From an uncultured candidate division Zixibacteria bacterium (lineage in GTDB: Bacteria > Zixibacteria > MSB-5A5 > UBA10806): a stretch of DNA of 64,000 nucleotides. Location: assembly GCA_963817915.1 (NCBI GenBank), contig CAWFQL010000012.1:288001-352000 (forward strand), given 5' to 3'. Shown here in pieces: positions 1-64,000 of the stretch. Made by a program: the position numbers and the translations under genes. The stretch's first letter is position 1; the number at the start of each line of letters is the position of its first letter. The notes beneath the pieces are model-generated. The model searched no databases, was not told where the DNA came from, and worked only from the letters and a program-made list of their open reading frames with translations.

Positions 1-95
1 CCTATATTAAACGAATTTTTCTGCGCAATCGCCATTACAACACTTTGGCTCTATAATCGTTTTACCGAATAAGGATATTCAAATTAAAAAAGTTG

Positions 96-533
96 CTACC
101 AAAATAGCAGCGGCTTTATCTTTTTTATGTAAAGTGACAGCAAATACGGCAGTTTTGCCATCATTTCAACACTATAATCTTCAGCTAAATGTGCATAGAT
201 CATTGTCGTATCAATCTGCGCATGACCTAATAGTCTTTGTACTGTGAATAATGGTACACCAGCCATCACTAAGTGGCTCGCAAAAGTATGCCTGAAAGTG
301 TGACATGTAGCCCAGGGAAGGCCAATCGAGGTGAGCACATTCGAGATGTGCCGGTCTAACCACCATTCAGACCATTGCGGAAGTTCTTTTCCTTTTTTAG
401 TAAAGGGGCCGAATACCTTCCAATCAGTCCGTTTTTTCAATCTATTTAGCATTTCAATAAAACTTGGTGAATACTTAAGTGGGATTACCCTATTTCGTTT
501 TCCTTTGGCATTAATGCCCTTAACTAACTCATG
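96..533 (-). pseudogene. C-terminal fragment of a tyrosine recombinase/phage integrase (N-terminus missing)
   Basis: HTFRHTFASHL (H-x-x-R), LLGH and TTMIYAH (catalytic Tyr). The frame stays open upstream of the ORF-track ATG through KGKRNRVIPL (catalytic Lys patch) to a TGA at 534-536. The first catalytic Arg and the core-binding domain are absent. Confidence 0.85.
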
Positions 534-650
534 TCACCTATTGTAAACCGAGTAATAGATTCCGGGAGTGTTCTTGATAATTGAAGTATAGCGTTCATCC
601 ACCATTTAATTACCTTAATGGCTTGGATGTCGCCCGGCATAAAACATAGT

Positions 651-668
651 TAGTGAAAAATTTCACTT
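651..668. promoter_or_regulatory. Rex-like palindromic operator next to a TTGACT -35-like hexamer upstream of hdrC
   Basis: TAGTGAAAAATTTCACTT = AGTGAA-N4-TTCACT, matching the Rex consensus core GTGAA-N4-TTCAC. TTGACT lies at 667-672. Confidence 0.6.
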
Positions 669-808
669 GACTTGCTTCCATATAAATGTAAATAGAATGC
701 TTGTCGGAGCAGCATGGTGGTGCGCCAATAGATTGTTTTTATTGCGAGGTTTATGGTGTCCTGACTAATGCTTATGAATACAATTAAAAATTAATATTCG
801 GAGGATCC

Positions 809-1396
809 ATGAAACACAACATTGATCCATTTCCCAAGAAGGAGGCCGAACTGAGAGCCGCATTCTGGGAACAGATCAGCAGTTTCCCCGATGGTCACAA
901 TATCAAAAACTGCCTGCAATGCGGCACCTGCACCGGAACTTGCCCCGTCTCATATGCAATGGACATTACGCCAAGACAAATTATCGCCATGTTTCGGGCG
1001 GGACTTGTCGAGGACGTGCTACAAAGCAGGACAATTTGGCTTTGCGCCTCGTGCTATTCCTGCACCGTGCGGTGCCCATCGGGAATCAGGGTGACCGATA
1101 CGCTCTACGCGCTGAAACGTACCGCCATGGATAAGAAAATCTATCCCCCGAAATTCCCCGTGCACACCCTGTCTCGAGCCTTCATTCAAAATGTCTATAG
1201 ATATGGGCGCAACTATGAACTTGGATTAGGCATTAGATATTTTCTTTCTACAAATTTCATTAAACTTTTCACCAATATAGGATATGGATTCTCAATGATA
1301 CGGCGCGGACGCCTTAATATTATTCCTAGACGACTCAAACGAATAAATCAGGTTCGGGCGATTATTAAAATAGCCGACCAATTCGGGGAGGGCTGA
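809..1396 (+). CDS. hdrC: Heterodisulfide reductase subunit C (2x[4Fe-4S])
   Basis: CLQCGTCTGTCP and WLCASCYSCTVRCP motifs; GGAGG RBS; stop overlaps the hdrB start. Confidence 0.92.
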   Translation: MKHNIDPFPKKEAELRAAFWEQISSFPDGHNIKNCLQCGTCTGTCPVSYAMDITPRQIIAMFRAGLVEDVLQSRTIWLCASCYSCTVRCPSGIRVTDTLYALKRTAMDKKIYPPKFPVHTLSRAFIQNVYRYGRNYELGLGIRYFLSTNFIKLFTNIGYGFSMIRRGRLNIIPRRLKRINQVRAIIKIADQFGEG

Positions 1397-2277
1397 TGCT
1401 GGAATATGCTTATTACCCGGGTTGCAGCCTGGAAAATTCGGCCGGTTCATACGATAAATCGATTCGCGAGGTTTTTAATCGGTTGGGAGTCGGCTTGCAT
1501 GAGATAGAAGATTGGAATTGCTGCGGTGCAACAATGTATATGTCCGTTAAAAAAATAATCGGCTATGCCATCAGCGCCCGCAATCTCGCTATCGCCCAGA
1601 ATATGGGAATGCAGATTTGCGCCCCATGCAGCAGCTGTTACACGATTCTGCGAAAAACAAATCGCCATATCGCCTGGAATGATAAAGAACGCATCAAAAT
1701 CAATGAAGCCTTGAAAGCGGCAGGGCTATCTTATGATACCATAGTCGAGGTTCGCCATCCGCTGGATATTTTGACCAGGGATATCGGTTTGGATTTTATC
1801 AAAGAGAAAGTGGTTAAGCCTCTAAAGGGAATCAAGGTTGCGCCATATTATGGATGTCAGATAGTCAGACCGCATGGATTTTTCGATAATGTCGACAACC
1901 CGATGACAATGGATCATCTTTTTTCGGCCATTGGCGCTCAGGCGGTCGATTACCCCGCCAAGGTCCGCTGTTGCGGTGGCATGCTGATGACAACTCAGGA
2001 GGATGTCGCCTTAAAATTGAATCTCACTCTTCTTCAGGCCGCTGTCGATAACGGCGCCGATATAATCGCTACCGGCTGTCCGCTTTGCGAAATGAATCTC
2101 GAAGCCTATCAAAATAAGATTAATAAAAAATTCGGACAGAATTTTGATATCCCGATTGTCTATTTCAGCCATTTGGTAGGCATAGCATTGGGGGCAAAAC
2201 CGGAAGCGATGGGTATCGACAAACTCCTGAAACAACCCACGAAATTGAATTCTATCGCTAGGGAGGTGATGACATGA
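1396..2277 (+). CDS. hdrB: Heterodisulfide reductase subunit B (two CCG domains)
   Basis: YYPGC..WNCCG..APCSSC and YYGC..RCCGG..GCPLC motifs. Confidence 0.95.
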   Translation: MLEYAYYPGCSLENSAGSYDKSIREVFNRLGVGLHEIEDWNCCGATMYMSVKKIIGYAISARNLAIAQNMGMQICAPCSSCYTILRKTNRHIAWNDKERIKINEALKAAGLSYDTIVEVRHPLDILTRDIGLDFIKEKVVKPLKGIKVAPYYGCQIVRPHGFFDNVDNPMTMDHLFSAIGAQAVDYPAKVRCCGGMLMTTQEDVALKLNLTLLQAAVDNGADIIATGCPLCEMNLEAYQNKINKKFGQNFDIPIVYFSHLVGIALGAKPEAMGIDKLLKQPTKLNSIAREVMT

Positions 2278-3251
2278 ACAATATTTCTACCAACGGTAAT
2301 GGCTATAACCCACCCCGTATAGGAGTTTATGTCTGCCATTGCGGCACCAATATCGCGAAAACAGTCGATGTCGTCAAAGTTGTAGACGCGGTCGCGGCAG
2401 TACCCGGTGTCATCATCGCCCGACATTATCGTTTTATGTGCTCTGATCCCGGCCAGGAGCTTATTCAAAAAGATATTAAAGAACTCAATCTAAATAGAAT
2501 TGTGGTCGCGGCCTGCAGCCCGTTGATGCATGAAGCGACATTCAGGAAAGCCGTCGAATCCGCGGGGCTGAATCGATATCTATTCGAAATGGCGAATATA
2601 AGAGAACAGGTAAGCTGGGTTACCGTCGATTCCAATGCCGCCACGAGAAAAGCCATCGCTTTGCTAAGGGGCTCGATAGCCAGAGTCAAATTACATGAGC
2701 CACTTGAGATGCGGCAGGTATCAATCACCAAACGAGTCATGATTGTCGGCGCGGGGATTGCTGGCATTGAAGCGGCCTTGCAGATTGCCGACGCCGGATT
2801 CGAAGTCATTCTGGTTGAAAGAGAATCTTCCATCGGCGGGCATATGTCGCAATTCGATAAGACTTTCCCGACTCTGGATTGCGCAGCCTGTATTCTAACC
2901 CCGAAAATGGTAAGTGTCGGCAAGCATCCAAATATCCGTTTGATCACATGGGCCGAGGTCGAGGAGGTCAAAGGGTACATTGGTAATTTCAAAATAAAGG
3001 TACGGAAAAAAGCCCGCTACGTCGATACCAAGCTCTGCAATAGCTGTGGTTCCTGCTATGAGGCCTGCCCGAGCCGTCCATATCCAAAATATAGAAGGAT
3101 GCTGCTTGGCGATAAGGTTTTCAAAGAGGGCAAGGCTCTTGATATACGCCATCCCGATTTATTAGGACCGGAGCATGATTTGACAGCATTGACTAGTGCC
3201 CAGCCGATGCCAGAAGCCGTGATTATTCCAGTCAATGGAGGCACAAAATGA
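2274..3251 (+). CDS. hdrA: Heterodisulfide reductase subunit A, N-terminal half (N-terminal Fe-S domain, FAD-binding start, first half of the inserted ferredoxin)
   Basis: RIGVYVCHCGTNIA, VVAACSP, ANIREQ, GAGIAG, DKTFPTLDCAACILTP, then one CxxCxxCxxxCP followed by an unrelated ~60-aa tail. Confidence 0.92.
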   Translation: MNNISTNGNGYNPPRIGVYVCHCGTNIAKTVDVVKVVDAVAAVPGVIIARHYRFMCSDPGQELIQKDIKELNLNRIVVAACSPLMHEATFRKAVESAGLNRYLFEMANIREQVSWVTVDSNAATRKAIALLRGSIARVKLHEPLEMRQVSITKRVMIVGAGIAGIEAALQIADAGFEVILVERESSIGGHMSQFDKTFPTLDCAACILTPKMVSVGKHPNIRLITWAEVEEVKGYIGNFKIKVRKKARYVDTKLCNSCGSCYEACPSRPYPKYRRMLLGDKVFKEGKALDIRHPDLLGPEHDLTALTSAQPMPEAVIIPVNGGTK

Positions 3252-3769
3252 AAACGATGATTGATTCGAAATACGATCTCGAGCAGGCTATTGATTCTAT
3301 TGTCAAAAAATATGAGGCCCAACCGACGGCATTGATAATGATCCTTCAGGATGTCCAGAAACATTACCGTTATCTGCCAGAGGCGGCCATTCGTCTGGTA
3401 TCAGCAAAAATGAATTTGCCGTTAGCGCAGATATACGGCGTGGCGACCTTTTATAGATCATTCAGCCTGAAGCCGAAAGGCAAAAATCATGTATGTGTCT
3501 GCACCGGGACAGCTTGCCATGTTCGTCAGGCGAATGTCATTGTTGAACGGCTGGAAACGGATCTCGGGTTAAAGGCCGGAGAAACATCAAAAGATCTCGA
3601 ATTTAGTTTAGAGACGGTCAATTGTCTCGGAGCCTGCGCTCTGGGGCCATTGGTGACAGCCAATGAAGTCTATTACGGAAATATGACCGTATCGAAGGTT
3701 GACCGGATGCTGGCGAAATTACAGGGCAAAGAAGAATCTCCTGATAATGATGAGGAGGAAGCCGCATGA
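3248..3769 (+). CDS. NuoE/HydC-like [2Fe-2S] subunit
   Basis: GVATFY, VCTGTACH, VNCLGACALGP; ATGA overlaps at both ends. Confidence 0.93.
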   Translation: MKTMIDSKYDLEQAIDSIVKKYEAQPTALIMILQDVQKHYRYLPEAAIRLVSAKMNLPLAQIYGVATFYRSFSLKPKGKNHVCVCTGTACHVRQANVIVERLETDLGLKAGETSKDLEFSLETVNCLGACALGPLVTANEVYYGNMTVSKVDRMLAKLQGKEESPDNDEEEAA

Positions 3770-5781
3770 GCGCATTGAAATTGTCATCTCCTCAGGAATT
3801 GGAAAAATTCAGGGCTCAACTGATAATGGGCCGTCAGACTAATAAGACTGTCATTACAATCTGCGCCGGCACCGGATGCCTGGCGTGCGGATGCGAATCA
3901 GTTACAAAAGCTTTCCGGGATGAATTAGCCGAAAGCAATCTATCCAAAGACGTTGATATCAAAACCACCGGATGCCATGGCTTTTGCGAACGGGGCCCGC
4001 TGGTAGTGATTCAGCCAAAGGGGATTTTTTACCAGAAGGTAAAGCCGTCCGATGTAAAATTAATAATAGACCAAACTATCAAGGGCGGACAGTTAGTCAA
4101 TCGTCTTCTTTACAAAGACCCCCAGACTAAACAGACCATAGTCGAAGAAAAAGATATCCCTTTTTACAAAAAACAGATGCGCCTGATATTCGGCAAAAAC
4201 GGTTTCATGGACCCGACCTCAATTGAGGATTATATTATTTTAGGCGGATACAAGGCGATCTCCAAAGCCCTCACCCAAATGCAGCCTGAACAGATTGTCG
4301 AAGAAGTAAAAAAGTCTGGCCTTAGGGGCCGAGGCGGCGGTGGATTTCTAACTGGAAAAAAATGGGCAACATGTCGCAAAGCCAAGGGCATTCCCAAATA
4401 TGTAATATGTAATGCCGACGAAGGCGATCCCGGAGCTTTCATGGACCGTTCGCTTCTTGAAGGCAATCCACATTCCGTAATCGAAGGCATGATTATCGGA
4501 GCGTTCGCCATCGGGAGCAATGACGGTTATGTATATGTCCGCAATGAATATCCTTTGGCGGTAAAAAATTTGACCATTGCCATCGCTGCGGCGAGGGAGT
4601 ACGGCCTTTTAGGAAAAAACATACTTGGGAGCGGATTTAATTTTGATATAGGAGTCTCTCGGGGCGGAGGCGCCTTCGTTTGCGGTGAATCGACAGCATT
4701 GATGGCGTCGTTGGAAGGCAAGACCGGCGAGCCGCGCGCTAAGTATATTCATACTGTTGAATCGGGACTTTGGGAAAAACCATCCAACCTGAACAATGTC
4801 GAAACCTGGGCTAATGTGCCATTGATAATCGAAAAGGGCGCCGAATGGTATGCCAGTATTGGCACTGAAAATTCCAAGGGCACAAAAGTTTTCGCGTTAA
4901 CAGGCAAAGTCAACAATACTGGCCTAGTCGAAGTCCCCATGGGAATAACTCTTCGCGAAATACTCTATGATATCGGTGGAGGCGTTCCCGGCAAAAAGCG
5001 GTTCAAAGCTGTACAAACCGGTGGGCCATCCGGGGGTACGCTGATAGTTGAAACCAGAGAAGAGAAAATTCACGATAGCCTGGTAGCGCATGGTGACATA
5101 CGCCAGGAAGAAGAAGTAATCAGCCTACTCGACCTACCGGTTGATTTTGATGAGCTAACCAAGGCAGGTTCGATGATGGGGTCCGGCGGCATGATAGTCA
5201 TGGACGAGGACTCATGCATGGTGGACGTGGCTAAATACTTCATCAATTTCCTGCAGGAGGAAAGCTGTGGGAAATGTTTGCCTTGTCGCGAAGGTTTGAG
5301 AACCATGCTCGATGTGCTTACCAGAATCTCCGACGGCCGCGGCGAGATGGAAGATATGGCGCTTTTAGAAGAGCTTTCGCAAGTTATTATTGATACCAGC
5401 CTTTGCCAGCTCGGCGGCAGCGCTCCCAATCCCATCCTTTCGACTCTAAGGTATTTCCGCCAGGAATATACCGCGCATGTTAAAGATAAACGTTGCCCGG
5501 CTGGTGTCTGCAAGGAACTTGTATCTCACGCCATTAGCGAAGACTGCAATGGCTGTCATGCCTGCGCCAAGCCGTGTCCTACTAACGCGATTAAAGGAGA
5601 TCTCAAGGGGCTTCATACGATTATTCAGGATAAATGCATTCAATGCGGCGCCTGCTATCAAATATGCAAATTCAACGCCATAAAGCGGGTGAAACGAGGC
5701 GAAGGGGATATAATCCAGCAGAAAGCAGGACAACAATGGCAGCCAAGAGCAAAAACTCAGCAACCATCGGTGAGCGCATAG
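3766..5781 (+). CDS. NuoF/HydB-like FMN/NAD(P)H-binding subunit with N-terminal thioredoxin-like [2Fe-2S] domain and C-terminal 2x[4Fe-4S]
   Basis: SGLRGRGGGGF, CNADEGDPGAFMD, GAFVCGE, GGPSGG, ESCGKCLPCREG, CPAGVC and two C-terminal CxxCxxCxxxC motifs. Confidence 0.95.
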   Translation: MSALKLSSPQELEKFRAQLIMGRQTNKTVITICAGTGCLACGCESVTKAFRDELAESNLSKDVDIKTTGCHGFCERGPLVVIQPKGIFYQKVKPSDVKLIIDQTIKGGQLVNRLLYKDPQTKQTIVEEKDIPFYKKQMRLIFGKNGFMDPTSIEDYIILGGYKAISKALTQMQPEQIVEEVKKSGLRGRGGGGFLTGKKWATCRKAKGIPKYVICNADEGDPGAFMDRSLLEGNPHSVIEGMIIGAFAIGSNDGYVYVRNEYPLAVKNLTIAIAAAREYGLLGKNILGSGFNFDIGVSRGGGAFVCGESTALMASLEGKTGEPRAKYIHTVESGLWEKPSNLNNVETWANVPLIIEKGAEWYASIGTENSKGTKVFALTGKVNNTGLVEVPMGITLREILYDIGGGVPGKKRFKAVQTGGPSGGTLIVETREEKIHDSLVAHGDIRQEEEVISLLDLPVDFDELTKAGSMMGSGGMIVMDEDSCMVDVAKYFINFLQEESCGKCLPCREGLRTMLDVLTRISDGRGEMEDMALLEELSQVIIDTSLCQLGGSAPNPILSTLRYFRQEYTAHVKDKRCPAGVCKELVSHAISEDCNGCHACAKPCPTNAIKGDLKGLHTIIQDKCIQCGACYQICKFNAIKRVKRGEGDIIQQKAGQQWQPRAKTQQPSVSA

Positions 5782-5790
5782 GAGGATGAG

Positions 5791-7542
5791 ATGGCAAAAA
5801 TCAAAATAAATAATCAGCCGATCGAAGTCGAAGACGGATCATTCATCCTCGAAGCCGCACGCAGTCTGGGCATCGAAATTCCGACATTATGCTATTACCC
5901 ATTCATGACTCCCTATGCCGCCTGCCGTATTTGCGCTGTCGAAGCCGGCGATGGCAGGGGCTGGACGAAAATTGTTACCGCCTGCAATTATCCGGCCTGG
6001 GATGGTCTCGAAATTCAAACCGCGACACCGAGAGTCTTGAATGCCCGCAGAATAAATCTCGAAATGATATTAAGCCGTTGCGCCCCTGCGCCGGTTCTCC
6101 AAAAGCTCGCCGATGATTTGGGTATCAAAAAACCTCGATGGGAGGTAGGCGATGATACATGCATTCTGTGCGGTTTGTGTGTGCGGGTATGCGATGACAT
6201 AGTCGGCGCTCATGCCCTGTCATTCGGAGAACGAGGCATTTACCGCAAAGTGACCACGCCATTTAATGAGCAAAGCGGAGATTGCATTTTATGCGGAGCC
6301 TGCGCCAAGGTCTGTCCCACAGGCCATATCGCGATGGAAGAAATCCACAACCGCGAGATTGTGCATAAAGATATTTCATTGGGCCCCAATACTGCGATAT
6401 CATTACAGTTTCGACAGGCTGTTCCCAATGTCCCCAGAATCAATCCCGAACATTGCATTCATTTCAAAACCGGCGGATGCGAGGTATGCTCGAAGGTCTG
6501 CCCGAAGGATTGCATCAATTACGACGAAAAAGATTCAATTGAGGAATTCGATATTGGCGCGGTCATCATGGCAACAGGATTTGATAATTTCGATCCGACA
6601 CCGATGACCCAATACGGCTATGGCAAATATCCCAATGTCATTACCGCTGAAGAGTTCGAAATGATGAACAATGCCGCCGGACCGACCGGCGGGAAAATCG
6701 TAATGGAAAACGGCCAGGAGCCGCGGGCGATAGGAATACTTCATTGCATTGGCAGCCGCGATCAGAATTACCATAAATACTGCAGCCGGGTTTGCTGTAT
6801 GTACGCCTTCAAATTTTCTCATCTGGTTAAGGAAAAAACTAAAGCGGAAGTATATCAATTCTATATTGATATCCGTAGTTTCGGCAAGGGGTACGAGGAA
6901 TTCTATCAGAGGATACTCAATGAGGATGTCAATGTTATTCGCGGCAAAGGAGCGGAAGTAATTCCATCCGGATTCAGGCGCGGCGAAGAGGGACCGCTCT
7001 TGATTCAATGCGAAGATACGCTTGTCGGCAAATTCCGCGAGATCCCGGTTGATATGGTAATTCTCTGCACGGCTCTTGAGGCCAGATCTGACGCTAAAGA
7101 AGTCGGCCGCAAATTCAATATCTCGACCGGTGCGGACGGCTGGTATATCGAGGCCCATCCCAAGCTTGGCCCTGTTTCGACAACAACTGACGGAGTATTT
7201 CTCGCCGGAGCCTGTCAGAGCGCTAAAGATATCCCCGATTCAGTAGCACAGGGTGGAGCGGCTTCATCACATGCCATGAAATTACTCTGCCAGGGCGAGA
7301 TCATGATGGATGCCGCCTACGCGGTGATCAAAGAGGAAAATTGCAGCGGGTGTAAAATCTGCAATGACCTTTGTCCTTATACCGCGATCGAATTTATAAT
7401 AAACAAGAAAGTAAGTTCGGTTAACTCAGCATTATGCAAGGCATGCGGTACTTGTGTTGCCGCCTGTCCATCGGGCGCGATTGTTGCCAGACATTTCACC
7501 GACGATCAAATATATGCCCAGATTGAAGGGATGCTATTATGA
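5791..7542 (+). CDS. Fusion of a NuoG/HydA N-terminal Fe-S module with the C-terminal half of HdrA
   Basis: IPTLC..ACRIC..TAC [2Fe-2S] and CILCGLCVRVC/CILCGACAKVCP, followed by HdrA motifs QAVP, GAVIMATGF, GPTGG, HCIGSRD, YCSRVCCMYAFK, FYIDIRSFGK, EAHPKL, GACQSAKDIP and a C-terminal 2x[4Fe-4S]. Confidence 0.92.
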   Translation: MAKIKINNQPIEVEDGSFILEAARSLGIEIPTLCYYPFMTPYAACRICAVEAGDGRGWTKIVTACNYPAWDGLEIQTATPRVLNARRINLEMILSRCAPAPVLQKLADDLGIKKPRWEVGDDTCILCGLCVRVCDDIVGAHALSFGERGIYRKVTTPFNEQSGDCILCGACAKVCPTGHIAMEEIHNREIVHKDISLGPNTAISLQFRQAVPNVPRINPEHCIHFKTGGCEVCSKVCPKDCINYDEKDSIEEFDIGAVIMATGFDNFDPTPMTQYGYGKYPNVITAEEFEMMNNAAGPTGGKIVMENGQEPRAIGILHCIGSRDQNYHKYCSRVCCMYAFKFSHLVKEKTKAEVYQFYIDIRSFGKGYEEFYQRILNEDVNVIRGKGAEVIPSGFRRGEEGPLLIQCEDTLVGKFREIPVDMVILCTALEARSDAKEVGRKFNISTGADGWYIEAHPKLGPVSTTTDGVFLAGACQSAKDIPDSVAQGGAASSHAMKLLCQGEIMMDAAYAVIKEENCSGCKICNDLCPYTAIEFIINKKVSSVNSALCKACGTCVAACPSGAIVARHFTDDQIYAQIEGMLL

Positions 7543-8003
7543 GCTTCGAACCAAAAATAATAGGCTTTTTGTGCAATTGGTGCAGCTATACGGGGGCCGA
7601 TCTGGCCGGGACGGCGCGAATGAAATATCCCGCCAATATGTTGAGCATTCGGGTAATGTGCAGCGGTCGTATTGATCCGGGATTTATCTTCGATGCCTTC
7701 AGCAATGGCGCCGATGGTGTTATCGTCTGCGGATGTCATCCCGGCGATTGCCATTATGTCGAGGGCAATTATAAGGTCATGCGCAGAATTCCTCTCACAA
7801 AGAAGATTCTCGAAAATATGGGGATTCCACCGGAGAGGCTTCAACTGGAATGGGTATCGGCTTCAGAAGGCGGCAGGTTTCAGGAAGTGGTGACTAAATT
7901 TACAGAGAAGATCAGGGCTATGGGGCCGTTGGACCTTAAAGAGCTGAAATTTGTCCCGGAGGCGATAATGGAGCAACATCTTGAAGGCAGGGACGCGACA
8001 TGA
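7539..8003 (+). CDS. mvhD: MvhD-type [2Fe-2S] adaptor subunit
   Basis: FLCNWCSYTGADLAG, RVMCSGR, GCHPGDCHY, WVSASEG. Confidence 0.95.
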   Translation: MSFEPKIIGFLCNWCSYTGADLAGTARMKYPANMLSIRVMCSGRIDPGFIFDAFSNGADGVIVCGCHPGDCHYVEGNYKVMRRIPLTKKILENMGIPPERLQLEWVSASEGGRFQEVVTKFTEKIRAMGPLDLKELKFVPEAIMEQHLEGRDAT

Positions 8004-8974
8004 CACCAAAACCTAAATTAGCGATCTATTGGGCGTCATCGTGCGGTGGATGTGATGTCGCTATTCTTGATATCGAAGAAAAAATTCTCGATGTGGCCAA
8101 TTTTTTCGATATAGTATTCTGGCCCTGCGCGACCGATTTCAAATATGATGATGTCAGAAAAATGGCTGATAAATCAATCACTCTTACACTTTTCAATGGC
8201 GCCATTCGGAGCGATGAAAATTTCGATATCGCCAGGCTGCTCAGGCAAAAATCACTTTTGCTTTGCGCATTTGGGAGTTGCGCGTCTGATGGCAGTATCC
8301 CTGCACTTGCAAATCTGGTCGACAAGGAATCGATTTTCGAATATGTTTACGGCAAATCCCCATCCTTAGATAATCACAATGGAACTATTCCTCAAACCAA
8401 GTGCTCGGTTCCCGAAGGAACTCTTACAATCCCGAATTTGTGGAATACTGTTCGCACCCTGGGGCAGACAGTCGATATCGATTATATTATTCCCGGCTGT
8501 CCGCCGCAATCAGATCAAATTGCCGGGGTAGTCGCGGCGGTAATTGATATTATCAGCAATGGCAAACAGCTGCCGCCCAAAGGAGTTGTCCTTGGCGCTG
8601 GCGATAAAAGCTGCTGCGATGAATGTCCTCGCGATCGCAATATCAAAAAGATCAAAAAATTTATAAGGCCATTTGAAATAATACTCGACCCTAAATTATG
8701 CCTTTTAGAGCAAGGGATTGTTTGTCTCGGACCGGCGACCCGATCCGGATGCAAAGCCAAATGCGTCTCGGCCGGTGTTCCCTGTAGAGGATGCTATGGT
8801 GCACCAGTCAATGTGCGGGATCAGGGGGCAAAGATGGTATCGGCCCTGGCGAGCGTAATAGATTCATCAGATCCCGCAGAAATCGATTCAATTATCGATA
8901 CGATTGCCGACCCCGTCGGGACATTTTATAGATTCAGCCTGGCGGATTCCATGTTAAGGAGGGTACAGCGATGA
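8000..8974 (+). CDS. mvhG: [NiFe]-hydrogenase small subunit, MvhG type (group 3c)
   Basis: SSCGGC, FGSCA, PGCPP, CDECPR, CLLEQG..CLGPATRSGC..C..PCRGCYG. Confidence 0.92.
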   Translation: MTPKPKLAIYWASSCGGCDVAILDIEEKILDVANFFDIVFWPCATDFKYDDVRKMADKSITLTLFNGAIRSDENFDIARLLRQKSLLLCAFGSCASDGSIPALANLVDKESIFEYVYGKSPSLDNHNGTIPQTKCSVPEGTLTIPNLWNTVRTLGQTVDIDYIIPGCPPQSDQIAGVVAAVIDIISNGKQLPPKGVVLGAGDKSCCDECPRDRNIKKIKKFIRPFEIILDPKLCLLEQGIVCLGPATRSGCKAKCVSAGVPCRGCYGAPVNVRDQGAKMVSALASVIDSSDPAEIDSIIDTIADPVGTFYRFSLADSMLRRVQR

Positions 8975-10452
8975 AGCAAATTTTGATTGACCCAATTACC
9001 CGATTGGAAGGACATGGCAAAATCCATCTTTTCGTAAACGACGACGGCAGTCTGGCGAATTGCTATTTTCAGGTGCCGGAGCTTCGCGGATTCGAGAAAT
9101 TTTGCGTGGGGCGACCAGTCGAGGAAATGTGCCGCATAACAACTCGCATCTGCGGAGTTTGCCCCGAAGCCCATCACATGGCGGCCGCCAAAGCCGCCGA
9201 CGCTGTCTACGGTGCTACAATTCCGTCAGCGGCAAGAAAGCTGCGGGAATTGGCATATAACGCATTCTTTGCGGGCGACCATACCACTCATTTCTACGCC
9301 CTGGGCGGGCCCGATTTTGTCTGCGGCCCGGATGCCCCTGCTCCAGAACGAAATATTCTCGGGGTCATTGCCAAAGTCGGTATCGATGCTGGCAGGAAAG
9401 TTATCGCACAACGTGCCGGAGGCCAGCGAGTAATCGAGATTATCGGCGGCAAAAAGATACATCCGGTTACCGCCTTGCCGGGCGGCATGTCCAAGCGAGT
9501 TACAAAGGAAGAACAGCAGGAAATAATCAAGATCGCCGAGGGAATGGTTGAATTCGGAAAATTTACAATAAAAGTGCTGAATGATATCGTGCTGGCCAAT
9601 AAGGCGTATGTCGATTTAATTCTTTCCGATACATTTACGCACAAAACCTATAACATGGGCCTGGTCGACAATAACAATAAGGTTAATTTTTACGACGGCC
9701 TTGTACGGGTTACAGCGCCCGACGGCACAGAACACGCCATATATGCGCCAAAAGATTATCTTGATTATGTTGCCGAGCACGTGGAGCCTTATAGTTATCT
9801 CAAATTCCCATTCTTGAAAAAAGTTGGCTGGAAAGGATTTGTCGACGGCAAGGATTCGGGCGTTTATAAGGCCACCCCTCTTTCGAGATTAAATGTCTCC
9901 GATGGTATGACAACGCCGCTCGCGCAAGCAGAATATGAACGGTTTTATGAAACACTGACCGGAGACCGATCGGGAAAGACACCGGTGCATTCAACATTGG
10001 CGACACATTGGGCCAGAGTAGTCGAGTTGATGTATGCCTGCGAGGCGACATTAGCACAAGCCAAAGACGACGAGATTATATCGGATCATATATTCGATCC
10101 CCCAACCGGAATCGTCGGAGAAGGTGTCGGAATCGTGGAAGCGCCGCGAGGTACGTTGACTCATCATTATAAGACGGACAAGAATGGTATTATCACGGAG
10201 GCTAATCTTATAGTCGGCACCACAAATAACAACGCCCCAATTTCAATGTCGATCAAGCGCGCGGCCGAAGGCTTGATAAAAAAGGGCGAAGCCATTACCG
10301 ACGGGACATTGAATAAGATCGAGATGGCTTTTCGTGCATATGATCCATGTTTCGGATGCGCGACTCATTCATTGCCGGGTCAGATGCCAATGGAAGTAAT
10401 TGTTCACGATAGCCAAACCGGTGAAATCATCCAAAGCGTCCGGAGAAATTGA
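8971..10452 (+). CDS. mvhA: [NiFe]-hydrogenase large subunit, MvhA type (group 3c)
   Basis: TRLEGH, RGFE, L1 RICGVC, EAPRGTL, L2 DPCFGCATH plus a cleavable C-terminal extension; context with mvhD and hdr. Confidence 0.95.
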
Positions 10453-10476
10453 CGCCTAATTAGCGGGCAGTACAAA

Positions 10477-10968
10477 ATGGCGAAACCGTACTTGATTCTT
10501 TGTCTCGGTAATGAAATATTATCAGACGACTCCTTTGGATTTAAAGTTTCCAATGTTTTAAATAATGGAGACGATCTCGGAGAGAAGATCGATGCAGTTT
10601 TTGCGCCGCTGGCCGGGTTCAATCTTCTTGATCTTCTTAAAGACCGTTCGTCCGTTCTGATCGTAGATACCATAATTACTTCTAACGCGAAGCCGGGGAC
10701 TATCCACTATTATCCCATGGGGCATTTCACGCCATCGAAACATCTGACCTGCTCGCATCAGGTCAACCTTCCCACCGCGCTTGAATTCGGCAGGCTTCTA
10801 GGAATGACCATACCTCAAAATATCGATGTCCTGGCAATCGAAGCCCAGGATGTCGAAACATTATCGGAAAAAATGACCGAAAATGTCTCCGCCTCATTGG
10901 AACCGGCAATCGAGACCATAAAGAATTGGATAACGCTTAGAAATAATGGAGACAATGCTGACGAATAG
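10477..10968 (+). CDS. Hydrogenase maturation endopeptidase
   Basis: LGNEILSDDSFG, IVDTI, SH motif; follows mvhA. Confidence 0.9.
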   Translation: MAKPYLILCLGNEILSDDSFGFKVSNVLNNGDDLGEKIDAVFAPLAGFNLLDLLKDRSSVLIVDTIITSNAKPGTIHYYPMGHFTPSKHLTCSHQVNLPTALEFGRLLGMTIPQNIDVLAIEAQDVETLSEKMTENVSASLEPAIETIKNWITLRNNGDNADE

Positions 10969-11083
10969 AATCATTAAATAATGTCAATGATAGATAATAG
11001 GGGTAAAATTTTTAAAGTTCCGTTGGAATGATTTTCCTGTCGCCATGGACTATTTGAAAAACTCCCTTTCCGAGAAATGACCA

Positions 11084-11883
11084 CAGCGACACCCCAACGG
11101 AAACAAGATGATACGCGACGGAATCCATTGAATACTACTCGAAATCACTTCAGATGGGCTGACTGTCTGGAAATATAAAGATCCGATGATTTGTAATTAC
11201 TAATACCCAAGCTAGTAATTCCATTTTTAATTTACTGTCAACCCCATCAAACTCGACATTTATTGGCCACTCTCTGCTACTCTCTGGTGCTCGATGGTTG
11301 CGAATGGTGCAGGTCATAGTTGATGGTACAAGAGGGCAAGCCCAGCTATCTCGTTCAACTTCACCGGTTTCAGCGCCCGATGCTCCGATATATAATTTCC
11401 CTATGAACAGGGGATACCATTTCTAATACAAACCGAACCTTTTCTTGGGATCATTCAGATCAAGTCCTGCAATATGATTTGCGTTTAGGCATGACTAACC
11501 CACCTCTCTCTGAATGCATAATCTCCGATACGTCTTATGAAGGTTCGATGCTTTTCGGGGATTCCACATATTATTGGCAAGTCGTCGCATTTAATTCCAT
11601 AGATTCAGTAGCTGGCCCAATCTGGGCATTTCATGTGGAAATGGATACAATGCGCCTTTTAGGAGGATGCACCTACCTCCCCGGCGATGTGAACGGCAGC
11701 AATTCCTTCAATGGCCTTGACGTAACCTACGCCGTCAATTACTTTAGGGGCTCCGGTAATTCACCTACATATTCGTGCGAGCGCCCCCCGCCGGACACTT
11801 GGTATGTCGTTGGTGATGCAAACGCTTCCTGCAGCTTCAATATAATAATCAGATTGTCAATCCGGCTGAATAAACGTCATTAA
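11084..11883 (+). pseudogene. Decayed secreted-protein gene: aryl-sulfotransferase-like propeller remnant + Fn3-like module + truncated dockerin-like tail
   Basis: 11084-11185 translates QRHPNGNKMIRDGIH*ILLEITSDGLTVWKYKDP with an internal TGA. A frameshifted Fn3-like segment (PDAPIYNFPMN / GDTISNTNRTFSW..YYWQVVAFN) follows. The dockerin breaks off in its second repeat. Confidence 0.65.
11668..11841 (+). repeat. Dockerin-like tail copy 1 (truncated)
   Basis: CTYLPGDVNGSNSFNGLDVTYAVNYFRG...GDANASCSFN, then diverges. Confidence 0.85.
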
Positions 11884-11945
11884 TCCAGATTTTAAATATG
11901 GCCGTCCCACCGGGCCGCCTTTTTTATTTATTGATTCCAATTTTA

Positions 11946-12056
11946 TAGCACAAATTTAGCACACGCCCCGTAACCTGCAGGTAGACAATATGGGAAACAG
12001 GCTTCAAATTCCAGTCTCTCCGTACTAATTTTCGCTATTTAAGCCGTTGTAAATCA
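11946..12056 (+). mobile_element. att-like repeat copy 1 with tRNA-Ser 3'-end core (12003-12022)
   Basis: TTCAAATTCCAGTCTCTCCG (T-loop, T-stem 3' strand, acceptor strand TCTCTCC, discriminator G); flanks align with the copy at 20657-20765. Confidence 0.65.
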
Positions 12057-12317
12057 AGCATGTCCGATTGTGTCATGGGAGACAATGCCTACACCTGACT
12101 AAAAGAATGGGACGAATTCTATAAAATTTTCTATTTGAGAAAAATCCCTGGTGCCGATTATATAGTCACCTTCTTTTATTAAAATTAAATATGAAATCAT
12201 ATTGCGCAGTTACGGGTTATAGGTATATTAGTTAGTGTGCATTTGTCCCAAGTCTTTTGGGATATTTTGGAAATTTGAGTCTTGCATTAAATTTTAGCCA
12301 TAGCCTTGGAGGAAACG

Positions 12318-14867
12318 ATGAAACTGAAAGCTATCATTTTGTTGAGCAGCATCATGACCATATCGGTGACATCTACTCTTTGGGGACAAGAGATCACCAG
12401 GGATCAGTTTCGTAGAAATGAATGGGAAATGAAATCTCGCCGATGGCAGAACGAGAAAGCTCGTCAAAACCAGGGGACTATTCTCGATCAGACTGATTTT
12501 GACGCCAAGTATTGGGAATTACATTATGATGTGACCAATATTTCCGGCCAGATATTGACAGGCAAGGCGATCCTGACATCCCAATCCAATATCAATGGGC
12601 TTTCTTCAATCGATTATAATTTCACGACCGGCATGACTGTCGATTCTGTCCGCATGAACGGTGCTCCCGTAACCTACACCCGGCCTACTAATATCCTTCG
12701 AATTACCCTGAATCGGGGCTATAATACCGGAGAACTTTTCACCACCACAGTCTATTATCATGGCCACCCCGATCCCAGCGGCTTTGGCTCTTTTACCTGG
12801 AACAGCCATAACGGCCAGCCGATTATATCCACTCTTTCCGAGCCCGAAGGGGCTAGAGATTGGTGGCCCTGCAAAGACGGACCCCACGACAAGGCCGACT
12901 CTGCCGATGTTTACATCACATGCGGTTCGAGTTACACAGGGGTATCCAATGGCGTGCTTGTCAGCAACCAGGATAACGGCAACGGCACCCGTACTTTCCA
13001 TTGGCATATTTCATATCCTATTACGACCTATCTGATTTGTATCGCAATCAGCAACTATCAATCATTCACGGATTGGTATGTGGGAATTAACGGCGATTCC
13101 ATGCCGGTAACAAATTATGTTTATCCAGAATTGTACAGTCAGGCGGTTGAGGATTTCAATATTGTCCCGGGGGCGCTGGAAATCTATGCCAGCATGTTTG
13201 GTGAATATCCGTTCTTCAGGGAAAAATTCGGTTACTCTTTATTTCCCTGGGGCGGCGGTATGGAGCATCAAGACAATGTCTTTTTCGGCTCTATGCTAAT
13301 CTCCGGAAACCATTATTATGATTGGATCACGGTGCATGAGATGAGTCATCAATGGTTTGGCGACGCCATCACTTGCGATATCTGGCCCGACGTTTGGATG
13401 AATGAGGGATTTGCCTCATATTGCGAAGCGCTTTATTATGAGCGGCTGTATGGTTTTGATTATTATGTCAGCTACGAACAAGGCAATAACGGGGTCTACG
13501 ATCCCAGCGGCCCAATTTATAACCCGAGCGATCTTTTTAATGGCAATACCGTCTACAACAAAGGCAGTTGGGTTCTACATATGCTTCGGGGAGTAATGGG
13601 AGATTCGGCTTTCTTTCAAGGGATGCGTTCTTATGCCACAAATCCAGCCTGCTTTCAGGGTACAATAACGACCAGAGGTTTTCAGCATCTGATGGAGCCA
13701 TTCTATGGGGATAGTCTTGGTTGGTTTTTCGATGAGTGGGTATGGGGGCAGAACCGTCCCATATATCGATATTCATGGACAAAATCAAATTTGGGCAATG
13801 GCCAGTATGAGGTCTTCCTGCATGTTCGCCAGACCCAGACCACTCCTGCTCCCAATGTTTTTATAATGCCTATTAAAATCTATCCCCGAATCAATAACGT
13901 CGATACGGTTATCGCGATCTGGAATGATGCCCGCGTAAATGATCTTAGATTTGTGGTCAATGGCAATCCGGCAACCCTCGATTTTGACAAGGTGCCCTGG
14001 ATTCTGCGAGATGCTGCTTCTGAAGCTTATACGATGAATATAGTTACTACTTCACTCCCGAATGGTGCAGTCGGAATTGCCTACGGCGATACCATTGAGG
14101 CTCGCGGAGGGATTCTGCCGTATCATTTCAATATCCAAAGCGGACATCTGCCAGCAGGATTAGCGTTGAATAGCAATACCGGAGTCATCAGCGGCACACC
14201 GACAACAGTCGAGATAGATTCATTTACCGTGCGATGCACGGATTCATCTGGCCCGACCAAAACCGATGATCAGAATTATATAGTCGCAATTGCTTCTTCA
14301 CCGGTTTTGGAAATCCTGACGTTATCATTACCCAACGGCCGTCAGGATAGCACCTATGAAGAGATAATAAACGTTCTGGGCGGCATCCAGCAATATCATT
14401 TTAGTGTGGCGAGCGGTATTTTACCCGGAGGATTGATATTAGATGCAACTGGCGGTAATATAAACGGTGTACCGACAACAGCCGAAGTAGATACATTCAC
14501 GATTCATTGTGAAGACTCGTCTATCCCGCCGCTTTTTGATAACCAACTCTATATAGTCACTATTGAGCCCGCGGCTGGCTGTCAATATGTTCCGGGTGAT
14601 ATAGCAGGCAATGGAGTCTTCAATGGCCTCGATGTTACCTACAGCGTAAATTATTTCAAGGGTGGTACGCCACCGCCGTTTAGTTGCGAATGCACTCCCG
14701 GCAATATCTGGTATGTGGCGGGCGACGTGAATAACTCATGTTCGTTCAACGGGATCGATGTTACCTACATGGTCAATTATTTCAAGGGAGGACCAGCCCC
14801 GATACCATGCGTTGATTGTCCACCTGCCGGCTTTTCTCGCTCGTCTTCAATTATTCCCGAACAATGA
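12318..14867 (+). CDS. Secreted M1-family zinc aminopeptidase with two Ig-like (He_PIG-type) domains and dockerin-like tail
   Basis: Signal peptide; GGMEH, HEMSH..WMNEG, VYNKG; two 'LPNG..Y..GG..Y.F....G.LP.GL.L...TG.I.G.PT' repeats. ATG 12318 follows GGAGG. Confidence 0.92.
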   Translation: MKLKAIILLSSIMTISVTSTLWGQEITRDQFRRNEWEMKSRRWQNEKARQNQGTILDQTDFDAKYWELHYDVTNISGQILTGKAILTSQSNINGLSSIDYNFTTGMTVDSVRMNGAPVTYTRPTNILRITLNRGYNTGELFTTTVYYHGHPDPSGFGSFTWNSHNGQPIISTLSEPEGARDWWPCKDGPHDKADSADVYITCGSSYTGVSNGVLVSNQDNGNGTRTFHWHISYPITTYLICIAISNYQSFTDWYVGINGDSMPVTNYVYPELYSQAVEDFNIVPGALEIYASMFGEYPFFREKFGYSLFPWGGGMEHQDNVFFGSMLISGNHYYDWITVHEMSHQWFGDAITCDIWPDVWMNEGFASYCEALYYERLYGFDYYVSYEQGNNGVYDPSGPIYNPSDLFNGNTVYNKGSWVLHMLRGVMGDSAFFQGMRSYATNPACFQGTITTRGFQHLMEPFYGDSLGWFFDEWVWGQNRPIYRYSWTKSNLGNGQYEVFLHVRQTQTTPAPNVFIMPIKIYPRINNVDTVIAIWNDARVNDLRFVVNGNPATLDFDKVPWILRDAASEAYTMNIVTTSLPNGAVGIAYGDTIEARGGILPYHFNIQSGHLPAGLALNSNTGVISGTPTTVEIDSFTVRCTDSSGPTKTDDQNYIVAIASSPVLEILTLSLPNGRQDSTYEEIINVLGGIQQYHFSVASGILPGGLILDATGGNINGVPTTAEVDTFTIHCEDSSIPPLFDNQLYIVTIEPAAGCQYVPGDIAGNGVFNGLDVTYSVNYFKGGTPPPFSCECTPGNIWYVAGDVNNSCSFNGIDVTYMVNYFKGGPAPIPCVDCPPAGFSRSSSIIPEQ
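14580..14825 (+). repeat. Dockerin-like tail copy 2
   Basis: CQYVPGDIAGNGVFNGLDVTYSVNYFKGG..SCECTPG..GDVNNSCSFNGIDVTYMVNYFKGG..PCVDCPP. Confidence 0.9.
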
Positions 14868-15204
14868 GCAGAATAAGCTGACAGGGAAATTGCATTAATT
14901 GATCCATTTTAAGGCAGGTCAACAATTGCCTTGACAAGAACCAATATATCCTATTATTTATTACAAAGGTCATTTGCTTCAGACCATGCAGGCTTAGAGC
15001 CTGCAAAAAAGACGGTCTTAAAAACATAAAATTTATATGATTAACAAATTGAGCTTATCACATTTTCACAGCATGGAGGTAAACTATAAATGATATTCTG
15101 CCTTTTAATGCTACCCGCAAAAGAAACTTAAGAAACTTGGAAATCAGGAAAATTATCGCAAAAAGATCTTTTTGAAACCCGTTAGAATTGTCTGGAGAGA
15201 GAAA

Positions 15205-17268
15205 ATGAAAAATAATTGTCTGCTTTTTGCGGCCTTGTTGCTTCTTATGACTTGGTCGATCGCTGTGGCCAATGTTAATCCTTTCGATAATTCTCAGACG
15301 CCCATTATAGCTGATCAGGGCGGCCCGGACGCTTATGGTTATCGGTGGATTGATAGCGACAGCGCCGGCGGCCCCACTTATAACTGGATTGATATTACCA
15401 GTATTGGTATTCCAGTCCTGGGACTTGGCGACGATAACAACGTCGGCCCTATGCCGATTGGATTCGAATTCCCATATTATTGGTATACAGTTAACCATAC
15501 TTGGATTGGCTCCAACGGCTACATTGAATTTTTAAACAACTATAATTACGCCCCCGCCTTTGCTAATATACCGCTTGCAACCCCTCCAAACGATTATCTC
15601 GCGCCTCTCGCAAGCGACCTCGATTTTTCAAGAGGAAACCCGTCATGCTATTACTACAGCAATAATGCCGATAGCTTTGTAGTCTCCTGGATTAATGTGG
15701 GCGAATATGACTATATCGACTCTGTGCATACATTTCAAGTGATCCTGTCCGGTAGTGATTCTTCTATCACTTTCCAGTACGGTATCTGTAACCTTGGATC
15801 AACCAATAATGTCATTGGAATCGAGAATGTCAATGGACAAGTGGGCATACAGTATCTGCGGCAAAATCTCCCCGCAAATCACATGTGGCATGATGGCCTG
15901 GCATTGAAATTCCACCCGGTTCCCAACCCTAGTTTTGTAGTTCATGATGCTGGTATGTTAGATGCGTTCCAAGATGGTTCGGGGGCTAATTTCATTCCAA
16001 GAAATATCGGATATACTATTCGCGCCCAGGTCAAAAACTTCGGCAACCAGGTCGAGACTCTAATTCGCTGCAGCTGTATAGTTAAGCGCAATACAACTAC
16101 GGTATTTCACGATACGCTCGATGTGGGGACACTTAATCCCAGCCAGGCAATTTGGTTAGATTTTCCTGAATTATTTATTCCTGATAGGGATACGACCTAT
16201 AAGGTAACTTTCGTCACCTTAATGGCCAGCGATGCCAATACTACTAATAATACGCTTATCGCCGAGCTGGAATCGTTTACGACGCCGCAGACATTTAGAT
16301 ATGACGATGGTTTAGGGGAAACGAGTCGCAGTTGGACTGGCGATTTTTCTGGTTTTGCAGTCGAATTTCAGATACCTGAAGCTGTATCTCTTGACACGGC
16401 CAGCATCGATATTTTTTCAGTCACCCTGGCGGGCCCGCTTTATGTATGGATTTTGCCGGATGACGGCACTGGAAGACCCGATGGCGCCAATCCACTGGCG
16501 GGCGACACGGTGGATGTTTCAGCCGCGGGCTGGGTAAATGTCGACGTAACTGCGGCGAATTTGATTATTCGCCCCTAATGCCAAGTTCTTTATTGTAGGG
16601 GTGCATGCCCTGCAAAATACTTTTACGTTCGCTATGGATCAGACTCCGCCTTTGTCTAATAGAGGCTGGGAATTTACGAGTGGATACGCGCCTGACCGCG
16701 ACAGGTCGATATCCGACAACATGTTCAGAGCATACTGCTCGGCCGCCCCTCCCGGAACATATCGGGAGTTGTATACAACCCGGACGGCACAACGCCTTTA
16801 GCTGATGTTGCTATCACGACCTATGACACCGCGGATGCGGTCGTCGCAAATAACACTTCCGGCGTGGCTGGTGATTTTCTTGTGACGTTGCCCAGTGGAA
16901 CATATCATCAGCTATTCCATAAGGATGGATTCCGCGATACGACGGTCCAGAATATTGTAGTTACGTTTAATCAAACCACAACACTCAACGTTGTAATGCA
17001 ATTGAGGGGCGGCTGTGAATATGTTGTTGGCGACATTAACAATAGCGCTACATTCAACGGCCTTGACGTTACCTATGGCGTCAACTATTTCAAGGGAGGA
17101 GCGGCGCCTCCGTTCAGTTGCGAATGCACTCCCGGCCATACCTGGTTTGTTGCGGGCGACGTCAATAACAGCTGCAGTTTCAATGGACTCGATGTTACTT
17201 ACATGGTGAATTATTTCAAGGGAGGGGCTGGTCCTATCCCTTGTGTTGATTGTCCTCCGGCGAGGTAG
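15205..17268 (+). CDS. Secreted multidomain protein (GGPD module, Ig/beta-sandwich domains, carboxypeptidase-regulatory-like domain, dockerin-like tail), broken by two compensating frameshifts
   Basis: ORFs 15172-16578, 16601-16801 and 16864-17268 join through an extra base in CCCC near 16572-16575 and a missing base near 16758 (restores GTISGVVYNPDGTTPLADV). First and last pieces share a frame. Signal peptide from ATG 15205. Confidence 0.8.
17014..17259 (+). repeat. Dockerin-like tail copy 3
   Basis: CEYVVGDINNSATFNGLDVTYGVNYFKGG..SCECTPGHTW..GDVNNSCSFNGLDVTYMVNYFKGG..PCVDCPP. Confidence 0.9.
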
Positions 17269-17370
17269 GGCTCCCGCTTGCATTGGCTATTCGGGCGATA
17301 AAGACGCCTATTCCGATGAAAGCCTCCGAAAGCCCAATTGATTAAATGGCGGCAAAATATTGTTGCTAAT

Positions 17371-17400
17371 AAGGCGGCCTAACACGGGCCGCCTTTATTA
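17371..17400 (+). terminator. Intrinsic terminator
   Basis: AAGGCGGCC-N7-GGCCGCCTT hairpin followed by a T-rich tail. Confidence 0.75.
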
Positions 17401-17584
17401 TCCCTTATGACTCTTACGCCGTCAGAAAGAGGTTTCTGGTGCCACCTGGAAATCGACCAAGACCGGCCGAGAAGGCTAAGATCGAAAGACTCGAAGCAAT
17501 TTATATTCCTGGTAACGCTTGACTTAATTTTGAAATGATGTATTTTTGAATCAAATAGAGCTTCTGCTTCTTCGAGGTGAAGAT

Positions 17585-20582
17585 ATGCGCTGGCAAAAAA
17601 CTCTTATAATTCTAATCGTGAACATATATCCATTGATGTCTCGTGCTGAGGTTGCACAAGTGTCATGGGCCGGGGCATATGTTCTCACAATGTCGAAGAC
17701 AACGCCGGTTATCGATGCAAGGTTGAGCGTGAGCTTGGCGACCAAGACTGACGATGATGTTACGCCTGTCTGGGTCTTTTTTACTGACAAGGGAATTGCT
17801 GATAAGGCGGAATATGCCGACGCCATTAGCGCCTTGGAATCGAAAATGACCTTCGCGGCGTACGAATCGTCGACTGAAAACTCGAGGCAAAAACGATATT
17901 TCCGATTTCAGAGATTTGCCTGTGGATATAAATTACGTTAATCGAGTACTCGGTACGGGAGCTCATTATCGGCAAAATCTTAGATGGTTCAATGCGGTGA
18001 CAGTTGACGCAACACCTGAGCAGATAAGAAAAATCGCGAATTTTCCATTTATCAGGTATATAAGATTGGTAGCCAGCTGTAGGATTGATCATGATGTTGA
18101 TTTGTCGCCAATCTCAGAAAATTCAGAGCTTGTTACTCTGGATTATGGGCCGTCCGCAATTCAGCTAAATCAGATTAACGTCATCCCTGCTCATGAGCTT
18201 GGATTTAAGGGGCAGGGAGTTATTATTTGTATGATGGATGTTGGCTATAAGCAGGGCCATGACGCGTTCCAAAATATCATTAATTCCGGCAGGCTCCTGG
18301 CACAGTATGATTTTATTAATCACGATTACAATACCGATTATGATTCCAATCAAGATGTTCCCGGCCAGGCGGACCATGGGACGCTTACATGGTCAACTTT
18401 GGGGGGAGAAGCATCCGGAAATCTTTATGGGCCGAGCTATATGGCTAGCTTCATCCTGGCGAAAACAGAGGATATATCATCCGAGCATCATATTGAAGAA
18501 GATAATTGGGCAGCCGGGGCTGAGTGGGCAGATTCGATAGGAGCCTCGGTCATATCATCGTCGCTTGGTTATCGCTATTTCGATTCAGGGCAGGGCGATT
18601 ATCAATATAGCGAATTGAACGGCCACACTACTATCGTGGCGATTGCCGCATCCTTAGCGGCCTATAATGGAATTGCAGTCTGCAATGCGATGGGGAATGA
18701 AGGTAATACTCCGGGGTCGTTGATCTCTCCAGCAGACGCCGACTCCATTCTATCTTGCGGGGCGGTTGCTTCCGACCGAACGCTGGCATATTTTTCATCA
18801 TGGGGACCGACCTACGATGGCAGAATCAAGCCCGAAGTTTGCGCCCAGGGTGTGTCGACTGTTTGCGCCGATCCTTACAATTATCACGGATACACAACCG
18901 CCTCAGGAACATCGTTATCTACTCCATTGGTCGGAGGCTCATCGGGAGTGTTGTTATCAGCGCATCCCAATTGGACTCCCTTGATGGTCAGAGAAGCATT
19001 GATGATGACAGCCGACCGGTATGATTCGTCCGGAAATGATTACGGATGGGGCATCATGGATGTATCCAGGGCGTTGTATTATAATCCTCAGGGTGACATA
19101 ATTTTTGATTATCGGCCGACTATTTTTATTGGAATAAATCAACCGTTAACCGTCAATGCCTCTATCACTGGCGGGGCGGGAATTGCCAATGCTTATCTTT
19201 ATTATCGGATAGGAGAAAGCGGCGGCTATAATGAGATTCTGATGACGACATCGGATAATATACATTATTCGGCACAGATACCGGGACAGCCGGGCGGGAC
19301 AATCTATTACTATATTAAGGCGGTTGACGCTAACGGCAAGTATGCATTCAATCCTCTTGGCGGGCAAGCCCATCCATTTACCATAATTCCGGGCGCGCTT
19401 TCATTCATCGATTCATTTGAGAATGGCCTTCAATATTGGAAATCGGGAGGCGCGAACAATTTTTGGGGTTTGACTGCGGCCTATGTTCAATCAGGCAATC
19501 TTAGCATTACCGATTCCCCTACAACCGATTATCGAGATAATACAAATAGCTGGATGCAGTCTCAATTCGGACTTGACTTGACTGGCGTATCATCTGCGAC
19601 TCTTTCGTTTTACTGGCGCGGAATTTTGCAGTCGGGCCACGACACGGTATTTGTCGAGGCCTCTACTAACGGTGGGACAACCTGGAATCGGTTTTCTCAA
19701 TCCCTCACGGGCAGCATGACGAGTTTCACGCAGTATTCTGCCAACCTGAATTCCTATTTCGGCCAGCCTGACGTTCGTCTCAGGTTCCATTTTGTGAGCG
19801 ACGCAGCCACTCGCCGCGAAGGAATTTATATCGATGATATACAGATTACTGAATCAAGGCCTGCTAATATCGCTTATCGGCCATCATCGGTAAGCGATAC
19901 GCTCAGTGAAGGGCAAAACCATAATACGAATATCATAATAAGTAATACCGGGGGAGCCAATCTTATCGTAAACCTGAGCGCTACTGAATTTGGCATGGTT
20001 GCCGGGGCCAAAATTCAAGGTGATACGCCCAGAATTCTAAACACATGGCTGTTTGTTACCCCAGCGGCTGATACTATAGCGAGCGGCGATAGCCTGATTG
20101 CACAAGTAACATTGAACGCCAGCGCGATAGCCCATGGAAATTACTCCGGGCAAGTCCGTTTAGCCTCGAACGATCCCGATTCGGGCCTGATAATCATTCC
20201 CGTAGCTTTGAATGTGGTGGGGACATGTCAATATGTTACCGGCGACGCCAACGGAAATGGCAATTTTAATGGTCTTGACGTTACCTATAGCGTCAATTAC
20301 TTCAAAGGCGGTGCTTCACCAACCTACTCTTGCGAATGCACTCCGGGCCATACTTGGTTTGTCTCCGGCGATGTCAACAACAGCTGCAGCTTCAACGGTC
20401 TTGACGTAACCTACATGGTAAATTACTTCAAGGGCGGAGCAGGCCCGATACCGTGCGTGGATTGTCCTCCGGCGGGACTTGCGCCACCGGCGCAGATTGC
20501 GCCCCCAATTTCTGCGGTTGAGCCAATCATTACGCCGACTCTTAGACCAGACAGGAAAGAAAAAGCGATCAATGTGGAATAA
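17585..20582 (+). CDS. Secreted S8 subtilisin-like serine protease with accessory domains and dockerin-like tail; one frameshift near 17860-17866
   Basis: Triad MDVG / DHGT / GTSLSTP, oxyanion GNEG. The upstream piece (ATG 17585 after GAGGTG; VWVFFTDKG) joins NRRLKTRG..DLPV in the next frame. Confidence 0.88.
20226..20471 (+). repeat. Dockerin-like tail copy 4
   Basis: CQYVTGDANGNGNFNGLDVTYSVNYFKGG..SCECTPGHTW..GDVNNSCSFNGLDVTYMVNYFKGG..PCVDCPP. Confidence 0.9.
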
Positions 20583-20613
20583 TTTAGGGGCATTGAACTA
20601 ATTTAAAGTAATA

Positions 20614-20640
20614 GGGGCGGCTGAAAAGCCGCCCTTTATA
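20614..20640 (+). terminator. Intrinsic terminator
   Basis: GGGCGGCT-GAAA-AGCCGCCC followed by TTTATATTT. Confidence 0.8.
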
Positions 20641-20656
20641 TTTGCCTCAATTCCCG

Positions 20657-20765
20657 TAGCCATTATGTAGCACGGCCTATAACGTCTTGAAAGACAAGGG
20701 CATTCCTGGCTTCAAATCCCAGTCTCTCCGACACTATTTTTCGGCACTTAGGTCATTACGAATCA
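20657..20765 (+). mobile_element. att-like repeat copy 2 with tRNA-Ser 3'-end core (20711-20730)
   Basis: CTGGC-TTCAAAT-CCCAG-TCTCTCC-G; the core is 19/20 identical to copy 1 and both flanks are similar. Confidence 0.65.
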
Positions 20766-20979
20766 TTCATACTCGGGCAGGAAAGTCAATGCCGGCAGAC
20801 ACGCTGGACTCAAAATCCAGGGCTTCTGAGCCCCAAATCGGTTCTATCGCTGAATATCGCATATTTTATTTTTCAAATTTATATTTTAGTATTTGATTTG
20901 GAAGGCGAAAATACCTATAATATAATGTCTTTTGTAGTGGCTTCTTTGTAAAGCGTGTGTTGATCTGCGATCGGGTGGA

Positions 20980-23349
20980 ATGGCGCTAATTCGAAGAGTA
21001 GTTGTATTAATAGCAATTATATGCGGTGCGGCGTATAGCGATACGCTGCCATCTAAATATCATACATTTGCCGGAGCAGTATCCGAGCTCCAGGCACTTG
21101 TTGCGGCAAACCCTTCCATATGTAAATTAGATTCTATTGGTTATTCTCATCGCGATTCGCTTCCATTTTATCAATTCAAGATCTCAGACAATGTCGTGAC
21201 CGATGAGGACGAACCCGCGATCTTCTTCAATGGCGGCGTGCACGCCGACGAGGTACTGGGCGTCGAAGTCGTTCTCAATTTCTGCCATGATATCATTGCA
21301 AAATATAATTCAGGAGATACTGCCATACAGAGGTACATTAATAGCTATGAGATTTTCGTCTTCCCATTCCTGAATCCCGAAGGACATGTGGCGGTTGAAG
21401 ATGGCGATCTCGACTGGCGCAAAAATAAGGCGGATAATAATAATAATGGCCTATTCGATTTTCACGATGGAGTCGACTGCAATCGGAATTTTGATTTTGG
21501 CTGGAATATCGATGATGGGCTGGCGGCGACCACGCCTGAAAGCCTGATGTATAAAGGGCCATTTCCATTCTCCGAGCCTGAATGCGTGGCGGTGCGCGAC
21601 GCTGGAATGAAATATAAACCGATTATCGCGGTTGATTACCATGCGCCAACTTACGGTCTGGGAGAAGTCGCTTATTATTGCTGGTACTGGTACGCGACCG
21701 AGGGCGGCCATGGATTCGCACCCGATGAGGTATCGATGTACCATATTGGTGTCGGATTTGCGGCTTCGATTGTCAACGATAGAGGGGACTCTACATATCA
21801 GGCTCGTCGCGCCTTGGTGAATAAAGGGGATTATAAAACATTTTTTTATGGCAATTTCGGCACGGCGGCCATGGTTTGCGAAATCTCGGATACCACTATT
21901 CAAGATACATCGATGGTTGATTCCATATGCCGACGACATTTGCCAGGAATGTACTATCTGCTCGGCCGCGCCGGATACGCAAGACTAACCGGGGTTGTCA
22001 CGGATTCATTAACGGGCCAGCCACTGGATGCTACAGTAGAGGTGCTTGAAGCCACAAGCCTTGATATAAATCCTCGTCATACGAAGCCCAATACAGGGAG
22101 ATATGACAGATTGATCGATCCCGGCACATATACATTGCGGTTCCAGAAGACCGGCTATACTACAAAAACCGTTAACATGGTCACCGTAAATAATTCTGGA
22201 CCGACAGTCAGGAATGTACAATTGGCTTCGCAATCTATCCCGCCTCAGGCTCCAGTCCTGGTATCGCCGGCAAATGGTACATCATTCGTAGATTCGGTGG
22301 CATTGAATTTCGATTGGAATGATGTTCCCACCGCGACGAGATACATAATTGAAATCGCCAGAGATTCCAGTTTTGCGGATATATTTCAATTCGATTCATT
22401 ATTGACCGCGTCTAATTATAGAAATACGATATCATTTACGCCGTCACGATATTATTGGAGAGTGACTGCCCATAATATTTTTGGTTACTCGCCCTGCAGT
22501 ACAAAATCGTGGTTCGATATTCTTGAAGGTTCACCTCCGGCAGTACCGATATTGCTTTTGCCTTTGAATGGTTCTACTCCGGGAACGCCTCGTCCCCTTT
22601 GCGATTGGAATAACTCAGCCGGAGCAACCGGATATATATTTGAAATCGATACTGATAGCCTGTTCGATCCGCCAGTCGAAGTCGATTCCAATATTATTCC
22701 TTCGCAATATCAGATTGTCGATTCGTTGATGAATGACAGATATTTTTGGCGCGTGACAGCATTCAACGGGCATGGTTTTTCTGCGCGGAGCGCAATATGG
22801 CATTTCGATATTAATATTGGCGATTTACCCGCGATTCCTTCGTTGATTTTACCCGCCGTCGGATTTATTTCCGATAGTGCTTATGTAAATTTTGATTGGT
22901 CGGATATTTCCGGAGCAATCAGATACGCGATACAGATTGATAATGATAGCCTGTTTAATTCTCCAGCAATATCAGATACGAGTATAATTTCTTCTAATTA
23001 TAGGAATATCGATTCGCTAACTAATTCGAACTATTACTGGCATGTGAAGGCAAGGAATGACATTGGATGGTCTGCCTATTCGCCTTCACGGTCTTTTAAT
23101 GTTCAAGTAGATACCGCAATTTTTTATCTCGTTGGAGACGTCAATCATTCAGGCGCGGTAAACGGTCTGGATGTTACCTACCTTGTAAACTTCTTCAAAG
23201 GAGGAACTCCTCCACCTCTTAACATTGATGGTTTATATGTCGAGGCAGACGCTAACGGCAGCTGTACCGTCAATGGCTTAGATGTGACATACCTCGTAAA
23301 TTATTTTAAGGGTGGCCCTTCCCTCATCGATGGGCATTGCATTCATTAA
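20980..23349 (+). CDS. Secreted M14 zinc carboxypeptidase with regulatory-like domain, three Fn3-like repeats and dockerin-like tail
   Basis: HADE (HxxE), WRKN, DCNRNF, DYH, CE; three 'P..P.L..P..G...DW...A..Y...I..DS.F...Y.W.V.A.N..G.S' repeats. Confidence 0.9.
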   Translation: MALIRRVVVLIAIICGAAYSDTLPSKYHTFAGAVSELQALVAANPSICKLDSIGYSHRDSLPFYQFKISDNVVTDEDEPAIFFNGGVHADEVLGVEVVLNFCHDIIAKYNSGDTAIQRYINSYEIFVFPFLNPEGHVAVEDGDLDWRKNKADNNNNGLFDFHDGVDCNRNFDFGWNIDDGLAATTPESLMYKGPFPFSEPECVAVRDAGMKYKPIIAVDYHAPTYGLGEVAYYCWYWYATEGGHGFAPDEVSMYHIGVGFAASIVNDRGDSTYQARRALVNKGDYKTFFYGNFGTAAMVCEISDTTIQDTSMVDSICRRHLPGMYYLLGRAGYARLTGVVTDSLTGQPLDATVEVLEATSLDINPRHTKPNTGRYDRLIDPGTYTLRFQKTGYTTKTVNMVTVNNSGPTVRNVQLASQSIPPQAPVLVSPANGTSFVDSVALNFDWNDVPTATRYIIEIARDSSFADIFQFDSLLTASNYRNTISFTPSRYYWRVTAHNIFGYSPCSTKSWFDILEGSPPAVPILLLPLNGSTPGTPRPLCDWNNSAGATGYIFEIDTDSLFDPPVEVDSNIIPSQYQIVDSLMNDRYFWRVTAFNGHGFSARSAIWHFDINIGDLPAIPSLILPAVGFISDSAYVNFDWSDISGAIRYAIQIDNDSLFNSPAISDTSIISSNYRNIDSLTNSNYYWHVKARNDIGWSAYSPSRSFNVQVDTAIFYLVGDVNHSGAVNGLDVTYLVNFFKGGTPPPLNIDGLYVEADANGSCTVNGLDVTYLVNYFKGGPSLIDGHCIH
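23122..23346 (+). repeat. Dockerin-like tail copy 5 (divergent, two Cys)
   Basis: GDVNHSGAVNGLDVTYLVNFFKGG..ADANGSCTVNGLDVTYLVNYFKGG..HC. Confidence 0.85.
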
Positions 23350-23371
23350 TTAACCCCCCCCAGGAGGTCCG

Positions 23372-26300
23372 ATGCGAATTGCGATCAGAGTTGTATTGAT
23401 GATTCTGGCGCTATTCATGATCGCTCAATCCTCATCGAACAGGGTTGTGCTCAATCAGGCCAATATCGATGTTGCGCCTATGATTATGAATAGTTCTTCC
23501 CAGGCACAAACCAGCCTAAGTTTTAGAATTGCTGGAATTGAAGAAGAGCCGACGGCGGTCGCCGGCATGACCTACCAAAATATTACTGCGATTACACCCA
23601 ATCCGATGAAGTTCGGTGTTACCGGAGAGGAAGGTCTTCCCGAATTGCCCGTATTCGCCCATTTGATTGGGATTCCGGATCAATCAGGCGTTAGAATCGA
23701 AATTTTATCTTCATCATACGAGATCATCGAGAATGTCGATGTCATGCCATCACAGCCATCGCCGGTCGAAGGATCACCAGAGATCCCGCCATTCACCAAG
23801 GATGACGCTTTTTATCAAAAGAATGAATTTTACCCATCGGAAGTGGCGCAATTGGGCGAGCCCATAATATGCCGCGATCTAAGAATGATACAGGTAGAAA
23901 TAAATCCTGTTCAATACAATCCGGTGACAAAACAATTAAAGGTATATACGAGTATTGATTATAATCTCGTCTATGAAGGAACTGATTCAAGGAATATCAA
24001 GATACGACGAAATAACAATATCTCCGAGACGTTTCTGCCATTATATAGATCGCTTATACCCAATGCCGATGAAATGCTGGCAGATTACAATCCAATCAGG
24101 GGCGGATATTTGATTCTTACCCCGGATGCATTCGCAGACACAATCCAGCAACTAGCCCGCTGGAAGCATCTCAAGGGATATTCCGTGGTCGTCACCAGAG
24201 CAACGGAATTGGCGCCATCGGGCACGCCATCATCAAGCCAGATTTTCACTTATATACAGAACGCCTACCAAACTTGGGCAGTCCCGCCCGAATTTGTTTG
24301 TATTGTAGGAGATGAGAGCGGATTAACAACTTATTTTCAGGATTCTCCATATGGTGGCGGTTACGCGTCCGATCAAGACTACTCCTGCGTAGACGGTTCC
24401 GATTATTTATCGGATGTTATGGTAACAAGAATGTCTGTTCCAAATTCAATTGCGACTCTTCGGGTAGCAATGTGGAAAGCTATTAAATATGATAGCGATC
24501 CGTTTATGGGAGATCCCGGTTTCTATGCCAGGGGACTGTCAGTCGGCGGCAATGTCGGCGGCGCGATAACTCCGAGGCTAACAACTTTATGGGTTCGCGA
24601 GCAACTTCTACGTCACGGTTATTCTCAAGTAGATACGGCGTTTTGCACAAGTTCGAGCTGGAGCTGCAATGCTGACCCGCAAATACCATTATCGTTCAAT
24701 AATGGCGTTGGTATCACGAATGTAAGAGGCGCTGGAAGCGCGAGCGGCTGGTGGGCTCCGCCTTTTAATACTGGTAATATAGACCAACTAACGGCGAATA
24801 ACAAGATGGGTGTGCTTGCCGTCTTAACATGCGGGACGGGGCAATTCGGCGAGCCTGATTGTTTTGGCGAGCACTGGATTCGCGCTGGAATTTTACCAAA
24901 TGCGTTGAAAGGAGGCCCGGCATATTATGGAGTTTCCGATGGAAGCACTCATACAAAGTGGAATAACCCCATAATGATCGGGTTCAATTGGGCTTATCTA
25001 GAAGAGGGCATATACAATTTCGCGAGCGCTGCCTTCAGGGGAAAATTAGAGGATTATAATACCTATCCCAGATTCGTAGGACCCGGAAGCTGGGTTGAAC
25101 ATTACTTCCATACATATAATACGCTCGGGGAACCTGAACTCGAAATTAGAACCGCTGCCCCCGTGGCAATGACGGCGACATATACTACTACAATCCCGGT
25201 TGGCTCCAGTATGTTAGCAGTTCATGTTACGGACGCAAGCAGGCCTCTTGTCGGTGCCTATGTTTGCCTTCAAAAGGATGCTGCCGCTCCAGACGGCGAA
25301 GTATTTGTGGGAGGCAGGACAGACAGCAACGGCGACATTACTTTTAATTTCAATACTACTGTCGCCGGCACTATGAATGTCACAATAACATCTCATAACT
25401 ATATTCCCCACAGAGGCACTGTAGCAGTGCAGGCACAGGCGGTTGCCGTCAATATCAATAGCATAGCGCTGGATGACGACAACAGCGGCAATTCATCTGG
25501 CAACAGCGATGGCAATGTTAATCCATCGGAGACCGTGGAGTTCGCAGTTGCCTTAAGGAATTTCGGCAACTCAATTACGGCCACCAATGTCAACGCAACA
25601 TTGACGACGCCAAATTCTGATATCACGATAACGGTTCCGACTCAATCCTACGGCAGTATCGCCCCGGGAGGAATTGCGAATTCCAATAAATTCGCGGCGC
25701 ATTTCGCCAATAATCTCCCCCAGGGTGAGCATTACATACTGCAATTGAATATCACATCCGACCAGGGATCCTGGACGGCCGCGGTACCTGTCGATATCAA
25801 ATCCATGCTGTTTTCATTGCAGGGAATGACATTCCCCAATGATCCCAATAGCAGACTCGACCCCGGCGATTCCTCCCAATTCGTAGTCACATTGCAGAAT
25901 ATCGGTGAGCTTGGCGGAACATCACTGGTCGGTAACCTGACTTGTCCCGACACGGGAGTTGCCATAGTCAGCGGCACCGGCAGCTTTGGGAATATTCCGA
26001 TTGGAGGCTCGGGATCCAATTCAGGCACACCGTTCATAGTTCAAATATCCCCGGAAATGTACCAGGGACATAATCTGAATTTTAACCTGATGATTACATC
26101 CAGCAACGGAAGTGTTACCAACAAGGTGATATCGGTCGTCGCAGGAAATATTGTTTCTACCGATCCCATGGGGCCGGACAACTATGGATATTATATTTAT
26201 GATAATACCGACGCCGCCTTCATGCCATCCCCAATATATAATTGGGTAGAGGTTAGTCCCTATGCCGGAGGTTCCGGAACCAGGGTTGTATTCCCTGGAA

Positions 26301-29023
26301 GTAATACCGACGACAACGCCGAGGTAATTTCGCTTCCATTCAATCTTAAATATTATGGGCAAAATTTCACAAATGTCCTTGTTTGCATCAATGGTTTTGT
26401 CGCTTTCGATACTTCCCGAGTCGACATCGGAGGCAATCACTGGACAGCATTTGACAACAGCCAGATTCCAGAACCGGGAGCTCCCGATGGTATTATAGCG
26501 CCATTCTGGGATGATCTTGAATACACCGGGAATGATGGCGTCTTCAAATACTATGACACCGCCAACAATAGATTCATTCTGGAGTGGAAAAATTGCACTC
26601 ATGCGGGCCAATCGACTCCGTATCCGGAAACATTCCAGATGATAATCTACGATAACAATTTTTACCCCACTCCCACTGGTGATTGCGAAATCGTGTTTCA
26701 ATACCAGGTTGTTTATAACAACGATAACGATACTGATAATCCACTACAGCCGGGACTTTACTGCACTGTGGGAATGCAAAATCTTTCAAATAGTGACGGT
26801 CTTCAATATACATACGATAATTTCTACCATCCGGGCGCAGCAGTACTGGAGGCGGGCCGTGCGATAAAGATAACAACTGCCGTCGGATTGCAGCAGCCGC
26901 CAAACATGGCCTACGACCCATCGTCGTTTGCGAAGAATGCTAATATGGGTCAGATCGTCCTGGATACACTAACAATTTCCAATACGAGCGGCGGCCCACT
27001 TGTATTTTCGCTTAATTCATTTGCCGATAATCGCCTGCTTTCTGAAAATGTAGATAGAAGGAGAATACAGGAAGAATATGCCAATCAGAAACCGATCGGA
27101 TATACGCAATCGATAGGGGCAAAACCCGACGATGCTAATCAGCCAATATATCCGCCGATGCCTCTTAATCAGGGTGGTCCTGATATCTTTGGCAATATTT
27201 GGATTGATTCTGATGAACCCGGGGGACCGTCATATAGTTGGGTCGACATAAGCGGCTCGGGGACACCGGTTTCATTGACAGACGACAGCTTTGCCGGGCC
27301 GATCGATATGGGAATGAATTTCTATTTCTATGGCACGGACTATTCTCAAATTTATATCGGTTCAAATGGCATCGTATCATTTGGCGCAGGGACGAATTCT
27401 TATAGCAATATAAATATACCCAACGCGGCAGACCCGAATAATTTTATTGCCGCATGCTGGGATGATATGAATCCCGGCGCGGGCGGTTCGATCTATTATT
27501 ATCATGATACCGCAAATAATAGATTCATAGTGAGCTATGTTGCCCTTCCGTTCTATTCGGGCGCCGCTGATGCTACATTCGAAATTATACTATATCCCAA
27601 CGGCCGGGTATTAATGGAATATGGTTCGTTGAATCCTGGATCCAGAGGACTAAATCAGCTCACTGTCGGTATTGAGAACGTTGACGGTACCGATGGCCTT
27701 CAGGTAGTAAACAATGCCAATTATTTGCACACCAATATGGCGATATTATATTCTCCCCCCGCCCGGTGGCTTTTGACGAATATTCATGAAGGCATAGTGG
27801 TGGCAGGAATGAGCGCTCCGGCAGTAGTGACATTCGACGCGACCGAATTGCCCGCCGGTATCTATACCGGACACCTTGACCTCGATACCAACGATCCGAA
27901 CCTGGCTTCAGTGGATATTCCCGTGAATTTCAATGTTGGCAATGCTCAACTTCCTAATATTGTTCAGACTCCAAATAGCTTTACGGATACGCTTTATGTC
28001 GGCAACTCTCGGAATCACACGTTGAAGATTAAAAATACTGGGGTGGGAATTTTAACAATCTCGTTTACTCATGTCGGATCATGGATTACAATCGCTCCGG
28101 GACCATACAACATCAATCCAAGCGACAGCCTTATGCAGACACTCACGGTAAATGCTTCCGCGATGTCACCTGGAGCATATTCCGGCAGCATAACTACGCT
28201 GTCAAACGATCCTGATTCCCCATCAATTAATACACCCTTGACACTCCTTGTGCGAAGCTTGCCGCGTCCGCGAATAGATGTAGCATCAACAGGGATAGTG
28301 GATACGTTAAATCAAGGGACTCAGACTACCAGAAATATTAAGATCAGGAATTTGGGCGACGCGCCGCTTATCGTAACTCTAAGCGCCATCGAAAACAGCA
28401 TCGCGCTGCATAATTCAAATGATGCTATCAATCCATTAAATATTTCCGGCAAGAAACCTATCGAAGGACAGATCCAGACTTTAGATAATCAGTCTTATGA
28501 TCCGCCCCTAATTCTGAATACTTGGTTATTCATCAGCCCCGCGGTTGATACTGTTGCGGCTGGAGACAGCATTACGGCGATTGTCACTCTGAATGCTTCC
28601 GCAATCGCTCCCGGTCCCTATCTTGGTCATATCAATTTGGCGTCCAACGACCCAGATTTTCCGTCGATTAATATACAGGTAAATCTACAGGTATTACCGG
28701 CAGGACCCGACTGTATCTATGTTGCGGGCGATGTAAACGGCAACGGAAGTGCCAACGGGCTTGATGTGACGTATGCTGTGAATTTCTTTAAAGGAGGCAG
28801 TGAGCCGCCTATCTCGTGCGATTGCCCACCGCATGGAATCTTTTTCGTCGGCGGAGATGTCAATGGCAGCTGCTCCTTCAACGGTCTGGACGTGACTTAT
28901 ATGGTAAATTACTTCAAAGGCGGTCCCTCCTACGCGCCTTGCGTAGATTGCCCCCCAACGGGAATTGCCCAGCCGGCATCTCCGGTTCAGCCAGTAAAGA
29001 AGCCAGATACAAGTACCAATTAA
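23372..29023 (+). CDS. Large C25 (gingipain-like) peptidase-family protein with propeptide, GGPD modules, Ig-like domains and dockerin-like tail
   Basis: Propeptide (G.PELP, FYP, PVQYNP), LARWKHLKG, IVGD, SDQDY..VDG.DYLSD, LTCGTG, YNTLGEPE; signal peptide; GGAGG RBS. Confidence 0.88.
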   Translation: MRIAIRVVLMILALFMIAQSSSNRVVLNQANIDVAPMIMNSSSQAQTSLSFRIAGIEEEPTAVAGMTYQNITAITPNPMKFGVTGEEGLPELPVFAHLIGIPDQSGVRIEILSSSYEIIENVDVMPSQPSPVEGSPEIPPFTKDDAFYQKNEFYPSEVAQLGEPIICRDLRMIQVEINPVQYNPVTKQLKVYTSIDYNLVYEGTDSRNIKIRRNNNISETFLPLYRSLIPNADEMLADYNPIRGGYLILTPDAFADTIQQLARWKHLKGYSVVVTRATELAPSGTPSSSQIFTYIQNAYQTWAVPPEFVCIVGDESGLTTYFQDSPYGGGYASDQDYSCVDGSDYLSDVMVTRMSVPNSIATLRVAMWKAIKYDSDPFMGDPGFYARGLSVGGNVGGAITPRLTTLWVREQLLRHGYSQVDTAFCTSSSWSCNADPQIPLSFNNGVGITNVRGAGSASGWWAPPFNTGNIDQLTANNKMGVLAVLTCGTGQFGEPDCFGEHWIRAGILPNALKGGPAYYGVSDGSTHTKWNNPIMIGFNWAYLEEGIYNFASAAFRGKLEDYNTYPRFVGPGSWVEHYFHTYNTLGEPELEIRTAAPVAMTATYTTTIPVGSSMLAVHVTDASRPLVGAYVCLQKDAAAPDGEVFVGGRTDSNGDITFNFNTTVAGTMNVTITSHNYIPHRGTVAVQAQAVAVNINSIALDDDNSGNSSGNSDGNVNPSETVEFAVALRNFGNSITATNVNATLTTPNSDITITVPTQSYGSIAPGGIANSNKFAAHFANNLPQGEHYILQLNITSDQGSWTAAVPVDIKSMLFSLQGMTFPNDPNSRLDPGDSSQFVVTLQNIGELGGTSLVGNLTCPDTGVAIVSGTGSFGNIPIGGSGSNSGTPFIVQISPEMYQGHNLNFNLMITSSNGSVTNKVISVVAGNIVSTDPMGPDNYGYYIYDNTDAAFMPSPIYNWVEVSPYAGGSGTRVVFPGSNTDDNAEVISLPFNLKYYGQNFTNVLVCINGFVAFDTSRVDIGGNHWTAFDNSQIPEPGAPDGIIAPFWDDLEYTGNDGVFKYYDTANNRFILEWKNCTHAGQSTPYPETFQMIIYDNNFYPTPTGDCEIVFQYQVVYNNDNDTDNPLQPGLYCTVGMQNLSNSDGLQYTYDNFYHPGAAVLEAGRAIKITTAVGLQQPPNMAYDPSSFAKNANMGQIVLDTLTISNTSGGPLVFSLNSFADNRLLSENVDRRRIQEEYANQKPIGYTQSIGAKPDDANQPIYPPMPLNQGGPDIFGNIWIDSDEPGGPSYSWVDISGSGTPVSLTDDSFAGPIDMGMNFYFYGTDYSQIYIGSNGIVSFGAGTNSYSNINIPNAADPNNFIAACWDDMNPGAGGSIYYYHDTANNRFIVSYVALPFYSGAADATFEIILYPNGRVLMEYGSLNPGSRGLNQLTVGIENVDGTDGLQVVNNANYLHTNMAILYSPPARWLLTNIHEGIVVAGMSAPAVVTFDATELPAGIYTGHLDLDTNDPNLASVDIPVNFNVGNAQLPNIVQTPNSFTDTLYVGNSRNHTLKIKNTGVGILTISFTHVGSWITIAPGPYNINPSDSLMQTLTVNASAMSPGAYSGSITTLSNDPDSPSINTPLTLLVRSLPRPRIDVASTGIVDTLNQGTQTTRNIKIRNLGDAPLIVTLSAIENSIALHNSNDAINPLNISGKKPIEGQIQTLDNQSYDPPLILNTWLFISPAVDTVAAGDSITAIVTLNASAIAPGPYLGHINLASNDPDFPSINIQVNLQVLPAGPDCIYVAGDVNGNGSANGLDVTYAVNFFKGGSEPPISCDCPPHGIFFVGGDVNGSCSFNGLDVTYMVNYFKGGPSYAPCVDCPPTGIAQPASPVQPVKKPDTSTN
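28712..28957 (+). repeat. Dockerin-like tail copy 6
   Basis: CIYVAGDVNGNGSANGLDVTYAVNFFKGG..SCDCPP..GDVNGSCSFNGLDVTYMVNYFKGG..PCVDCPP. Confidence 0.9.
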
Positions 29024-29056
29024 ATTCAGATGAATTAGCGCAATTGTGACAAGGAA

Positions 29057-29082
29057 AAGGGCCGCCCGGAAGAGCGGCCCTT
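29057..29082. terminator. Terminator hairpin between convergent genes
   Basis: AAGGGCCGC-N8-GCGGCCCTT with an A-run before and T-rich sequence after. Confidence 0.7.
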
Positions 29083-29148
29083 AGTCTTATCTACGAATCA
29101 TCATTTAGCTGACGCCCATCGGCTTCTGCAAACTGAAAAATCTATTCG

Positions 29149-30318
29149 CTATTCGGATCGTAGCGCCTCGATAATTTTCAGCCGAGAGGCGCGTACGGCC
29201 GGCAAAAATCCGCCTACAAGTCCCATCACTAAAGCGAATATCATTACAGAAATAATTATAGTGGGAGATAAGGCGAAATTAAACGCGATTTCCGAAAATG
29301 TATCAAAATTAATGGTCGAAATACTTATAACCTGCAAAAGAGAAGCGGCCAGCAATCCCAGGATTCCACCAGTGACAGCAATCACGACCGCCTCTATCAA
29401 AAAAGCGACTAATATACTGCGGCGGCGAAATCCCAATGCGCGCATGGTAGCAATCTCCTTAGTACGGTTAGCCACCGCGCCGTACATAGTAATCATGGCG
29501 CCAATTATCGCTCCTAAACTGAAGATAATGCTGATAGCATAGCCCAGCACTTTAATAAAGGTGGTCGTGGATTGTGTCTGCTGTTCGTAGTACTGATTTT
29601 CCGGTTTCATGTCAATTGTCATTCGGGGATCGACAATTACCCGGTCGCGCATCTGTGTAAATTGCGAGGGATCGCTCATTTTGAAAATTATTGATGAGAA
29701 TACCGGCCGATCCGCTGCCGCCATTACAAGGTTGACATCTCCCCAGATTTCTGATTCGATCGAAGAGCCATGAGCGTCAAAAATACCAACAACCGTCCAT
29801 GTCATATTGCCGAATGTCAATATCTCGCCCAGGCCGCATTGCTGAAATCTCTCCGAAGCCTTCCGTCCTACGATAACCTCTGTCTTTCCCTGTTCGGGCA
29901 TTCTGCCTTCAATCAATTTGACTCCTGTGCGGATCGCCATTGATTTTGGGCCGATTCCCCGCATGGTGACATTGGCCATTTTGTTCACTGCGCCGCGGCG
30001 GTCTTTATTTACAATTACAACGACCTCTCCTTCGACAAGCGCCTTGCCATCGCTGTCCATTGCGACCTCGGGAAGAGTCTTTATAATGCCGGCTTGTTCA
30101 CGGCTGACATAACTTGACATTTCATTTCCGGATGACTGACGAATAACAACTACGTTATCGGGACTACCTGATGACACCAGGGCATATTTCAACCCATAAG
30201 CCATCATCATAACACCGGCAAAAACAAATACGACAAGGGCGACGCCGCCAATTGTTAAAGCCGAAGTGAGTCTGCGGGCGAATAAATTCCTAACTGAGTA
30301 TTTCAATGGTATTTTCAT
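29149..30318 (-). CDS. ABC transporter permease (MacB/FtsX family)
   Basis: N-terminal TM helix, periplasmic domain, RTKEIATMRALGF, C-terminal PA.RA motif. Confidence 0.9.
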   Translation of the reverse strand: MKIPLKYSVRNLFARRLTSALTIGGVALVVFVFAGVMMMAYGLKYALVSSGSPDNVVVIRQSSGNEMSSYVSREQAGIIKTLPEVAMDSDGKALVEGEVVVIVNKDRRGAVNKMANVTMRGIGPKSMAIRTGVKLIEGRMPEQGKTEVIVGRKASERFQQCGLGEILTFGNMTWTVVGIFDAHGSSIESEIWGDVNLVMAAADRPVFSSIIFKMSDPSQFTQMRDRVIVDPRMTIDMKPENQYYEQQTQSTTTFIKVLGYAISIIFSLGAIIGAMITMYGAVANRTKEIATMRALGFRRRSILVAFLIEAVVIAVTGGILGLLAASLLQVISISTINFDTFSEIAFNFALSPTIIISVMIFALVMGLVGGFLPAVRASRLKIIEALRSE

Positions 30319-30321
30319 CTC

Positions 30322-31482
30322 TTACCCCACATTCCTTAGGCCATCGACAATTGTAGTCTTCAGTGTTCGATAAATAGGGAATAGCGCGGCAAGTAACCCG
30401 ACAATGCCCGAAAATACCAGCGAAAGGATGATTGTCAATATCCCCACATGAATTTGAGAAAAATATGTTTCCAGCATTTTCGCTATCGCTCCAGTTGTAA
30501 TAAAAGTCAAAAACACTCCCAAAATCCCGCCAAATGTAGCAATAGCCAGCGATTCACCTGTCACCAGGCCAACAAGGTGGAATGGTCTGAATCCCAAAGT
30601 CTTAAGTAGGGCAAATTCGCCGATTCGTTCCCGGGCGCTCATTATCATTGTATTGGCAAGGACCAAAAGAATAACACCTATGATCAGATAGCTAATTACT
30701 TTTAACCCTAAGATAATAGTATCAAAACCCGATATAAAACTTGCGCTAAATGCTTTTTCGGTTTCGGTTACAGTCTGCTGCGGCGAATTTTTAAAAAGCT
30801 GATCGACCGCCGCGCTAACTTCCGGGGCCATCTTGGGATCGTTAATTTCGATTACATACCATCCAGCCTGTCCGGCCCAACCCTCTGAAATTGTGCGAAC
30901 CTTATCGTCGAAATAATCCCAATTGAAATACATGGAATTCTCATCGACACCCGGCGCGTTGCCTCGATAAATAGCCTTTAAAACGAATTCCCATTGGCCT
31001 GGAAATATCTGGCTTGTCAAATGGATAACATCGCCAACTTTCCAGCCAAAGCGATCAACCAGTTTTTGCCCCGCCATGCAGCCATCTTTTTGATTGAGGA
31101 ACTGGTCTTTTTCGTCGGCCGGGATGATATATTCAGGATACATATCCCAGACCTCTTTCGGGCCTATCGCGTACTGAGCAAAGAAATTCTTTGGATCGTT
31201 GTTATAGATGCCGCCAAACCAGTTTGCATAAGCAACATTGCTGACACCTGTCACTTTAGCGATTTTGGCATCGTATGCAATAGGCAGCGGGAACGTAAAC
31301 GATACTGCATTACGGGTGATCAATCTTCTTGGAGATGCTACTTCAAGCTGCGCGTTCCAGGCTTCCAAAATCGTTCGAATCATGCCGAACGCTACTATCG
31401 CTATAGCCAAGCCCAGAATGGTAAGCATCGCACGAAGTTTATGCCGGGCAGTATTTCTAAGAATCAATCTTAAGACCCACAT
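30322..31482 (-). CDS. ABC transporter permease (MacB/FtsX family)
   Basis: RERIGEFALLKTLGF; same topology as its neighbour. Confidence 0.9.
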   Translation of the reverse strand: MWVLRLILRNTARHKLRAMLTILGLAIAIVAFGMIRTILEAWNAQLEVASPRRLITRNAVSFTFPLPIAYDAKIAKVTGVSNVAYANWFGGIYNNDPKNFFAQYAIGPKEVWDMYPEYIIPADEKDQFLNQKDGCMAGQKLVDRFGWKVGDVIHLTSQIFPGQWEFVLKAIYRGNAPGVDENSMYFNWDYFDDKVRTISEGWAGQAGWYVIEINDPKMAPEVSAAVDQLFKNSPQQTVTETEKAFSASFISGFDTIILGLKVISYLIIGVILLVLANTMIMSARERIGEFALLKTLGFRPFHLVGLVTGESLAIATFGGILGVFLTFITTGAIAKMLETYFSQIHVGILTIILSLVFSGIVGLLAALFPIYRTLKTTIVDGLRNVG

Positions 31483-31484
31483 AT

Positions 31485-32159
31485 TTATTTCAGCTCCCCT
31501 TTATCGAGATACATGCGAACATGGGCTTTGTCGGCGGCGCGGGGATCGTGTGTGACCATTATGATCGTTTTTTTAAATTCAGAATTGAGTCTCGATAGTA
31601 ATGTCATGATTTCTTCGGCTGAGGTCTTATCCAAATCGCCGGTCGGTTCATCGGCAAGAATCAATTTAGGATCTGTAACCAGGGCCCTTGCTATCGCCAC
31701 GCGTTGCTCCTGGCCACCTGACAATTGGCGGGGGTAATGCTTCATGCGATCTTCAAGGCCGACAACCTTGAGAGCGAATATTACATGTTCGTGGCGCTCT
31801 TTTCGAGTTAGCTTTGTGAGGAGCAGGGGCAATTCGACATTTTCATAGGCGGTTAATACGGGGATGAGGTTGTAGAATTGGAATATGAAGCCGATATGCC
31901 CCGCGCGCCATTTGGCCAGCGCGCTCTCATTCAATGAGCTGATTTTGACTCCGGCAACAGTAATATCGCCTGAAGTCGGTCGATCAAGCCCGGCAGTCAG
32001 GTTAAGCAATGTGGTCTTGCCCGAACCGGATGGCCCCATAAGGGCAAGAAATTCCCCTTCGGGGACTGATAAGTTAATATTCTGCAAAACCGGAATTTGA
32101 AGGCTATCACGGCGATAGGTTTTGCTGGCAAGATCGACTTTAACGATCGGTTCAGTCAT
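31485..32159 (-). CDS. ABC transporter ATP-binding protein (LolD/MacB type)
   Basis: GPSGSGKT, LSGGQEQR, LADEPTG, VTHD. Confidence 0.95.
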   Translation of the reverse strand: MTEPIVKVDLASKTYRRDSLQIPVLQNINLSVPEGEFLALMGPSGSGKTTLLNLTAGLDRPTSGDITVAGVKISSLNESALAKWRAGHIGFIFQFYNLIPVLTAYENVELPLLLTKLTRKERHEHVIFALKVVGLEDRMKHYPRQLSGGQEQRVAIARALVTDPKLILADEPTGDLDKTSAEEIMTLLSRLNSEFKKTIIMVTHDPRAADKAHVRMYLDKGELK

Positions 32160-32184
32160 ATAAACTCCTTATATAGAATCTTCC

Positions 32185-33381
32185 TTAAAGGGATAAATTT
32201 ACTTTATCCTTGGATTTTAGGTTTGAAGGCGGCGAAAGAATTACTTTTTGTCCGGCAACAATACCTCTCAGAATTTCAATCTGATCGCCTAATTGCCGTC
32301 CAATAGTGATTTCAACCAATTCAGCATGATTTTCTGCCATGATAAATACGACTTTTCTGTCATTGCGCATGACAACCGCCGAACTTGGCACCATTACTGA
32401 ATTTGATATCACCGGATCACTTTGGGTAGAGTCCGATTCCATAAAATTAACTCGGGCGCTCATTTCGGGCAATACCCTGCTATCTTTATCTGTAAAACCA
32501 ATTTTTGTAACAACAGTTGCGCGAGATCGATCAGCGGTTGGCACAATTTTTTTCACGAAACCCTGATAACGATTATCAGGATAAGCATCGAGAATAATTT
32601 CGCATTTTTGCCCAAGCAATACCCGCTGGATATTGGATTCAGCCACATCCGCCTCGACCTCAAGGGAATTCATGTCGGCTAATGATACGACTGATCCTTT
32701 GGAGCTTGCAGATGACGACATCGGGGCTACTATTTCGCCGACATCCGCGTATTTATTTAATACGGTGCCGTCGAATGGCGCGCGAATGAACGTATTTTCC
32801 AGATCTACTTCCGCCAATTTAACAGAAGCAATCGCGGATTTCACCTGTGCCAGCGATCCTTTATATCGTGCTTCGCTTATCTCGAAATCGGATTTTGTAA
32901 CAGCGCCGCTGGCCGAAAGCTGTCTCTGCCGGTTATAGTTGATTGAAGCCTCGGTGCTATCGGCCCGAGCTTGCTCCAGCATCGCCTGGGCATTGTCCAA
33001 AGCGGCCTGCATGTCACCATTCTCAACGCGGGCAATTACTTGCCCAGTTTTAACCGCATCACCTTCTTCGACGCCAAGAAATTCAAGCCGCCCGGTAGCC
33101 TTGGAAGCCACCTGAGCTTTGCGTGATGCAACAACATAACCCGTGGCGCTCAAAACCGATTGCGCCTGGCTCTGATTTAGCGCGGTTGCCGTGGCAGTGC
33201 GGACTTCAAGTACGGGCGATAGCCCTTTTAGAATTATCCATCCTATTACAATGCACGCAATTGGGATTATGACCCAGAGTGCAAGTTTAATAATCTTGCC
33301 CGTATTTACCGGGTCATTGCTGGACTGTCGATTAATCCGAAGATTTGAAAGATCGAGATTGTCGCTTTTCTGTTCCATCAT
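32185..33381 (-). CDS. Periplasmic adaptor (MacA/HlyD-type membrane fusion protein)
   Basis: N-terminal TM helix, lipoyl halves (V.EGD.VK.GQ; IRAPFDG), coiled hairpin. Confidence 0.9.
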   Translation of the reverse strand: MMEQKSDNLDLSNLRINRQSSNDPVNTGKIIKLALWVIIPIACIVIGWIILKGLSPVLEVRTATATALNQSQAQSVLSATGYVVASRKAQVASKATGRLEFLGVEEGDAVKTGQVIARVENGDMQAALDNAQAMLEQARADSTEASINYNRQRQLSASGAVTKSDFEISEARYKGSLAQVKSAIASVKLAEVDLENTFIRAPFDGTVLNKYADVGEIVAPMSSSASSKGSVVSLADMNSLEVEADVAESNIQRVLLGQKCEIILDAYPDNRYQGFVKKIVPTADRSRATVVTKIGFTDKDSRVLPEMSARVNFMESDSTQSDPVISNSVMVPSSAVVMRNDRKVVFIMAENHAELVEITIGRQLGDQIEILRGIVAGQKVILSPPSNLKSKDKVNLSL

Positions 33382-33421
33382 AATGTTGTAGTATACATCG
33401 TTTTTCCGAAAATGGTTTCAC

Positions 33422-35158
33422 TTATTTCTTAAATTTCCTTTTTAACGATATGGCTGTTGTTTTCCTGTAAATTTGCTTTTCGATGATGATCGATTTTTGA
33501 ATTTCTTTTTGTTTCGTCTTTTTCTCCACGAATATCTTATTTCCTGTGAATGGATCTTTTTCGGTATAGTACATTAATGCGGAGTATGTCGACGGTAGCG
33601 GAATAAATATCTGCACCTGTTCGGGATTTGTTTTCAATCGTTCCGATGTAAATGATTTCAGTTTTGTCATATCAAGTGCCGTGCATCCGGGATGCGCCGC
33701 TATCAGATAATATGTCAGAAATTGATTTTTGCCAGCTGTTTTCGAATATTTATAAAAAAGGTCATTGAATTTTAATAATGAATCATTTTTCGGTTTTCGC
33801 ATTAAGCGCAATATTTTTTCTTCAGTATGTTCCGGGGCTATTTTCATTTGGCCCGAGACATGATGTTCAGTCAGTTCCCTCAAATATTTTTCGCCGAAGT
33901 TTGAGTCATCAAGTACCATGTCATATCTGATTCCGGATGCGACAAATACTTTTTTGATTCCCGGGAGCTTTCTTATACTTTGTAAGAGCTGGATTTGCGG
34001 GTTATGATTGATATCTAATTTTGAGCAAACATCGGGGTACAGACATTGCTTATCCTTACAGGCCCCATATTTTGTTTTAATGTGGCATTCAAAACCGTAC
34101 ATGTTGGCAGTCGGTCCGCCAACATCAAGGATATACCCTTTGAAACCAGGCTTTTTTATGATTTTTTTTACTTCATCTATAATGGATTTTTGCGACCTCC
34201 AGACCACAGTTCGTCCCTGATGAACCGCGATCGAGCAAAAATTACATTCTCCATAACATCCTCGATGTGTGGTAATCGAGTTTTTGATCGTCTCCATAGC
34301 CTTGACCTGGCCCTGTTTTTTAAAGGCAGGGTGAACATCTCTTTCGAATTCCAAATAGTAAATTTCATCCAATTGAGTCATCGATATATTTGGGGTTGGC
34401 GGATTTTGGACAAGGTATCTGGTATCCTGCTTTTGGACCAGCCCCTTTGCGGTGATAGGGTCATTGTTTTGATAAAAGAGATCGAACATTTCAATGAACC
34501 GATTTTTGTCAATGGAGACTTGTTCAAAGGAGGGAAGCTCGATATACTCATCGGGCTTGACTGGCGAAATATAGCAGATACCTCGAAGATCATTGACAGG
34601 CAAATTGGATTTGAGCCGCTGTGCCAAATTTACAATTGACTCTTCGCCCATGCCGTAAATCAGGAAATCGGCTTTGGAATCGAACAAAATCGATTTGCGA
34701 ATTTTGTCCGACCAGTAATCGTAATGAGCAATACGCCTTAGACTGGCTTCAATCCCGCCGAGCACAATCGGTTTTGTGTTCTTGAAATATTTTCTAATCA
34801 GGTTGCTATAGGAGATTACCGCCCGATCAGGCCTGCGATTGTTGACTCCGCCGGGTGTCAGGTCATCATCATTGCGCCATTTCTTTGTCGCGGTATAGTT
34901 GGCCACCATTGAATCAATAGAACCGCCGGTTACCCCCCAAAACAACTTCGGCTCGCCGAATTTGCTGATATCGTCACGGGAGGCGCCATCTGGCTGGGCA
35001 ATAATCGCTACCTTAAAACCAGCATGAATTAGTATTTTTCCTATAATTGAAATCCCTATAAACGGGCTGTCAATATAGGCATCGCCTGTAATAAGGATAA
35101 CATCGGGCTTTTGCCATCCTAATTTATTAAGCTCTTCTTTTGTCGCCGGAATAAACAT
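33422..35158 (-). CDS. ygiQ: YgiQ-family (UPF0313) radical SAM protein
   Basis: TGDAYIDSP, GGIEASLRRIAHYDYW, RGCYGECNFC, GGPTANMY, APEH. Confidence 0.92.
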   Translation of the reverse strand: MFIPATKEELNKLGWQKPDVILITGDAYIDSPFIGISIIGKILIHAGFKVAIIAQPDGASRDDISKFGEPKLFWGVTGGSIDSMVANYTATKKWRNDDDLTPGGVNNRRPDRAVISYSNLIRKYFKNTKPIVLGGIEASLRRIAHYDYWSDKIRKSILFDSKADFLIYGMGEESIVNLAQRLKSNLPVNDLRGICYISPVKPDEYIELPSFEQVSIDKNRFIEMFDLFYQNNDPITAKGLVQKQDTRYLVQNPPTPNISMTQLDEIYYLEFERDVHPAFKKQGQVKAMETIKNSITTHRGCYGECNFCSIAVHQGRTVVWRSQKSIIDEVKKIIKKPGFKGYILDVGGPTANMYGFECHIKTKYGACKDKQCLYPDVCSKLDINHNPQIQLLQSIRKLPGIKKVFVASGIRYDMVLDDSNFGEKYLRELTEHHVSGQMKIAPEHTEEKILRLMRKPKNDSLLKFNDLFYKYSKTAGKNQFLTYYLIAAHPGCTALDMTKLKSFTSERLKTNPEQVQIFIPLPSTYSALMYYTEKDPFTGNKIFVEKKTKQKEIQKSIIIEKQIYRKTTAISLKRKFKK

Positions 35159-35379
35159 CTTTTAACTTACATACTCCAATAAAATACAATATCTACTTAA
35201 CTCCCTCATAGCTATGCGGAGTAATATAGCTAAAGGCGTCAGATATTACATAAGGAAATTGTCATTAATGATGAATAGTTCCCGCTGTTTCATAATGCAA
35301 CACCGGTTATCATTTTGTGATTCATATGCTTGCAAAATATCCGACATAATTACTAAGGCACTTTAACAAGGAGCGGATC

Positions 35380-36573
35380 ATGTTTGGAAGTTATAATGTT
35401 TTTAGCATTTTCAGTCAGATAAGAATTCGCAGCAATTATTTCATTAACGATAACTATTCTAATCCCGATACATCCAATTCACTTGCCGCTGCAAATACGC
35501 CTGCCGCTCCAGATAATTCTGTCGCGACAAATACTCAGCCCGCACCTGAAACCGCCCCAACAGATACAATTCAGCTTTCGAATACTAATCCTACTTTGCC
35601 TAAGACTACAACACCTGTTACCTATACGCCTACTCCCGAAGCAGTAAAATCCGCGACAACCGAACCCGTGCCCGCCGATAAAGATCAGCCCGTGGAAGAG
35701 CCCAAGCCCGAAAATCAGTTGGTTGACATGAAATCGATGGCCAAGATAAATCTCAAATTGTCATTTAATCTTAGCGATTTTCAAAGCCTGATCACCGCGG
35801 TCGCCGATGATGCCCAGGACGGTAAACTCGACGATATGTCATATACCAATTTGAATCTCGGTCTTCGCGCCAAACTCGACGCTAAGGCATCAATTAAAGA
35901 GACATATAAAGTCGCAGAGGGGCAAGAGGGTGTTGACGAATCTTCCACTGTAAAAGAAAAGACAAGATACAACAATCTCGAAGCTTCAATGGTAAAAAGC
36001 CGAGATTTTGAAGCCGCAACATTGTACCGCGAAAGCCTAAAGACAAGCTCCAAAATCAAGCAGACGTACCGCGATGGCTTCCTTCAAGTCGCCCGCAAAT
36101 TGAATATGCGATACAGCCAGGATTTCGGCCTTAATATGCGAACACTGAAGCAATTTAACGGTCAAGCGGAAGCCCTGGATCAGACCGGACAACTCCAGCC
36201 TTATCTCGGCACAACCGAAGCCCTTGTTGATTCTCCTCAGGCTTCAGGGGATTTGATAAATCAATTCTTCGATACCGTTGGGTCGTATCTTGATGGCGCT
36301 GAAGAAAAGCTTATTGAGAAGATTAACAGCTTTATCGATAGTCTGGCATCAGGGATGGGAGTCGATTCCAGCCTTCTGAATAGCGCTAAAGAATCAATGG
36401 TCTCCAGTATTACCAATTTCTTTGATAATGTCGACCAGGTGATCGGCGCCGTGAAGGCCAGCTATATTCCACTACAGCCTCAACCCGAAGTGATTGAACC
36501 TCCACAAAATACTGAACCGATTGCGACGACGCCTGAACTGGTTGGGACATCGGAAGCCGTGGCGACAGCATAA
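35380..36573 (+). CDS. Hypothetical protein with Pro/Thr/Ala-rich N-terminal region
   Basis: 397-aa ORF with AAGGAG RBS; no recognisable family motif. Confidence 0.75.
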   Translation: MFGSYNVFSIFSQIRIRSNYFINDNYSNPDTSNSLAAANTPAAPDNSVATNTQPAPETAPTDTIQLSNTNPTLPKTTTPVTYTPTPEAVKSATTEPVPADKDQPVEEPKPENQLVDMKSMAKINLKLSFNLSDFQSLITAVADDAQDGKLDDMSYTNLNLGLRAKLDAKASIKETYKVAEGQEGVDESSTVKEKTRYNNLEASMVKSRDFEAATLYRESLKTSSKIKQTYRDGFLQVARKLNMRYSQDFGLNMRTLKQFNGQAEALDQTGQLQPYLGTTEALVDSPQASGDLINQFFDTVGSYLDGAEEKLIEKINSFIDSLASGMGVDSSLLNSAKESMVSSITNFFDNVDQVIGAVKASYIPLQPQPEVIEPPQNTEPIATTPELVGTSEAVATA

Positions 36574-36634
36574 TACTTCGGCCATAGCTAAAATTAACTA
36601 TATCGTTTTGTATCTTAAATGCGGATATATTTTA

Positions 36635-37538
36635 TTATACCAATAATAGTATAGTGACGCCTAAAATTGCGATTAACGCTCCCAGGACAGCCCCTAGTGT
36701 AATTTTCTCCTTAAAAACCATATGCGCGATCGGAATTAGAAATATGGGTGTTAACGACATTAGCGTGGTCGCGATTCCGAGCTTGGAATATTTAATCGAT
36801 ATTAGCGACAGCCAAACCCCAGCGAAGGGCCCAAAGAACGCTCCAGCAGATAGCATCAACACTGCTTTTTTGTCGGTATAGCTTTTTAACGCCCCTTTAA
36901 GATTATTGCTGAAGATTGTAATCAATAAAATCAGCAACGCCGCGCATAATACCCTGATTACATTGCCGGATAATGCGCGGGAATCCACCTTCGAGTCCTT
37001 TCTTTGAAAGAGCCAGGCCTATTGTCTGGCCAAGCGCGCCCCCAAACGCAAATCCCAATCCCGCCGATAATCTCTTTTTATCTTTTGTATCCCCATTCTC
37101 TTTTCTTTTATCTGAGACTACCCATGCTATTCCTGCGATCGTAATAATTATGGCCGCGATTTCCAGGGACTTCAATGATTCACCGAGAAATATCCATCCC
37201 AAAAGCGCGCTCAAAATCGGAACCAGAGCCATTATCAGCATTGAAAGACGCGGCCCGATGAGCACGAACGCCTCGAACAACATGCCATCCCCCGCGACAA
37301 AGCCGATGATTCCTGAAAGTCCAAGCCATCCCCATTGTTGGGGCGATGCGTCCAACGGCAATAGATTCCCGTATATGAAAAAATGCGCGACGGTGAGAAG
37401 TATCAGGGCTACAATCAGACGCGCTCGATTGACATTGGCCGATCCAATGCGCGAGCCGCTCAACGTAAAAAATACCGATCCAAATGACCAGCAAAGAGCA
37501 GTCGTTAAGGCGGCTATCTCGCCATAAAAAGAGTTCAC
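36635..37538 (-). CDS. EamA/DMT-family transporter; one frameshift near 36975-36985
   Basis: Two hydrophobic halves (GEIAAL.TA.CW, LSGIIG, LGE.L; GAFFGPFAG, KEKIT) joining as GGF-PALSGNVIR. Confidence 0.85.
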
Positions 37539-37660
37539 TTTTGGCCTACAATTATTTTTCGAATTGCTGAACGAACTTGGCGCACTCTAATCATTCGCGC
37601 AAGATAGGCAAACGCCATAATATTGCCAAATTGAAAATACGAGCGAATAATCACTAACGA

Positions 37661-39332
37661 TTATTTAAACAGCGGTGGATGCTCCTTATGAAAATCTGTC
37701 GCATCCTGATATTTTTTTGCCACTGCCAGCACCATCGCCTCCTGATACAATCGCCCGATGAATGTAATACTGGTAGGATCTCCTGTCTTGTCGAAACCGG
37801 TGGGCAATACCACGCAAGGGTGGCCGCTGAGATTGGTCAATAGAAGATTATCTCCCTCGAACGACGGTGAAATATAGACATCGACAGTATTCATCAAGGA
37901 ATCCATCTTATCGATTAAAATTGTTCGGAGTCGATTCGCCTGGATATACTCTACCGCAGGAATAAATCGTGATGCCCGGAATACATTGGGCCAGGCGTCC
38001 TTTACTTGCCGAACCATCAAATCGTCACGTCCTGATCGTGTCAGTTCGTCAAAAGCCGCGCCGGCTTCAGCCGAAAGTATTATTTGCATCGGATTGATTG
38101 GGAGTTTTGGCAATTCAATTTCAATTAAATTCGCTCCCAACTCCCGCATTTTCGCCAACGCGGCGTTATTTTGTTCTTTAAACGAGGTATCTGATTCAAA
38201 ATCCTTTTTGAGATACCCGATTCTGATCGTCGAAAGATCGATATCAGGCTTGTAGTTGAATGACGCATTAACCAGGGTCTTGTCCAGACCATCGATGCCG
38301 CGAATAGCATCGAATACGATCGCGCAATCCTCTACAGTTCGGCATATCGGTCCGATTTTGTCCATCGACCAACTCAATGCCATCGCGCCCGTACGGCTGA
38401 CCCGACCGTAGGTAGGGCGAAGGCCTGTGTCGCCGCATCGAGTGGATGGTGAAACTATAGAACCCCAGGTCTCTGTACCTATAGCGAATGCCACCAGGCC
38501 AGCTGATACTGCCGCAGCCGGGCCCGCCGATGAACCGCTCGACCCTTCCTTGGGATTCCATGGATTCCGAGTGGTATCCATAGTCCAGACATCGCCCCAG
38601 GCGAGCTCACCAAGCGAAAGCTTGGCGACAAGAACAGCCCCAGCCTCATTAAGCTTTTTGAATACCGTTGCGTCCTGATCGATTATTTGGTCTTTATAAG
38701 GCGGCGAGCCCCAGGTTGTTTTGTATCCTTTGACTGCCAGAAGGTCCTTGACACCATATGGAATGCCATGAAGAGGCCCGCGATATCTACCGGATGCTAT
38801 CTCGCTATCAGCCTTAACCGCCTGCCTTAGTGCCAGGTCTTCTGTCAACGTTACTACGCAGTGGAGCTTTGGGTCATACTTTTTAAGACGGTCCAAAAAT
38901 AGTTTTGTTAGTTTGGTCGATGTAATCTTTTTTGTTCGAATTAACTCAGCGAGATCCCCAACAGAATAGTACGCCAATTCTTGTAGATTCTTTGGAAGAG
39001 TCACATTGCCCGGTTTGCTGTAAATGATTGGATGCTGAAGCGTATCGAGCTTCATGCCCAAGGGGAATAGGATTAAATTGTAGTGCGGGCGGAATCCAAT
39101 TTTCGATATTTACGGTTCTCAATTCTCGATATAATTTCAGCTGATCCGTTAGCCCATCGAGCATGGAATCTTTTTCGGAATTCGAGAAATCCAATCCGAT
39201 CAGCTTCTCAGCATTGCTGACATTCTCGATTTTAGCTTTAGCGCTATCCAGTTGGGCATTCGTCGCAATACTCAAAAAAAGAACGCAAAGAAAAGCCAAC
39301 ATTACTTTTCTAATAAGCTTCATTCTTGACAT
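37661..39332 (-). CDS. Secreted amidase-signature family enzyme; one frameshift in a G/C run at 39062-39065
   Basis: GVKDL, SGSSAG, GTETWGSI; upstream piece with signal peptide and AGGAGG RBS joins as NPIP-LGMKL. Confidence 0.88.
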
Positions 39333-39536
39333 GATTGTCCTCCTATGGAAATTCGAAATCTCTCAGGGCCGCAACTATTAATGTTCAATATCGCCATGCA
39401 AATTCCATGATGTTTAACCATTCGGCCATGATAATTAAAGATATATCGGCCAATCTGTTTCTGTCAATCAAATAGCTATCATAGTTAGGGGAATTCAGCA
39501 TTATACTATCATTTTAATGGAAATAAAAGGAACAAT

Positions 39537-39555
39537 GATAATGATAATCATAGTT
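39537..39555. promoter_or_regulatory. Fur-family box
   Basis: GATAATGATAATCATAGTT matches 16/19 of GATAATGATAATCATTATC. Confidence 0.55.
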
Positions 39556-39662
39556 AAAATTGATGAAGGGTGGTTATTTGGAAATCTAAATTAATTTTAA
39601 CAGACTTGATTTTACGATGAATACGATAAACCGCAGCAAAATCAATCAAAAGGAGAAACGCT

Positions 39663-40289
39663 ATGAAAAAGCGCGAAAGGATGACCTGGATCGTTGCCAT
39701 TACCTCATGTCTCGTAATGTTTTTATCATCAATGGCATATTCATTCGAGTTCGAGGTGGAGATGGACAACTTTGTTTTTCTGCCCCATGGAACTAGAATT
39801 CATATCGGCGACATGATCACCTGGAGAAATCGGGATGTCGCGCAGCACAGCGCTACCAGCGATAGCGGTGTCTGGGATTCGGGGCTTCTTGCCAGGGGAC
39901 AGACATTCTCGTACACATTTACTACTTCTGGCGCTTATCCTTATCATTGCTCGCTGCATACTTCGATGAAAGACACGATTTTCGTAGCGACGCCTACGGG
40001 TGTCGATGAATCTAATCTAACGCCCGCTAAATTTGAGTTAGCTCAAAATTACCCCAACCCATTTAACGCCCAAACCACAATTCAATACAATGTGCCTATA
40101 GGGTCTCATGTCTCATTGGAAATCTATAATATCCTCGGACAAAATGTCGCGAGCCTCGTTGATGATTTTCGCTCAGCCGGCCGTTATCAGACAATCTGGA
40201 ACGCATCCAACGTCCCATCGGGGATATATTTCTATAGGATTCACGCCGGAGCTTTGACCGAGACGAAGAAAATGTCATTCCTAAAATAG
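39663..40289 (+). CDS. Cupredoxin (plastocyanin/amicyanin-like) with T9SS-type C-terminal domain
   Basis: H..YHCSLHTSM type-1 copper ligands; QNYPNPFN..IYNILGQ..SGIYFY..KKM.FLK; signal peptide. Confidence 0.88.
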   Translation: MKKRERMTWIVAITSCLVMFLSSMAYSFEFEVEMDNFVFLPHGTRIHIGDMITWRNRDVAQHSATSDSGVWDSGLLARGQTFSYTFTTSGAYPYHCSLHTSMKDTIFVATPTGVDESNLTPAKFELAQNYPNPFNAQTTIQYNVPIGSHVSLEIYNILGQNVASLVDDFRSAGRYQTIWNASNVPSGIYFYRIHAGALTETKKMSFLK

Positions 40290-40300
40290 CGAATGGTTTA

Positions 40301-40352
40301 CCTGCGGAGGGAAGTGTGATGAAATTCACGCTATTCCCTTCGCAGGCTTTTT
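40301..40352 (+). terminator. Long-stem intrinsic terminator
   Basis: CCTGCGGAGGGAA...TTCCCTTCGCAGG followed by CTTTTT. Confidence 0.75.
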
Positions 40353-40400
40353 ATCTATGTATTTTAAAGCGAAAAATACAGATGATTAAGGAGATTAATT

Positions 40401-43040
40401 ATGAATATTCATAAAAAGATTCCAATCTTGCTAATTATGATAATCGGGATATCTTTTCTTGTCTCGATATCAAGCACCGACGCCTTGCCGCTGCTTTTTG
40501 ACAGCACTTGGGTTGGTTACAATTTGGGAAATTACGACAATGCGCGCTATCCCTGGGATGCCGTTGTGGCCGATTTCAATGGTGATGGGTTTCCTGATGT
40601 GGCGGCCGTTCAGGAGATATTTACGTCGGGCTTTTCTCTTGTCCTGAATGATGGGCATGGCGGCTTTGGCCCCGCAATACATTACTCATCAATTTTGCCA
40701 TCTCTTGGAATTGCCGCTGCGGATTTTAACGGCGATGGATTCAAAGATGTCGCGGTGTCTAACACCGGGCAGAATTTTGAAGGCAATTCGATTTCTGTTT
40801 TTTTCAATGAGGGAAATGGCACCTTTGGAACAGGACATCGCTATACCACTGGTTTGGGTCCGGTCGGTCTGGCCACCGCCGATTTTGATAATGATGGTGA
40901 TATGGATTTGGCGGTCGCGGACTACGGCTTTATTGCCAATGGCGATTCAATTTCCCTGCTTCTCAATAATGGGAATGGAACATTCGCTACTCGGCATAAT
41001 TATCGAGTTGGAGTCGCTCCTTATAGAATGGCGGCCGCTGACATTAATTCAGATGGGTTCATCGACCTTGCCGTGGGCCGGGAACAGCAAAAGCTTTCAA
41101 TTCTTATCAATAACGGTACCGGGGGATTTAATCAGCCGACGATTTATAATGTCCTTCGAGGTGGAGGTGGGGATTTTTATCCAGATGTATGCGTAGCTGA
41201 TATGGACAATGACGGCGACCAGGATGTGCTTTATGTCAGCACGAGAACCTGGATCAATGATGACACAGGAGTAATTGCCCTTTTTCGAAATAATGGTAAC
41301 GGAACATTGGCGGCGGTTCAGTATATCCCGCTTATCTGGTTTACCGCTGGTCCTGTAGATGTCAATACCGGCGATTTGAATAACGATGGCTGGCTTGATA
41401 TTGTGGCTGCTCACCACGACGGAAGAGCCGGCGATGGCGTTGAGGTAGTCTTGAGCAATGGACATGGGGGGTTTCAGTCCGCTATTCGATACCCAGCCGG
41501 GCAGACAACATCAGCCGCTTTGGTGTCGGATGTCGATTCCGATGGTGATCTCGATATAATTTCGATAGATAATTATTCATTGGAAATGACAGTTCATTTC
41601 AATTCGGGAAATGGCCATTTCCCCATTCCACGATTATTCAATGTGGAACCGTATTCGACATTTCTCGATGCCGGTGATATCGATGGCGACGGCGACCTCG
41701 ATATAGTTACATCATCGAGCGGAGTTGCGGTCGGGACGCCTGTTTCCATATTAAAGAATCACGGAAACGGCGTCTTTGATCCGCATATCGCACTGTCGTT
41801 AGCCGGTGGCGGCGCCTGCGCCAAGTTGCGCGATCTCGATAGCGATGGAGATCTCGATTTGCTTGTAATGTCGCCTAACACGGCGCCTCCTTATGACTTT
41901 TTCACCGCCATGAATAATGGAAGCGGTACTTTCGGCTCGTTTACAAGATGGCCGGTAGGTGGATGCGGCTGGGGAGACATAGATGCAGTTGACCTCGACA
42001 ATGATGGCGACCTTGATGTAATTGTCACTGAATATGAAGCTTGCATCAATGATCCCAATTCAGGTCGTCGTGTTTATATCAGCTTGAACAATGGCAATGG
42101 CACTTTTGCCCCAGCATACTTTATTCCAACGAGCGGAAATCCGTACGCAATTACTATCGGTGACTACAACCATGACGGAATTATCGATGTCGTAACTGAC
42201 CACTATGGAAGCTATGGGGCCAATAACTGGATAGAAGTCCATCTCGGCAACGGGCATGGCGGATTTCTTTCCAATACTGTTTATGAAGTAGGGCAGGGGC
42301 CGTATGATATTGTTTCTGCGGACTTCAATAGAGACGGTAATCTTGATCTGGCAACAGGGAACGCGGGGGCAGGCGATATCGGGATAGAGACAATGTCGGT
42401 GCTGCTCGGCAATGGCAACGGTACATTTCGTCCCGCCGTGACTTATGATGGCTCATACTCGCCTGATCTTCTCGGCGTCACCGGGATCACTTCAGGCGAT
42501 ATAGATCATGACGGTGATATCGATCTTCTAGTCAGCAACACGGGGTCGAATGATCTTTCCGTGTACCTGAATGATGGCCTAGGTAATTTCAATTTCGCCA
42601 TGAGATACGGTGTTAATTCTGACGCGTTCTCTCCTCTTTATGCTGATTTTAACGGTGATGGCATCGGCGACGTAGCCTCGTTGGCTCTTCTTCCTCCGGA
42701 TGGTGGCGGGGGCGTGGTAGCTATCCTTCCGGGCCGGGCGACACCTACGAGCGTAGAAGATAATATTCCAATTCCACAACAATTTCTTTTATCTCAAAAT
42801 TACCCGAACCCATTTAACTCGTCCACGAATATCAAGTATCATTTACCCAAAGCGAGCCGTGTCGGTCTTGATATATACAATTTGCTCGGACAGCACATTA
42901 AGTCATTGGTTGACGATTATCAAAATGCCGGAAATCATGAAGTAAATTGGAACGCGTCAACTTCGGCCTCAGGTGTCTATTTTGTCAAGCTCTCCATTGA
43001 TAATCATAGTGAATCTCGGAAAATGCTGCTTTTAAAATAA
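40401..43040 (+). CDS. FG-GAP/VCBS repeat protein (14 repeats, probably two 7-blade propellers) with T9SS-type C-terminal domain
   Basis: 14 D-x-x-x-D-G-x-x-D motifs counted; QNYPNPFN..KMLLLK tail; signal peptide. Confidence 0.9.
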   Translation: MNIHKKIPILLIMIIGISFLVSISSTDALPLLFDSTWVGYNLGNYDNARYPWDAVVADFNGDGFPDVAAVQEIFTSGFSLVLNDGHGGFGPAIHYSSILPSLGIAAADFNGDGFKDVAVSNTGQNFEGNSISVFFNEGNGTFGTGHRYTTGLGPVGLATADFDNDGDMDLAVADYGFIANGDSISLLLNNGNGTFATRHNYRVGVAPYRMAAADINSDGFIDLAVGREQQKLSILINNGTGGFNQPTIYNVLRGGGGDFYPDVCVADMDNDGDQDVLYVSTRTWINDDTGVIALFRNNGNGTLAAVQYIPLIWFTAGPVDVNTGDLNNDGWLDIVAAHHDGRAGDGVEVVLSNGHGGFQSAIRYPAGQTTSAALVSDVDSDGDLDIISIDNYSLEMTVHFNSGNGHFPIPRLFNVEPYSTFLDAGDIDGDGDLDIVTSSSGVAVGTPVSILKNHGNGVFDPHIALSLAGGGACAKLRDLDSDGDLDLLVMSPNTAPPYDFFTAMNNGSGTFGSFTRWPVGGCGWGDIDAVDLDNDGDLDVIVTEYEACINDPNSGRRVYISLNNGNGTFAPAYFIPTSGNPYAITIGDYNHDGIIDVVTDHYGSYGANNWIEVHLGNGHGGFLSNTVYEVGQGPYDIVSADFNRDGNLDLATGNAGAGDIGIETMSVLLGNGNGTFRPAVTYDGSYSPDLLGVTGITSGDIDHDGDIDLLVSNTGSNDLSVYLNDGLGNFNFAMRYGVNSDAFSPLYADFNGDGIGDVASLALLPPDGGGGVVAILPGRATPTSVEDNIPIPQQFLLSQNYPNPFNSSTNIKYHLPKASRVGLDIYNLLGQHIKSLVDDYQNAGNHEVNWNASTSASGVYFVKLSIDNHSESRKMLLLK

Positions 43041-43130
43041 TATGATTTCATCAAATTAATGCAGGCTATCCTATGGAATCTGACAATTAGGATTTGACAA
43101 GAAAGCGCTTATTGAGCTAATAATATCGTC

Positions 43131-44372
43131 ATGAACGATATTACTCTGCCGATTCAATTACGATTTTTCATAGCGCTGGGGCTTTCCTTTTTAGTCGGGC
43201 TGGAAAGAGAAAGCTCTGGTTTTGCCACCAAGGGCCGAGTATTTGCGGGAGTCAGGACTTATTCGCTTATAGGTGTTTATGGATTCAGTTGCGGATGGTT
43301 AGCAAGTATTAACCAGCCGCTGGCATTGCCGATTGGTATGTTGTCATTGACCGCCATCGCGATTGTTGGATACCTGGCTAAACTTAAGAGCGATTTTGTC
43401 GGCTGGACCAGCGAGGTTGCCGCCTTACTCACATTCGTAATGGGTGCGTTATGCCTTTTGACCGATATCTGGGTACCTTTGGCGCTTGGAATTGTAGGGA
43501 CTTTCCTGCTCTCCGAAAAGGCGATGATCGAAAAATATGTCGAAAGCCTCGATAATGCCGAATTCCTCGCTGTAGTCAAATTCCTGCTGATATCCCTGAT
43601 TATATTGCCCGTGCTTCCCAACCAGGAATATACGCAATTCAAATTGAATCCGAGCAAGATTTGGCAAATCGTAGTATTGGTCTCGACAGTAGGATTTGCA
43701 GGATATTTTCTAACTAAGAAATTTGGGAGCAAGGCCGGATTATGGCTTTCAGGATTATTGGGTGGAATTGTATCAAGTACGGCCGTCAGTATTGCGGCTG
43801 GCAGGATCGCGCAGAAATCATCGGATAGAAGCGTAAACGCCCTACAGGCAACCATACTGGCCAGTTCAATCATGTATATCAGGATTCTGGCCCTGATTTG
43901 GTTTATAAATCCCGGATTCGTGAAATATTTCTGGCTGAAACTGGTAGCGCTCGCGATAATTGGATTAGCGCTTTCAATTCATAAAGAGGGTAAAATACCG
44001 GTATCCGAAAAAATTCCGGTTCGCCCTCCAACCAACCCGTTCGAGATCAGGCCCGCTCTCGTATTTGCCACGCTTTTCGTTATTCTCTCGGTATTAACGG
44101 TTCTCGTCGAGCGGTTATATGGTGATGCCGGTATAATAACATTGGCTGGAATTGTGGGCGTTACGGATATTGACCCATTTATTCTCTCGGTTGTCAATCA
44201 AGCTTCGTTGATTCAGCAATTGGCAGTTTCCGCGATAATTATTTCAATGATGAGCAATACGATTATTAAGGGCATCTATTTCGGATTTTTAGCCAAAGAG
44301 GTTCGGAAATCCACTGCCTGGCGGTTTGGTATTTGGGCGATATTACATATACCGGTTTTATTCCTTTTATAA
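43131..44372 (+). CDS. MgtC/SapB-family membrane protein with DUF4010 region
   Basis: GLERE..AGVRTY, G.TSE.A, GG.VSSTA, G.TDID. Confidence 0.85.
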   Translation: MNDITLPIQLRFFIALGLSFLVGLERESSGFATKGRVFAGVRTYSLIGVYGFSCGWLASINQPLALPIGMLSLTAIAIVGYLAKLKSDFVGWTSEVAALLTFVMGALCLLTDIWVPLALGIVGTFLLSEKAMIEKYVESLDNAEFLAVVKFLLISLIILPVLPNQEYTQFKLNPSKIWQIVVLVSTVGFAGYFLTKKFGSKAGLWLSGLLGGIVSSTAVSIAAGRIAQKSSDRSVNALQATILASSIMYIRILALIWFINPGFVKYFWLKLVALAIIGLALSIHKEGKIPVSEKIPVRPPTNPFEIRPALVFATLFVILSVLTVLVERLYGDAGIITLAGIVGVTDIDPFILSVVNQASLIQQLAVSAIIISMMSNTIIKGIYFGFLAKEVRKSTAWRFGIWAILHIPVLFLL

Positions 44373-44422
44373 TAAATAGTAATAGTCTAATAATAATATC
44401 ACTGACGCAATTTTATCTTTTT

Positions 44423-45781
44423 TCAAGATCGCTTGCCCACAATTAGAGCAGTAGGGCCTGGTAGCGCGATCTTTCTGATATCCGTGAATCCGGCCGATAA
44501 TAACCATTCCCGATATTCATCCTCGCTATAGGTAGAACCTGAACGTGTCGCCACCAGCATATTGATCGCGAACATAGCCCCGCTTAATGGTGAAGTCTTA
44601 TCGGAACTCATAATAAAATCCTGCATCACTACCTGTCCGCCAGAAGTCATCGCCTTATATATTTTTCGAAATAACCGCATATTTTCATCAGGGCTGAACA
44701 TATGGCAAATCGCTGAAATTAATGCCAGATCATACCCTTGGCCCAAATCATCTGTAAGCATGTTGCCTCCGCGAGTTGTTATTCTATCCTCAAGGCCCGA
44801 GTCGCGGATATATTTTTGTGTCAACAGCAGTACTTCCGGAAGGTCGAAAATATCGGCATGAATATTTGAATTGGCGCGCGCGAGCGCAATCGAATAAGCA
44901 CCTGAGCCGCCTCCAATATCCAGGACTCGCTTGGTCCGGCTTAAATCAAAAGCCTTTACAACTATCGGCGCGCGGAAATTTGCATTCTTATGCATCGCGG
45001 CTATAAATGCTTCCGTGTTTTGCGCTGATCTTTTTCGTCTTTTAGCTGGCGTTGATTTACCATTGGATACACAATCGGTCAATTTCGACCAACTGTCCCA
45101 GAGATTCACGGTATGCATCAGGCTCATCCTGGAATCATCTTTACTCCCCCCAACGAAATACCGTTTGACCATATGCGAATTGCGATAAATGCCATCCTGC
45201 TTTTCGAGTAAATTCAATGCAGCAAGTGAATTCAGCAACGCTTCTGTTCCTCTCTGGTCAAGATTGAGTTTCGCTGACAATTCTTTCACGCTTGAACCAT
45301 CTTTAATTGCGCTGAAAATATCCAATTCGACAGCAGTAAGAATAATTCGACTTGAGCGAAAGCCCTGAATGATTTGCATTAGATCATCGGGTATTACACC
45401 TGCTTCATCCTGAGCCCTTAATGCGGCCAGCATTTTGGCCTTATTGAATTCGATTTCGATTTTCAAGGCGGATGAGTCGCTATTTGCCAGATGTTCGACC
45501 GTTCGGCCCGATTTAAAATGCTCGTCAATAATTTCGATTATGTTTTCAGGTGTCAGCCCGGAGTACCAAATACCATCAGGATAAACAACCATATTCGGTC
45601 CGCGCTCGCATAAGCCGAGCGAACCGCAGGCTGTAATTTGGACATCATTTCCTAATCCACGGCTTATTATCTCCTTTCTCAGCACTTCAATAACCCTTGC
45701 TGATCCTCTCGCCGAACAACACGGGGCGCCTTCCGGCTTCTTTTGATCGCAGATATATACATGGTAACGGAAAGCTTCCAT
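44423..45781 (-). CDS. Thioredoxin-like [2Fe-2S] ferredoxin fused to a class I O-methyltransferase
   Basis: HVYIC..CC..CGSLGLCERGP..VYPDGIWY, then dimerisation helices and LDIGGGSG, H.F, M...T..G..Y. Confidence 0.85.
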   Translation of the reverse strand: MEAFRYHVYICDQKKPEGAPCCSARGSARVIEVLRKEIISRGLGNDVQITACGSLGLCERGPNMVVYPDGIWYSGLTPENIIEIIDEHFKSGRTVEHLANSDSSALKIEIEFNKAKMLAALRAQDEAGVIPDDLMQIIQGFRSSRIILTAVELDIFSAIKDGSSVKELSAKLNLDQRGTEALLNSLAALNLLEKQDGIYRNSHMVKRYFVGGSKDDSRMSLMHTVNLWDSWSKLTDCVSNGKSTPAKRRKRSAQNTEAFIAAMHKNANFRAPIVVKAFDLSRTKRVLDIGGGSGAYSIALARANSNIHADIFDLPEVLLLTQKYIRDSGLEDRITTRGGNMLTDDLGQGYDLALISAICHMFSPDENMRLFRKIYKAMTSGGQVVMQDFIMSSDKTSPLSGAMFAINMLVATRSGSTYSEDEYREWLLSAGFTDIRKIALPGPTALIVGKRS

Positions 45782-46106
45782 CTGGCTTCTCCTATGAAAT
45801 TTGGTTATTGTTCATGACATAATACCAATCCTGCATGCCTTGAGGAAATTTATCCCGAGCATTATTTATGCGCAAGTGAATTGCGATATTCGCGGACTAA
45901 AATATCGGGAACAGCCTTCTAAACTGCGATGTTTAGAAGTAGTCGTAGAGGCAATTTGAATTCTAAAAATTAAAAAAAGATGTGGAGAAAATAACGCGGA
46001 TAAAATATCATCCTTTAATGATATTCCTGGCGCCCTATTTTGCGAGAATATTAAAGCGCTAAGTTTTGAATATCTCAAGAGTAATATAATTTAGAATGAG
46101 GGATTG

Positions 46107-48131
46107 ATGAATAAGACATGGAACGATGAACTAATTATCAATACGATACGCACGTTGTCAATGGACGCTGTTCAGAAAGCCAATTCCGGCCATCCGGGTA
46201 CTCCAATGGCATTAGCGCCGGTAGCTTACACAATCTGGAATAAATTCATGAAATTCAATCCATCCAACCCTGATTGGCCGAATCGTGATCGATTTATATT
46301 ATCGGCGGGACACGCCTCGATGCTTATTTACAGCGTCTTATATTTGATGGGATATAAAATCACGCTTGAAGACATCAAGAATTTCCGTCAGATGGATAGT
46401 AAGACTCCGGGACATCCGGAATATGGTATCGTCCCTGGAATTGAAATGACTACAGGGCCGTTGGGCCAGGGCGTCGGTACGAGCGTGGGAATGGCAATCG
46501 CGGAAAAATGGCTGAAAACATATTTTAATCGACCAGGACAAAATATTATTGATTATCATATTTATACTTTGGCCAGCGATGGCGATATGATGGAGGGTTT
46601 ATCTCATGAAGCGGCGTCGCTTGCCGGCCATTTGGGCCTCGGCAATCTGATCTGGCTATATGATAGCAATTCCATCACAATCGAAGGCAGCACGTCATTG
46701 ACATTTACTGAAGATGTTGCTGCCCGTTTTACTGCGTATGGCTGGCATATTCAAACCGTCGATGATGCCAACGATACTGATAAATTATCCGGAGCAATGA
46801 AAGAAGCAATAGCAGAAAAAGAAAAGCCATCATTGATAATTATCAAAAGCCATATCGCCTATGGAGCGCCTAATAAGCAGGATACGGCGGGCGCGCATGG
46901 CGAGCCCTTGGGAGAGGACGAAATTCGCGGCGCCAAGACATCGTACGGCTGGCCACCGGATAAAAACTTCTATGTGCCTGATGAAATTGAATCATTCACC
47001 GAGCATCAAATTCAAAAAGGGAAAGAGCAGGAAATCATATGGCAAAATTGCTTTGCCGAATATGAGAAAAAATTTCCGCTTTTAGCCCGACAGTTTATAC
47101 AGATTCAAAATGGGAACCTGCCCGATAACTGGGAAACTGCGCTTCAGAAATTCCAGCCGGATACCAAGGGGATGGCCACGAGAATATCAAACAGCAAGAT
47201 TCTCAATTCTTTATCTGAAACGATTCCCTGGCTTCTGGGCGGCTCAGCCGATCTTATGCCATCGACAAAAACCAAAATCTCATCATCGGGGGATTTCGAA
47301 AAAAACAATTATGCCGGACGAAATTTCCATTTCGGGATTCGCGAGCATGCCATGGGCGCTATTGTCAATGGTATGGCGTTAAGCAAGCTTCGGCCATTCG
47401 GGGCAACGTTCTTTGTATTCAGCGATTATATGCGACCCGCGATTCGCCTGGCGGCATTAATGAAGATACCATCGATTTTTATCTTCACACATGACAGCAT
47501 CGGGCTCGGCGAGGATGGTCCGACTCATCAACCGATTGAGCATCTTGCGTCGCTCCGGGCTATGCCCGACCTTGACATAATACGTCCTGCCGATGCCAAC
47601 GAATTGAGCGCACTTTGGAAATATATTTTGGAGACTAATGATCGTCCGGCGGCCTTAGTTTTGAGCCGTCAGGACCTTCCGACAATTGACCGTGATAAAT
47701 ATGCATCGTACGGGGATCCTGCCAGGGGAGCATATATACTGGCGGATTCCAAAGGAACACCAGACATAATTCTTCTCTCCACTGGATCCGAAATTTCGCT
47801 TTGTCTCGAAGCCTTTGAAATATTGAAAAAAGACGGCCATAATCCCCGCGTGGTGAGTATGCCATGTTGGAGCTTGTTCGAACGGCAGACTTCAAAATAT
47901 CGAAATATGATATTGCCGAAAGAAGTTAAAGCCAGAGTTGCTATTGAGGCCGCATCGCAGTTGGGGTGGGAGAGATATTCTGGCGATAACGGCGCAATAA
48001 TTGCCTTAAATCATTTCGGGGCATCCGCGCCATATAAAAAACTATATCAGAAATTCGGGCTAACCATAGAAAATATAGTCGAAAAATCCAAGTCAGTAAT
48101 AAACCAAATAAAAGATAATAATCTAAAGTGA
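46107..48131 (+). CDS. tkt: Transketolase
   Basis: ANSGHPG, DRFILSAGH, TTGPLGQG, SDGD, FGIREH, GEDGPTHQ. Confidence 0.97.
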   Translation: MNKTWNDELIINTIRTLSMDAVQKANSGHPGTPMALAPVAYTIWNKFMKFNPSNPDWPNRDRFILSAGHASMLIYSVLYLMGYKITLEDIKNFRQMDSKTPGHPEYGIVPGIEMTTGPLGQGVGTSVGMAIAEKWLKTYFNRPGQNIIDYHIYTLASDGDMMEGLSHEAASLAGHLGLGNLIWLYDSNSITIEGSTSLTFTEDVAARFTAYGWHIQTVDDANDTDKLSGAMKEAIAEKEKPSLIIIKSHIAYGAPNKQDTAGAHGEPLGEDEIRGAKTSYGWPPDKNFYVPDEIESFTEHQIQKGKEQEIIWQNCFAEYEKKFPLLARQFIQIQNGNLPDNWETALQKFQPDTKGMATRISNSKILNSLSETIPWLLGGSADLMPSTKTKISSSGDFEKNNYAGRNFHFGIREHAMGAIVNGMALSKLRPFGATFFVFSDYMRPAIRLAALMKIPSIFIFTHDSIGLGEDGPTHQPIEHLASLRAMPDLDIIRPADANELSALWKYILETNDRPAALVLSRQDLPTIDRDKYASYGDPARGAYILADSKGTPDIILLSTGSEISLCLEAFEILKKDGHNPRVVSMPCWSLFERQTSKYRNMILPKEVKARVAIEAASQLGWERYSGDNGAIIALNHFGASAPYKKLYQKFGLTIENIVEKSKSVINQIKDNNLK

Positions 48132-48173
48132 CTAAAATCGAAAAAATAATTTCTAATATTAAGGAGTAAAAAG

Positions 48174-49076
48174 ATGGAATTAGCCATCATTGGTCTGGGC
48201 AAGATGGGCGGCAATATGATGAGGCGGCTCATAAAAGGCGGACATAAAGTGGTAGCATTTAGCAGAAGCGTCGAAAGCGTAAAATCCGCTGAAAAGGATG
48301 GAGCCATTCCAGCATATTCTCTCGATGAAATTAAAACCAAGCTTCGAGCCCCTCGCATAATATGGGTGATGGTGCCATCGGGCGATGCCACAGAGACGAC
48401 ACTTAAAAGCTTGTCTTCCCTCATGAGCCCGAAAGATATTATAATCGATGGCGGCAACAGCAATTACAAAGATACTATGACTCGGGCCGGCTGGCTAAAG
48501 GAAAAAAGATTTCAATTCGTTGATGTCGGGACAAGCGGTGGCATTTGGGGATTGCGCGAGGGATACAGCATGATGATCGGCGGCTCGAAAGAATCTGTCG
48601 ATTATCTTCGACCGATTTTCGAGACATTGGCGCCATCGCCAACCGAGGGCTGGGGGCATGTCGGTCCGAATGGCGCCGGGCACTTCGTCAAAATGATACA
48701 TAATGGAATAGAATATGGTATGATGCAGGCCTACGCCGAGGGTTTTGAAATTCTCGAAAAAAAGAAGGAATTTAATGTCGATCTTTTCAAGGTCGGTCAA
48801 ATCTGGCAAAAGGGAAGCGTAGTTCGTTCATGGCTGCTTGATTTGACTGTTGCTGCGTTGGAAAAAGATCAAAAGCTGCAGAATATCAAACCCTGGGTCG
48901 CGGATAGCGGCGAGGGACGATGGACTGTCAAAGAGGCAATCGATCTCGATGTACCGGCTCCAGTAATTACCCATTCACTTATGATGAGATTCATTAGCAG
49001 AGATGAGGAAAATTTCGCGGCCCGGCTTTTATCTGCATTGAGAAATCAATTCGGCGGCCATGAGATAAAGAAATAA
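48174..49076 (+). CDS. gnd: 6-phosphogluconate dehydrogenase, decarboxylating (short form)
   Basis: GLGKMG, DGGNS, GTSGG, GHFVKMIHNGIEYG, LRNQFGGH. Confidence 0.95.
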   Translation: MELAIIGLGKMGGNMMRRLIKGGHKVVAFSRSVESVKSAEKDGAIPAYSLDEIKTKLRAPRIIWVMVPSGDATETTLKSLSSLMSPKDIIIDGGNSNYKDTMTRAGWLKEKRFQFVDVGTSGGIWGLREGYSMMIGGSKESVDYLRPIFETLAPSPTEGWGHVGPNGAGHFVKMIHNGIEYGMMQAYAEGFEILEKKKEFNVDLFKVGQIWQKGSVVRSWLLDLTVAALEKDQKLQNIKPWVADSGEGRWTVKEAIDLDVPAPVITHSLMMRFISRDEENFAARLLSALRNQFGGHEIKK

Positions 49077-49088
49077 GAAGGGCCCAAT

Positions 49089-50625
49089 ATGCAGTTACCT
49101 GAAAACCATATCATAGTCATATTCGGAGCCTCCGGAGATCTGACCAAACGAAAAATAATGCCGTCATTATTCAATCTTTTTTGCTCCGATCGTCTCCCCA
49201 AAAATTTTGCAGTTTTAGGTCTCGGAACTACCAAATATACAGACGAATTATTCCGCGAAAAAATGACGGAATGCATTCAAACATTCGCCAAAAGCAATTC
49301 TTTGAATAAAGAAAAACTGTCTGAATTCCTGGGGCATCTCTATTACGATTCTCTCGATTTTACGATTCCTGATAAATATTTGGAACTCAAGAAACTGCTT
49401 CTCTCTCTTGATAATAAAATCGGCGGCAATTCGAATGTCATCTATTATCTGGCTACAGCGCCTCAATTATTCGAGCCAATCGCCAGAAATCTGGGTCGGC
49501 AAGGGTTAAGCCATCAGGATGGTAATTTCGGTTGGAAACGGATTGTTATTGAAAAGCCGTTTGGATTTGATCTCGATTCTGCCAAAAAGCTAAACCAAGC
49601 TTTGCAGGAGATATTCGGCGAGGAACAAATCTATCGTATAGATCATTATCTGGGCAAAGAGACAGTTCAGAATATCCTGGCGTTTAGATTCGCCAATGGA
49701 ATATTCGAGCCATTATGGAATCGAAATTATATCGACCATATCGAAATAACCGCCACAGAAACCATCGGAATCGAAAACCGCGGCAAGTATTATGATAACG
49801 CCGGCGCGCTGACGAGATATGGTTCAAAACCATCTTTTACAATTGGTAGCCACCATGGCAATGGAACCGCCGTCACGATTCGAATCCAATGAAATTCGAA
49901 ATGAAAAGGCCAAGATATTCCATTCGATAAAGCCCATAAGGCTTGAGAATATTGATAAGCAGGTTGTGCGCGGCCAATATCTCGCATCAACAATTAAAGG
50001 AGAAAACGTTGTCGGTTATCGAAACGAAAGCAACGTGGCCCCTGATTCGAAAACCGAGACATTTATCGCGATAAAGCTTTTTGTAGATAATTGGCGTTGG
50101 GGCGGAGTGCCGTTTTATATCAGAACAGGGAAGAGGCTTCCAACTCGAGTAACCGAAGCTGTAATTCATTTTAAGAGAACGCCTCATTATATGTTTACAC
50201 AGCACGGCTCCTCTGAAGGAGTTGAAAATCAATTGGTTATACGTATTCAACCCGACGAGGGAGTTTTGCTCAAGTTCGGCATGAAATTGCCCGGTGTTGG
50301 CTATGATATCAAGACAGTGAATATGGATTTTCATTATTCGGATTTAGGCGAATTTAACCTGCCCGATGCCTACGAAAGACTTCTCTTGGATTGCATGTTG
50401 GGCGATTCAACTCTCTATGCCAGAGCTGACGCTGTCGAGGCGTGCTGGGCATTCCTGACTCCGATTTTGGATGCGTGGGAAAATAATCCTGACCTCAAAC
50501 TTTACGGCTATCCGTCGGGAACATGGGGGCCGATGGAAGCTATAAAGCTATTCGGCGGCGCCGGACAAGATTGGCGTTACCCCTGCAAAAACCTTAGCAA
50601 CGATGGGGAATATTGCGAGCTTTAG
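49089..50625 (+). CDS. zwf: Glucose-6-phosphate 1-dehydrogenase; one frameshift (extra base near 49812)
   Basis: GASGDL, EKPFG, RIDHYLGKE; removing one base restores GALRDMVQNH; RTGK, YE.LL.D. Confidence 0.93.
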
Positions 50626-51356
50626 ACCCAAATATCCGAATCTTCGAAACGCCCGATAAGCTATCATTGACATTAGCGGGGGAACTCAGGAATTATCTTG
50701 AAGAAGCAAATAGGAAAAATGGCAATTTTAGTATCGCCTTATCAGGCGGATCCACTCCTGAAAATCTTTACAAGCAGCTTGCCGCGGAGCCATTCAGAAG
50801 TGAATTAGCTTGGAATCATGTCCAGATTTTCTGGGGTGATGAACGATGTGTGCCTCCTGATCATCAGGACAGCAACTACGGAATGGTGAATAATATTTTG
50901 TTAACCCATATTTCAATTCCTCGAACGAATATTCATCGAATACAGGGAGAAGCCAATCCTGAAAAAGAGGCGGCCAGATATTCCGAAGAGATTAAAAAAT
51001 TCGTATCATCGACAAAAGATAAAATACCGGTATTCGATTGGGTTTTATTGGGATTAGGCTCTGATGGTCATACCGCGTCGCTATTTCCGGGGGATGAGAA
51101 TAATTGGGGCAAAGATGAATTTTGTATTGTGACGGTCGATCGAAAAAAACCCCAAAAAAGAATTTCAATCACTCTGCCGGTTATAAATAATGCCAGGAGA
51201 GTAACCTTTATGGTTACAGGCGCAGGCAAGAAGGAAATTGTTAAACTTATATTTGATGAAAGGAGCAACAGCAAACATCTTCCCGCAATGATGGTTCGCC
51301 CCCACGATTGTATTGTTGATTGGTACATTGATAAAGAAGCGGCGAGATTATTATAG
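50613..51356 (+). CDS. pgl: 6-phosphogluconolactonase
   Basis: ALSGGSTP, GDERCVP..SN, LG.G.DGHTASLFP. Confidence 0.93.
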   Translation: MRALDPNIRIFETPDKLSLTLAGELRNYLEEANRKNGNFSIALSGGSTPENLYKQLAAEPFRSELAWNHVQIFWGDERCVPPDHQDSNYGMVNNILLTHISIPRTNIHRIQGEANPEKEAARYSEEIKKFVSSTKDKIPVFDWVLLGLGSDGHTASLFPGDENNWGKDEFCIVTVDRKKPQKRISITLPVINNARRVTFMVTGAGKKEIVKLIFDERSNSKHLPAMMVRPHDCIVDWYIDKEAARLL

Positions 51357-51376
51357 GAAGTGTATGTCAAAAGCAT

Positions 51377-51823
51377 ATGAAAACTTTAAATTCAACTAAA
51401 TCGAAATCGATTGTTATGGCAATTATTTTTGGTTCGGCAATGCTAGTAATGTTACTTTTAGTAATGAACGTTGCTTGTGGAGGCGGCAAGAAGCAATTGT
51501 TAGATATCACGACATCTCAGGCCGACAGCGTCATAACTTCAAATCTGCAAAATCCGCAGTTTAAGATACTTGATGTCCGCACGCCCGCTGAATTTGAAAC
51601 AGGCCATCTGTCAGGCTCAATTAATATAGATTTCCGTTCCGCGGATTTTGAATCGAAGATCGGCTCCCTTCAGAAAGACGGCAAATACCTTGTCTATTGC
51701 AGGACAGGCCATCGCAGCGCTAGTGCTATGAGCGTGATGAAAAGCAAGAATTTTATCGAGGTCTACAATATGTTAGGTGGAATTACCAAATGGAATGAAG
51801 AAAAGCGAGCTACGGTTCAATAA
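51377..51823 (+). CDS. Rhodanese-like domain protein, probable lipoprotein
   Basis: LDVRTP.EF..GH, YCRTGHRS; hydrophobic leader ending VAC. Confidence 0.85.
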   Translation: MKTLNSTKSKSIVMAIIFGSAMLVMLLLVMNVACGGGKKQLLDITTSQADSVITSNLQNPQFKILDVRTPAEFETGHLSGSINIDFRSADFESKIGSLQKDGKYLVYCRTGHRSASAMSVMKSKNFIEVYNMLGGITKWNEEKRATVQ

Positions 51824-51893
51824 TTATTCCAGTGAAATTGCATAGTGCCGCCGCAATTTTATTTATTTGACGCGAGTTCCGCGCCGTATAGCC

Positions 51894-51922
51894 TTGCATA
51901 ATTTAATAAAAGTAATTATCAT
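51894..51922 (+). promoter_or_regulatory. Sigma70-like promoter
   Basis: TTGCAT-17 nt-TATCAT upstream of 51991. Confidence 0.5.
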
Positions 51923-51990
51923 TAAATGTATGATATTTTTCCGAGCCCTGGCTCAAGCTGTTTCAAAAACTGAAAAGCAGAGATAATAAA

Positions 51991-53427
51991 ATGAAAAATA
52001 AGATATCCTTATTATCAAAAATTGCGGCTTTGATATTTGGTATTATAGTCACTGCTTATGCGGCGATTTCGTTTTCATCTTCGGGAAGAAATGAAAAAGA
52101 GCCCAATATCATAAATCAGCCCTTGACCGGAATATTCAGAAAGGGTCCATATTTGATATATCCGGGTCATACTGATCAAATGAAAGTACTCTGGCAGTTA
52201 ACCGCTAATGATACCTGTACAATACAATGGGGACCAGATACAACCTATTCATCTGGCAATTCCACTACATTTGAGTATGGCAGCGATCATCAGCACTCAT
52301 ATAATATCGGTAATTTGGCATCCGGACAGATTTATTATTATAAGGTCAGCTGCGATGAACAAACCAAATCGGGATTCTTTCGCGCAGCGCCCGATTCCAA
52401 TTCTAATGCGGTTAAATTCATAGCGTACGGAGATACTCGATCCAATCCCGCGGCTCACGACCAGGTAGCATCGAGGATAATAAATACTTATACCAATGAT
52501 CCCGCCTATCAGACAATATTAATATCTGTAGGTGATCTGGTTAATAATGGAGATGTGGAAACCGATTGGGATAGTCAATTCTTCAACCAATCCTATCCCA
52601 ATATTCAGACAATGCTTGCCAATTACCCTTACGCCTCCGCAATGGGCAACCATGAGGATACAGGCTTGCTTTTTAATAAATACTTCCCATACCCATATGT
52701 CAGTAATCGCTATTGGTCGTTTGATTATGGTCCGGCTCATTTCGCTGTAATCGATCAATACTCCGCTTATGGCAGCGGATCATCTCAATTGCTCTGGCTT
52801 GCAAACGACCTGGCTTTGACCAGCAAGCCCTGGAAATTTATCGTTTTCCATGAGCCCGGCTGGTCTGCTGGAAATCACTCGAATAATGTGAATGTACAGA
52901 ATCTGATTCAACCATTATGTCTCCAATATGGCGTCTCAATCGTATTCGGCGGCCATAATCATAATTACGCGCGCGCTATGGTCAATGGAATACAGCATAT
53001 TACTACAGGCGGTGGCGGGGCGCCATTGTACCAGCCCAATCCAAGCAATCCTTATATCGTGGCATCGAGCATGTCTTATCATTTCTGCAAGGTGGAAATA
53101 GTCGGCAATCATTTATACTTCGCGGCTATTAATTCCAGTGGCGCCACTATCGACTCGTTCGCAATTGGACCGCGGTGCTCTTATGCTCTCGGCGACGTGA
53201 GCGGCAATGGCCTTTTCAACGGACTCGATGTTACTTACAGCGTGAATTATTTTAGAGGTACAGGTGGTCCGCCCCCATATTCCTGCGAATGCACGCCCGG
53301 TCATACCTGGTATGTCGCAGGCGATGTCAACAATTCATGCAGTTTCAACGGGTTGGATATTACTTATATGGTAAATTATCTGAAAGGCGGAGAAGCTCAG
53401 GCTCCTTGCCACGATTGCCCGCCGTAA
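51991..53427 (+). CDS. Secreted metallophosphoesterase (purple-acid-phosphatase-like, Fn3 N-domain) with dockerin-like tail
   Basis: YGDTR, GDLV, GNHE, FH, GHNH motifs; signal peptide. Confidence 0.9.
   Translation: MKNKISLLSKIAALIFGIIVTAYAAISFSSSGRNEKEPNIINQPLTGIFRKGPYLIYPGHTDQMKVLWQLTANDTCTIQWGPDTTYSSGNSTTFEYGSDHQHSYNIGNLASGQIYYYKVSCDEQTKSGFFRAAPDSNSNAVKFIAYGDTRSNPAAHDQVASRIINTYTNDPAYQTILISVGDLVNNGDVETDWDSQFFNQSYPNIQTMLANYPYASAMGNHEDTGLLFNKYFPYPYVSNRYWSFDYGPAHFAVIDQYSAYGSGSSQLLWLANDLALTSKPWKFIVFHEPGWSAGNHSNNVNVQNLIQPLCLQYGVSIVFGGHNHNYARAMVNGIQHITTGGGGAPLYQPNPSNPYIVASSMSYHFCKVEIVGNHLYFAAINSSGATIDSFAIGPRCSYALGDVSGNGLFNGLDVTYSVNYFRGTGGPPPYSCECTPGHTWYVAGDVNNSCSFNGLDITYMVNYLKGGEAQAPCHDCPP
53176..53424 (+). 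repeat. Dockerin-like tail copy 7
   Basis: CSYALGDVSGNGLFNGLDVTYSVNYFRG..SCECTPGHTW..GDVNNSCSFNGLDITYMVNYLKGG..PCHDCPP. Confidence 0.9.
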
Positions 53428-53489
53428 AATTGGCCCATAATAGTTTTTATGCTATCGATTGCCTGAAAAATAATCCGGGGTAGATTAAA

Positions 53490-54655
53490 TCACTTTTTAA
53501 TATTCGCGAAGGCTTGATCCAAATCATTGATCAAGTCTTTAACATCCTCTATTCCCACTGAAATTCTTATAAATCCATCGGTAATTCCGAGTTTCTTACG
53601 GTTTTCTGGCGGAACCGAAGCGTGAGTCATGATGGCCGGATGTTCGATAAGCGATTCCACTCCTCCGAGTGATTCTGCCAGAGTGAATAACTCCAAACCT
53701 GACAAAAACGCCTTCGCATTTTCGAGACTGCCGACATCGAATGATATAATTGCTCCTGAGCCGCAAGACTGCTTCTTATGAATATCATGCCCGGGATGAT
53801 TGATATCGCCCGGGTAATAGATTTTCCGCACATGTTTTCTGCGCTTTCAAATATTCGAATATCTTGTCGGCATTGCTTTGGTGACGTTCCATACGCACAT
53901 GCAATGTCTTAATTCCTCGCAGAGTCAGAAAACAATCCATAGGGCCGGGCACGGCCCCGGCGGCATTTTGAATAAAATGAAGCTTGTTTGCGAGTTCGGC
54001 GTTGTTGGTGACAATCGCGCCGCCCACAATATCAGAATGCCCGGCAATATATTTTGTTGTCGAGTAGACTGATAAATCCGCTCCATGAGCCAATGGGCTT
54101 TGCAGATATGGAGACATAAAAGTATTATCAACCACAAGCAGTGCGCCGATTGATTTGGCAATACTCGAAACCGCCGCATATATCCGTAATTTTTAAAGTC
54201 GGATTTGTAGGTGTTTCTATCCAAAGCATTCTGGTTTCAGGCTTAAGCGCGGATTTAATTTTCGATACATCTGAAGTATCGACGAAATCAAATTTAAGTC
54301 CGAAATTTTTATAGATTTTATCGAAAATCCTGAATGTTCCTCCATAGACATCATCGGAACATACGACATGATCGCCCGATTTGAGCATTTGCAGTATAGA
54401 TGAAATTGCCGCCATCCCCGATGAGAATGATATGCCGTAAGATGCCCGTTCAAGAGACGCCATCGATTTTTCAAGAGCCCTTCGAGTGGGATTGTCTGTT
54501 CTTGAATAATCGTAACCTTTATGAACCCCCGGCGAGGTTTGAGCATATGTCGATGTTTGGTAAATCGGAGTCATGATCGCCCCGGTCGATGGATCGGGTT
54601 CCTGACCTCCATGTATTGCCAGAGTGCCAATTTCTAATTTTTTACTATCCTTCAA
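53490..54655 (-). CDS. Cystathionine gamma-lyase/synthase family PLP enzyme; frameshifts near 54180 and 53836
   Basis: YSRTDNPTR, SSGMAA, YGGT, ETPTNP, VDNTF, STTKY.AGHSD, AESLGGVESL across three ORF pieces. Confidence 0.9.
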
Positions 54656-56024
54656 GTTCGGCTCCTTGCCAGAAATGAAATAAGGTCAATTTGTGTGAGT
54701 ATCCCGATAAGTTCATTGTTCTTTAATACAACCACGGCATTTTTAGTTTCGGTAAATATTTCGGCTAATTTCGAAATCGAATCATCGGGGCTGATTTGCG
54801 AATATTTCCTTTGAGTCACTTCGCCTACGGGATCATCAGGCCCCTCCGGATTTGGTCGCCAACGCTCTCAAGAGATCGAGCTCAGTTGACCATCCCGACT
54901 ATTTTATTATTGTCCATGACCGGTAACTGCGAGATATCATATTTTTTCATCAAGGATATCGCGTCTTTTATCGGACTGAGAGCCTTGATTGTCACAGGTT
55001 TGATACGCGCAGAATCCAAAAGCTCCGATACTTGTCCGGGTATGGATTCAAGCATTGTAAAACCATTGTCCGACATCCAGCCGTCATTATAAAATTTCGA
55101 GAGGTATCTTGTACCCGAATCCGGAAGAATCACAACTATCACGTCGCTTGGTTTCGCATTTTGGGCCACCTGTAACGCGCCGAACACTGCGCCGCCGGAT
55201 GACCCGCCGGCAAATAGGCCTTCTCTACGCGCCAAATTTCTGGCCGTGATAAAGCAATCCTTATCCGTAATCTGAATTATATCGTCAAGGACCGAAAAAT
55301 CCATCGCGCCCGTAATCATATCCTCGCCGATGCCCTCAACTTTATATACATGCGGCTCTATCATTTTTTTATATTTATAATAGTCATGGAAAACTGATCC
55401 GATTGGATCAACCGCAACAACCTTGATTCCCGGCACTTTCTCCTTGAGAAAACGACCCGCCCCGGATACGGTTCCGCCCGTGCCTATCCCGCCTACCAGG
55501 TAATTGATTTTGCCCTCAGTCTGCTTCAGGATTTCAGGGCCGGTTAATCGATAGTGGGCTTCAATATTCTCCGGATTATGATACTGATTTAGATAAAATG
55601 AATTGGGCGTCTCCCGAGCGATTCTCTTGGCGGTTTCGTAGTAGCTCAATGGTGAATCCGCCGGTACATTGGTCGGCGTGACTATTACCCGTGCGCCGAG
55701 GGCCTTTAGCAAATCAATTTTCTCGTTGGACATTTTATCGGGCATTGTGAAAATTGCTTTGTACCCCTTGACTGCCGCTACGATCGCCACGCCCATGCCG
55801 GTGTTGCCCGATGTATTCTCGACAATTGTCCCGCCCGGTTTTAGAAGCCCTTCTTTTTCAGCTTTTTCGATTATATACCAGGCCATGCGATCTTTGATTG
55901 ATCCACCCGGATTAAGAAACTCCGCTTTCGCTAAAATGGTTGGCCCATTTGCGGGCGACATTTTATTCAGTTTGACCAGCGGAGTCTCTCCGATAGCCTG
56001 CAAGATATTTTCAATATATTTCAT
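54652..56024 (-). CDS. Cystathionine beta-synthase with C-terminal CBS pair; frameshifts near 54887 and 54842
   Basis: NPGGSIKDR, TSGNTG, GTGGT, VEGIG, SQLPV. Shifted frames continue TELDLL..GILTQIDLISFLARSRT to a TGA at 54652-54654 overlapping the next start. Confidence 0.88.
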
Positions 56025-56181
56025 AAAAATGGCTCATTGTTCCTTGTTCGATTTAACTTACAATTATTACTGTTAGTTCCAGATCGAATACACTGCGACA
56101 ACTCTTAATTTATCGGCCAAAGTATGACCTGAATTGATAATGGTTTCTAATTAGGGCTTCTGTTCCAAAGTGCTGTTTATT

Positions 56182-57096
56182 TTAGTGTTTTTTGCCTTTG
56201 ATAAATGTGCCGTTATTGAATTCTTCAAATGCGATTCGCAATTCTTCCTGCGTATTCATGACTATAGGTCCATACCAGGCAACAGGTTCCTTGATTGGTT
56301 TTCCCGAAATCAGTAGAAGGCGAACTAAATCGTCCCGGGTAGAAATAACGATTTGCCCGCCATCATCAAATAAAATCAGGCTCTCATTTTCTATCAAAGG
56401 ATTTCTTTTGAAATCGAAATAATTGCTTCCTTCAATCTCGTAATCATACGGATTCTTTTCATTGCAGAATAACGCCTTTCCTTCAATAATATAGGCGAAA
56501 ACGGTATGTCCCTGAATAGTAGGATGGATATACTCCGAATTTCCTGGAATAGTGATATCGAGATATTCAGGCTCGATTACGATATCTCGTGCGGGCCCTT
56601 CTTTGCCCTGCAGTTTGCCGCAAATTATTTTAATAGTTACCCCGTTATCCAAAATCACTTCAGGGATCGTATCGCTTCGAATATCACGATAGCGAGGATC
56701 CATCATCTTGTGGGTCGATGGTAAATTAGCCCATAACTGGAATCCGCCCATTTGACCGTTTTTGTCACCCTTTGGCATTTCCTGATGAATAATTCCGCTG
56801 CCCGCAGTCATCCACTGGACATCTTCGGGACCGATTATTCCTTTATTCCCCATGCTGTCGCCATGCTCGACATTTCCGGTCAACATATAGGTTATGGTTT
56901 CTATCCCTCGGTGAGGATGCCAGGGAAATCCATTGATGTAGTATCGAGGGTCTCTGGAGCGAAAATCATCGAGAAGCAAAAACGGATCGAATAGTGGCAC
57001 TTCGCTGTATCCAAATGCCCTTTTAAGATAGACCCCAGCGCCTTCCACAGTCGGCTTGCTTTTAAATATCTTTTTAATTTTCCTGGTTTTGCCCAT
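56182..57096 (-). CDS. Pirin family protein
   Basis: DPFLLLD, HPHRGIET, QWMTAGSGIIHQE, QLW.NLP, YGPIVMN; ATG 57096 follows GGAGG. Confidence 0.92.
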   Translation of the reverse strand: MGKTRKIKKIFKSKPTVEGAGVYLKRAFGYSEVPLFDPFLLLDDFRSRDPRYYINGFPWHPHRGIETITYMLTGNVEHGDSMGNKGIIGPEDVQWMTAGSGIIHQEMPKGDKNGQMGGFQLWANLPSTHKMMDPRYRDIRSDTIPEVILDNGVTIKIICGKLQGKEGPARDIVIEPEYLDITIPGNSEYIHPTIQGHTVFAYIIEGKALFCNEKNPYDYEIEGSNYFDFKRNPLIENESLILFDDGGQIVISTRDDLVRLLLISGKPIKEPVAWYGPIVMNTQEELRIAFEEFNNGTFIKGKKH

Positions 57097-57303
57097 AACG
57101 ACCTCCATTTGTCATTATAAACCTAATCGATACTCGAATTCGATAATAGCTATTTTTGCGCCGGGGTCAATGAAATTTATTGGGAATTTTCGCAATGAAA
57201 CATAGCAGGCAAATCTAAGGTTAATTAACGATGGCTAATTGATCCAAACCAGGTTTGGAATTATTTTGGTTTTTGTATCTGTTATTAAGGGAGGAAATGG
57301 AAA

Positions 57304-59013
57304 ATGATTAATTATACGAAATACTGGTTTTTGCTATTAGCGGCAGTGGCCATGACCTTTGACTCCAATGCTAATTCCACCGTGTTAACTTCTGCACTCG
57401 TTGCCTCCGGTTTGAACGAGCCAGTATATGTCGCTTCGCCGCCGGGAACCCCGGGGACTCTATTCATCCTCGAACAACACACCGGGCTTATCAAAATTTT
57501 GAGAAATGGCCAGATTTTATCGCGCCCATTTCTAAATATTCACGATAGGGTCATCAATACAGGATCGGAACAGGGACTACTCGGCCTGGCATTTCATCCG
57601 AACTACGTTTCTAACGGATATTTCTATGTCAATTATATCGATTATTCCGGCAATACTCATATTTCGCGCTTTCAAGTTTCGTCGGATCCCGATTCATCAT
57701 CGCCCGGCAGCGAATATAATCTGATGATTGTCTTGCAGCCGTACACTAACCATAATGGAGGCATGTTGGCCTTCGGGCCGAATGATGGTTATTTATATAT
57801 TGGTCTTGGCGACGGTGGCTCAGGCGGTGATCCCGGCAATCGTGCTCAAAATGATAGCCTGCTTCTCGGCAAAATGCTTCGAATCGATGTTAACAATGGT
57901 CAGCCTTACGGAATCCCACCGGGCAATCCATTTGCGGGTATCGCCGGGGCTCGTCCTGAAATCTGGGCCAAAGGCCTCCGTAACCCCTGGCGCTACAGCT
58001 TCGATTCTCTAAATGGCAATTTGTATATTGGCGATGTCGGCCAGGATCTTTGGGAAGAAATAGACTATCAACCTGCATCAAGTGCAGGCGGTGAGAATTA
58101 CGGATGGAGATTGATGGAGGGTTTTCATTGCTATAATCCCCCTACGAATTGCGATCCCGGAGGCTTGACTATGCCAATAGATGAATACGGCCATAATCTG
58201 GGATGCGCCATTGTGGGCGGCTATGTGTATCGGGGCGGGATAATTCAACAGCTCGATGGCACATACTTCTATGGCGATTATTGTTCTGCTCGAATTTGGT
58301 CATTCCGCTACAATGGAATATCGATAAGTGATTCAACGGAACGCACCGCTGAGCTCGCTCCCGGTAATGGCCATTCCATCAACGGCATTTCATCATTCGG
58401 GCTCGATGGATATAATGAACTATTCATAGTCGATTACACTGACGGCGAGATTTATAAAATCATTCCTCGAAATCCGGGCGCGATTCAGGGCAGAGTAATC
58501 GATTCCAATAGACAACCGCTTTCCAGCGTTATTGTAAATTTACGATTAACCGGTGTTGGGGATACCACCGACAATAATGGCAATTATTTCCTTGGCGGAT
58601 TGGGAGATGGCACATTTGCTGTAAGTTTTTCGCGGCAAGGACAACGAGACTCTACCATTATGGGAATCACTGTTATCGCGAACGATACGACGACTTTCAA
58701 TCTTACCATGGAAGGTGCACTCGGCATATCGGGCGAAAATATTCTGCCGGGAAACTTTGCGCTGCATCAGAATTATCCCAATCCCTTCAACGCAGAAACC
58801 AAAATTCAATATGAACTCCCGAAAGCCAGCGATGTGACAATCGAAATATATGACATACTCGGGCAAATTATTAAAACATTTCGAGAAGGCTCAAAAGAAG
58901 CGGGTCAACATGAGATTACCTGGGATGCTTCCAATATTCAATCGGGGATATATTTCTATAGAATAACAGCAGGCGATTATACCGAAACCAAGAAGATGGT
59001 TTTATTGAAATAG
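57304..59013 (+). CDS. PQQ-dependent glucose/sorbosone dehydrogenase-family protein with regulatory-like domain and T9SS-type C-terminal domain
   Basis: EQGLLG.AFHP, NHNGG, GDGG, GLRNPWR, DVGQ..EE; QNYPNPFN..KKMVLLK. Confidence 0.9.
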   Translation: MINYTKYWFLLLAAVAMTFDSNANSTVLTSALVASGLNEPVYVASPPGTPGTLFILEQHTGLIKILRNGQILSRPFLNIHDRVINTGSEQGLLGLAFHPNYVSNGYFYVNYIDYSGNTHISRFQVSSDPDSSSPGSEYNLMIVLQPYTNHNGGMLAFGPNDGYLYIGLGDGGSGGDPGNRAQNDSLLLGKMLRIDVNNGQPYGIPPGNPFAGIAGARPEIWAKGLRNPWRYSFDSLNGNLYIGDVGQDLWEEIDYQPASSAGGENYGWRLMEGFHCYNPPTNCDPGGLTMPIDEYGHNLGCAIVGGYVYRGGIIQQLDGTYFYGDYCSARIWSFRYNGISISDSTERTAELAPGNGHSINGISSFGLDGYNELFIVDYTDGEIYKIIPRNPGAIQGRVIDSNRQPLSSVIVNLRLTGVGDTTDNNGNYFLGGLGDGTFAVSFSRQGQRDSTIMGITVIANDTTTFNLTMEGALGISGENILPGNFALHQNYPNPFNAETKIQYELPKASDVTIEIYDILGQIIKTFREGSKEAGQHEITWDASNIQSGIYFYRITAGDYTETKKMVLLK

Positions 59014-59036
59014 TTATTTTTTGAATTAGGAATATT

Positions 59037-60188
59037 TTAGCCGAGTGTCAGCGAAGAAGAGGTCTTTGATGCTTCTTCAAATTCGGCAACTAAGGTTGCC
59101 ATTAATTCTTTGACCGAGATTATTTCATCGATCCTGTAAGCATTGGCCCCCGCGAATGCAAATCCGTTCTTGAATATGCCTTTTTGGGCGCTCATGAGTG
59201 CATGCGCAATACAATAGGGCGTATTTTTGTAATCACAGGTAATTATGCAATGATATGGGCATTTATGGGGCTTTTTTATACCGGATGAAACATCATCTAT
59301 GTATTTGTTGCGTATGGCTCGACCCGGCATTCCTACAGGGCTATTGATGATCACTATATCTTCAATTTTGGAATCTACATATAATTTCTTGAATGAAATA
59401 TCGGCGTCGCATTCATGGGTAGCTACAAATCTCGTTCCCATTTGGACCCCATCGGCTCCCATATCCAAATATGTTTTGATATCTTTGCCTGTATAGATTC
59501 CGCCTGCCGCAATTACTTTGATTTTCTTGCCGTATCGTACAGAATATTGGCCCGCTTCTTCAATCACTGAAGGGATTAATTTTTCTAAGGAATATTGAGG
59601 ATCGAATATTTGCGCCTTGGAAAAGCCAAGATGTCCGCCAGCTTTTGGACCTTCGACCACGAATGCGTCAGGCAGATAATCATATTTATTAAGCCATTGC
59701 TTGCAGATCAATCCGGCGGCCCTTCCGGAAGATACGATTGGTACAAGCGAAGTATGTGAATCGCTTAGCAGATATTTCGGAAGATTTAATGGTAATCCGG
59801 CGCCGGAGAATATAATATCAATCTCTTCTTCAATTGCCGTGGCGGCCAAATCTCCATAATTGGAGAATGCTACCATTATATTAAGGCCGATAATCCCCGC
59901 AGTTAAAGCTCGCGCTTTGCGGATTTCACGACGGAGAGCACGGATGTTCGATTGAATATAATTGGTGTAAAAGTCGGGCTCATTCATGCCCACACCGGCG
60001 GCTGCAATAACACCGATACCGCCCTCGTTGGCGACCGCGGCGGCCAACCCTGAAAGCGAGATGCCAACCCCCATGCCACCCTGTATTATCGGGATGGAAG
60101 CGGTTTTATTGCCTATGCTTAATGATTTCAGCGCGGAAGACAACACGGGAAGCCCATACCCTTCCCGAATTGCGGTATTAAGAGGCAA
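59037..60188 (-). CDS. Nitronate monooxygenase/FabK-like flavoprotein (start uncertain)
   Basis: PIIQGGMGVG, SGAGLP, VEG..AGGH, AAGG, QMGTRF. Confidence 0.88.
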   Translation of the reverse strand: MPLNTAIREGYGLPVLSSALKSLSIGNKTASIPIIQGGMGVGISLSGLAAAVANEGGIGVIAAAGVGMNEPDFYTNYIQSNIRALRREIRKARALTAGIIGLNIMVAFSNYGDLAATAIEEEIDIIFSGAGLPLNLPKYLLSDSHTSLVPIVSSGRAAGLICKQWLNKYDYLPDAFVVEGPKAGGHLGFSKAQIFDPQYSLEKLIPSVIEEAGQYSVRYGKKIKVIAAGGIYTGKDIKTYLDMGADGVQMGTRFVATHECDADISFKKLYVDSKIEDIVIINSPVGMPGRAIRNKYIDDVSSGIKKPHKCPYHCIITCDYKNTPYCIAHALMSAQKGIFKNGFAFAGANAYRIDEIISVKELMATLVAEFEEASKTSSSLTLG

Positions 60189-60554
60189 TGATTTTCGATA
60201 AGAAAAACCTTCAGATTACTTTCCTTTATTTCCAAATCGTAGGTAATCGATACCCCGATTGCCATATTATACGCATTTTTCAGGGACTTGGCAAGTACTA
60301 TCGGCCATAAAAAATCATAATAGACAAGGATAAAGAATAACCTCATATTTGCGATAAATGTTCCATAATTACGATAATAAAAATGACATTCAATTTCAAA
60401 ATAGTCTTGACATGGGCTAATGCGAATCTATTTTTCCTACTGGTCGGATGAATGAAGGGAGGTCCGATCATCGAAATTAAGGTATTGTTATTCGCGGGAG
60501 TCAAAGAGCTATTAAAGAAGCGAAATATGATTTCGCGCATCAAGGAGCAATGTC

Positions 60555-60956
60555 ATGACTAAGCAGCAAGTCTATGAAGAGATGAAGGAAATGCTGGGAT
60601 TGGTACCGACGTTTTTCAAATCCATCCCGGATTCATCGGTAGAACTCGAATGGAATTTAATGAAACAGGTGCAGATGGAAGAGGGGCCGATACCAAATAA
60701 ATATCGGGAATTAATCGGGGTAGCAGTGGCCTCTGTAATGAGATGTAAATACTGCGCGTTTTTCCATACTGAGATGGCGAAGCTTAACGGCGCAACAAAG
60801 GAAGAGATCGAGGACGCGGTTCATTTCGCAAAATCAAGCGCCGGCTGGAGCACCTACCTCAATGGGCTGCAATTTGATTACGACCAGTTCAAGCGCGAAA
60901 TACTTCAGGTCAGCGAATACGTTCGTTCAATGAATAAAGAAAAGGTCCACGCGTAA
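60555..60956 (+). CDS. Carboxymuconolactone decarboxylase/AhpD-family protein
   Basis: K.RELI..AVA...RCKYC..FH...A...GAT.EEI. Confidence 0.85.
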   Translation: MTKQQVYEEMKEMLGLVPTFFKSIPDSSVELEWNLMKQVQMEEGPIPNKYRELIGVAVASVMRCKYCAFFHTEMAKLNGATKEEIEDAVHFAKSSAGWSTYLNGLQFDYDQFKREILQVSEYVRSMNKEKVHA

Positions 60957-60969
60957 ATAGAGGTGAATT

Positions 60970-61290
60970 GTGATCTTAGTCAGAGACATCTTTCAGCTCA
61001 AATTCGGGAAAGCCCGCGAGGCGTTAGCCTTGTGGAAAGAGGGATATCCGATTTTAAAAAAGAGCGGATATGTTCCCGATCGACTTTTAACAGACTTGAC
61101 CGGGCCGTACTATACGCTGGTCTTGGAAGGCAAATTCAAGAATCTCACGGACTACGAAAAAATGCAAAGCAGTGAAAGTCATTCTGATGAATGGCGTTCA
61201 TGGTATGCTAAATTCGTGCAGAATGTCGAATCCGGACGGCGGGAGATATTCAATATAGTTGACACAGGCAACGGCTCAGGTCCCAATTGA
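60970..61290 (+). CDS. Small hypothetical protein (NIPSNAP-like alpha/beta barrel)
   Basis: GTG start after GAGGTG; R..F.LK.GK, R.LTD.TG...T.V.E, W...Y....SG.RE.F pattern. Confidence 0.7.
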   Translation: MILVRDIFQLKFGKAREALALWKEGYPILKKSGYVPDRLLTDLTGPYYTLVLEGKFKNLTDYEKMQSSESHSDEWRSWYAKFVQNVESGRREIFNIVDTGNGSGPN

Positions 61291-61305
61291 TAATCAAAAA
61301 AGCTT

Positions 61306-61346
61306 AAGCTTCATGGATAGTAATTTGCTATCCGTGAAGCTTTTGC
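61306..61346. terminator. Bidirectional terminator between convergent genes
   Basis: AAGCTTCATGGATAG / CTATCCGTGAAGCTT inverted repeat with A- and T-rich flanks. Confidence 0.75.
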
Positions 61347-61375
61347 ATTTCTAAAATGCTAAATTATCAATTATC

Positions 61376-62389
61376 CTAATATTTACGTAAAGCCATTATC
61401 GTGAGATCATCGGCAAGGGCGGTATCCGATGTGAAGGCGTAGATTTCCTTCATCAATTTCTCGATCGTTTCGCGTATTTGAGATTGGGAGCAATATTTTT
61501 TCAAAGTATCCAGCAACCTCTCTTCTCCAAACATAAGTTCTTCCCCGTTCTGGGCATCAGTCACGCCATCAGTAAAGAGATACAACGAATCGCCTTTAGA
61601 TAATTCCAATTGCATTTCGCTATATGCAAATCCTTCATGTACTCCAAGCACACCACCGGTCGGATCAAGCCTCTCAATTCGGTTATCATTTCTAATTAAA
61701 ATCGGCGGGCAATGACCCGCATTGACATAGGTAATTCTCGACGTGCCATCCGATTCAGGCTTCACTGCGATACAAACCATTGAAATAAATTTGGTTATCG
61801 GCAGATTATGGCAGAGCCAACGATTAAGCCGTGATATCAACTTCGAGGGGGAATCTATATCCTCTGCGAGGATGCGCAACGCCCCCTGAATATTTGACAT
61901 CATAAGCCCGGCAGGCAACCCTTTTCCCATTACATCAGCAACTATGACCTTGATCGTATCGCCATCACTACCCGGAAGAAAATCGTAATAGTCGCCCCCA
62001 ACTGTTCTTGCCGCTAATGATTTAACGCCGACTTCGAAGCCGTCGATTCTTTCGATAGCCTGCGGCAGGAGAGCTCTATGAATTTTGCCTGCCAGTGTCA
62101 ATTCCTCTTCGAGATTTGTGCGCTCCGCGGCGCTGATACATTCGAGGCATATTTGAGCAACCGGCTGAATTTCAAGCCTGTCAATTTCGACTGTGCCTTT
62201 GCACACTTCACATGTGCCATATGTGCCATTTTCGATGCGCTTTAAAGCGTCTTTAATCTCATCTACGAGCACTTGTACTTTATCTGCATCATTCGAATTT
62301 ACTCCGATTGGAGATTTCAATAAAGTCGCGACATTTGCCTCTCTCTGAAGCAATAGCTCTTTGAAATGTTCGAGATCGTTAATTGTCAT
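61376..62389 (-). CDS. SpoIIE/RsbU-type PP2C phosphatase with N-terminal DksA/TraR C4 zinc finger
   Basis: AL.RI..GTYGTCEVC...RL...P....CLEC; VGGDYYD, ADVMGKG, NAGH, FTDG, DDLT. Confidence 0.88.
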   Translation of the reverse strand: MTINDLEHFKELLLQREANVATLLKSPIGVNSNDADKVQVLVDEIKDALKRIENGTYGTCEVCKGTVEIDRLEIQPVAQICLECISAAERTNLEEELTLAGKIHRALLPQAIERIDGFEVGVKSLAARTVGGDYYDFLPGSDGDTIKVIVADVMGKGLPAGLMMSNIQGALRILAEDIDSPSKLISRLNRWLCHNLPITKFISMVCIAVKPESDGTSRITYVNAGHCPPILIRNDNRIERLDPTGGVLGVHEGFAYSEMQLELSKGDSLYLFTDGVTDAQNGEELMFGEERLLDTLKKYCSQSQIRETIEKLMKEIYAFTSDTALADDLTIMALRKY

Positions 62390-62620
62390 ATTGCATCCTT
62401 TCTCTGCCTCCTAAATATACGAAATATTTCAAAGAAGGTTGATATTCTTGTTATTTATCCAAACTATTTCTATTTAATAATTTTCATCTATCGTATCAAA
62501 AATGGAACAAAGACTGCAAAATTTAAGTCTATAATTAACTACTCTCGGGGCGTCCGATTGAAGTTTTTTTGAGTGATCTTGATGAGGGTAGCAAGCAGCT
62601 TTAAACAGGAAATGCAGAAC

Positions 62621-63472
62621 ATGAAATACAACAAACTAACGCCAAATGAGGAGTATGTGATAATCGGCAAGGGCACTGAGCCTCCTTTTAGCGGTAAATA
62701 TTATAATTTCGACGAATCCGGGACGTATGTCTGTCGCAGATGTAATACGCCGCTATTTCGATCAGCTGATAAATTTGATTCCGGTTGCGGATGGCCAAGT
62801 TTCGATGATGAAATTCCCGGAGCGATAATCAAATCGACTGATGCTGACGGATTTCGTACCGAAATTTCCTGCTCCGTCTGCGGAGCTCATCTGGGACATA
62901 TGTTCGAAGGGGAAGGTTTTACCGAGAAAGATATCAGGCATTGTGCAAATTCAATTTCGCTCGATTTTATCGCAAATGAAAAAGCAATAAAGACCGAAAA
63001 GTCTTATTTTGCGGGCGGCTGTTTTTGGGGAACGGAACATCTTCTAAAAAAGCTCGAAGGTGTCGTCTCTACACGAGTTGGATATATGGGCGGGCATAAG
63101 GAGAAGCCTACCTATCATCAGGTTTGCGATGGCAATACCGGCCACGCGGAAACTGTCGAAATTGAATTTGATACGGCCCAAACCGATTTCGAAAAAATAG
63201 CTCGGATGTTTTTTGAGATTCATGACCCTACTCAGATCGACCGTCAGGGTCCTGATATTGGCGAACAATATCGATCTGCTATTTTCTATACAAATGAGGA
63301 TCAAAAACAGGTGGCCGAAAAGCTCATTAGTTTTCTCAAAGAAAAAGGATATCGAGTAGTCACAGAAATTGTCAAAGCTGAGAAATTTTGGGAAGCGGAG
63401 GATTATCATCAGGATTACTATGGACTTAATGGCCATAAGCCTTATTGCCATTTTTATACAAAGCGATTTTAG
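62621..63472 (+). CDS. msrAB: Bifunctional methionine sulfoxide reductase MsrB-MsrA
   Basis: GTE.PF, GCGWPSF, HLGH.F, RHCANS; AGGCFWG, AEDYHQDY. Start may be a few codons earlier. Confidence 0.93.
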   Translation: MKYNKLTPNEEYVIIGKGTEPPFSGKYYNFDESGTYVCRRCNTPLFRSADKFDSGCGWPSFDDEIPGAIIKSTDADGFRTEISCSVCGAHLGHMFEGEGFTEKDIRHCANSISLDFIANEKAIKTEKSYFAGGCFWGTEHLLKKLEGVVSTRVGYMGGHKEKPTYHQVCDGNTGHAETVEIEFDTAQTDFEKIARMFFEIHDPTQIDRQGPDIGEQYRSAIFYTNEDQKQVAEKLISFLKEKGYRVVTEIVKAEKFWEAEDYHQDYYGLNGHKPYCHFYTKRF

Positions 63473-63496
63473 GAAATGGATAAATAGGAGAAAAAT

Positions 63497-64000
63497 ATGA
63501 AAATAGGAATAATCGGCTCTGGAATGGTGGCTCAACAGTTGGCTCTAGGATTTATGAAATCGGGCCATGAGGTCATGATGGGCTCTCGAAACCCCTCGAA
63601 ATTAGATAAGTGGACGCAAGAAGCGGGAGCAAAAGCCCAAGTAAGCAGCTTCGAGGATGCCGCTAAATTCGGCGAAATGATTGTTTTGGCTACCAAGTGG
63701 GACAAAAAAGCCACCGAGAATGCGATTGATCTTGCGGGCAAGAAAAATTTCGCGAATAAAATTGTTATCGATGTCACCAATCCGTTGACTTCCCCAGGCG
63801 ATGGTCAGCCACTTACACTTGCTGTGGGATTTCCTCAATCGGCGGGATTACTTATTCAGAAATGGCTGCCGGATTCCAAGGTAGTCAAAGCATTCAATAT
63901 TGTGACTGCCTATTATATGGCTAATCCTAATCTCAAAGAGGGAACCCCTGACATGTTTATTGCTGGTAATGATATATCGGCAAAGAAAATTGTCTTTGAT
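63497..64000 (+). CDS. NADPH-dependent F420 reductase-family oxidoreductase (runs off the window; absent from the ORF track)
   Basis: AGGAG RBS; MKIGIIGSGMVA..GSRNP..VIDVTNPL..VVKAFN. Confidence 0.88.
   Translation, partial: MKIGIIGSGMVAQQLALGFMKSGHEVMMGSRNPSKLDKWTQEAGAKAQVSSFEDAAKFGEMIVLATKWDKKATENAIDLAGKKNFANKIVIDVTNPLTSPGDGQPLTLAVGFPQSAGLLIQKWLPDSKVVKAFNIVTAYYMANPNLKEGTPDMFIAGNDISAKKIVFD

Follow-up and report, generated by a model that had tools for sequence, protein, structure and literature searches.

Introduction

The closest tested enzyme to the system described here is the class II benzoyl-CoA reductase of Geobacter metallireducens, Bam[(BC)2DEFGHI]2 or 'Bam-Bfu', which, according to the consulted parts of two reports (bioRxiv 10.64898/2026.04.10.717634; PMC9304861), holds a HydBC/Bfu-type and an HdrA-type module in one complex through a BfuA-like subunit, joined at the HdrA input, with coupling shown experimentally. 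Electrons there pass sequentially through two bifurcation devices: Bfu hands them to the fused tandem HdrA (BamE) at its C-terminal ferredoxin and its MvhD-like BamF, and a tungsten enzyme and ETF receive the output. In the MvhAGD-HdrABC complex of hydrogenotrophic methanogens (5ODC, 8RVU), the [NiFe] hydrogenase is the partner of HdrA, whose inserted ferredoxin is described as the low-potential exit in the portions consulted of PMC9012536 and of the same preprint. The former also places a GltD/NfnB-like NAD(P)H module within this inserted ferredoxin domain in HdrA9-11 of ANME-1. Finally, the Type-2 Bfu enzymes of Acetomicrobium mobile, WorABCSL (9MQX) and NiFe-HydABCSL (7T2R), dock the subunits for their third substrate directly on BfuA, the partner of NiFe-HydABCSL being a group 3 [NiFe] hydrogenase (PMC9304861, sections consulted).

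Here we analyse a 64,000-nucleotide stretch of DNA from an uncultured Zixibacteria bacterium (the window), in which a Type-2 Bfu module shares an operon with all six subunit types of MvhAGD-HdrABC. The resemblance to the methanogen complex extends to the domains and ligands of HdrA, both CCG motifs of HdrB, MvhD, the active-site motifs of MvhA and the maturation protease. In contrast to that complex, the host is a non-methanogenic bacterium and HdrA consists of two polypeptides, split in the inserted ferredoxin domain, with BfuA nested in the split and BfuB and BfuC encoded in the gap, so that the low-potential exit is probably something other than free ferredoxin docking on HdrA. The two modules are those of class II benzoyl-CoA reductase and sequential flow through two devices is likewise proposed, but, compared with the published parts consulted, the input here is a [NiFe] hydrogenase, BfuA is fused into the inserted ferredoxin on the exit side, HdrA is split and not duplicated, and HdrBC remains normal, with both CCG motifs. 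The insertion site is that of ANME-1 HdrA9-11, as described in the excerpts consulted, and of an 860-aa HdrA at a related locus (L008), where the host protein is also an HdrA in an hdrCB/mvhDGA context; those forms differ in carrying a single GltD-like flavoprotein domain in one polypeptide, as opposed to a three-subunit Bfu and a split gene. Unlike in WorABCSL and NiFe-HydABCSL, BfuA continues covalently into half an HdrA, that is, into a bifurcating flavoprotein with an HdrBC branch of its own. The preliminary description of this DNA had left open whether such a complex was already characterised; our literature search found neither a description of the split-HdrA/Bfu layout nor a paper characterising it, the related Bfu-HdrA coupling being that of class II benzoyl-CoA reductase.

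Results

Ten tightly packed genes occupy positions 809-10968 (+) of the window, exactly as first reported, in the order hdrC, hdrB, hdrA(N), bfuC, bfuB, [bfuA(N)::hdrA(C)], mvhD, mvhG, mvhA and maturation protease (ORF list, Pfam, NCBIfam). Of the nine junctions, six are 4-nt overlaps and one is a 1-nt overlap, in agreement with the seven overlapping stop/start codons counted earlier; at the remaining two, the genes are 9 and 24 nt apart. The earlier conclusion that this is an organised operon and not a frameshift artefact is borne out by these junctions, by the complementarity of the two HdrA pieces and by conservation in other genomes.

The heterodisulfide-reductase part begins with hdrC (809..1396, +; Pfam Fer4_8/Fer4_17; NCBIfam CoB_CoM_SS_C at 3.5e-23, under its cut-off), which has two CxxCxxCxxxC motifs with eight Cys (35, 38, 41, 45, 79, 82, 85, 89). 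It is followed by hdrB (1396..2277, +; Pfam CCG, 2.9e-26, two stretches), in which both CCG motifs are complete (C10..C42C43..C75xxC78 and C154..C192C193..C228xxC231); in methanogen HdrB these motifs are the ligands of two non-cubane clusters. At the other end lie mvhD, a [2Fe-2S] adaptor (7539..8003, +; Pfam FlpD 1.1e-55; NCBIfam VhuD 1.5e-38), mvhG, the [NiFe] hydrogenase small subunit (8000..8974, +; Pfam Oxidored_q6; NCBIfam VhuG 7.3e-62, under its cut-off), and mvhA, a large subunit of the Mvh/Vhu type (8971..10452, +; Pfam NiFeSe_Hases; NCBIfam VhuA 5.2e-116, under its cut-off) with RICGVC at residue 59 and DPCFGCATH at 458, the latter followed by 27 residues. A hydrogenase maturation endopeptidase closes the operon (10477..10968, +; Pfam HycI; TIGR00072 6.3e-26, over its cut-off). 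By domain assignment, no thiol carrier gene is evident among the ten.

Mapped onto a single HdrA2 model (NF040770), the HdrA pieces prove exactly complementary, with the N-piece at positions 1-256 and the C-piece at 262-639; MvhD follows at 647-774. Residues 12-272 of the 325-aa N-half (2274..3251, +) align to residues 10-270 of the HdrA chain 8rvu_a (E 1.5e-105), and residues 164-582 of the 583-aa fusion protein (5791..7542, +; 2Fe-2S and Fer4 domains, then the HdrA C-half, by Pfam/NCBIfam) align to 245-650 of 5odc_A (E 1.3e-106), so that the second piece was rightly placed in the last ~390 aa of that frame (residues 194-583; 6370..7542, +). It is the inserted ferredoxin domain that is interrupted, the break separating its Cys motif I from motif II. 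The N-half thus carries the N-terminal cluster domain and the initial portion of the FAD Rossmann fold, continues with the inserted ferredoxin's motif I (C255-C265, nt 3036-3068) and ends in a Cys-free tail (residues 266-325, nt 3069-3248) with a conserved motif. The C-half supplies the inserted-ferredoxin loop and motif II (C222, C230, C233, C237; nt 6454-6501), the remaining FAD domain with a [4Fe-4S] site (C319, 331, 335, 336) and K341, and the C-terminal 2x[4Fe-4S] ferredoxin. In alignments of 42 sequences of each half, all ligand Cys are invariant, among them Cys 21, 23, 56, 81, 203, 206, 255, 258, 261 and 265 of the N-half, as is K341, which aligns with what we take to be Lys409, the residue adjoining FAD N5 in 5ODC HdrA.

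Ahead of the C-half, fusion residues 1-185 (5791..6345, +) make up the BfuA N-module, with a [2Fe-2S] site (C34, 45, 48, 65) and a 2x[4Fe-4S] ferredoxin (C124-C134 and C165-C175); all 12 Cys are invariant in the 42 sequences. Residues 11-185 run colinear with 14-189 of Wor-BfuA (chain 9mqx_A, 247 aa), both the C124 and the C165 motif included, and no His-ligated cluster motif was found on inspection of this module. The fusion of a NuoG/HydA-type Fe-S module to HdrA therefore stands, while the type is refined to the short Type-2 BfuA, which lacks that motif. Since the C124 and C165 motifs belong to BfuA, the C255 motif of the N-half (ORF3) and the C222 motif of the fusion are left as the halves of the inserted ferredoxin. 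As judged by colinearity, a Type-2 BfuA module is predicted to be nested between the Cys motifs of the inserted ferredoxin, which, with one motif per piece, would have to be rebuilt in trans. An unsplit public protein of 660 aa (P0256) has the same succession of Rossmann fold and motif I, then 2Fe-2S and Fer4, then HdrA-C.

The genes between the pieces are indeed NuoE-like and NuoF-like by domain content. The former, bfuC (3248..3769, +; nuoE/hydC-like), encodes a [2Fe-2S] thioredoxin-like protein (Pfam 2Fe-2S_thioredx 3.1e-50) whose best solved matches are HydC/BfuC chains of bifurcating enzymes (8a6t_C at 6.4e-44, 7p5h_C, 7t2r_C, 9mqx_C). The 671-aa product of bfuB (3766..5781, +; nuoF/hydB-like) comprises an N-terminal 2Fe-2S domain, the FMN/NADH site, SLBB, the NuoF 4Fe-4S domain and a C-terminal 2x[4Fe-4S] ferredoxin (Pfam), with a 27-residue insert at 427-452; it matches BfuB/HydB chains of experimentally bifurcating enzymes in the N-terminal 2Fe-2S domain, FMN core and C-terminal 2x[4Fe-4S]. 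The best sequence matches of both proteins include chains of WorABCSL and NiFe-HydABCSL. Overall, the anatomy first proposed, a HydABC/NuoEFG-like module spliced into the HdrA of an Mvh-Hdr operon, held on all tests run.

Whether the halves rebuild an FAD site had been named as a point on which this picture could fail. Complex prediction of the N-half with the fusion protein gave ipSAE values of 0.82, 0.82 and 0.83 against 0.00 for the best of three controls, with at least 92% of contacts shared between runs and partner pLDDT of at least 83; in the tool's calibration, 116 of 157 solved complexes and 2 of 215 mismatched pairs attained this ipSAE level. Our inputs departed from that calibration in that we supplied the alignments ourselves and included a riding FAD. 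The strongest contacts join fusion strand 255-262 to N-half strand 155-159 within the Rossmann sheet, and N-half residues 254-291 contact fusion residues 123-174 and 199-244. The model supports reassembly of the HdrA halves, but its success may be explained by memory of solved HdrA or by likeness to it. The trans pairing of the ferredoxin motifs is proposed from colinearity and a coarse contact list. Modelled alone, the fusion protein had a mean pLDDT of 69.8 and a pTM of 0.42, with residues 183-260 low.

The arrangement is not unique to this assembly. Over the sequence covered at each, the gene order recurs at 6 of 15 related loci; all ten genes are present at four of these six, one of the four with frameshifts, and a seventh locus lacks mvhD alone. 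Each HdrA half has at least 119 other protein clusters at 90% identity, of stable length (317-334 aa for the N-half, 579-604 aa for the fusion). Within a sample of related genomes of the same class, 48 of 285 carry the fusion, and 45 of these 48 have a co-oriented bfuB immediately upstream. The split layout is thus no artefact. The loci closest to the window are in Ignavibacteriales and Zixibacteria MAGs, and in a tree of HdrA-C the nearest neighbours of the window's sequence include insert-bearing forms. At one related locus (L007), hdrA is split and its C-half fused to BfuA, yet nuoE/nuoF are missing from the gap and the sole BfuB-type gene belongs to another operon, so the fusion may not always need a dedicated BfuBC.

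Discussion

We propose, with a probability of roughly 0.55, that the operon encodes one soluble complex in which H2-driven bifurcation at the HdrA FAD has its low-potential branch hard-wired into an NAD+/ferredoxin-reducing Bfu module. The ten genes would yield an Mvh-type [NiFe] hydrogenase/heterodisulfide reductase whose HdrA is assembled from two polypeptides, the N-half and C-half jointly forming the FAD domain and also reconstituting the inserted 2x[4Fe-4S] ferredoxin in trans, while BfuA, covalently ahead of the C-half, would dock BfuB and BfuC. MvhAG would oxidise H2; the high-potential electron would pass through HdrC/HdrB to reduce a disulfide, and the low-potential one through the trans-assembled ferredoxin and the BfuA clusters to the BfuBC core, which would deliver electrons to NAD+ and ferredoxin. 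The overall reaction would be about 4 H2 + 2 RSSR' + NAD+ + Fd(ox) -> 4 thiols + NADH + Fd(red, 2 e-). We infer the single complex, as well as its direction, stoichiometry and substrate. Several points weigh against the H2-driven reading: a Bfu device normally takes mid-potential electrons and would here be given low-potential ones, the operon shows no evident thiol carrier gene, and at L007 the split and fusion occur without BfuBC genes between the halves.

The same complex might also run in reverse, as a fermentative H2 valve in which NADH and reduced ferredoxin are confurcated at BfuBC, electrons enter HdrA via the inserted ferredoxin and, with those of thiol oxidation at HdrBC, reduce the FAD, and MvhAG releases H2. 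Bfu enzymes are reversible (PMC9304861) and BamGH of class II benzoyl-CoA reductase is confurcating, as far as the consulted sections report, and the authors of a genome study of one Ignavibacteriae MAG assume, in the part consulted, that NADH and reduced ferredoxin are re-oxidised by group 3c Mvh/Hdr (PMC7509429). Furthermore, the genome (93.9% complete) has no match to the [FeFe] hydrogenase domain PF02906 and a single BfuB-type gene, leaving this complex as the sole Bfu-type candidate through which NADH and reduced ferredoxin could be disposed of as H2. Yet the HdrA FAD needs one thiol-derived high-potential electron for every low-potential one and hence a continuous supply of thiols, for which no operon gene accounts, and a second [NiFe] hydrogenase is encoded elsewhere in the genome; we regard this direction as a secondary, rather doubtful possibility. 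It seems less likely still that Bfu is an alternative input, giving a disulfide reductase that depends on NADH/ferredoxin or on H2, in which BfuA electrons travel through the HdrA clusters to HdrBC and the second bifurcation site has no role. The retention of both CCG motifs would suit such an enzyme, and the same Bfu module feeds an HdrA-like subunit in class II benzoyl-CoA reductase; however, in the account consulted that input runs via BamI, the C-terminal ferredoxin domain and the MvhD-like BamF, a route kept here for MvhD/MvhAG, whereas BfuA sits in the domain named as the low-potential exit in the consulted parts of PMC9012536 and the benzoyl-CoA reductase preprint, and BfuB retains the ferredoxin-binding C-terminal and N-terminal 2Fe-2S domains typical of bifurcating members.

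Frameshifts in some related MAG loci (L003) and an odd in-frame HdrA-C::MvhG junction at another (L001) could be taken as signs that hdrA is simply disrupted, as a pseudogene or through misassembly; alternatively, separate Mvh-Hdr and Bfu enzymes might share an operon. Both are highly improbable and contradicted by the conservation described above: the HdrA pieces complement each other exactly with every ligand residue invariant, start and stop codons overlap at seven of the nine junctions, and clusters of stable length abound for each piece, while separate enzymes are at odds with the covalent fusion of BfuA to HdrA-C and the adjacency of bfuB in nearly all fusion-bearing genomes.

Under the H2-driven reading, the locus would represent a conserved putative solution for combining two energy-coupling devices within a single enzyme. 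With NAD+ as co-acceptor, the mean acceptor potential would rise from about -320 mV to about -275 mV, redox potentials being taken from the parts of the literature consulted and the Nernst shift and H2-threshold argument being our own arithmetic and reasoning; at this higher mean potential, the enzyme could work at lower H2 pressure.

Organisation of the operon

Ten open reading frames (ORFs) run in one direction (+) over positions 809-10968 of the window. Pfam and NCBIfam matches identify them, in order, as HdrC (809-1396), HdrB with two CCG domains (1396-2277), a 325-aa N-terminal piece of HdrA (2274-3251), a NuoE/HydC-like [2Fe-2S] protein (BfuC, 3248-3769), a 671-aa NuoF/HydB-like flavoprotein (BfuB, 3766-5781), a 583-aa fusion of a NuoG/HydA N-terminus (BfuA) with the C-terminal part of HdrA (5791-7542), MvhD (7539-8003), MvhG (8000-8974), MvhA (8971-10452) and a hydrogenase maturation protease (10477-10968). 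Two of the nine junctions are gaps (9 and 24 nt); in the remaining seven the genes overlap, by 4 nt in six cases and by 1 nt in one. GGAGG-like sequences precede most of the starts. A scan of 300-12400 gave 31 promoter-like sites where 22.5 ± 4.9 were expected and 14 terminator-like ones where 12.7 were, none of which helped to place the ends of the operon. The preliminary description, which had reported an organised operon with hdrA in two pieces and NuoE- and NuoF-like genes between them, was correct in all particulars as regards ORFs, domains and junction overlaps. The operon is real, conserved and well organised.

Division of HdrA and position of the BfuA module

The two pieces of HdrA lie about 2.5 kb apart. 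Residues 12-272 of the N-terminal piece align with residues 10-270 of the solved HdrA chain 8rvu_a (E 1.5e-105), and fusion residues 164-582 align with residues 245-650 of the HdrA chain 5odc_A (E 1.3e-106). On the NCBIfam HdrA2 profile (NF040770) the N-terminal piece covers positions 1-256, the C-terminal piece 262-639 and MvhD 647-774; positions of the HdrA profile are neither lost nor duplicated across the pieces.

The N-terminal piece ends with a single CxxCxxCxxxCP motif (C255-C265) followed by a 60-residue tail devoid of Cys. Ahead of the remainder of the FAD domain, the fusion carries a [2Fe-2S] site (C34, 45, 48, 65) as well as three motifs of ferredoxin type (C124-134, C165-175 and C222/230/233/237). 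Its residues 11-185 are colinear with residues 14-189 of the 247-aa BfuA 9mqx_A, from a tungsten oxidoreductase Bfu, the C124 and C165 motifs included. These two motifs are therefore best assigned to BfuA's own 2x[4Fe-4S] ferredoxin, which leaves the C255 motif of the N-terminal piece and the C222 motif of the fusion to be paired in trans. On this motif assignment, the inserted ferredoxin of HdrA, the internal 2x[4Fe-4S] domain that serves as its low-potential exit, would have to be formed from two proteins, with the BfuA module placed between its two Cys motifs. Independent support for this nesting comes from an unsplit form, the public 660-aa representative P0256, which contains the same parts as the window's two proteins: its residues 1-127 match residues 151-277 of the N-terminal piece (50% identity) and are followed by Fer2_4 (151-229), Fer4 motifs and the HdrA C-terminal part (405-659). 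In another public representative, P0250 (706 aa), the BfuA-HdrA fusion is further joined to MvhD (FlpD domain, 587-704).

Cofactor sites and subunit classes

All ligand Cys of both HdrA halves are invariant in alignments of 42 sequences and align with solved HdrA; the N-terminal cluster Cys, the DCxxC pair, the TrxR-domain [4Fe-4S] Cys, the Lys and the C-terminal 2x[4Fe-4S] are all kept. That Lys, K341 of the fusion, is likewise invariant in the 42 sequences and corresponds in the alignment to the 'CCMYAMK' Lys of 5odc_A. We take its counterpart in 5ODC HdrA to be the Lys beside FAD N5. The equivalent residue in BamE, the HdrA-like subunit of class II benzoyl-CoA reductase (BCRII), is Lys280 (bioRxiv 10.64898/2026.04.10.717634, accessible text). 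By motif search HdrB has both CCG motifs, HdrC has eight Cys in two [4Fe-4S] motifs, and MvhA has RICGVC and DPCFGCATH, the latter followed by a 27-residue C-terminal extension for the protease. NCBIfam scores fall below the equivalog cut-offs, so the Mvh and Hdr subunits are to be read as relatives of the methanogen proteins, not as equivalogs.

BfuB matches the solved bifurcating chains 9mqx_B (3.3e-235), 7t2r_B (8.4e-235) and 8a6t_B (2.6e-222) from its N-terminal 2Fe-2S domain through the FMN core to the C-terminal 2x[4Fe-4S]; a 27-residue insert lies at 427-452. The best solved matches of BfuC are HydC chains. As given in the accessible text of PMC9304861, the Bfu family is defined by a BfuB with FMN/NADH, SLBB, NuoF 4Fe-4S and ferredoxin-type 4Fe-4S domains and a BfuC of NuoE type; the window's BfuB (PF01512, PF10531, PF10589, Fer4) and BfuC (PF01257) have these domains by Pfam and match solved bifurcating chains along their whole domain set. 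For BfuA the minimum given by the same source is a 2Fe-2S together with a 4Fe-4S ferredoxin-type domain, and Type 2 is without the A3 and A5 clusters (Schut et al. 2022, accessible text). The BfuA module here consists of Fer2_4 and Fer4 (Pfam), and the site of the His-ligated cluster reads 'SRCAP', without an H..C..C motif. Since this motif of the longer NuoG/HydA proteins is absent, the module is assigned to Type 2.

Predicted reassembly of the two halves

The complex of the N-terminal piece and the fusion was predicted from 42-sequence alignments for each half, with FAD added. The ipSAE between the two was 0.82, 0.82 and 0.83, while the best of three controls scored 0.00. In the calibration of the tool, whose setup was unlike ours (own alignments, riding ligand), 116 of 157 solved complexes attained the ipSAE mark, as did 2 of 215 mismatched pairs. 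At least 92% of contacts were common to the prediction runs, and partner pLDDT was at least 83. The contacts of highest confidence join strand 255-262 of the fusion to strand 155-159 of the N-terminal piece and, in the predicted model, rebuild the Rossmann sheet; residues 254-291 of the N-terminal piece (the first Cys motif and the tail) are in predicted contact with fusion residues 123-174 and 199-244. The fusion alone (AlphaFold2) was modelled moderately, with a pLDDT of 69.8 and a pTM of 0.42, residues 1-140 (the BfuA part) being confident and 183-260 poor. Structure prediction supports reassembly of the FAD domain from the two halves, although the result may reflect model memory, HdrA structures being already solved.

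Distribution of the arrangement

With the fusion as query, 15 related loci were found, and six of them share the gene order over the available DNA, including L002, L003 and L006, and L004 and L005 on shorter contigs. Among the order-sharing loci are one metagenome-assembled genome (MAG) each from Ignavibacteriales, Zixibacteria, Calditrichaeota and 'Tariuqbacter'. A seventh locus, L001, differs solely in being without mvhD, and identities of the related loci are 66-81%. In protein searches the fusion (579-604 aa, 65-83% identity, 99-100% coverage) and the N-terminal piece (317-334 aa, 68-83% identity) each matched at least 119 other 90%-identity clusters, whose source names were only 'heterodisulfide reductase subunit A/A2', '4Fe-4S dicluster domain-containing protein' or 'FAD-dependent oxidoreductase'.

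The fusion also occurs in 48 of 285 genomes sampled entirely from the window's class, a genome being counted if its match starts at fusion residue 4 or earlier. The gene immediately upstream, on the same strand, is a bfuB ortholog in 45 of the 48; this does not hold for G061 and G065, where bfuB is on a different contig, or for G262, with no match at E <= 1e-150. The rest of the sample includes ordinary HdrA (frames of 664-701 aa) and HdrA with a long insert (1146-1177 aa). The arrangement is also on record in Zixibacteria, Calditrichaeota, KSB1, Eisenbacteria and Thermoanaerobaculaceae, where its usual annotation is just 'MvhADG/HdrABC' or 'heterodisulfide reductase subunit A'. The arrangement is thus not unique to this assembly and is common among uncultured anaerobes. 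A frameshift, a pseudogene or an assembly artefact was considered as the origin of the split and rejected, given the complementary halves, the invariant ligands, the many conserved clusters and the adjacent bfuB.

Not all relatives are built alike. L007, from a MAG, has a split hdrA with the BfuA fusion (7025-9740), its halves 14 nt apart without nuoE or nuoF between them; the only BfuB-type gene of that genome stands in a bfuC-bfuB-bfuA-gltB-like operon (L024 = G001:C71:328000-346000) behind a sigma-54 two-component system. The distal tail motif of the N-terminal piece, GPxHDLTxLTGAQPMPE, is kept in the other loci and missing in L007. In L008, a locus of a Dehalococcoides MAG, HdrA is unsplit (860 aa) and carries a GltD-like insert at the same site, and L009 has an ordinary HdrA. 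Among the best 150 representatives at 50% identity, 13, plus two fragments, have the BfuA N-terminus directly ahead of the HdrA C-terminal part, in three forms: three representatives have the C-terminal ferredoxin, among them one that is also fused to MvhD, eight lack it and two continue into a second HdrA unit. In a tree of 214 HdrA C-terminal segments from these 150 (FastTree, midpoint root, no clade test), the 14 segments fused to BfuA did not group together: 140 of the 214 tips descend from their common ancestor. Many neighbours are fragments.

Several variants were seen in passing. An 821-aa ORF in L001 (7992-10457; also G164:C70:9532-11223) joins the HdrA C-terminal part (to residue 564) in frame with MvhG (from residue 66); either the deletion is natural or the assembly collapsed here. 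A genome of the window's family encodes the fusion a second time (G260:C9:10503-14192); this copy is 49% identical, has a bfuB of its own immediately upstream and represents a paralogous system.

Proposed electron flow and energetics

The FAD of HdrA bifurcates electrons, one branch passing to HdrBC and the other leaving through the inserted ferredoxin domain (PMC9012536 and the BCRII preprint, accessible text). In Bfu enzymes electrons move reversibly through the BfuA clusters to the BfuBC core and on to NAD+ and ferredoxin (PMC9304861, accessible text). Because the input side (MvhD plus the C-terminal ferredoxin) and HdrBC are intact and BfuA lies in the exit domain, the simplest reading of the operon places the Bfu module at the exit. 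Electrons from H2 would then pass through MvhAG and MvhD to the FAD of HdrA; the high-potential electron would go to HdrBC and a disulfide, and the low-potential electron to the trans-assembled ferredoxin, BfuA and BfuBC, to reduce NAD+ and ferredoxin. This H2-driven route through HdrA and Bfu is the most likely one as judged from gene content and motifs, its direction and stoichiometry being putative and its substrate a presumed disulfide. As to the disulfide, no thiol-carrier gene was evident in the operon (Pfam, NCBIfam), nor was a conserved one found beside it in the six loci compared.

For 4 H2 + 2 RSSR' + NAD+ + Fd we computed a mean acceptor potential of about -275 mV, compared with about -320 mV for the canonical reaction, using -414 mV for H2, -140 mV for heterodisulfide, -320 mV for NAD and about -500 mV for ferredoxin (from PMC9304861, accessible text, among other sources). 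By our own Nernst arithmetic H2 at 10 Pa stands at about -296 mV, and at this pressure only the reaction with NAD+ as co-acceptor, not the canonical one, would be expected to stay exergonic.

The same complex could instead run in reverse and evolve H2. This direction stays a rival because the window's genome (93.9% complete) yielded no [FeFe] hydrogenase domain, has one further [NiFe] hydrogenase and has the operon's BfuB-type gene as its only one. A bolder reading, to which we give roughly one chance in three, is that an FMN/Fe-S Bfu module is hard-wired to the low-potential exit of an FAD-based HdrA, so that two bifurcating devices of different mechanism act in series. NADH and reduced ferredoxin would be made together from H2, with disulfide reduction as the driving force, giving a lower H2 threshold or an unusually low-potential ferredoxin, and the inserted ferredoxin domain would be a general 'plug-in socket' for NAD(P)H modules of GltD or Bfu type across many uncultured phyla.

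Comparison with known systems

By its parts, the closest characterised system is the methanogen MvhAGD-HdrABC complex, as MvhA, MvhG, MvhD, HdrA, HdrB and HdrC are all present here (Pfam, NCBIfam). However, the methanogen HdrA is one polypeptide with a free-standing inserted ferredoxin as its exit, whereas here HdrA is split and BfuA sits in that domain. The closest loci moreover belong to Ignavibacteriales, Zixibacteria and Calditrichaeota MAGs, unlike methanogens, which use CoM-S-S-CoB. By principle, the closest is BCRII, in which HydBC-type BamGH, through BamI, feeds the input side of BamE; in this tandem HdrA-like subunit the input consists of the C-terminal ferredoxin and an MvhD-like adaptor, and the output is a tungsten enzyme (2026 preprint, accessible text). 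The operon of the window is wired otherwise: Bfu sits at the exit, the input is a hydrogenase, HdrA is not duplicated but occurs once, in two pieces, and Pfam found no tungsten or AOR-type gene in the operon. The module itself resembles Type-2 Bfu (9mqx), whose BfuA is colinear with it. ANME-1 HdrA9-11 carry an NfnB/GltD-like flavoprotein domain at the identical site in a one-piece HdrA (PMC9012536, accessible text), whereas here the nested module is the BfuA N-terminus and the gene is split; L008 shows the GltD type. With GltD-type modules in ANME-1 and L008 and a Bfu-type module here, the inserted ferredoxin is a site at which modules that handle NAD(P)H are placed recurrently.

[quoted passage not shown] Their first coupling in one enzyme, BCRII, was shown only in 2026 (preprint, accessible text). 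The present operon joins the same two modules by other wiring, and its split gene implies a ferredoxin domain rebuilt from two proteins. It is thus a variant on known Mvh-Hdr and Bfu kinds with a plausible mechanism as read from its genes, of clear interest for bioenergetics, tempered by the 2026 demonstration that both module types can couple. If the proposed reaction holds, metabolic models of these organisms misassign the yield of H2 oxidation, and the substrate of bacterial HdrBC could be tested with a defined enzyme.

In full-text literature searches we found no paper describing a split hdrA with nuoE and nuoF in the gap, and the accessible portions of PMC9304861, PMC9012536, PMC10689502, PMC7325909, PMC6085437 and PMC7509429 do not describe one. 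The accessible supplementary text of PMC9304861 (8.4 kb) holds no Hdr or Mvh term. Outside the scope of this search lie the review of Appel et al. (2021) and Supplementary Table 1 of PMC9304861, which may list such clusters. An Ignavibacteriae genome paper names such a cluster simply 'MvhADG/HdrABC' (PMC7509429, accessible text).

Surroundings of the operon

A 118-aa ORF at 96-452 (-), about 350 nt upstream of the operon, matches the phage integrase family in its C-terminal part only, and in a GC profile of 1-11000 the value rises from 0.405 at 1-1000 to 0.467-0.503 over most of the operon. These two features might hint at a horizontal arrival, and the patchy spread agrees, a bfuB match at E <= 1e-150 occurring in only 2 of 13 other sampled genomes of the window's family. 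Upstream of the operon, L002 and L003 have a TetR-like gene. After the protease, the only conserved extra ORF at the operon's flank, in three of the six loci compared, encodes a small DnaJ-CXXCXGXG/anti-TRAP-like zinc ribbon of 89-107 aa (L002:13126-13434, L006:13387-13656, L007:13128-13451), of which no counterpart was seen at 10900-12350 of the window.

Elsewhere in the window, the ORFs at 20980-23349 (+, 789 aa) and 23372-29023 (+, 1883 aa) drew no NCBIfam hit at E <= 1e-8 and sit among several proteins with T9SS sorting domains. The glucose-6-phosphate dehydrogenase gene zwf appears as two overlapping ORFs, 49089-49892 and 49819-50625 (+), covering TIGR00871 positions 2-232 and 235-484, by frameshift, sequencing error or a real split. 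A 452-aa ORF at 44423-45781 (-) combines a 2Fe-2S ferredoxin (residues 3-98) with a BchU/CrtF-type O-methyltransferase (146-435), an unusual fusion.
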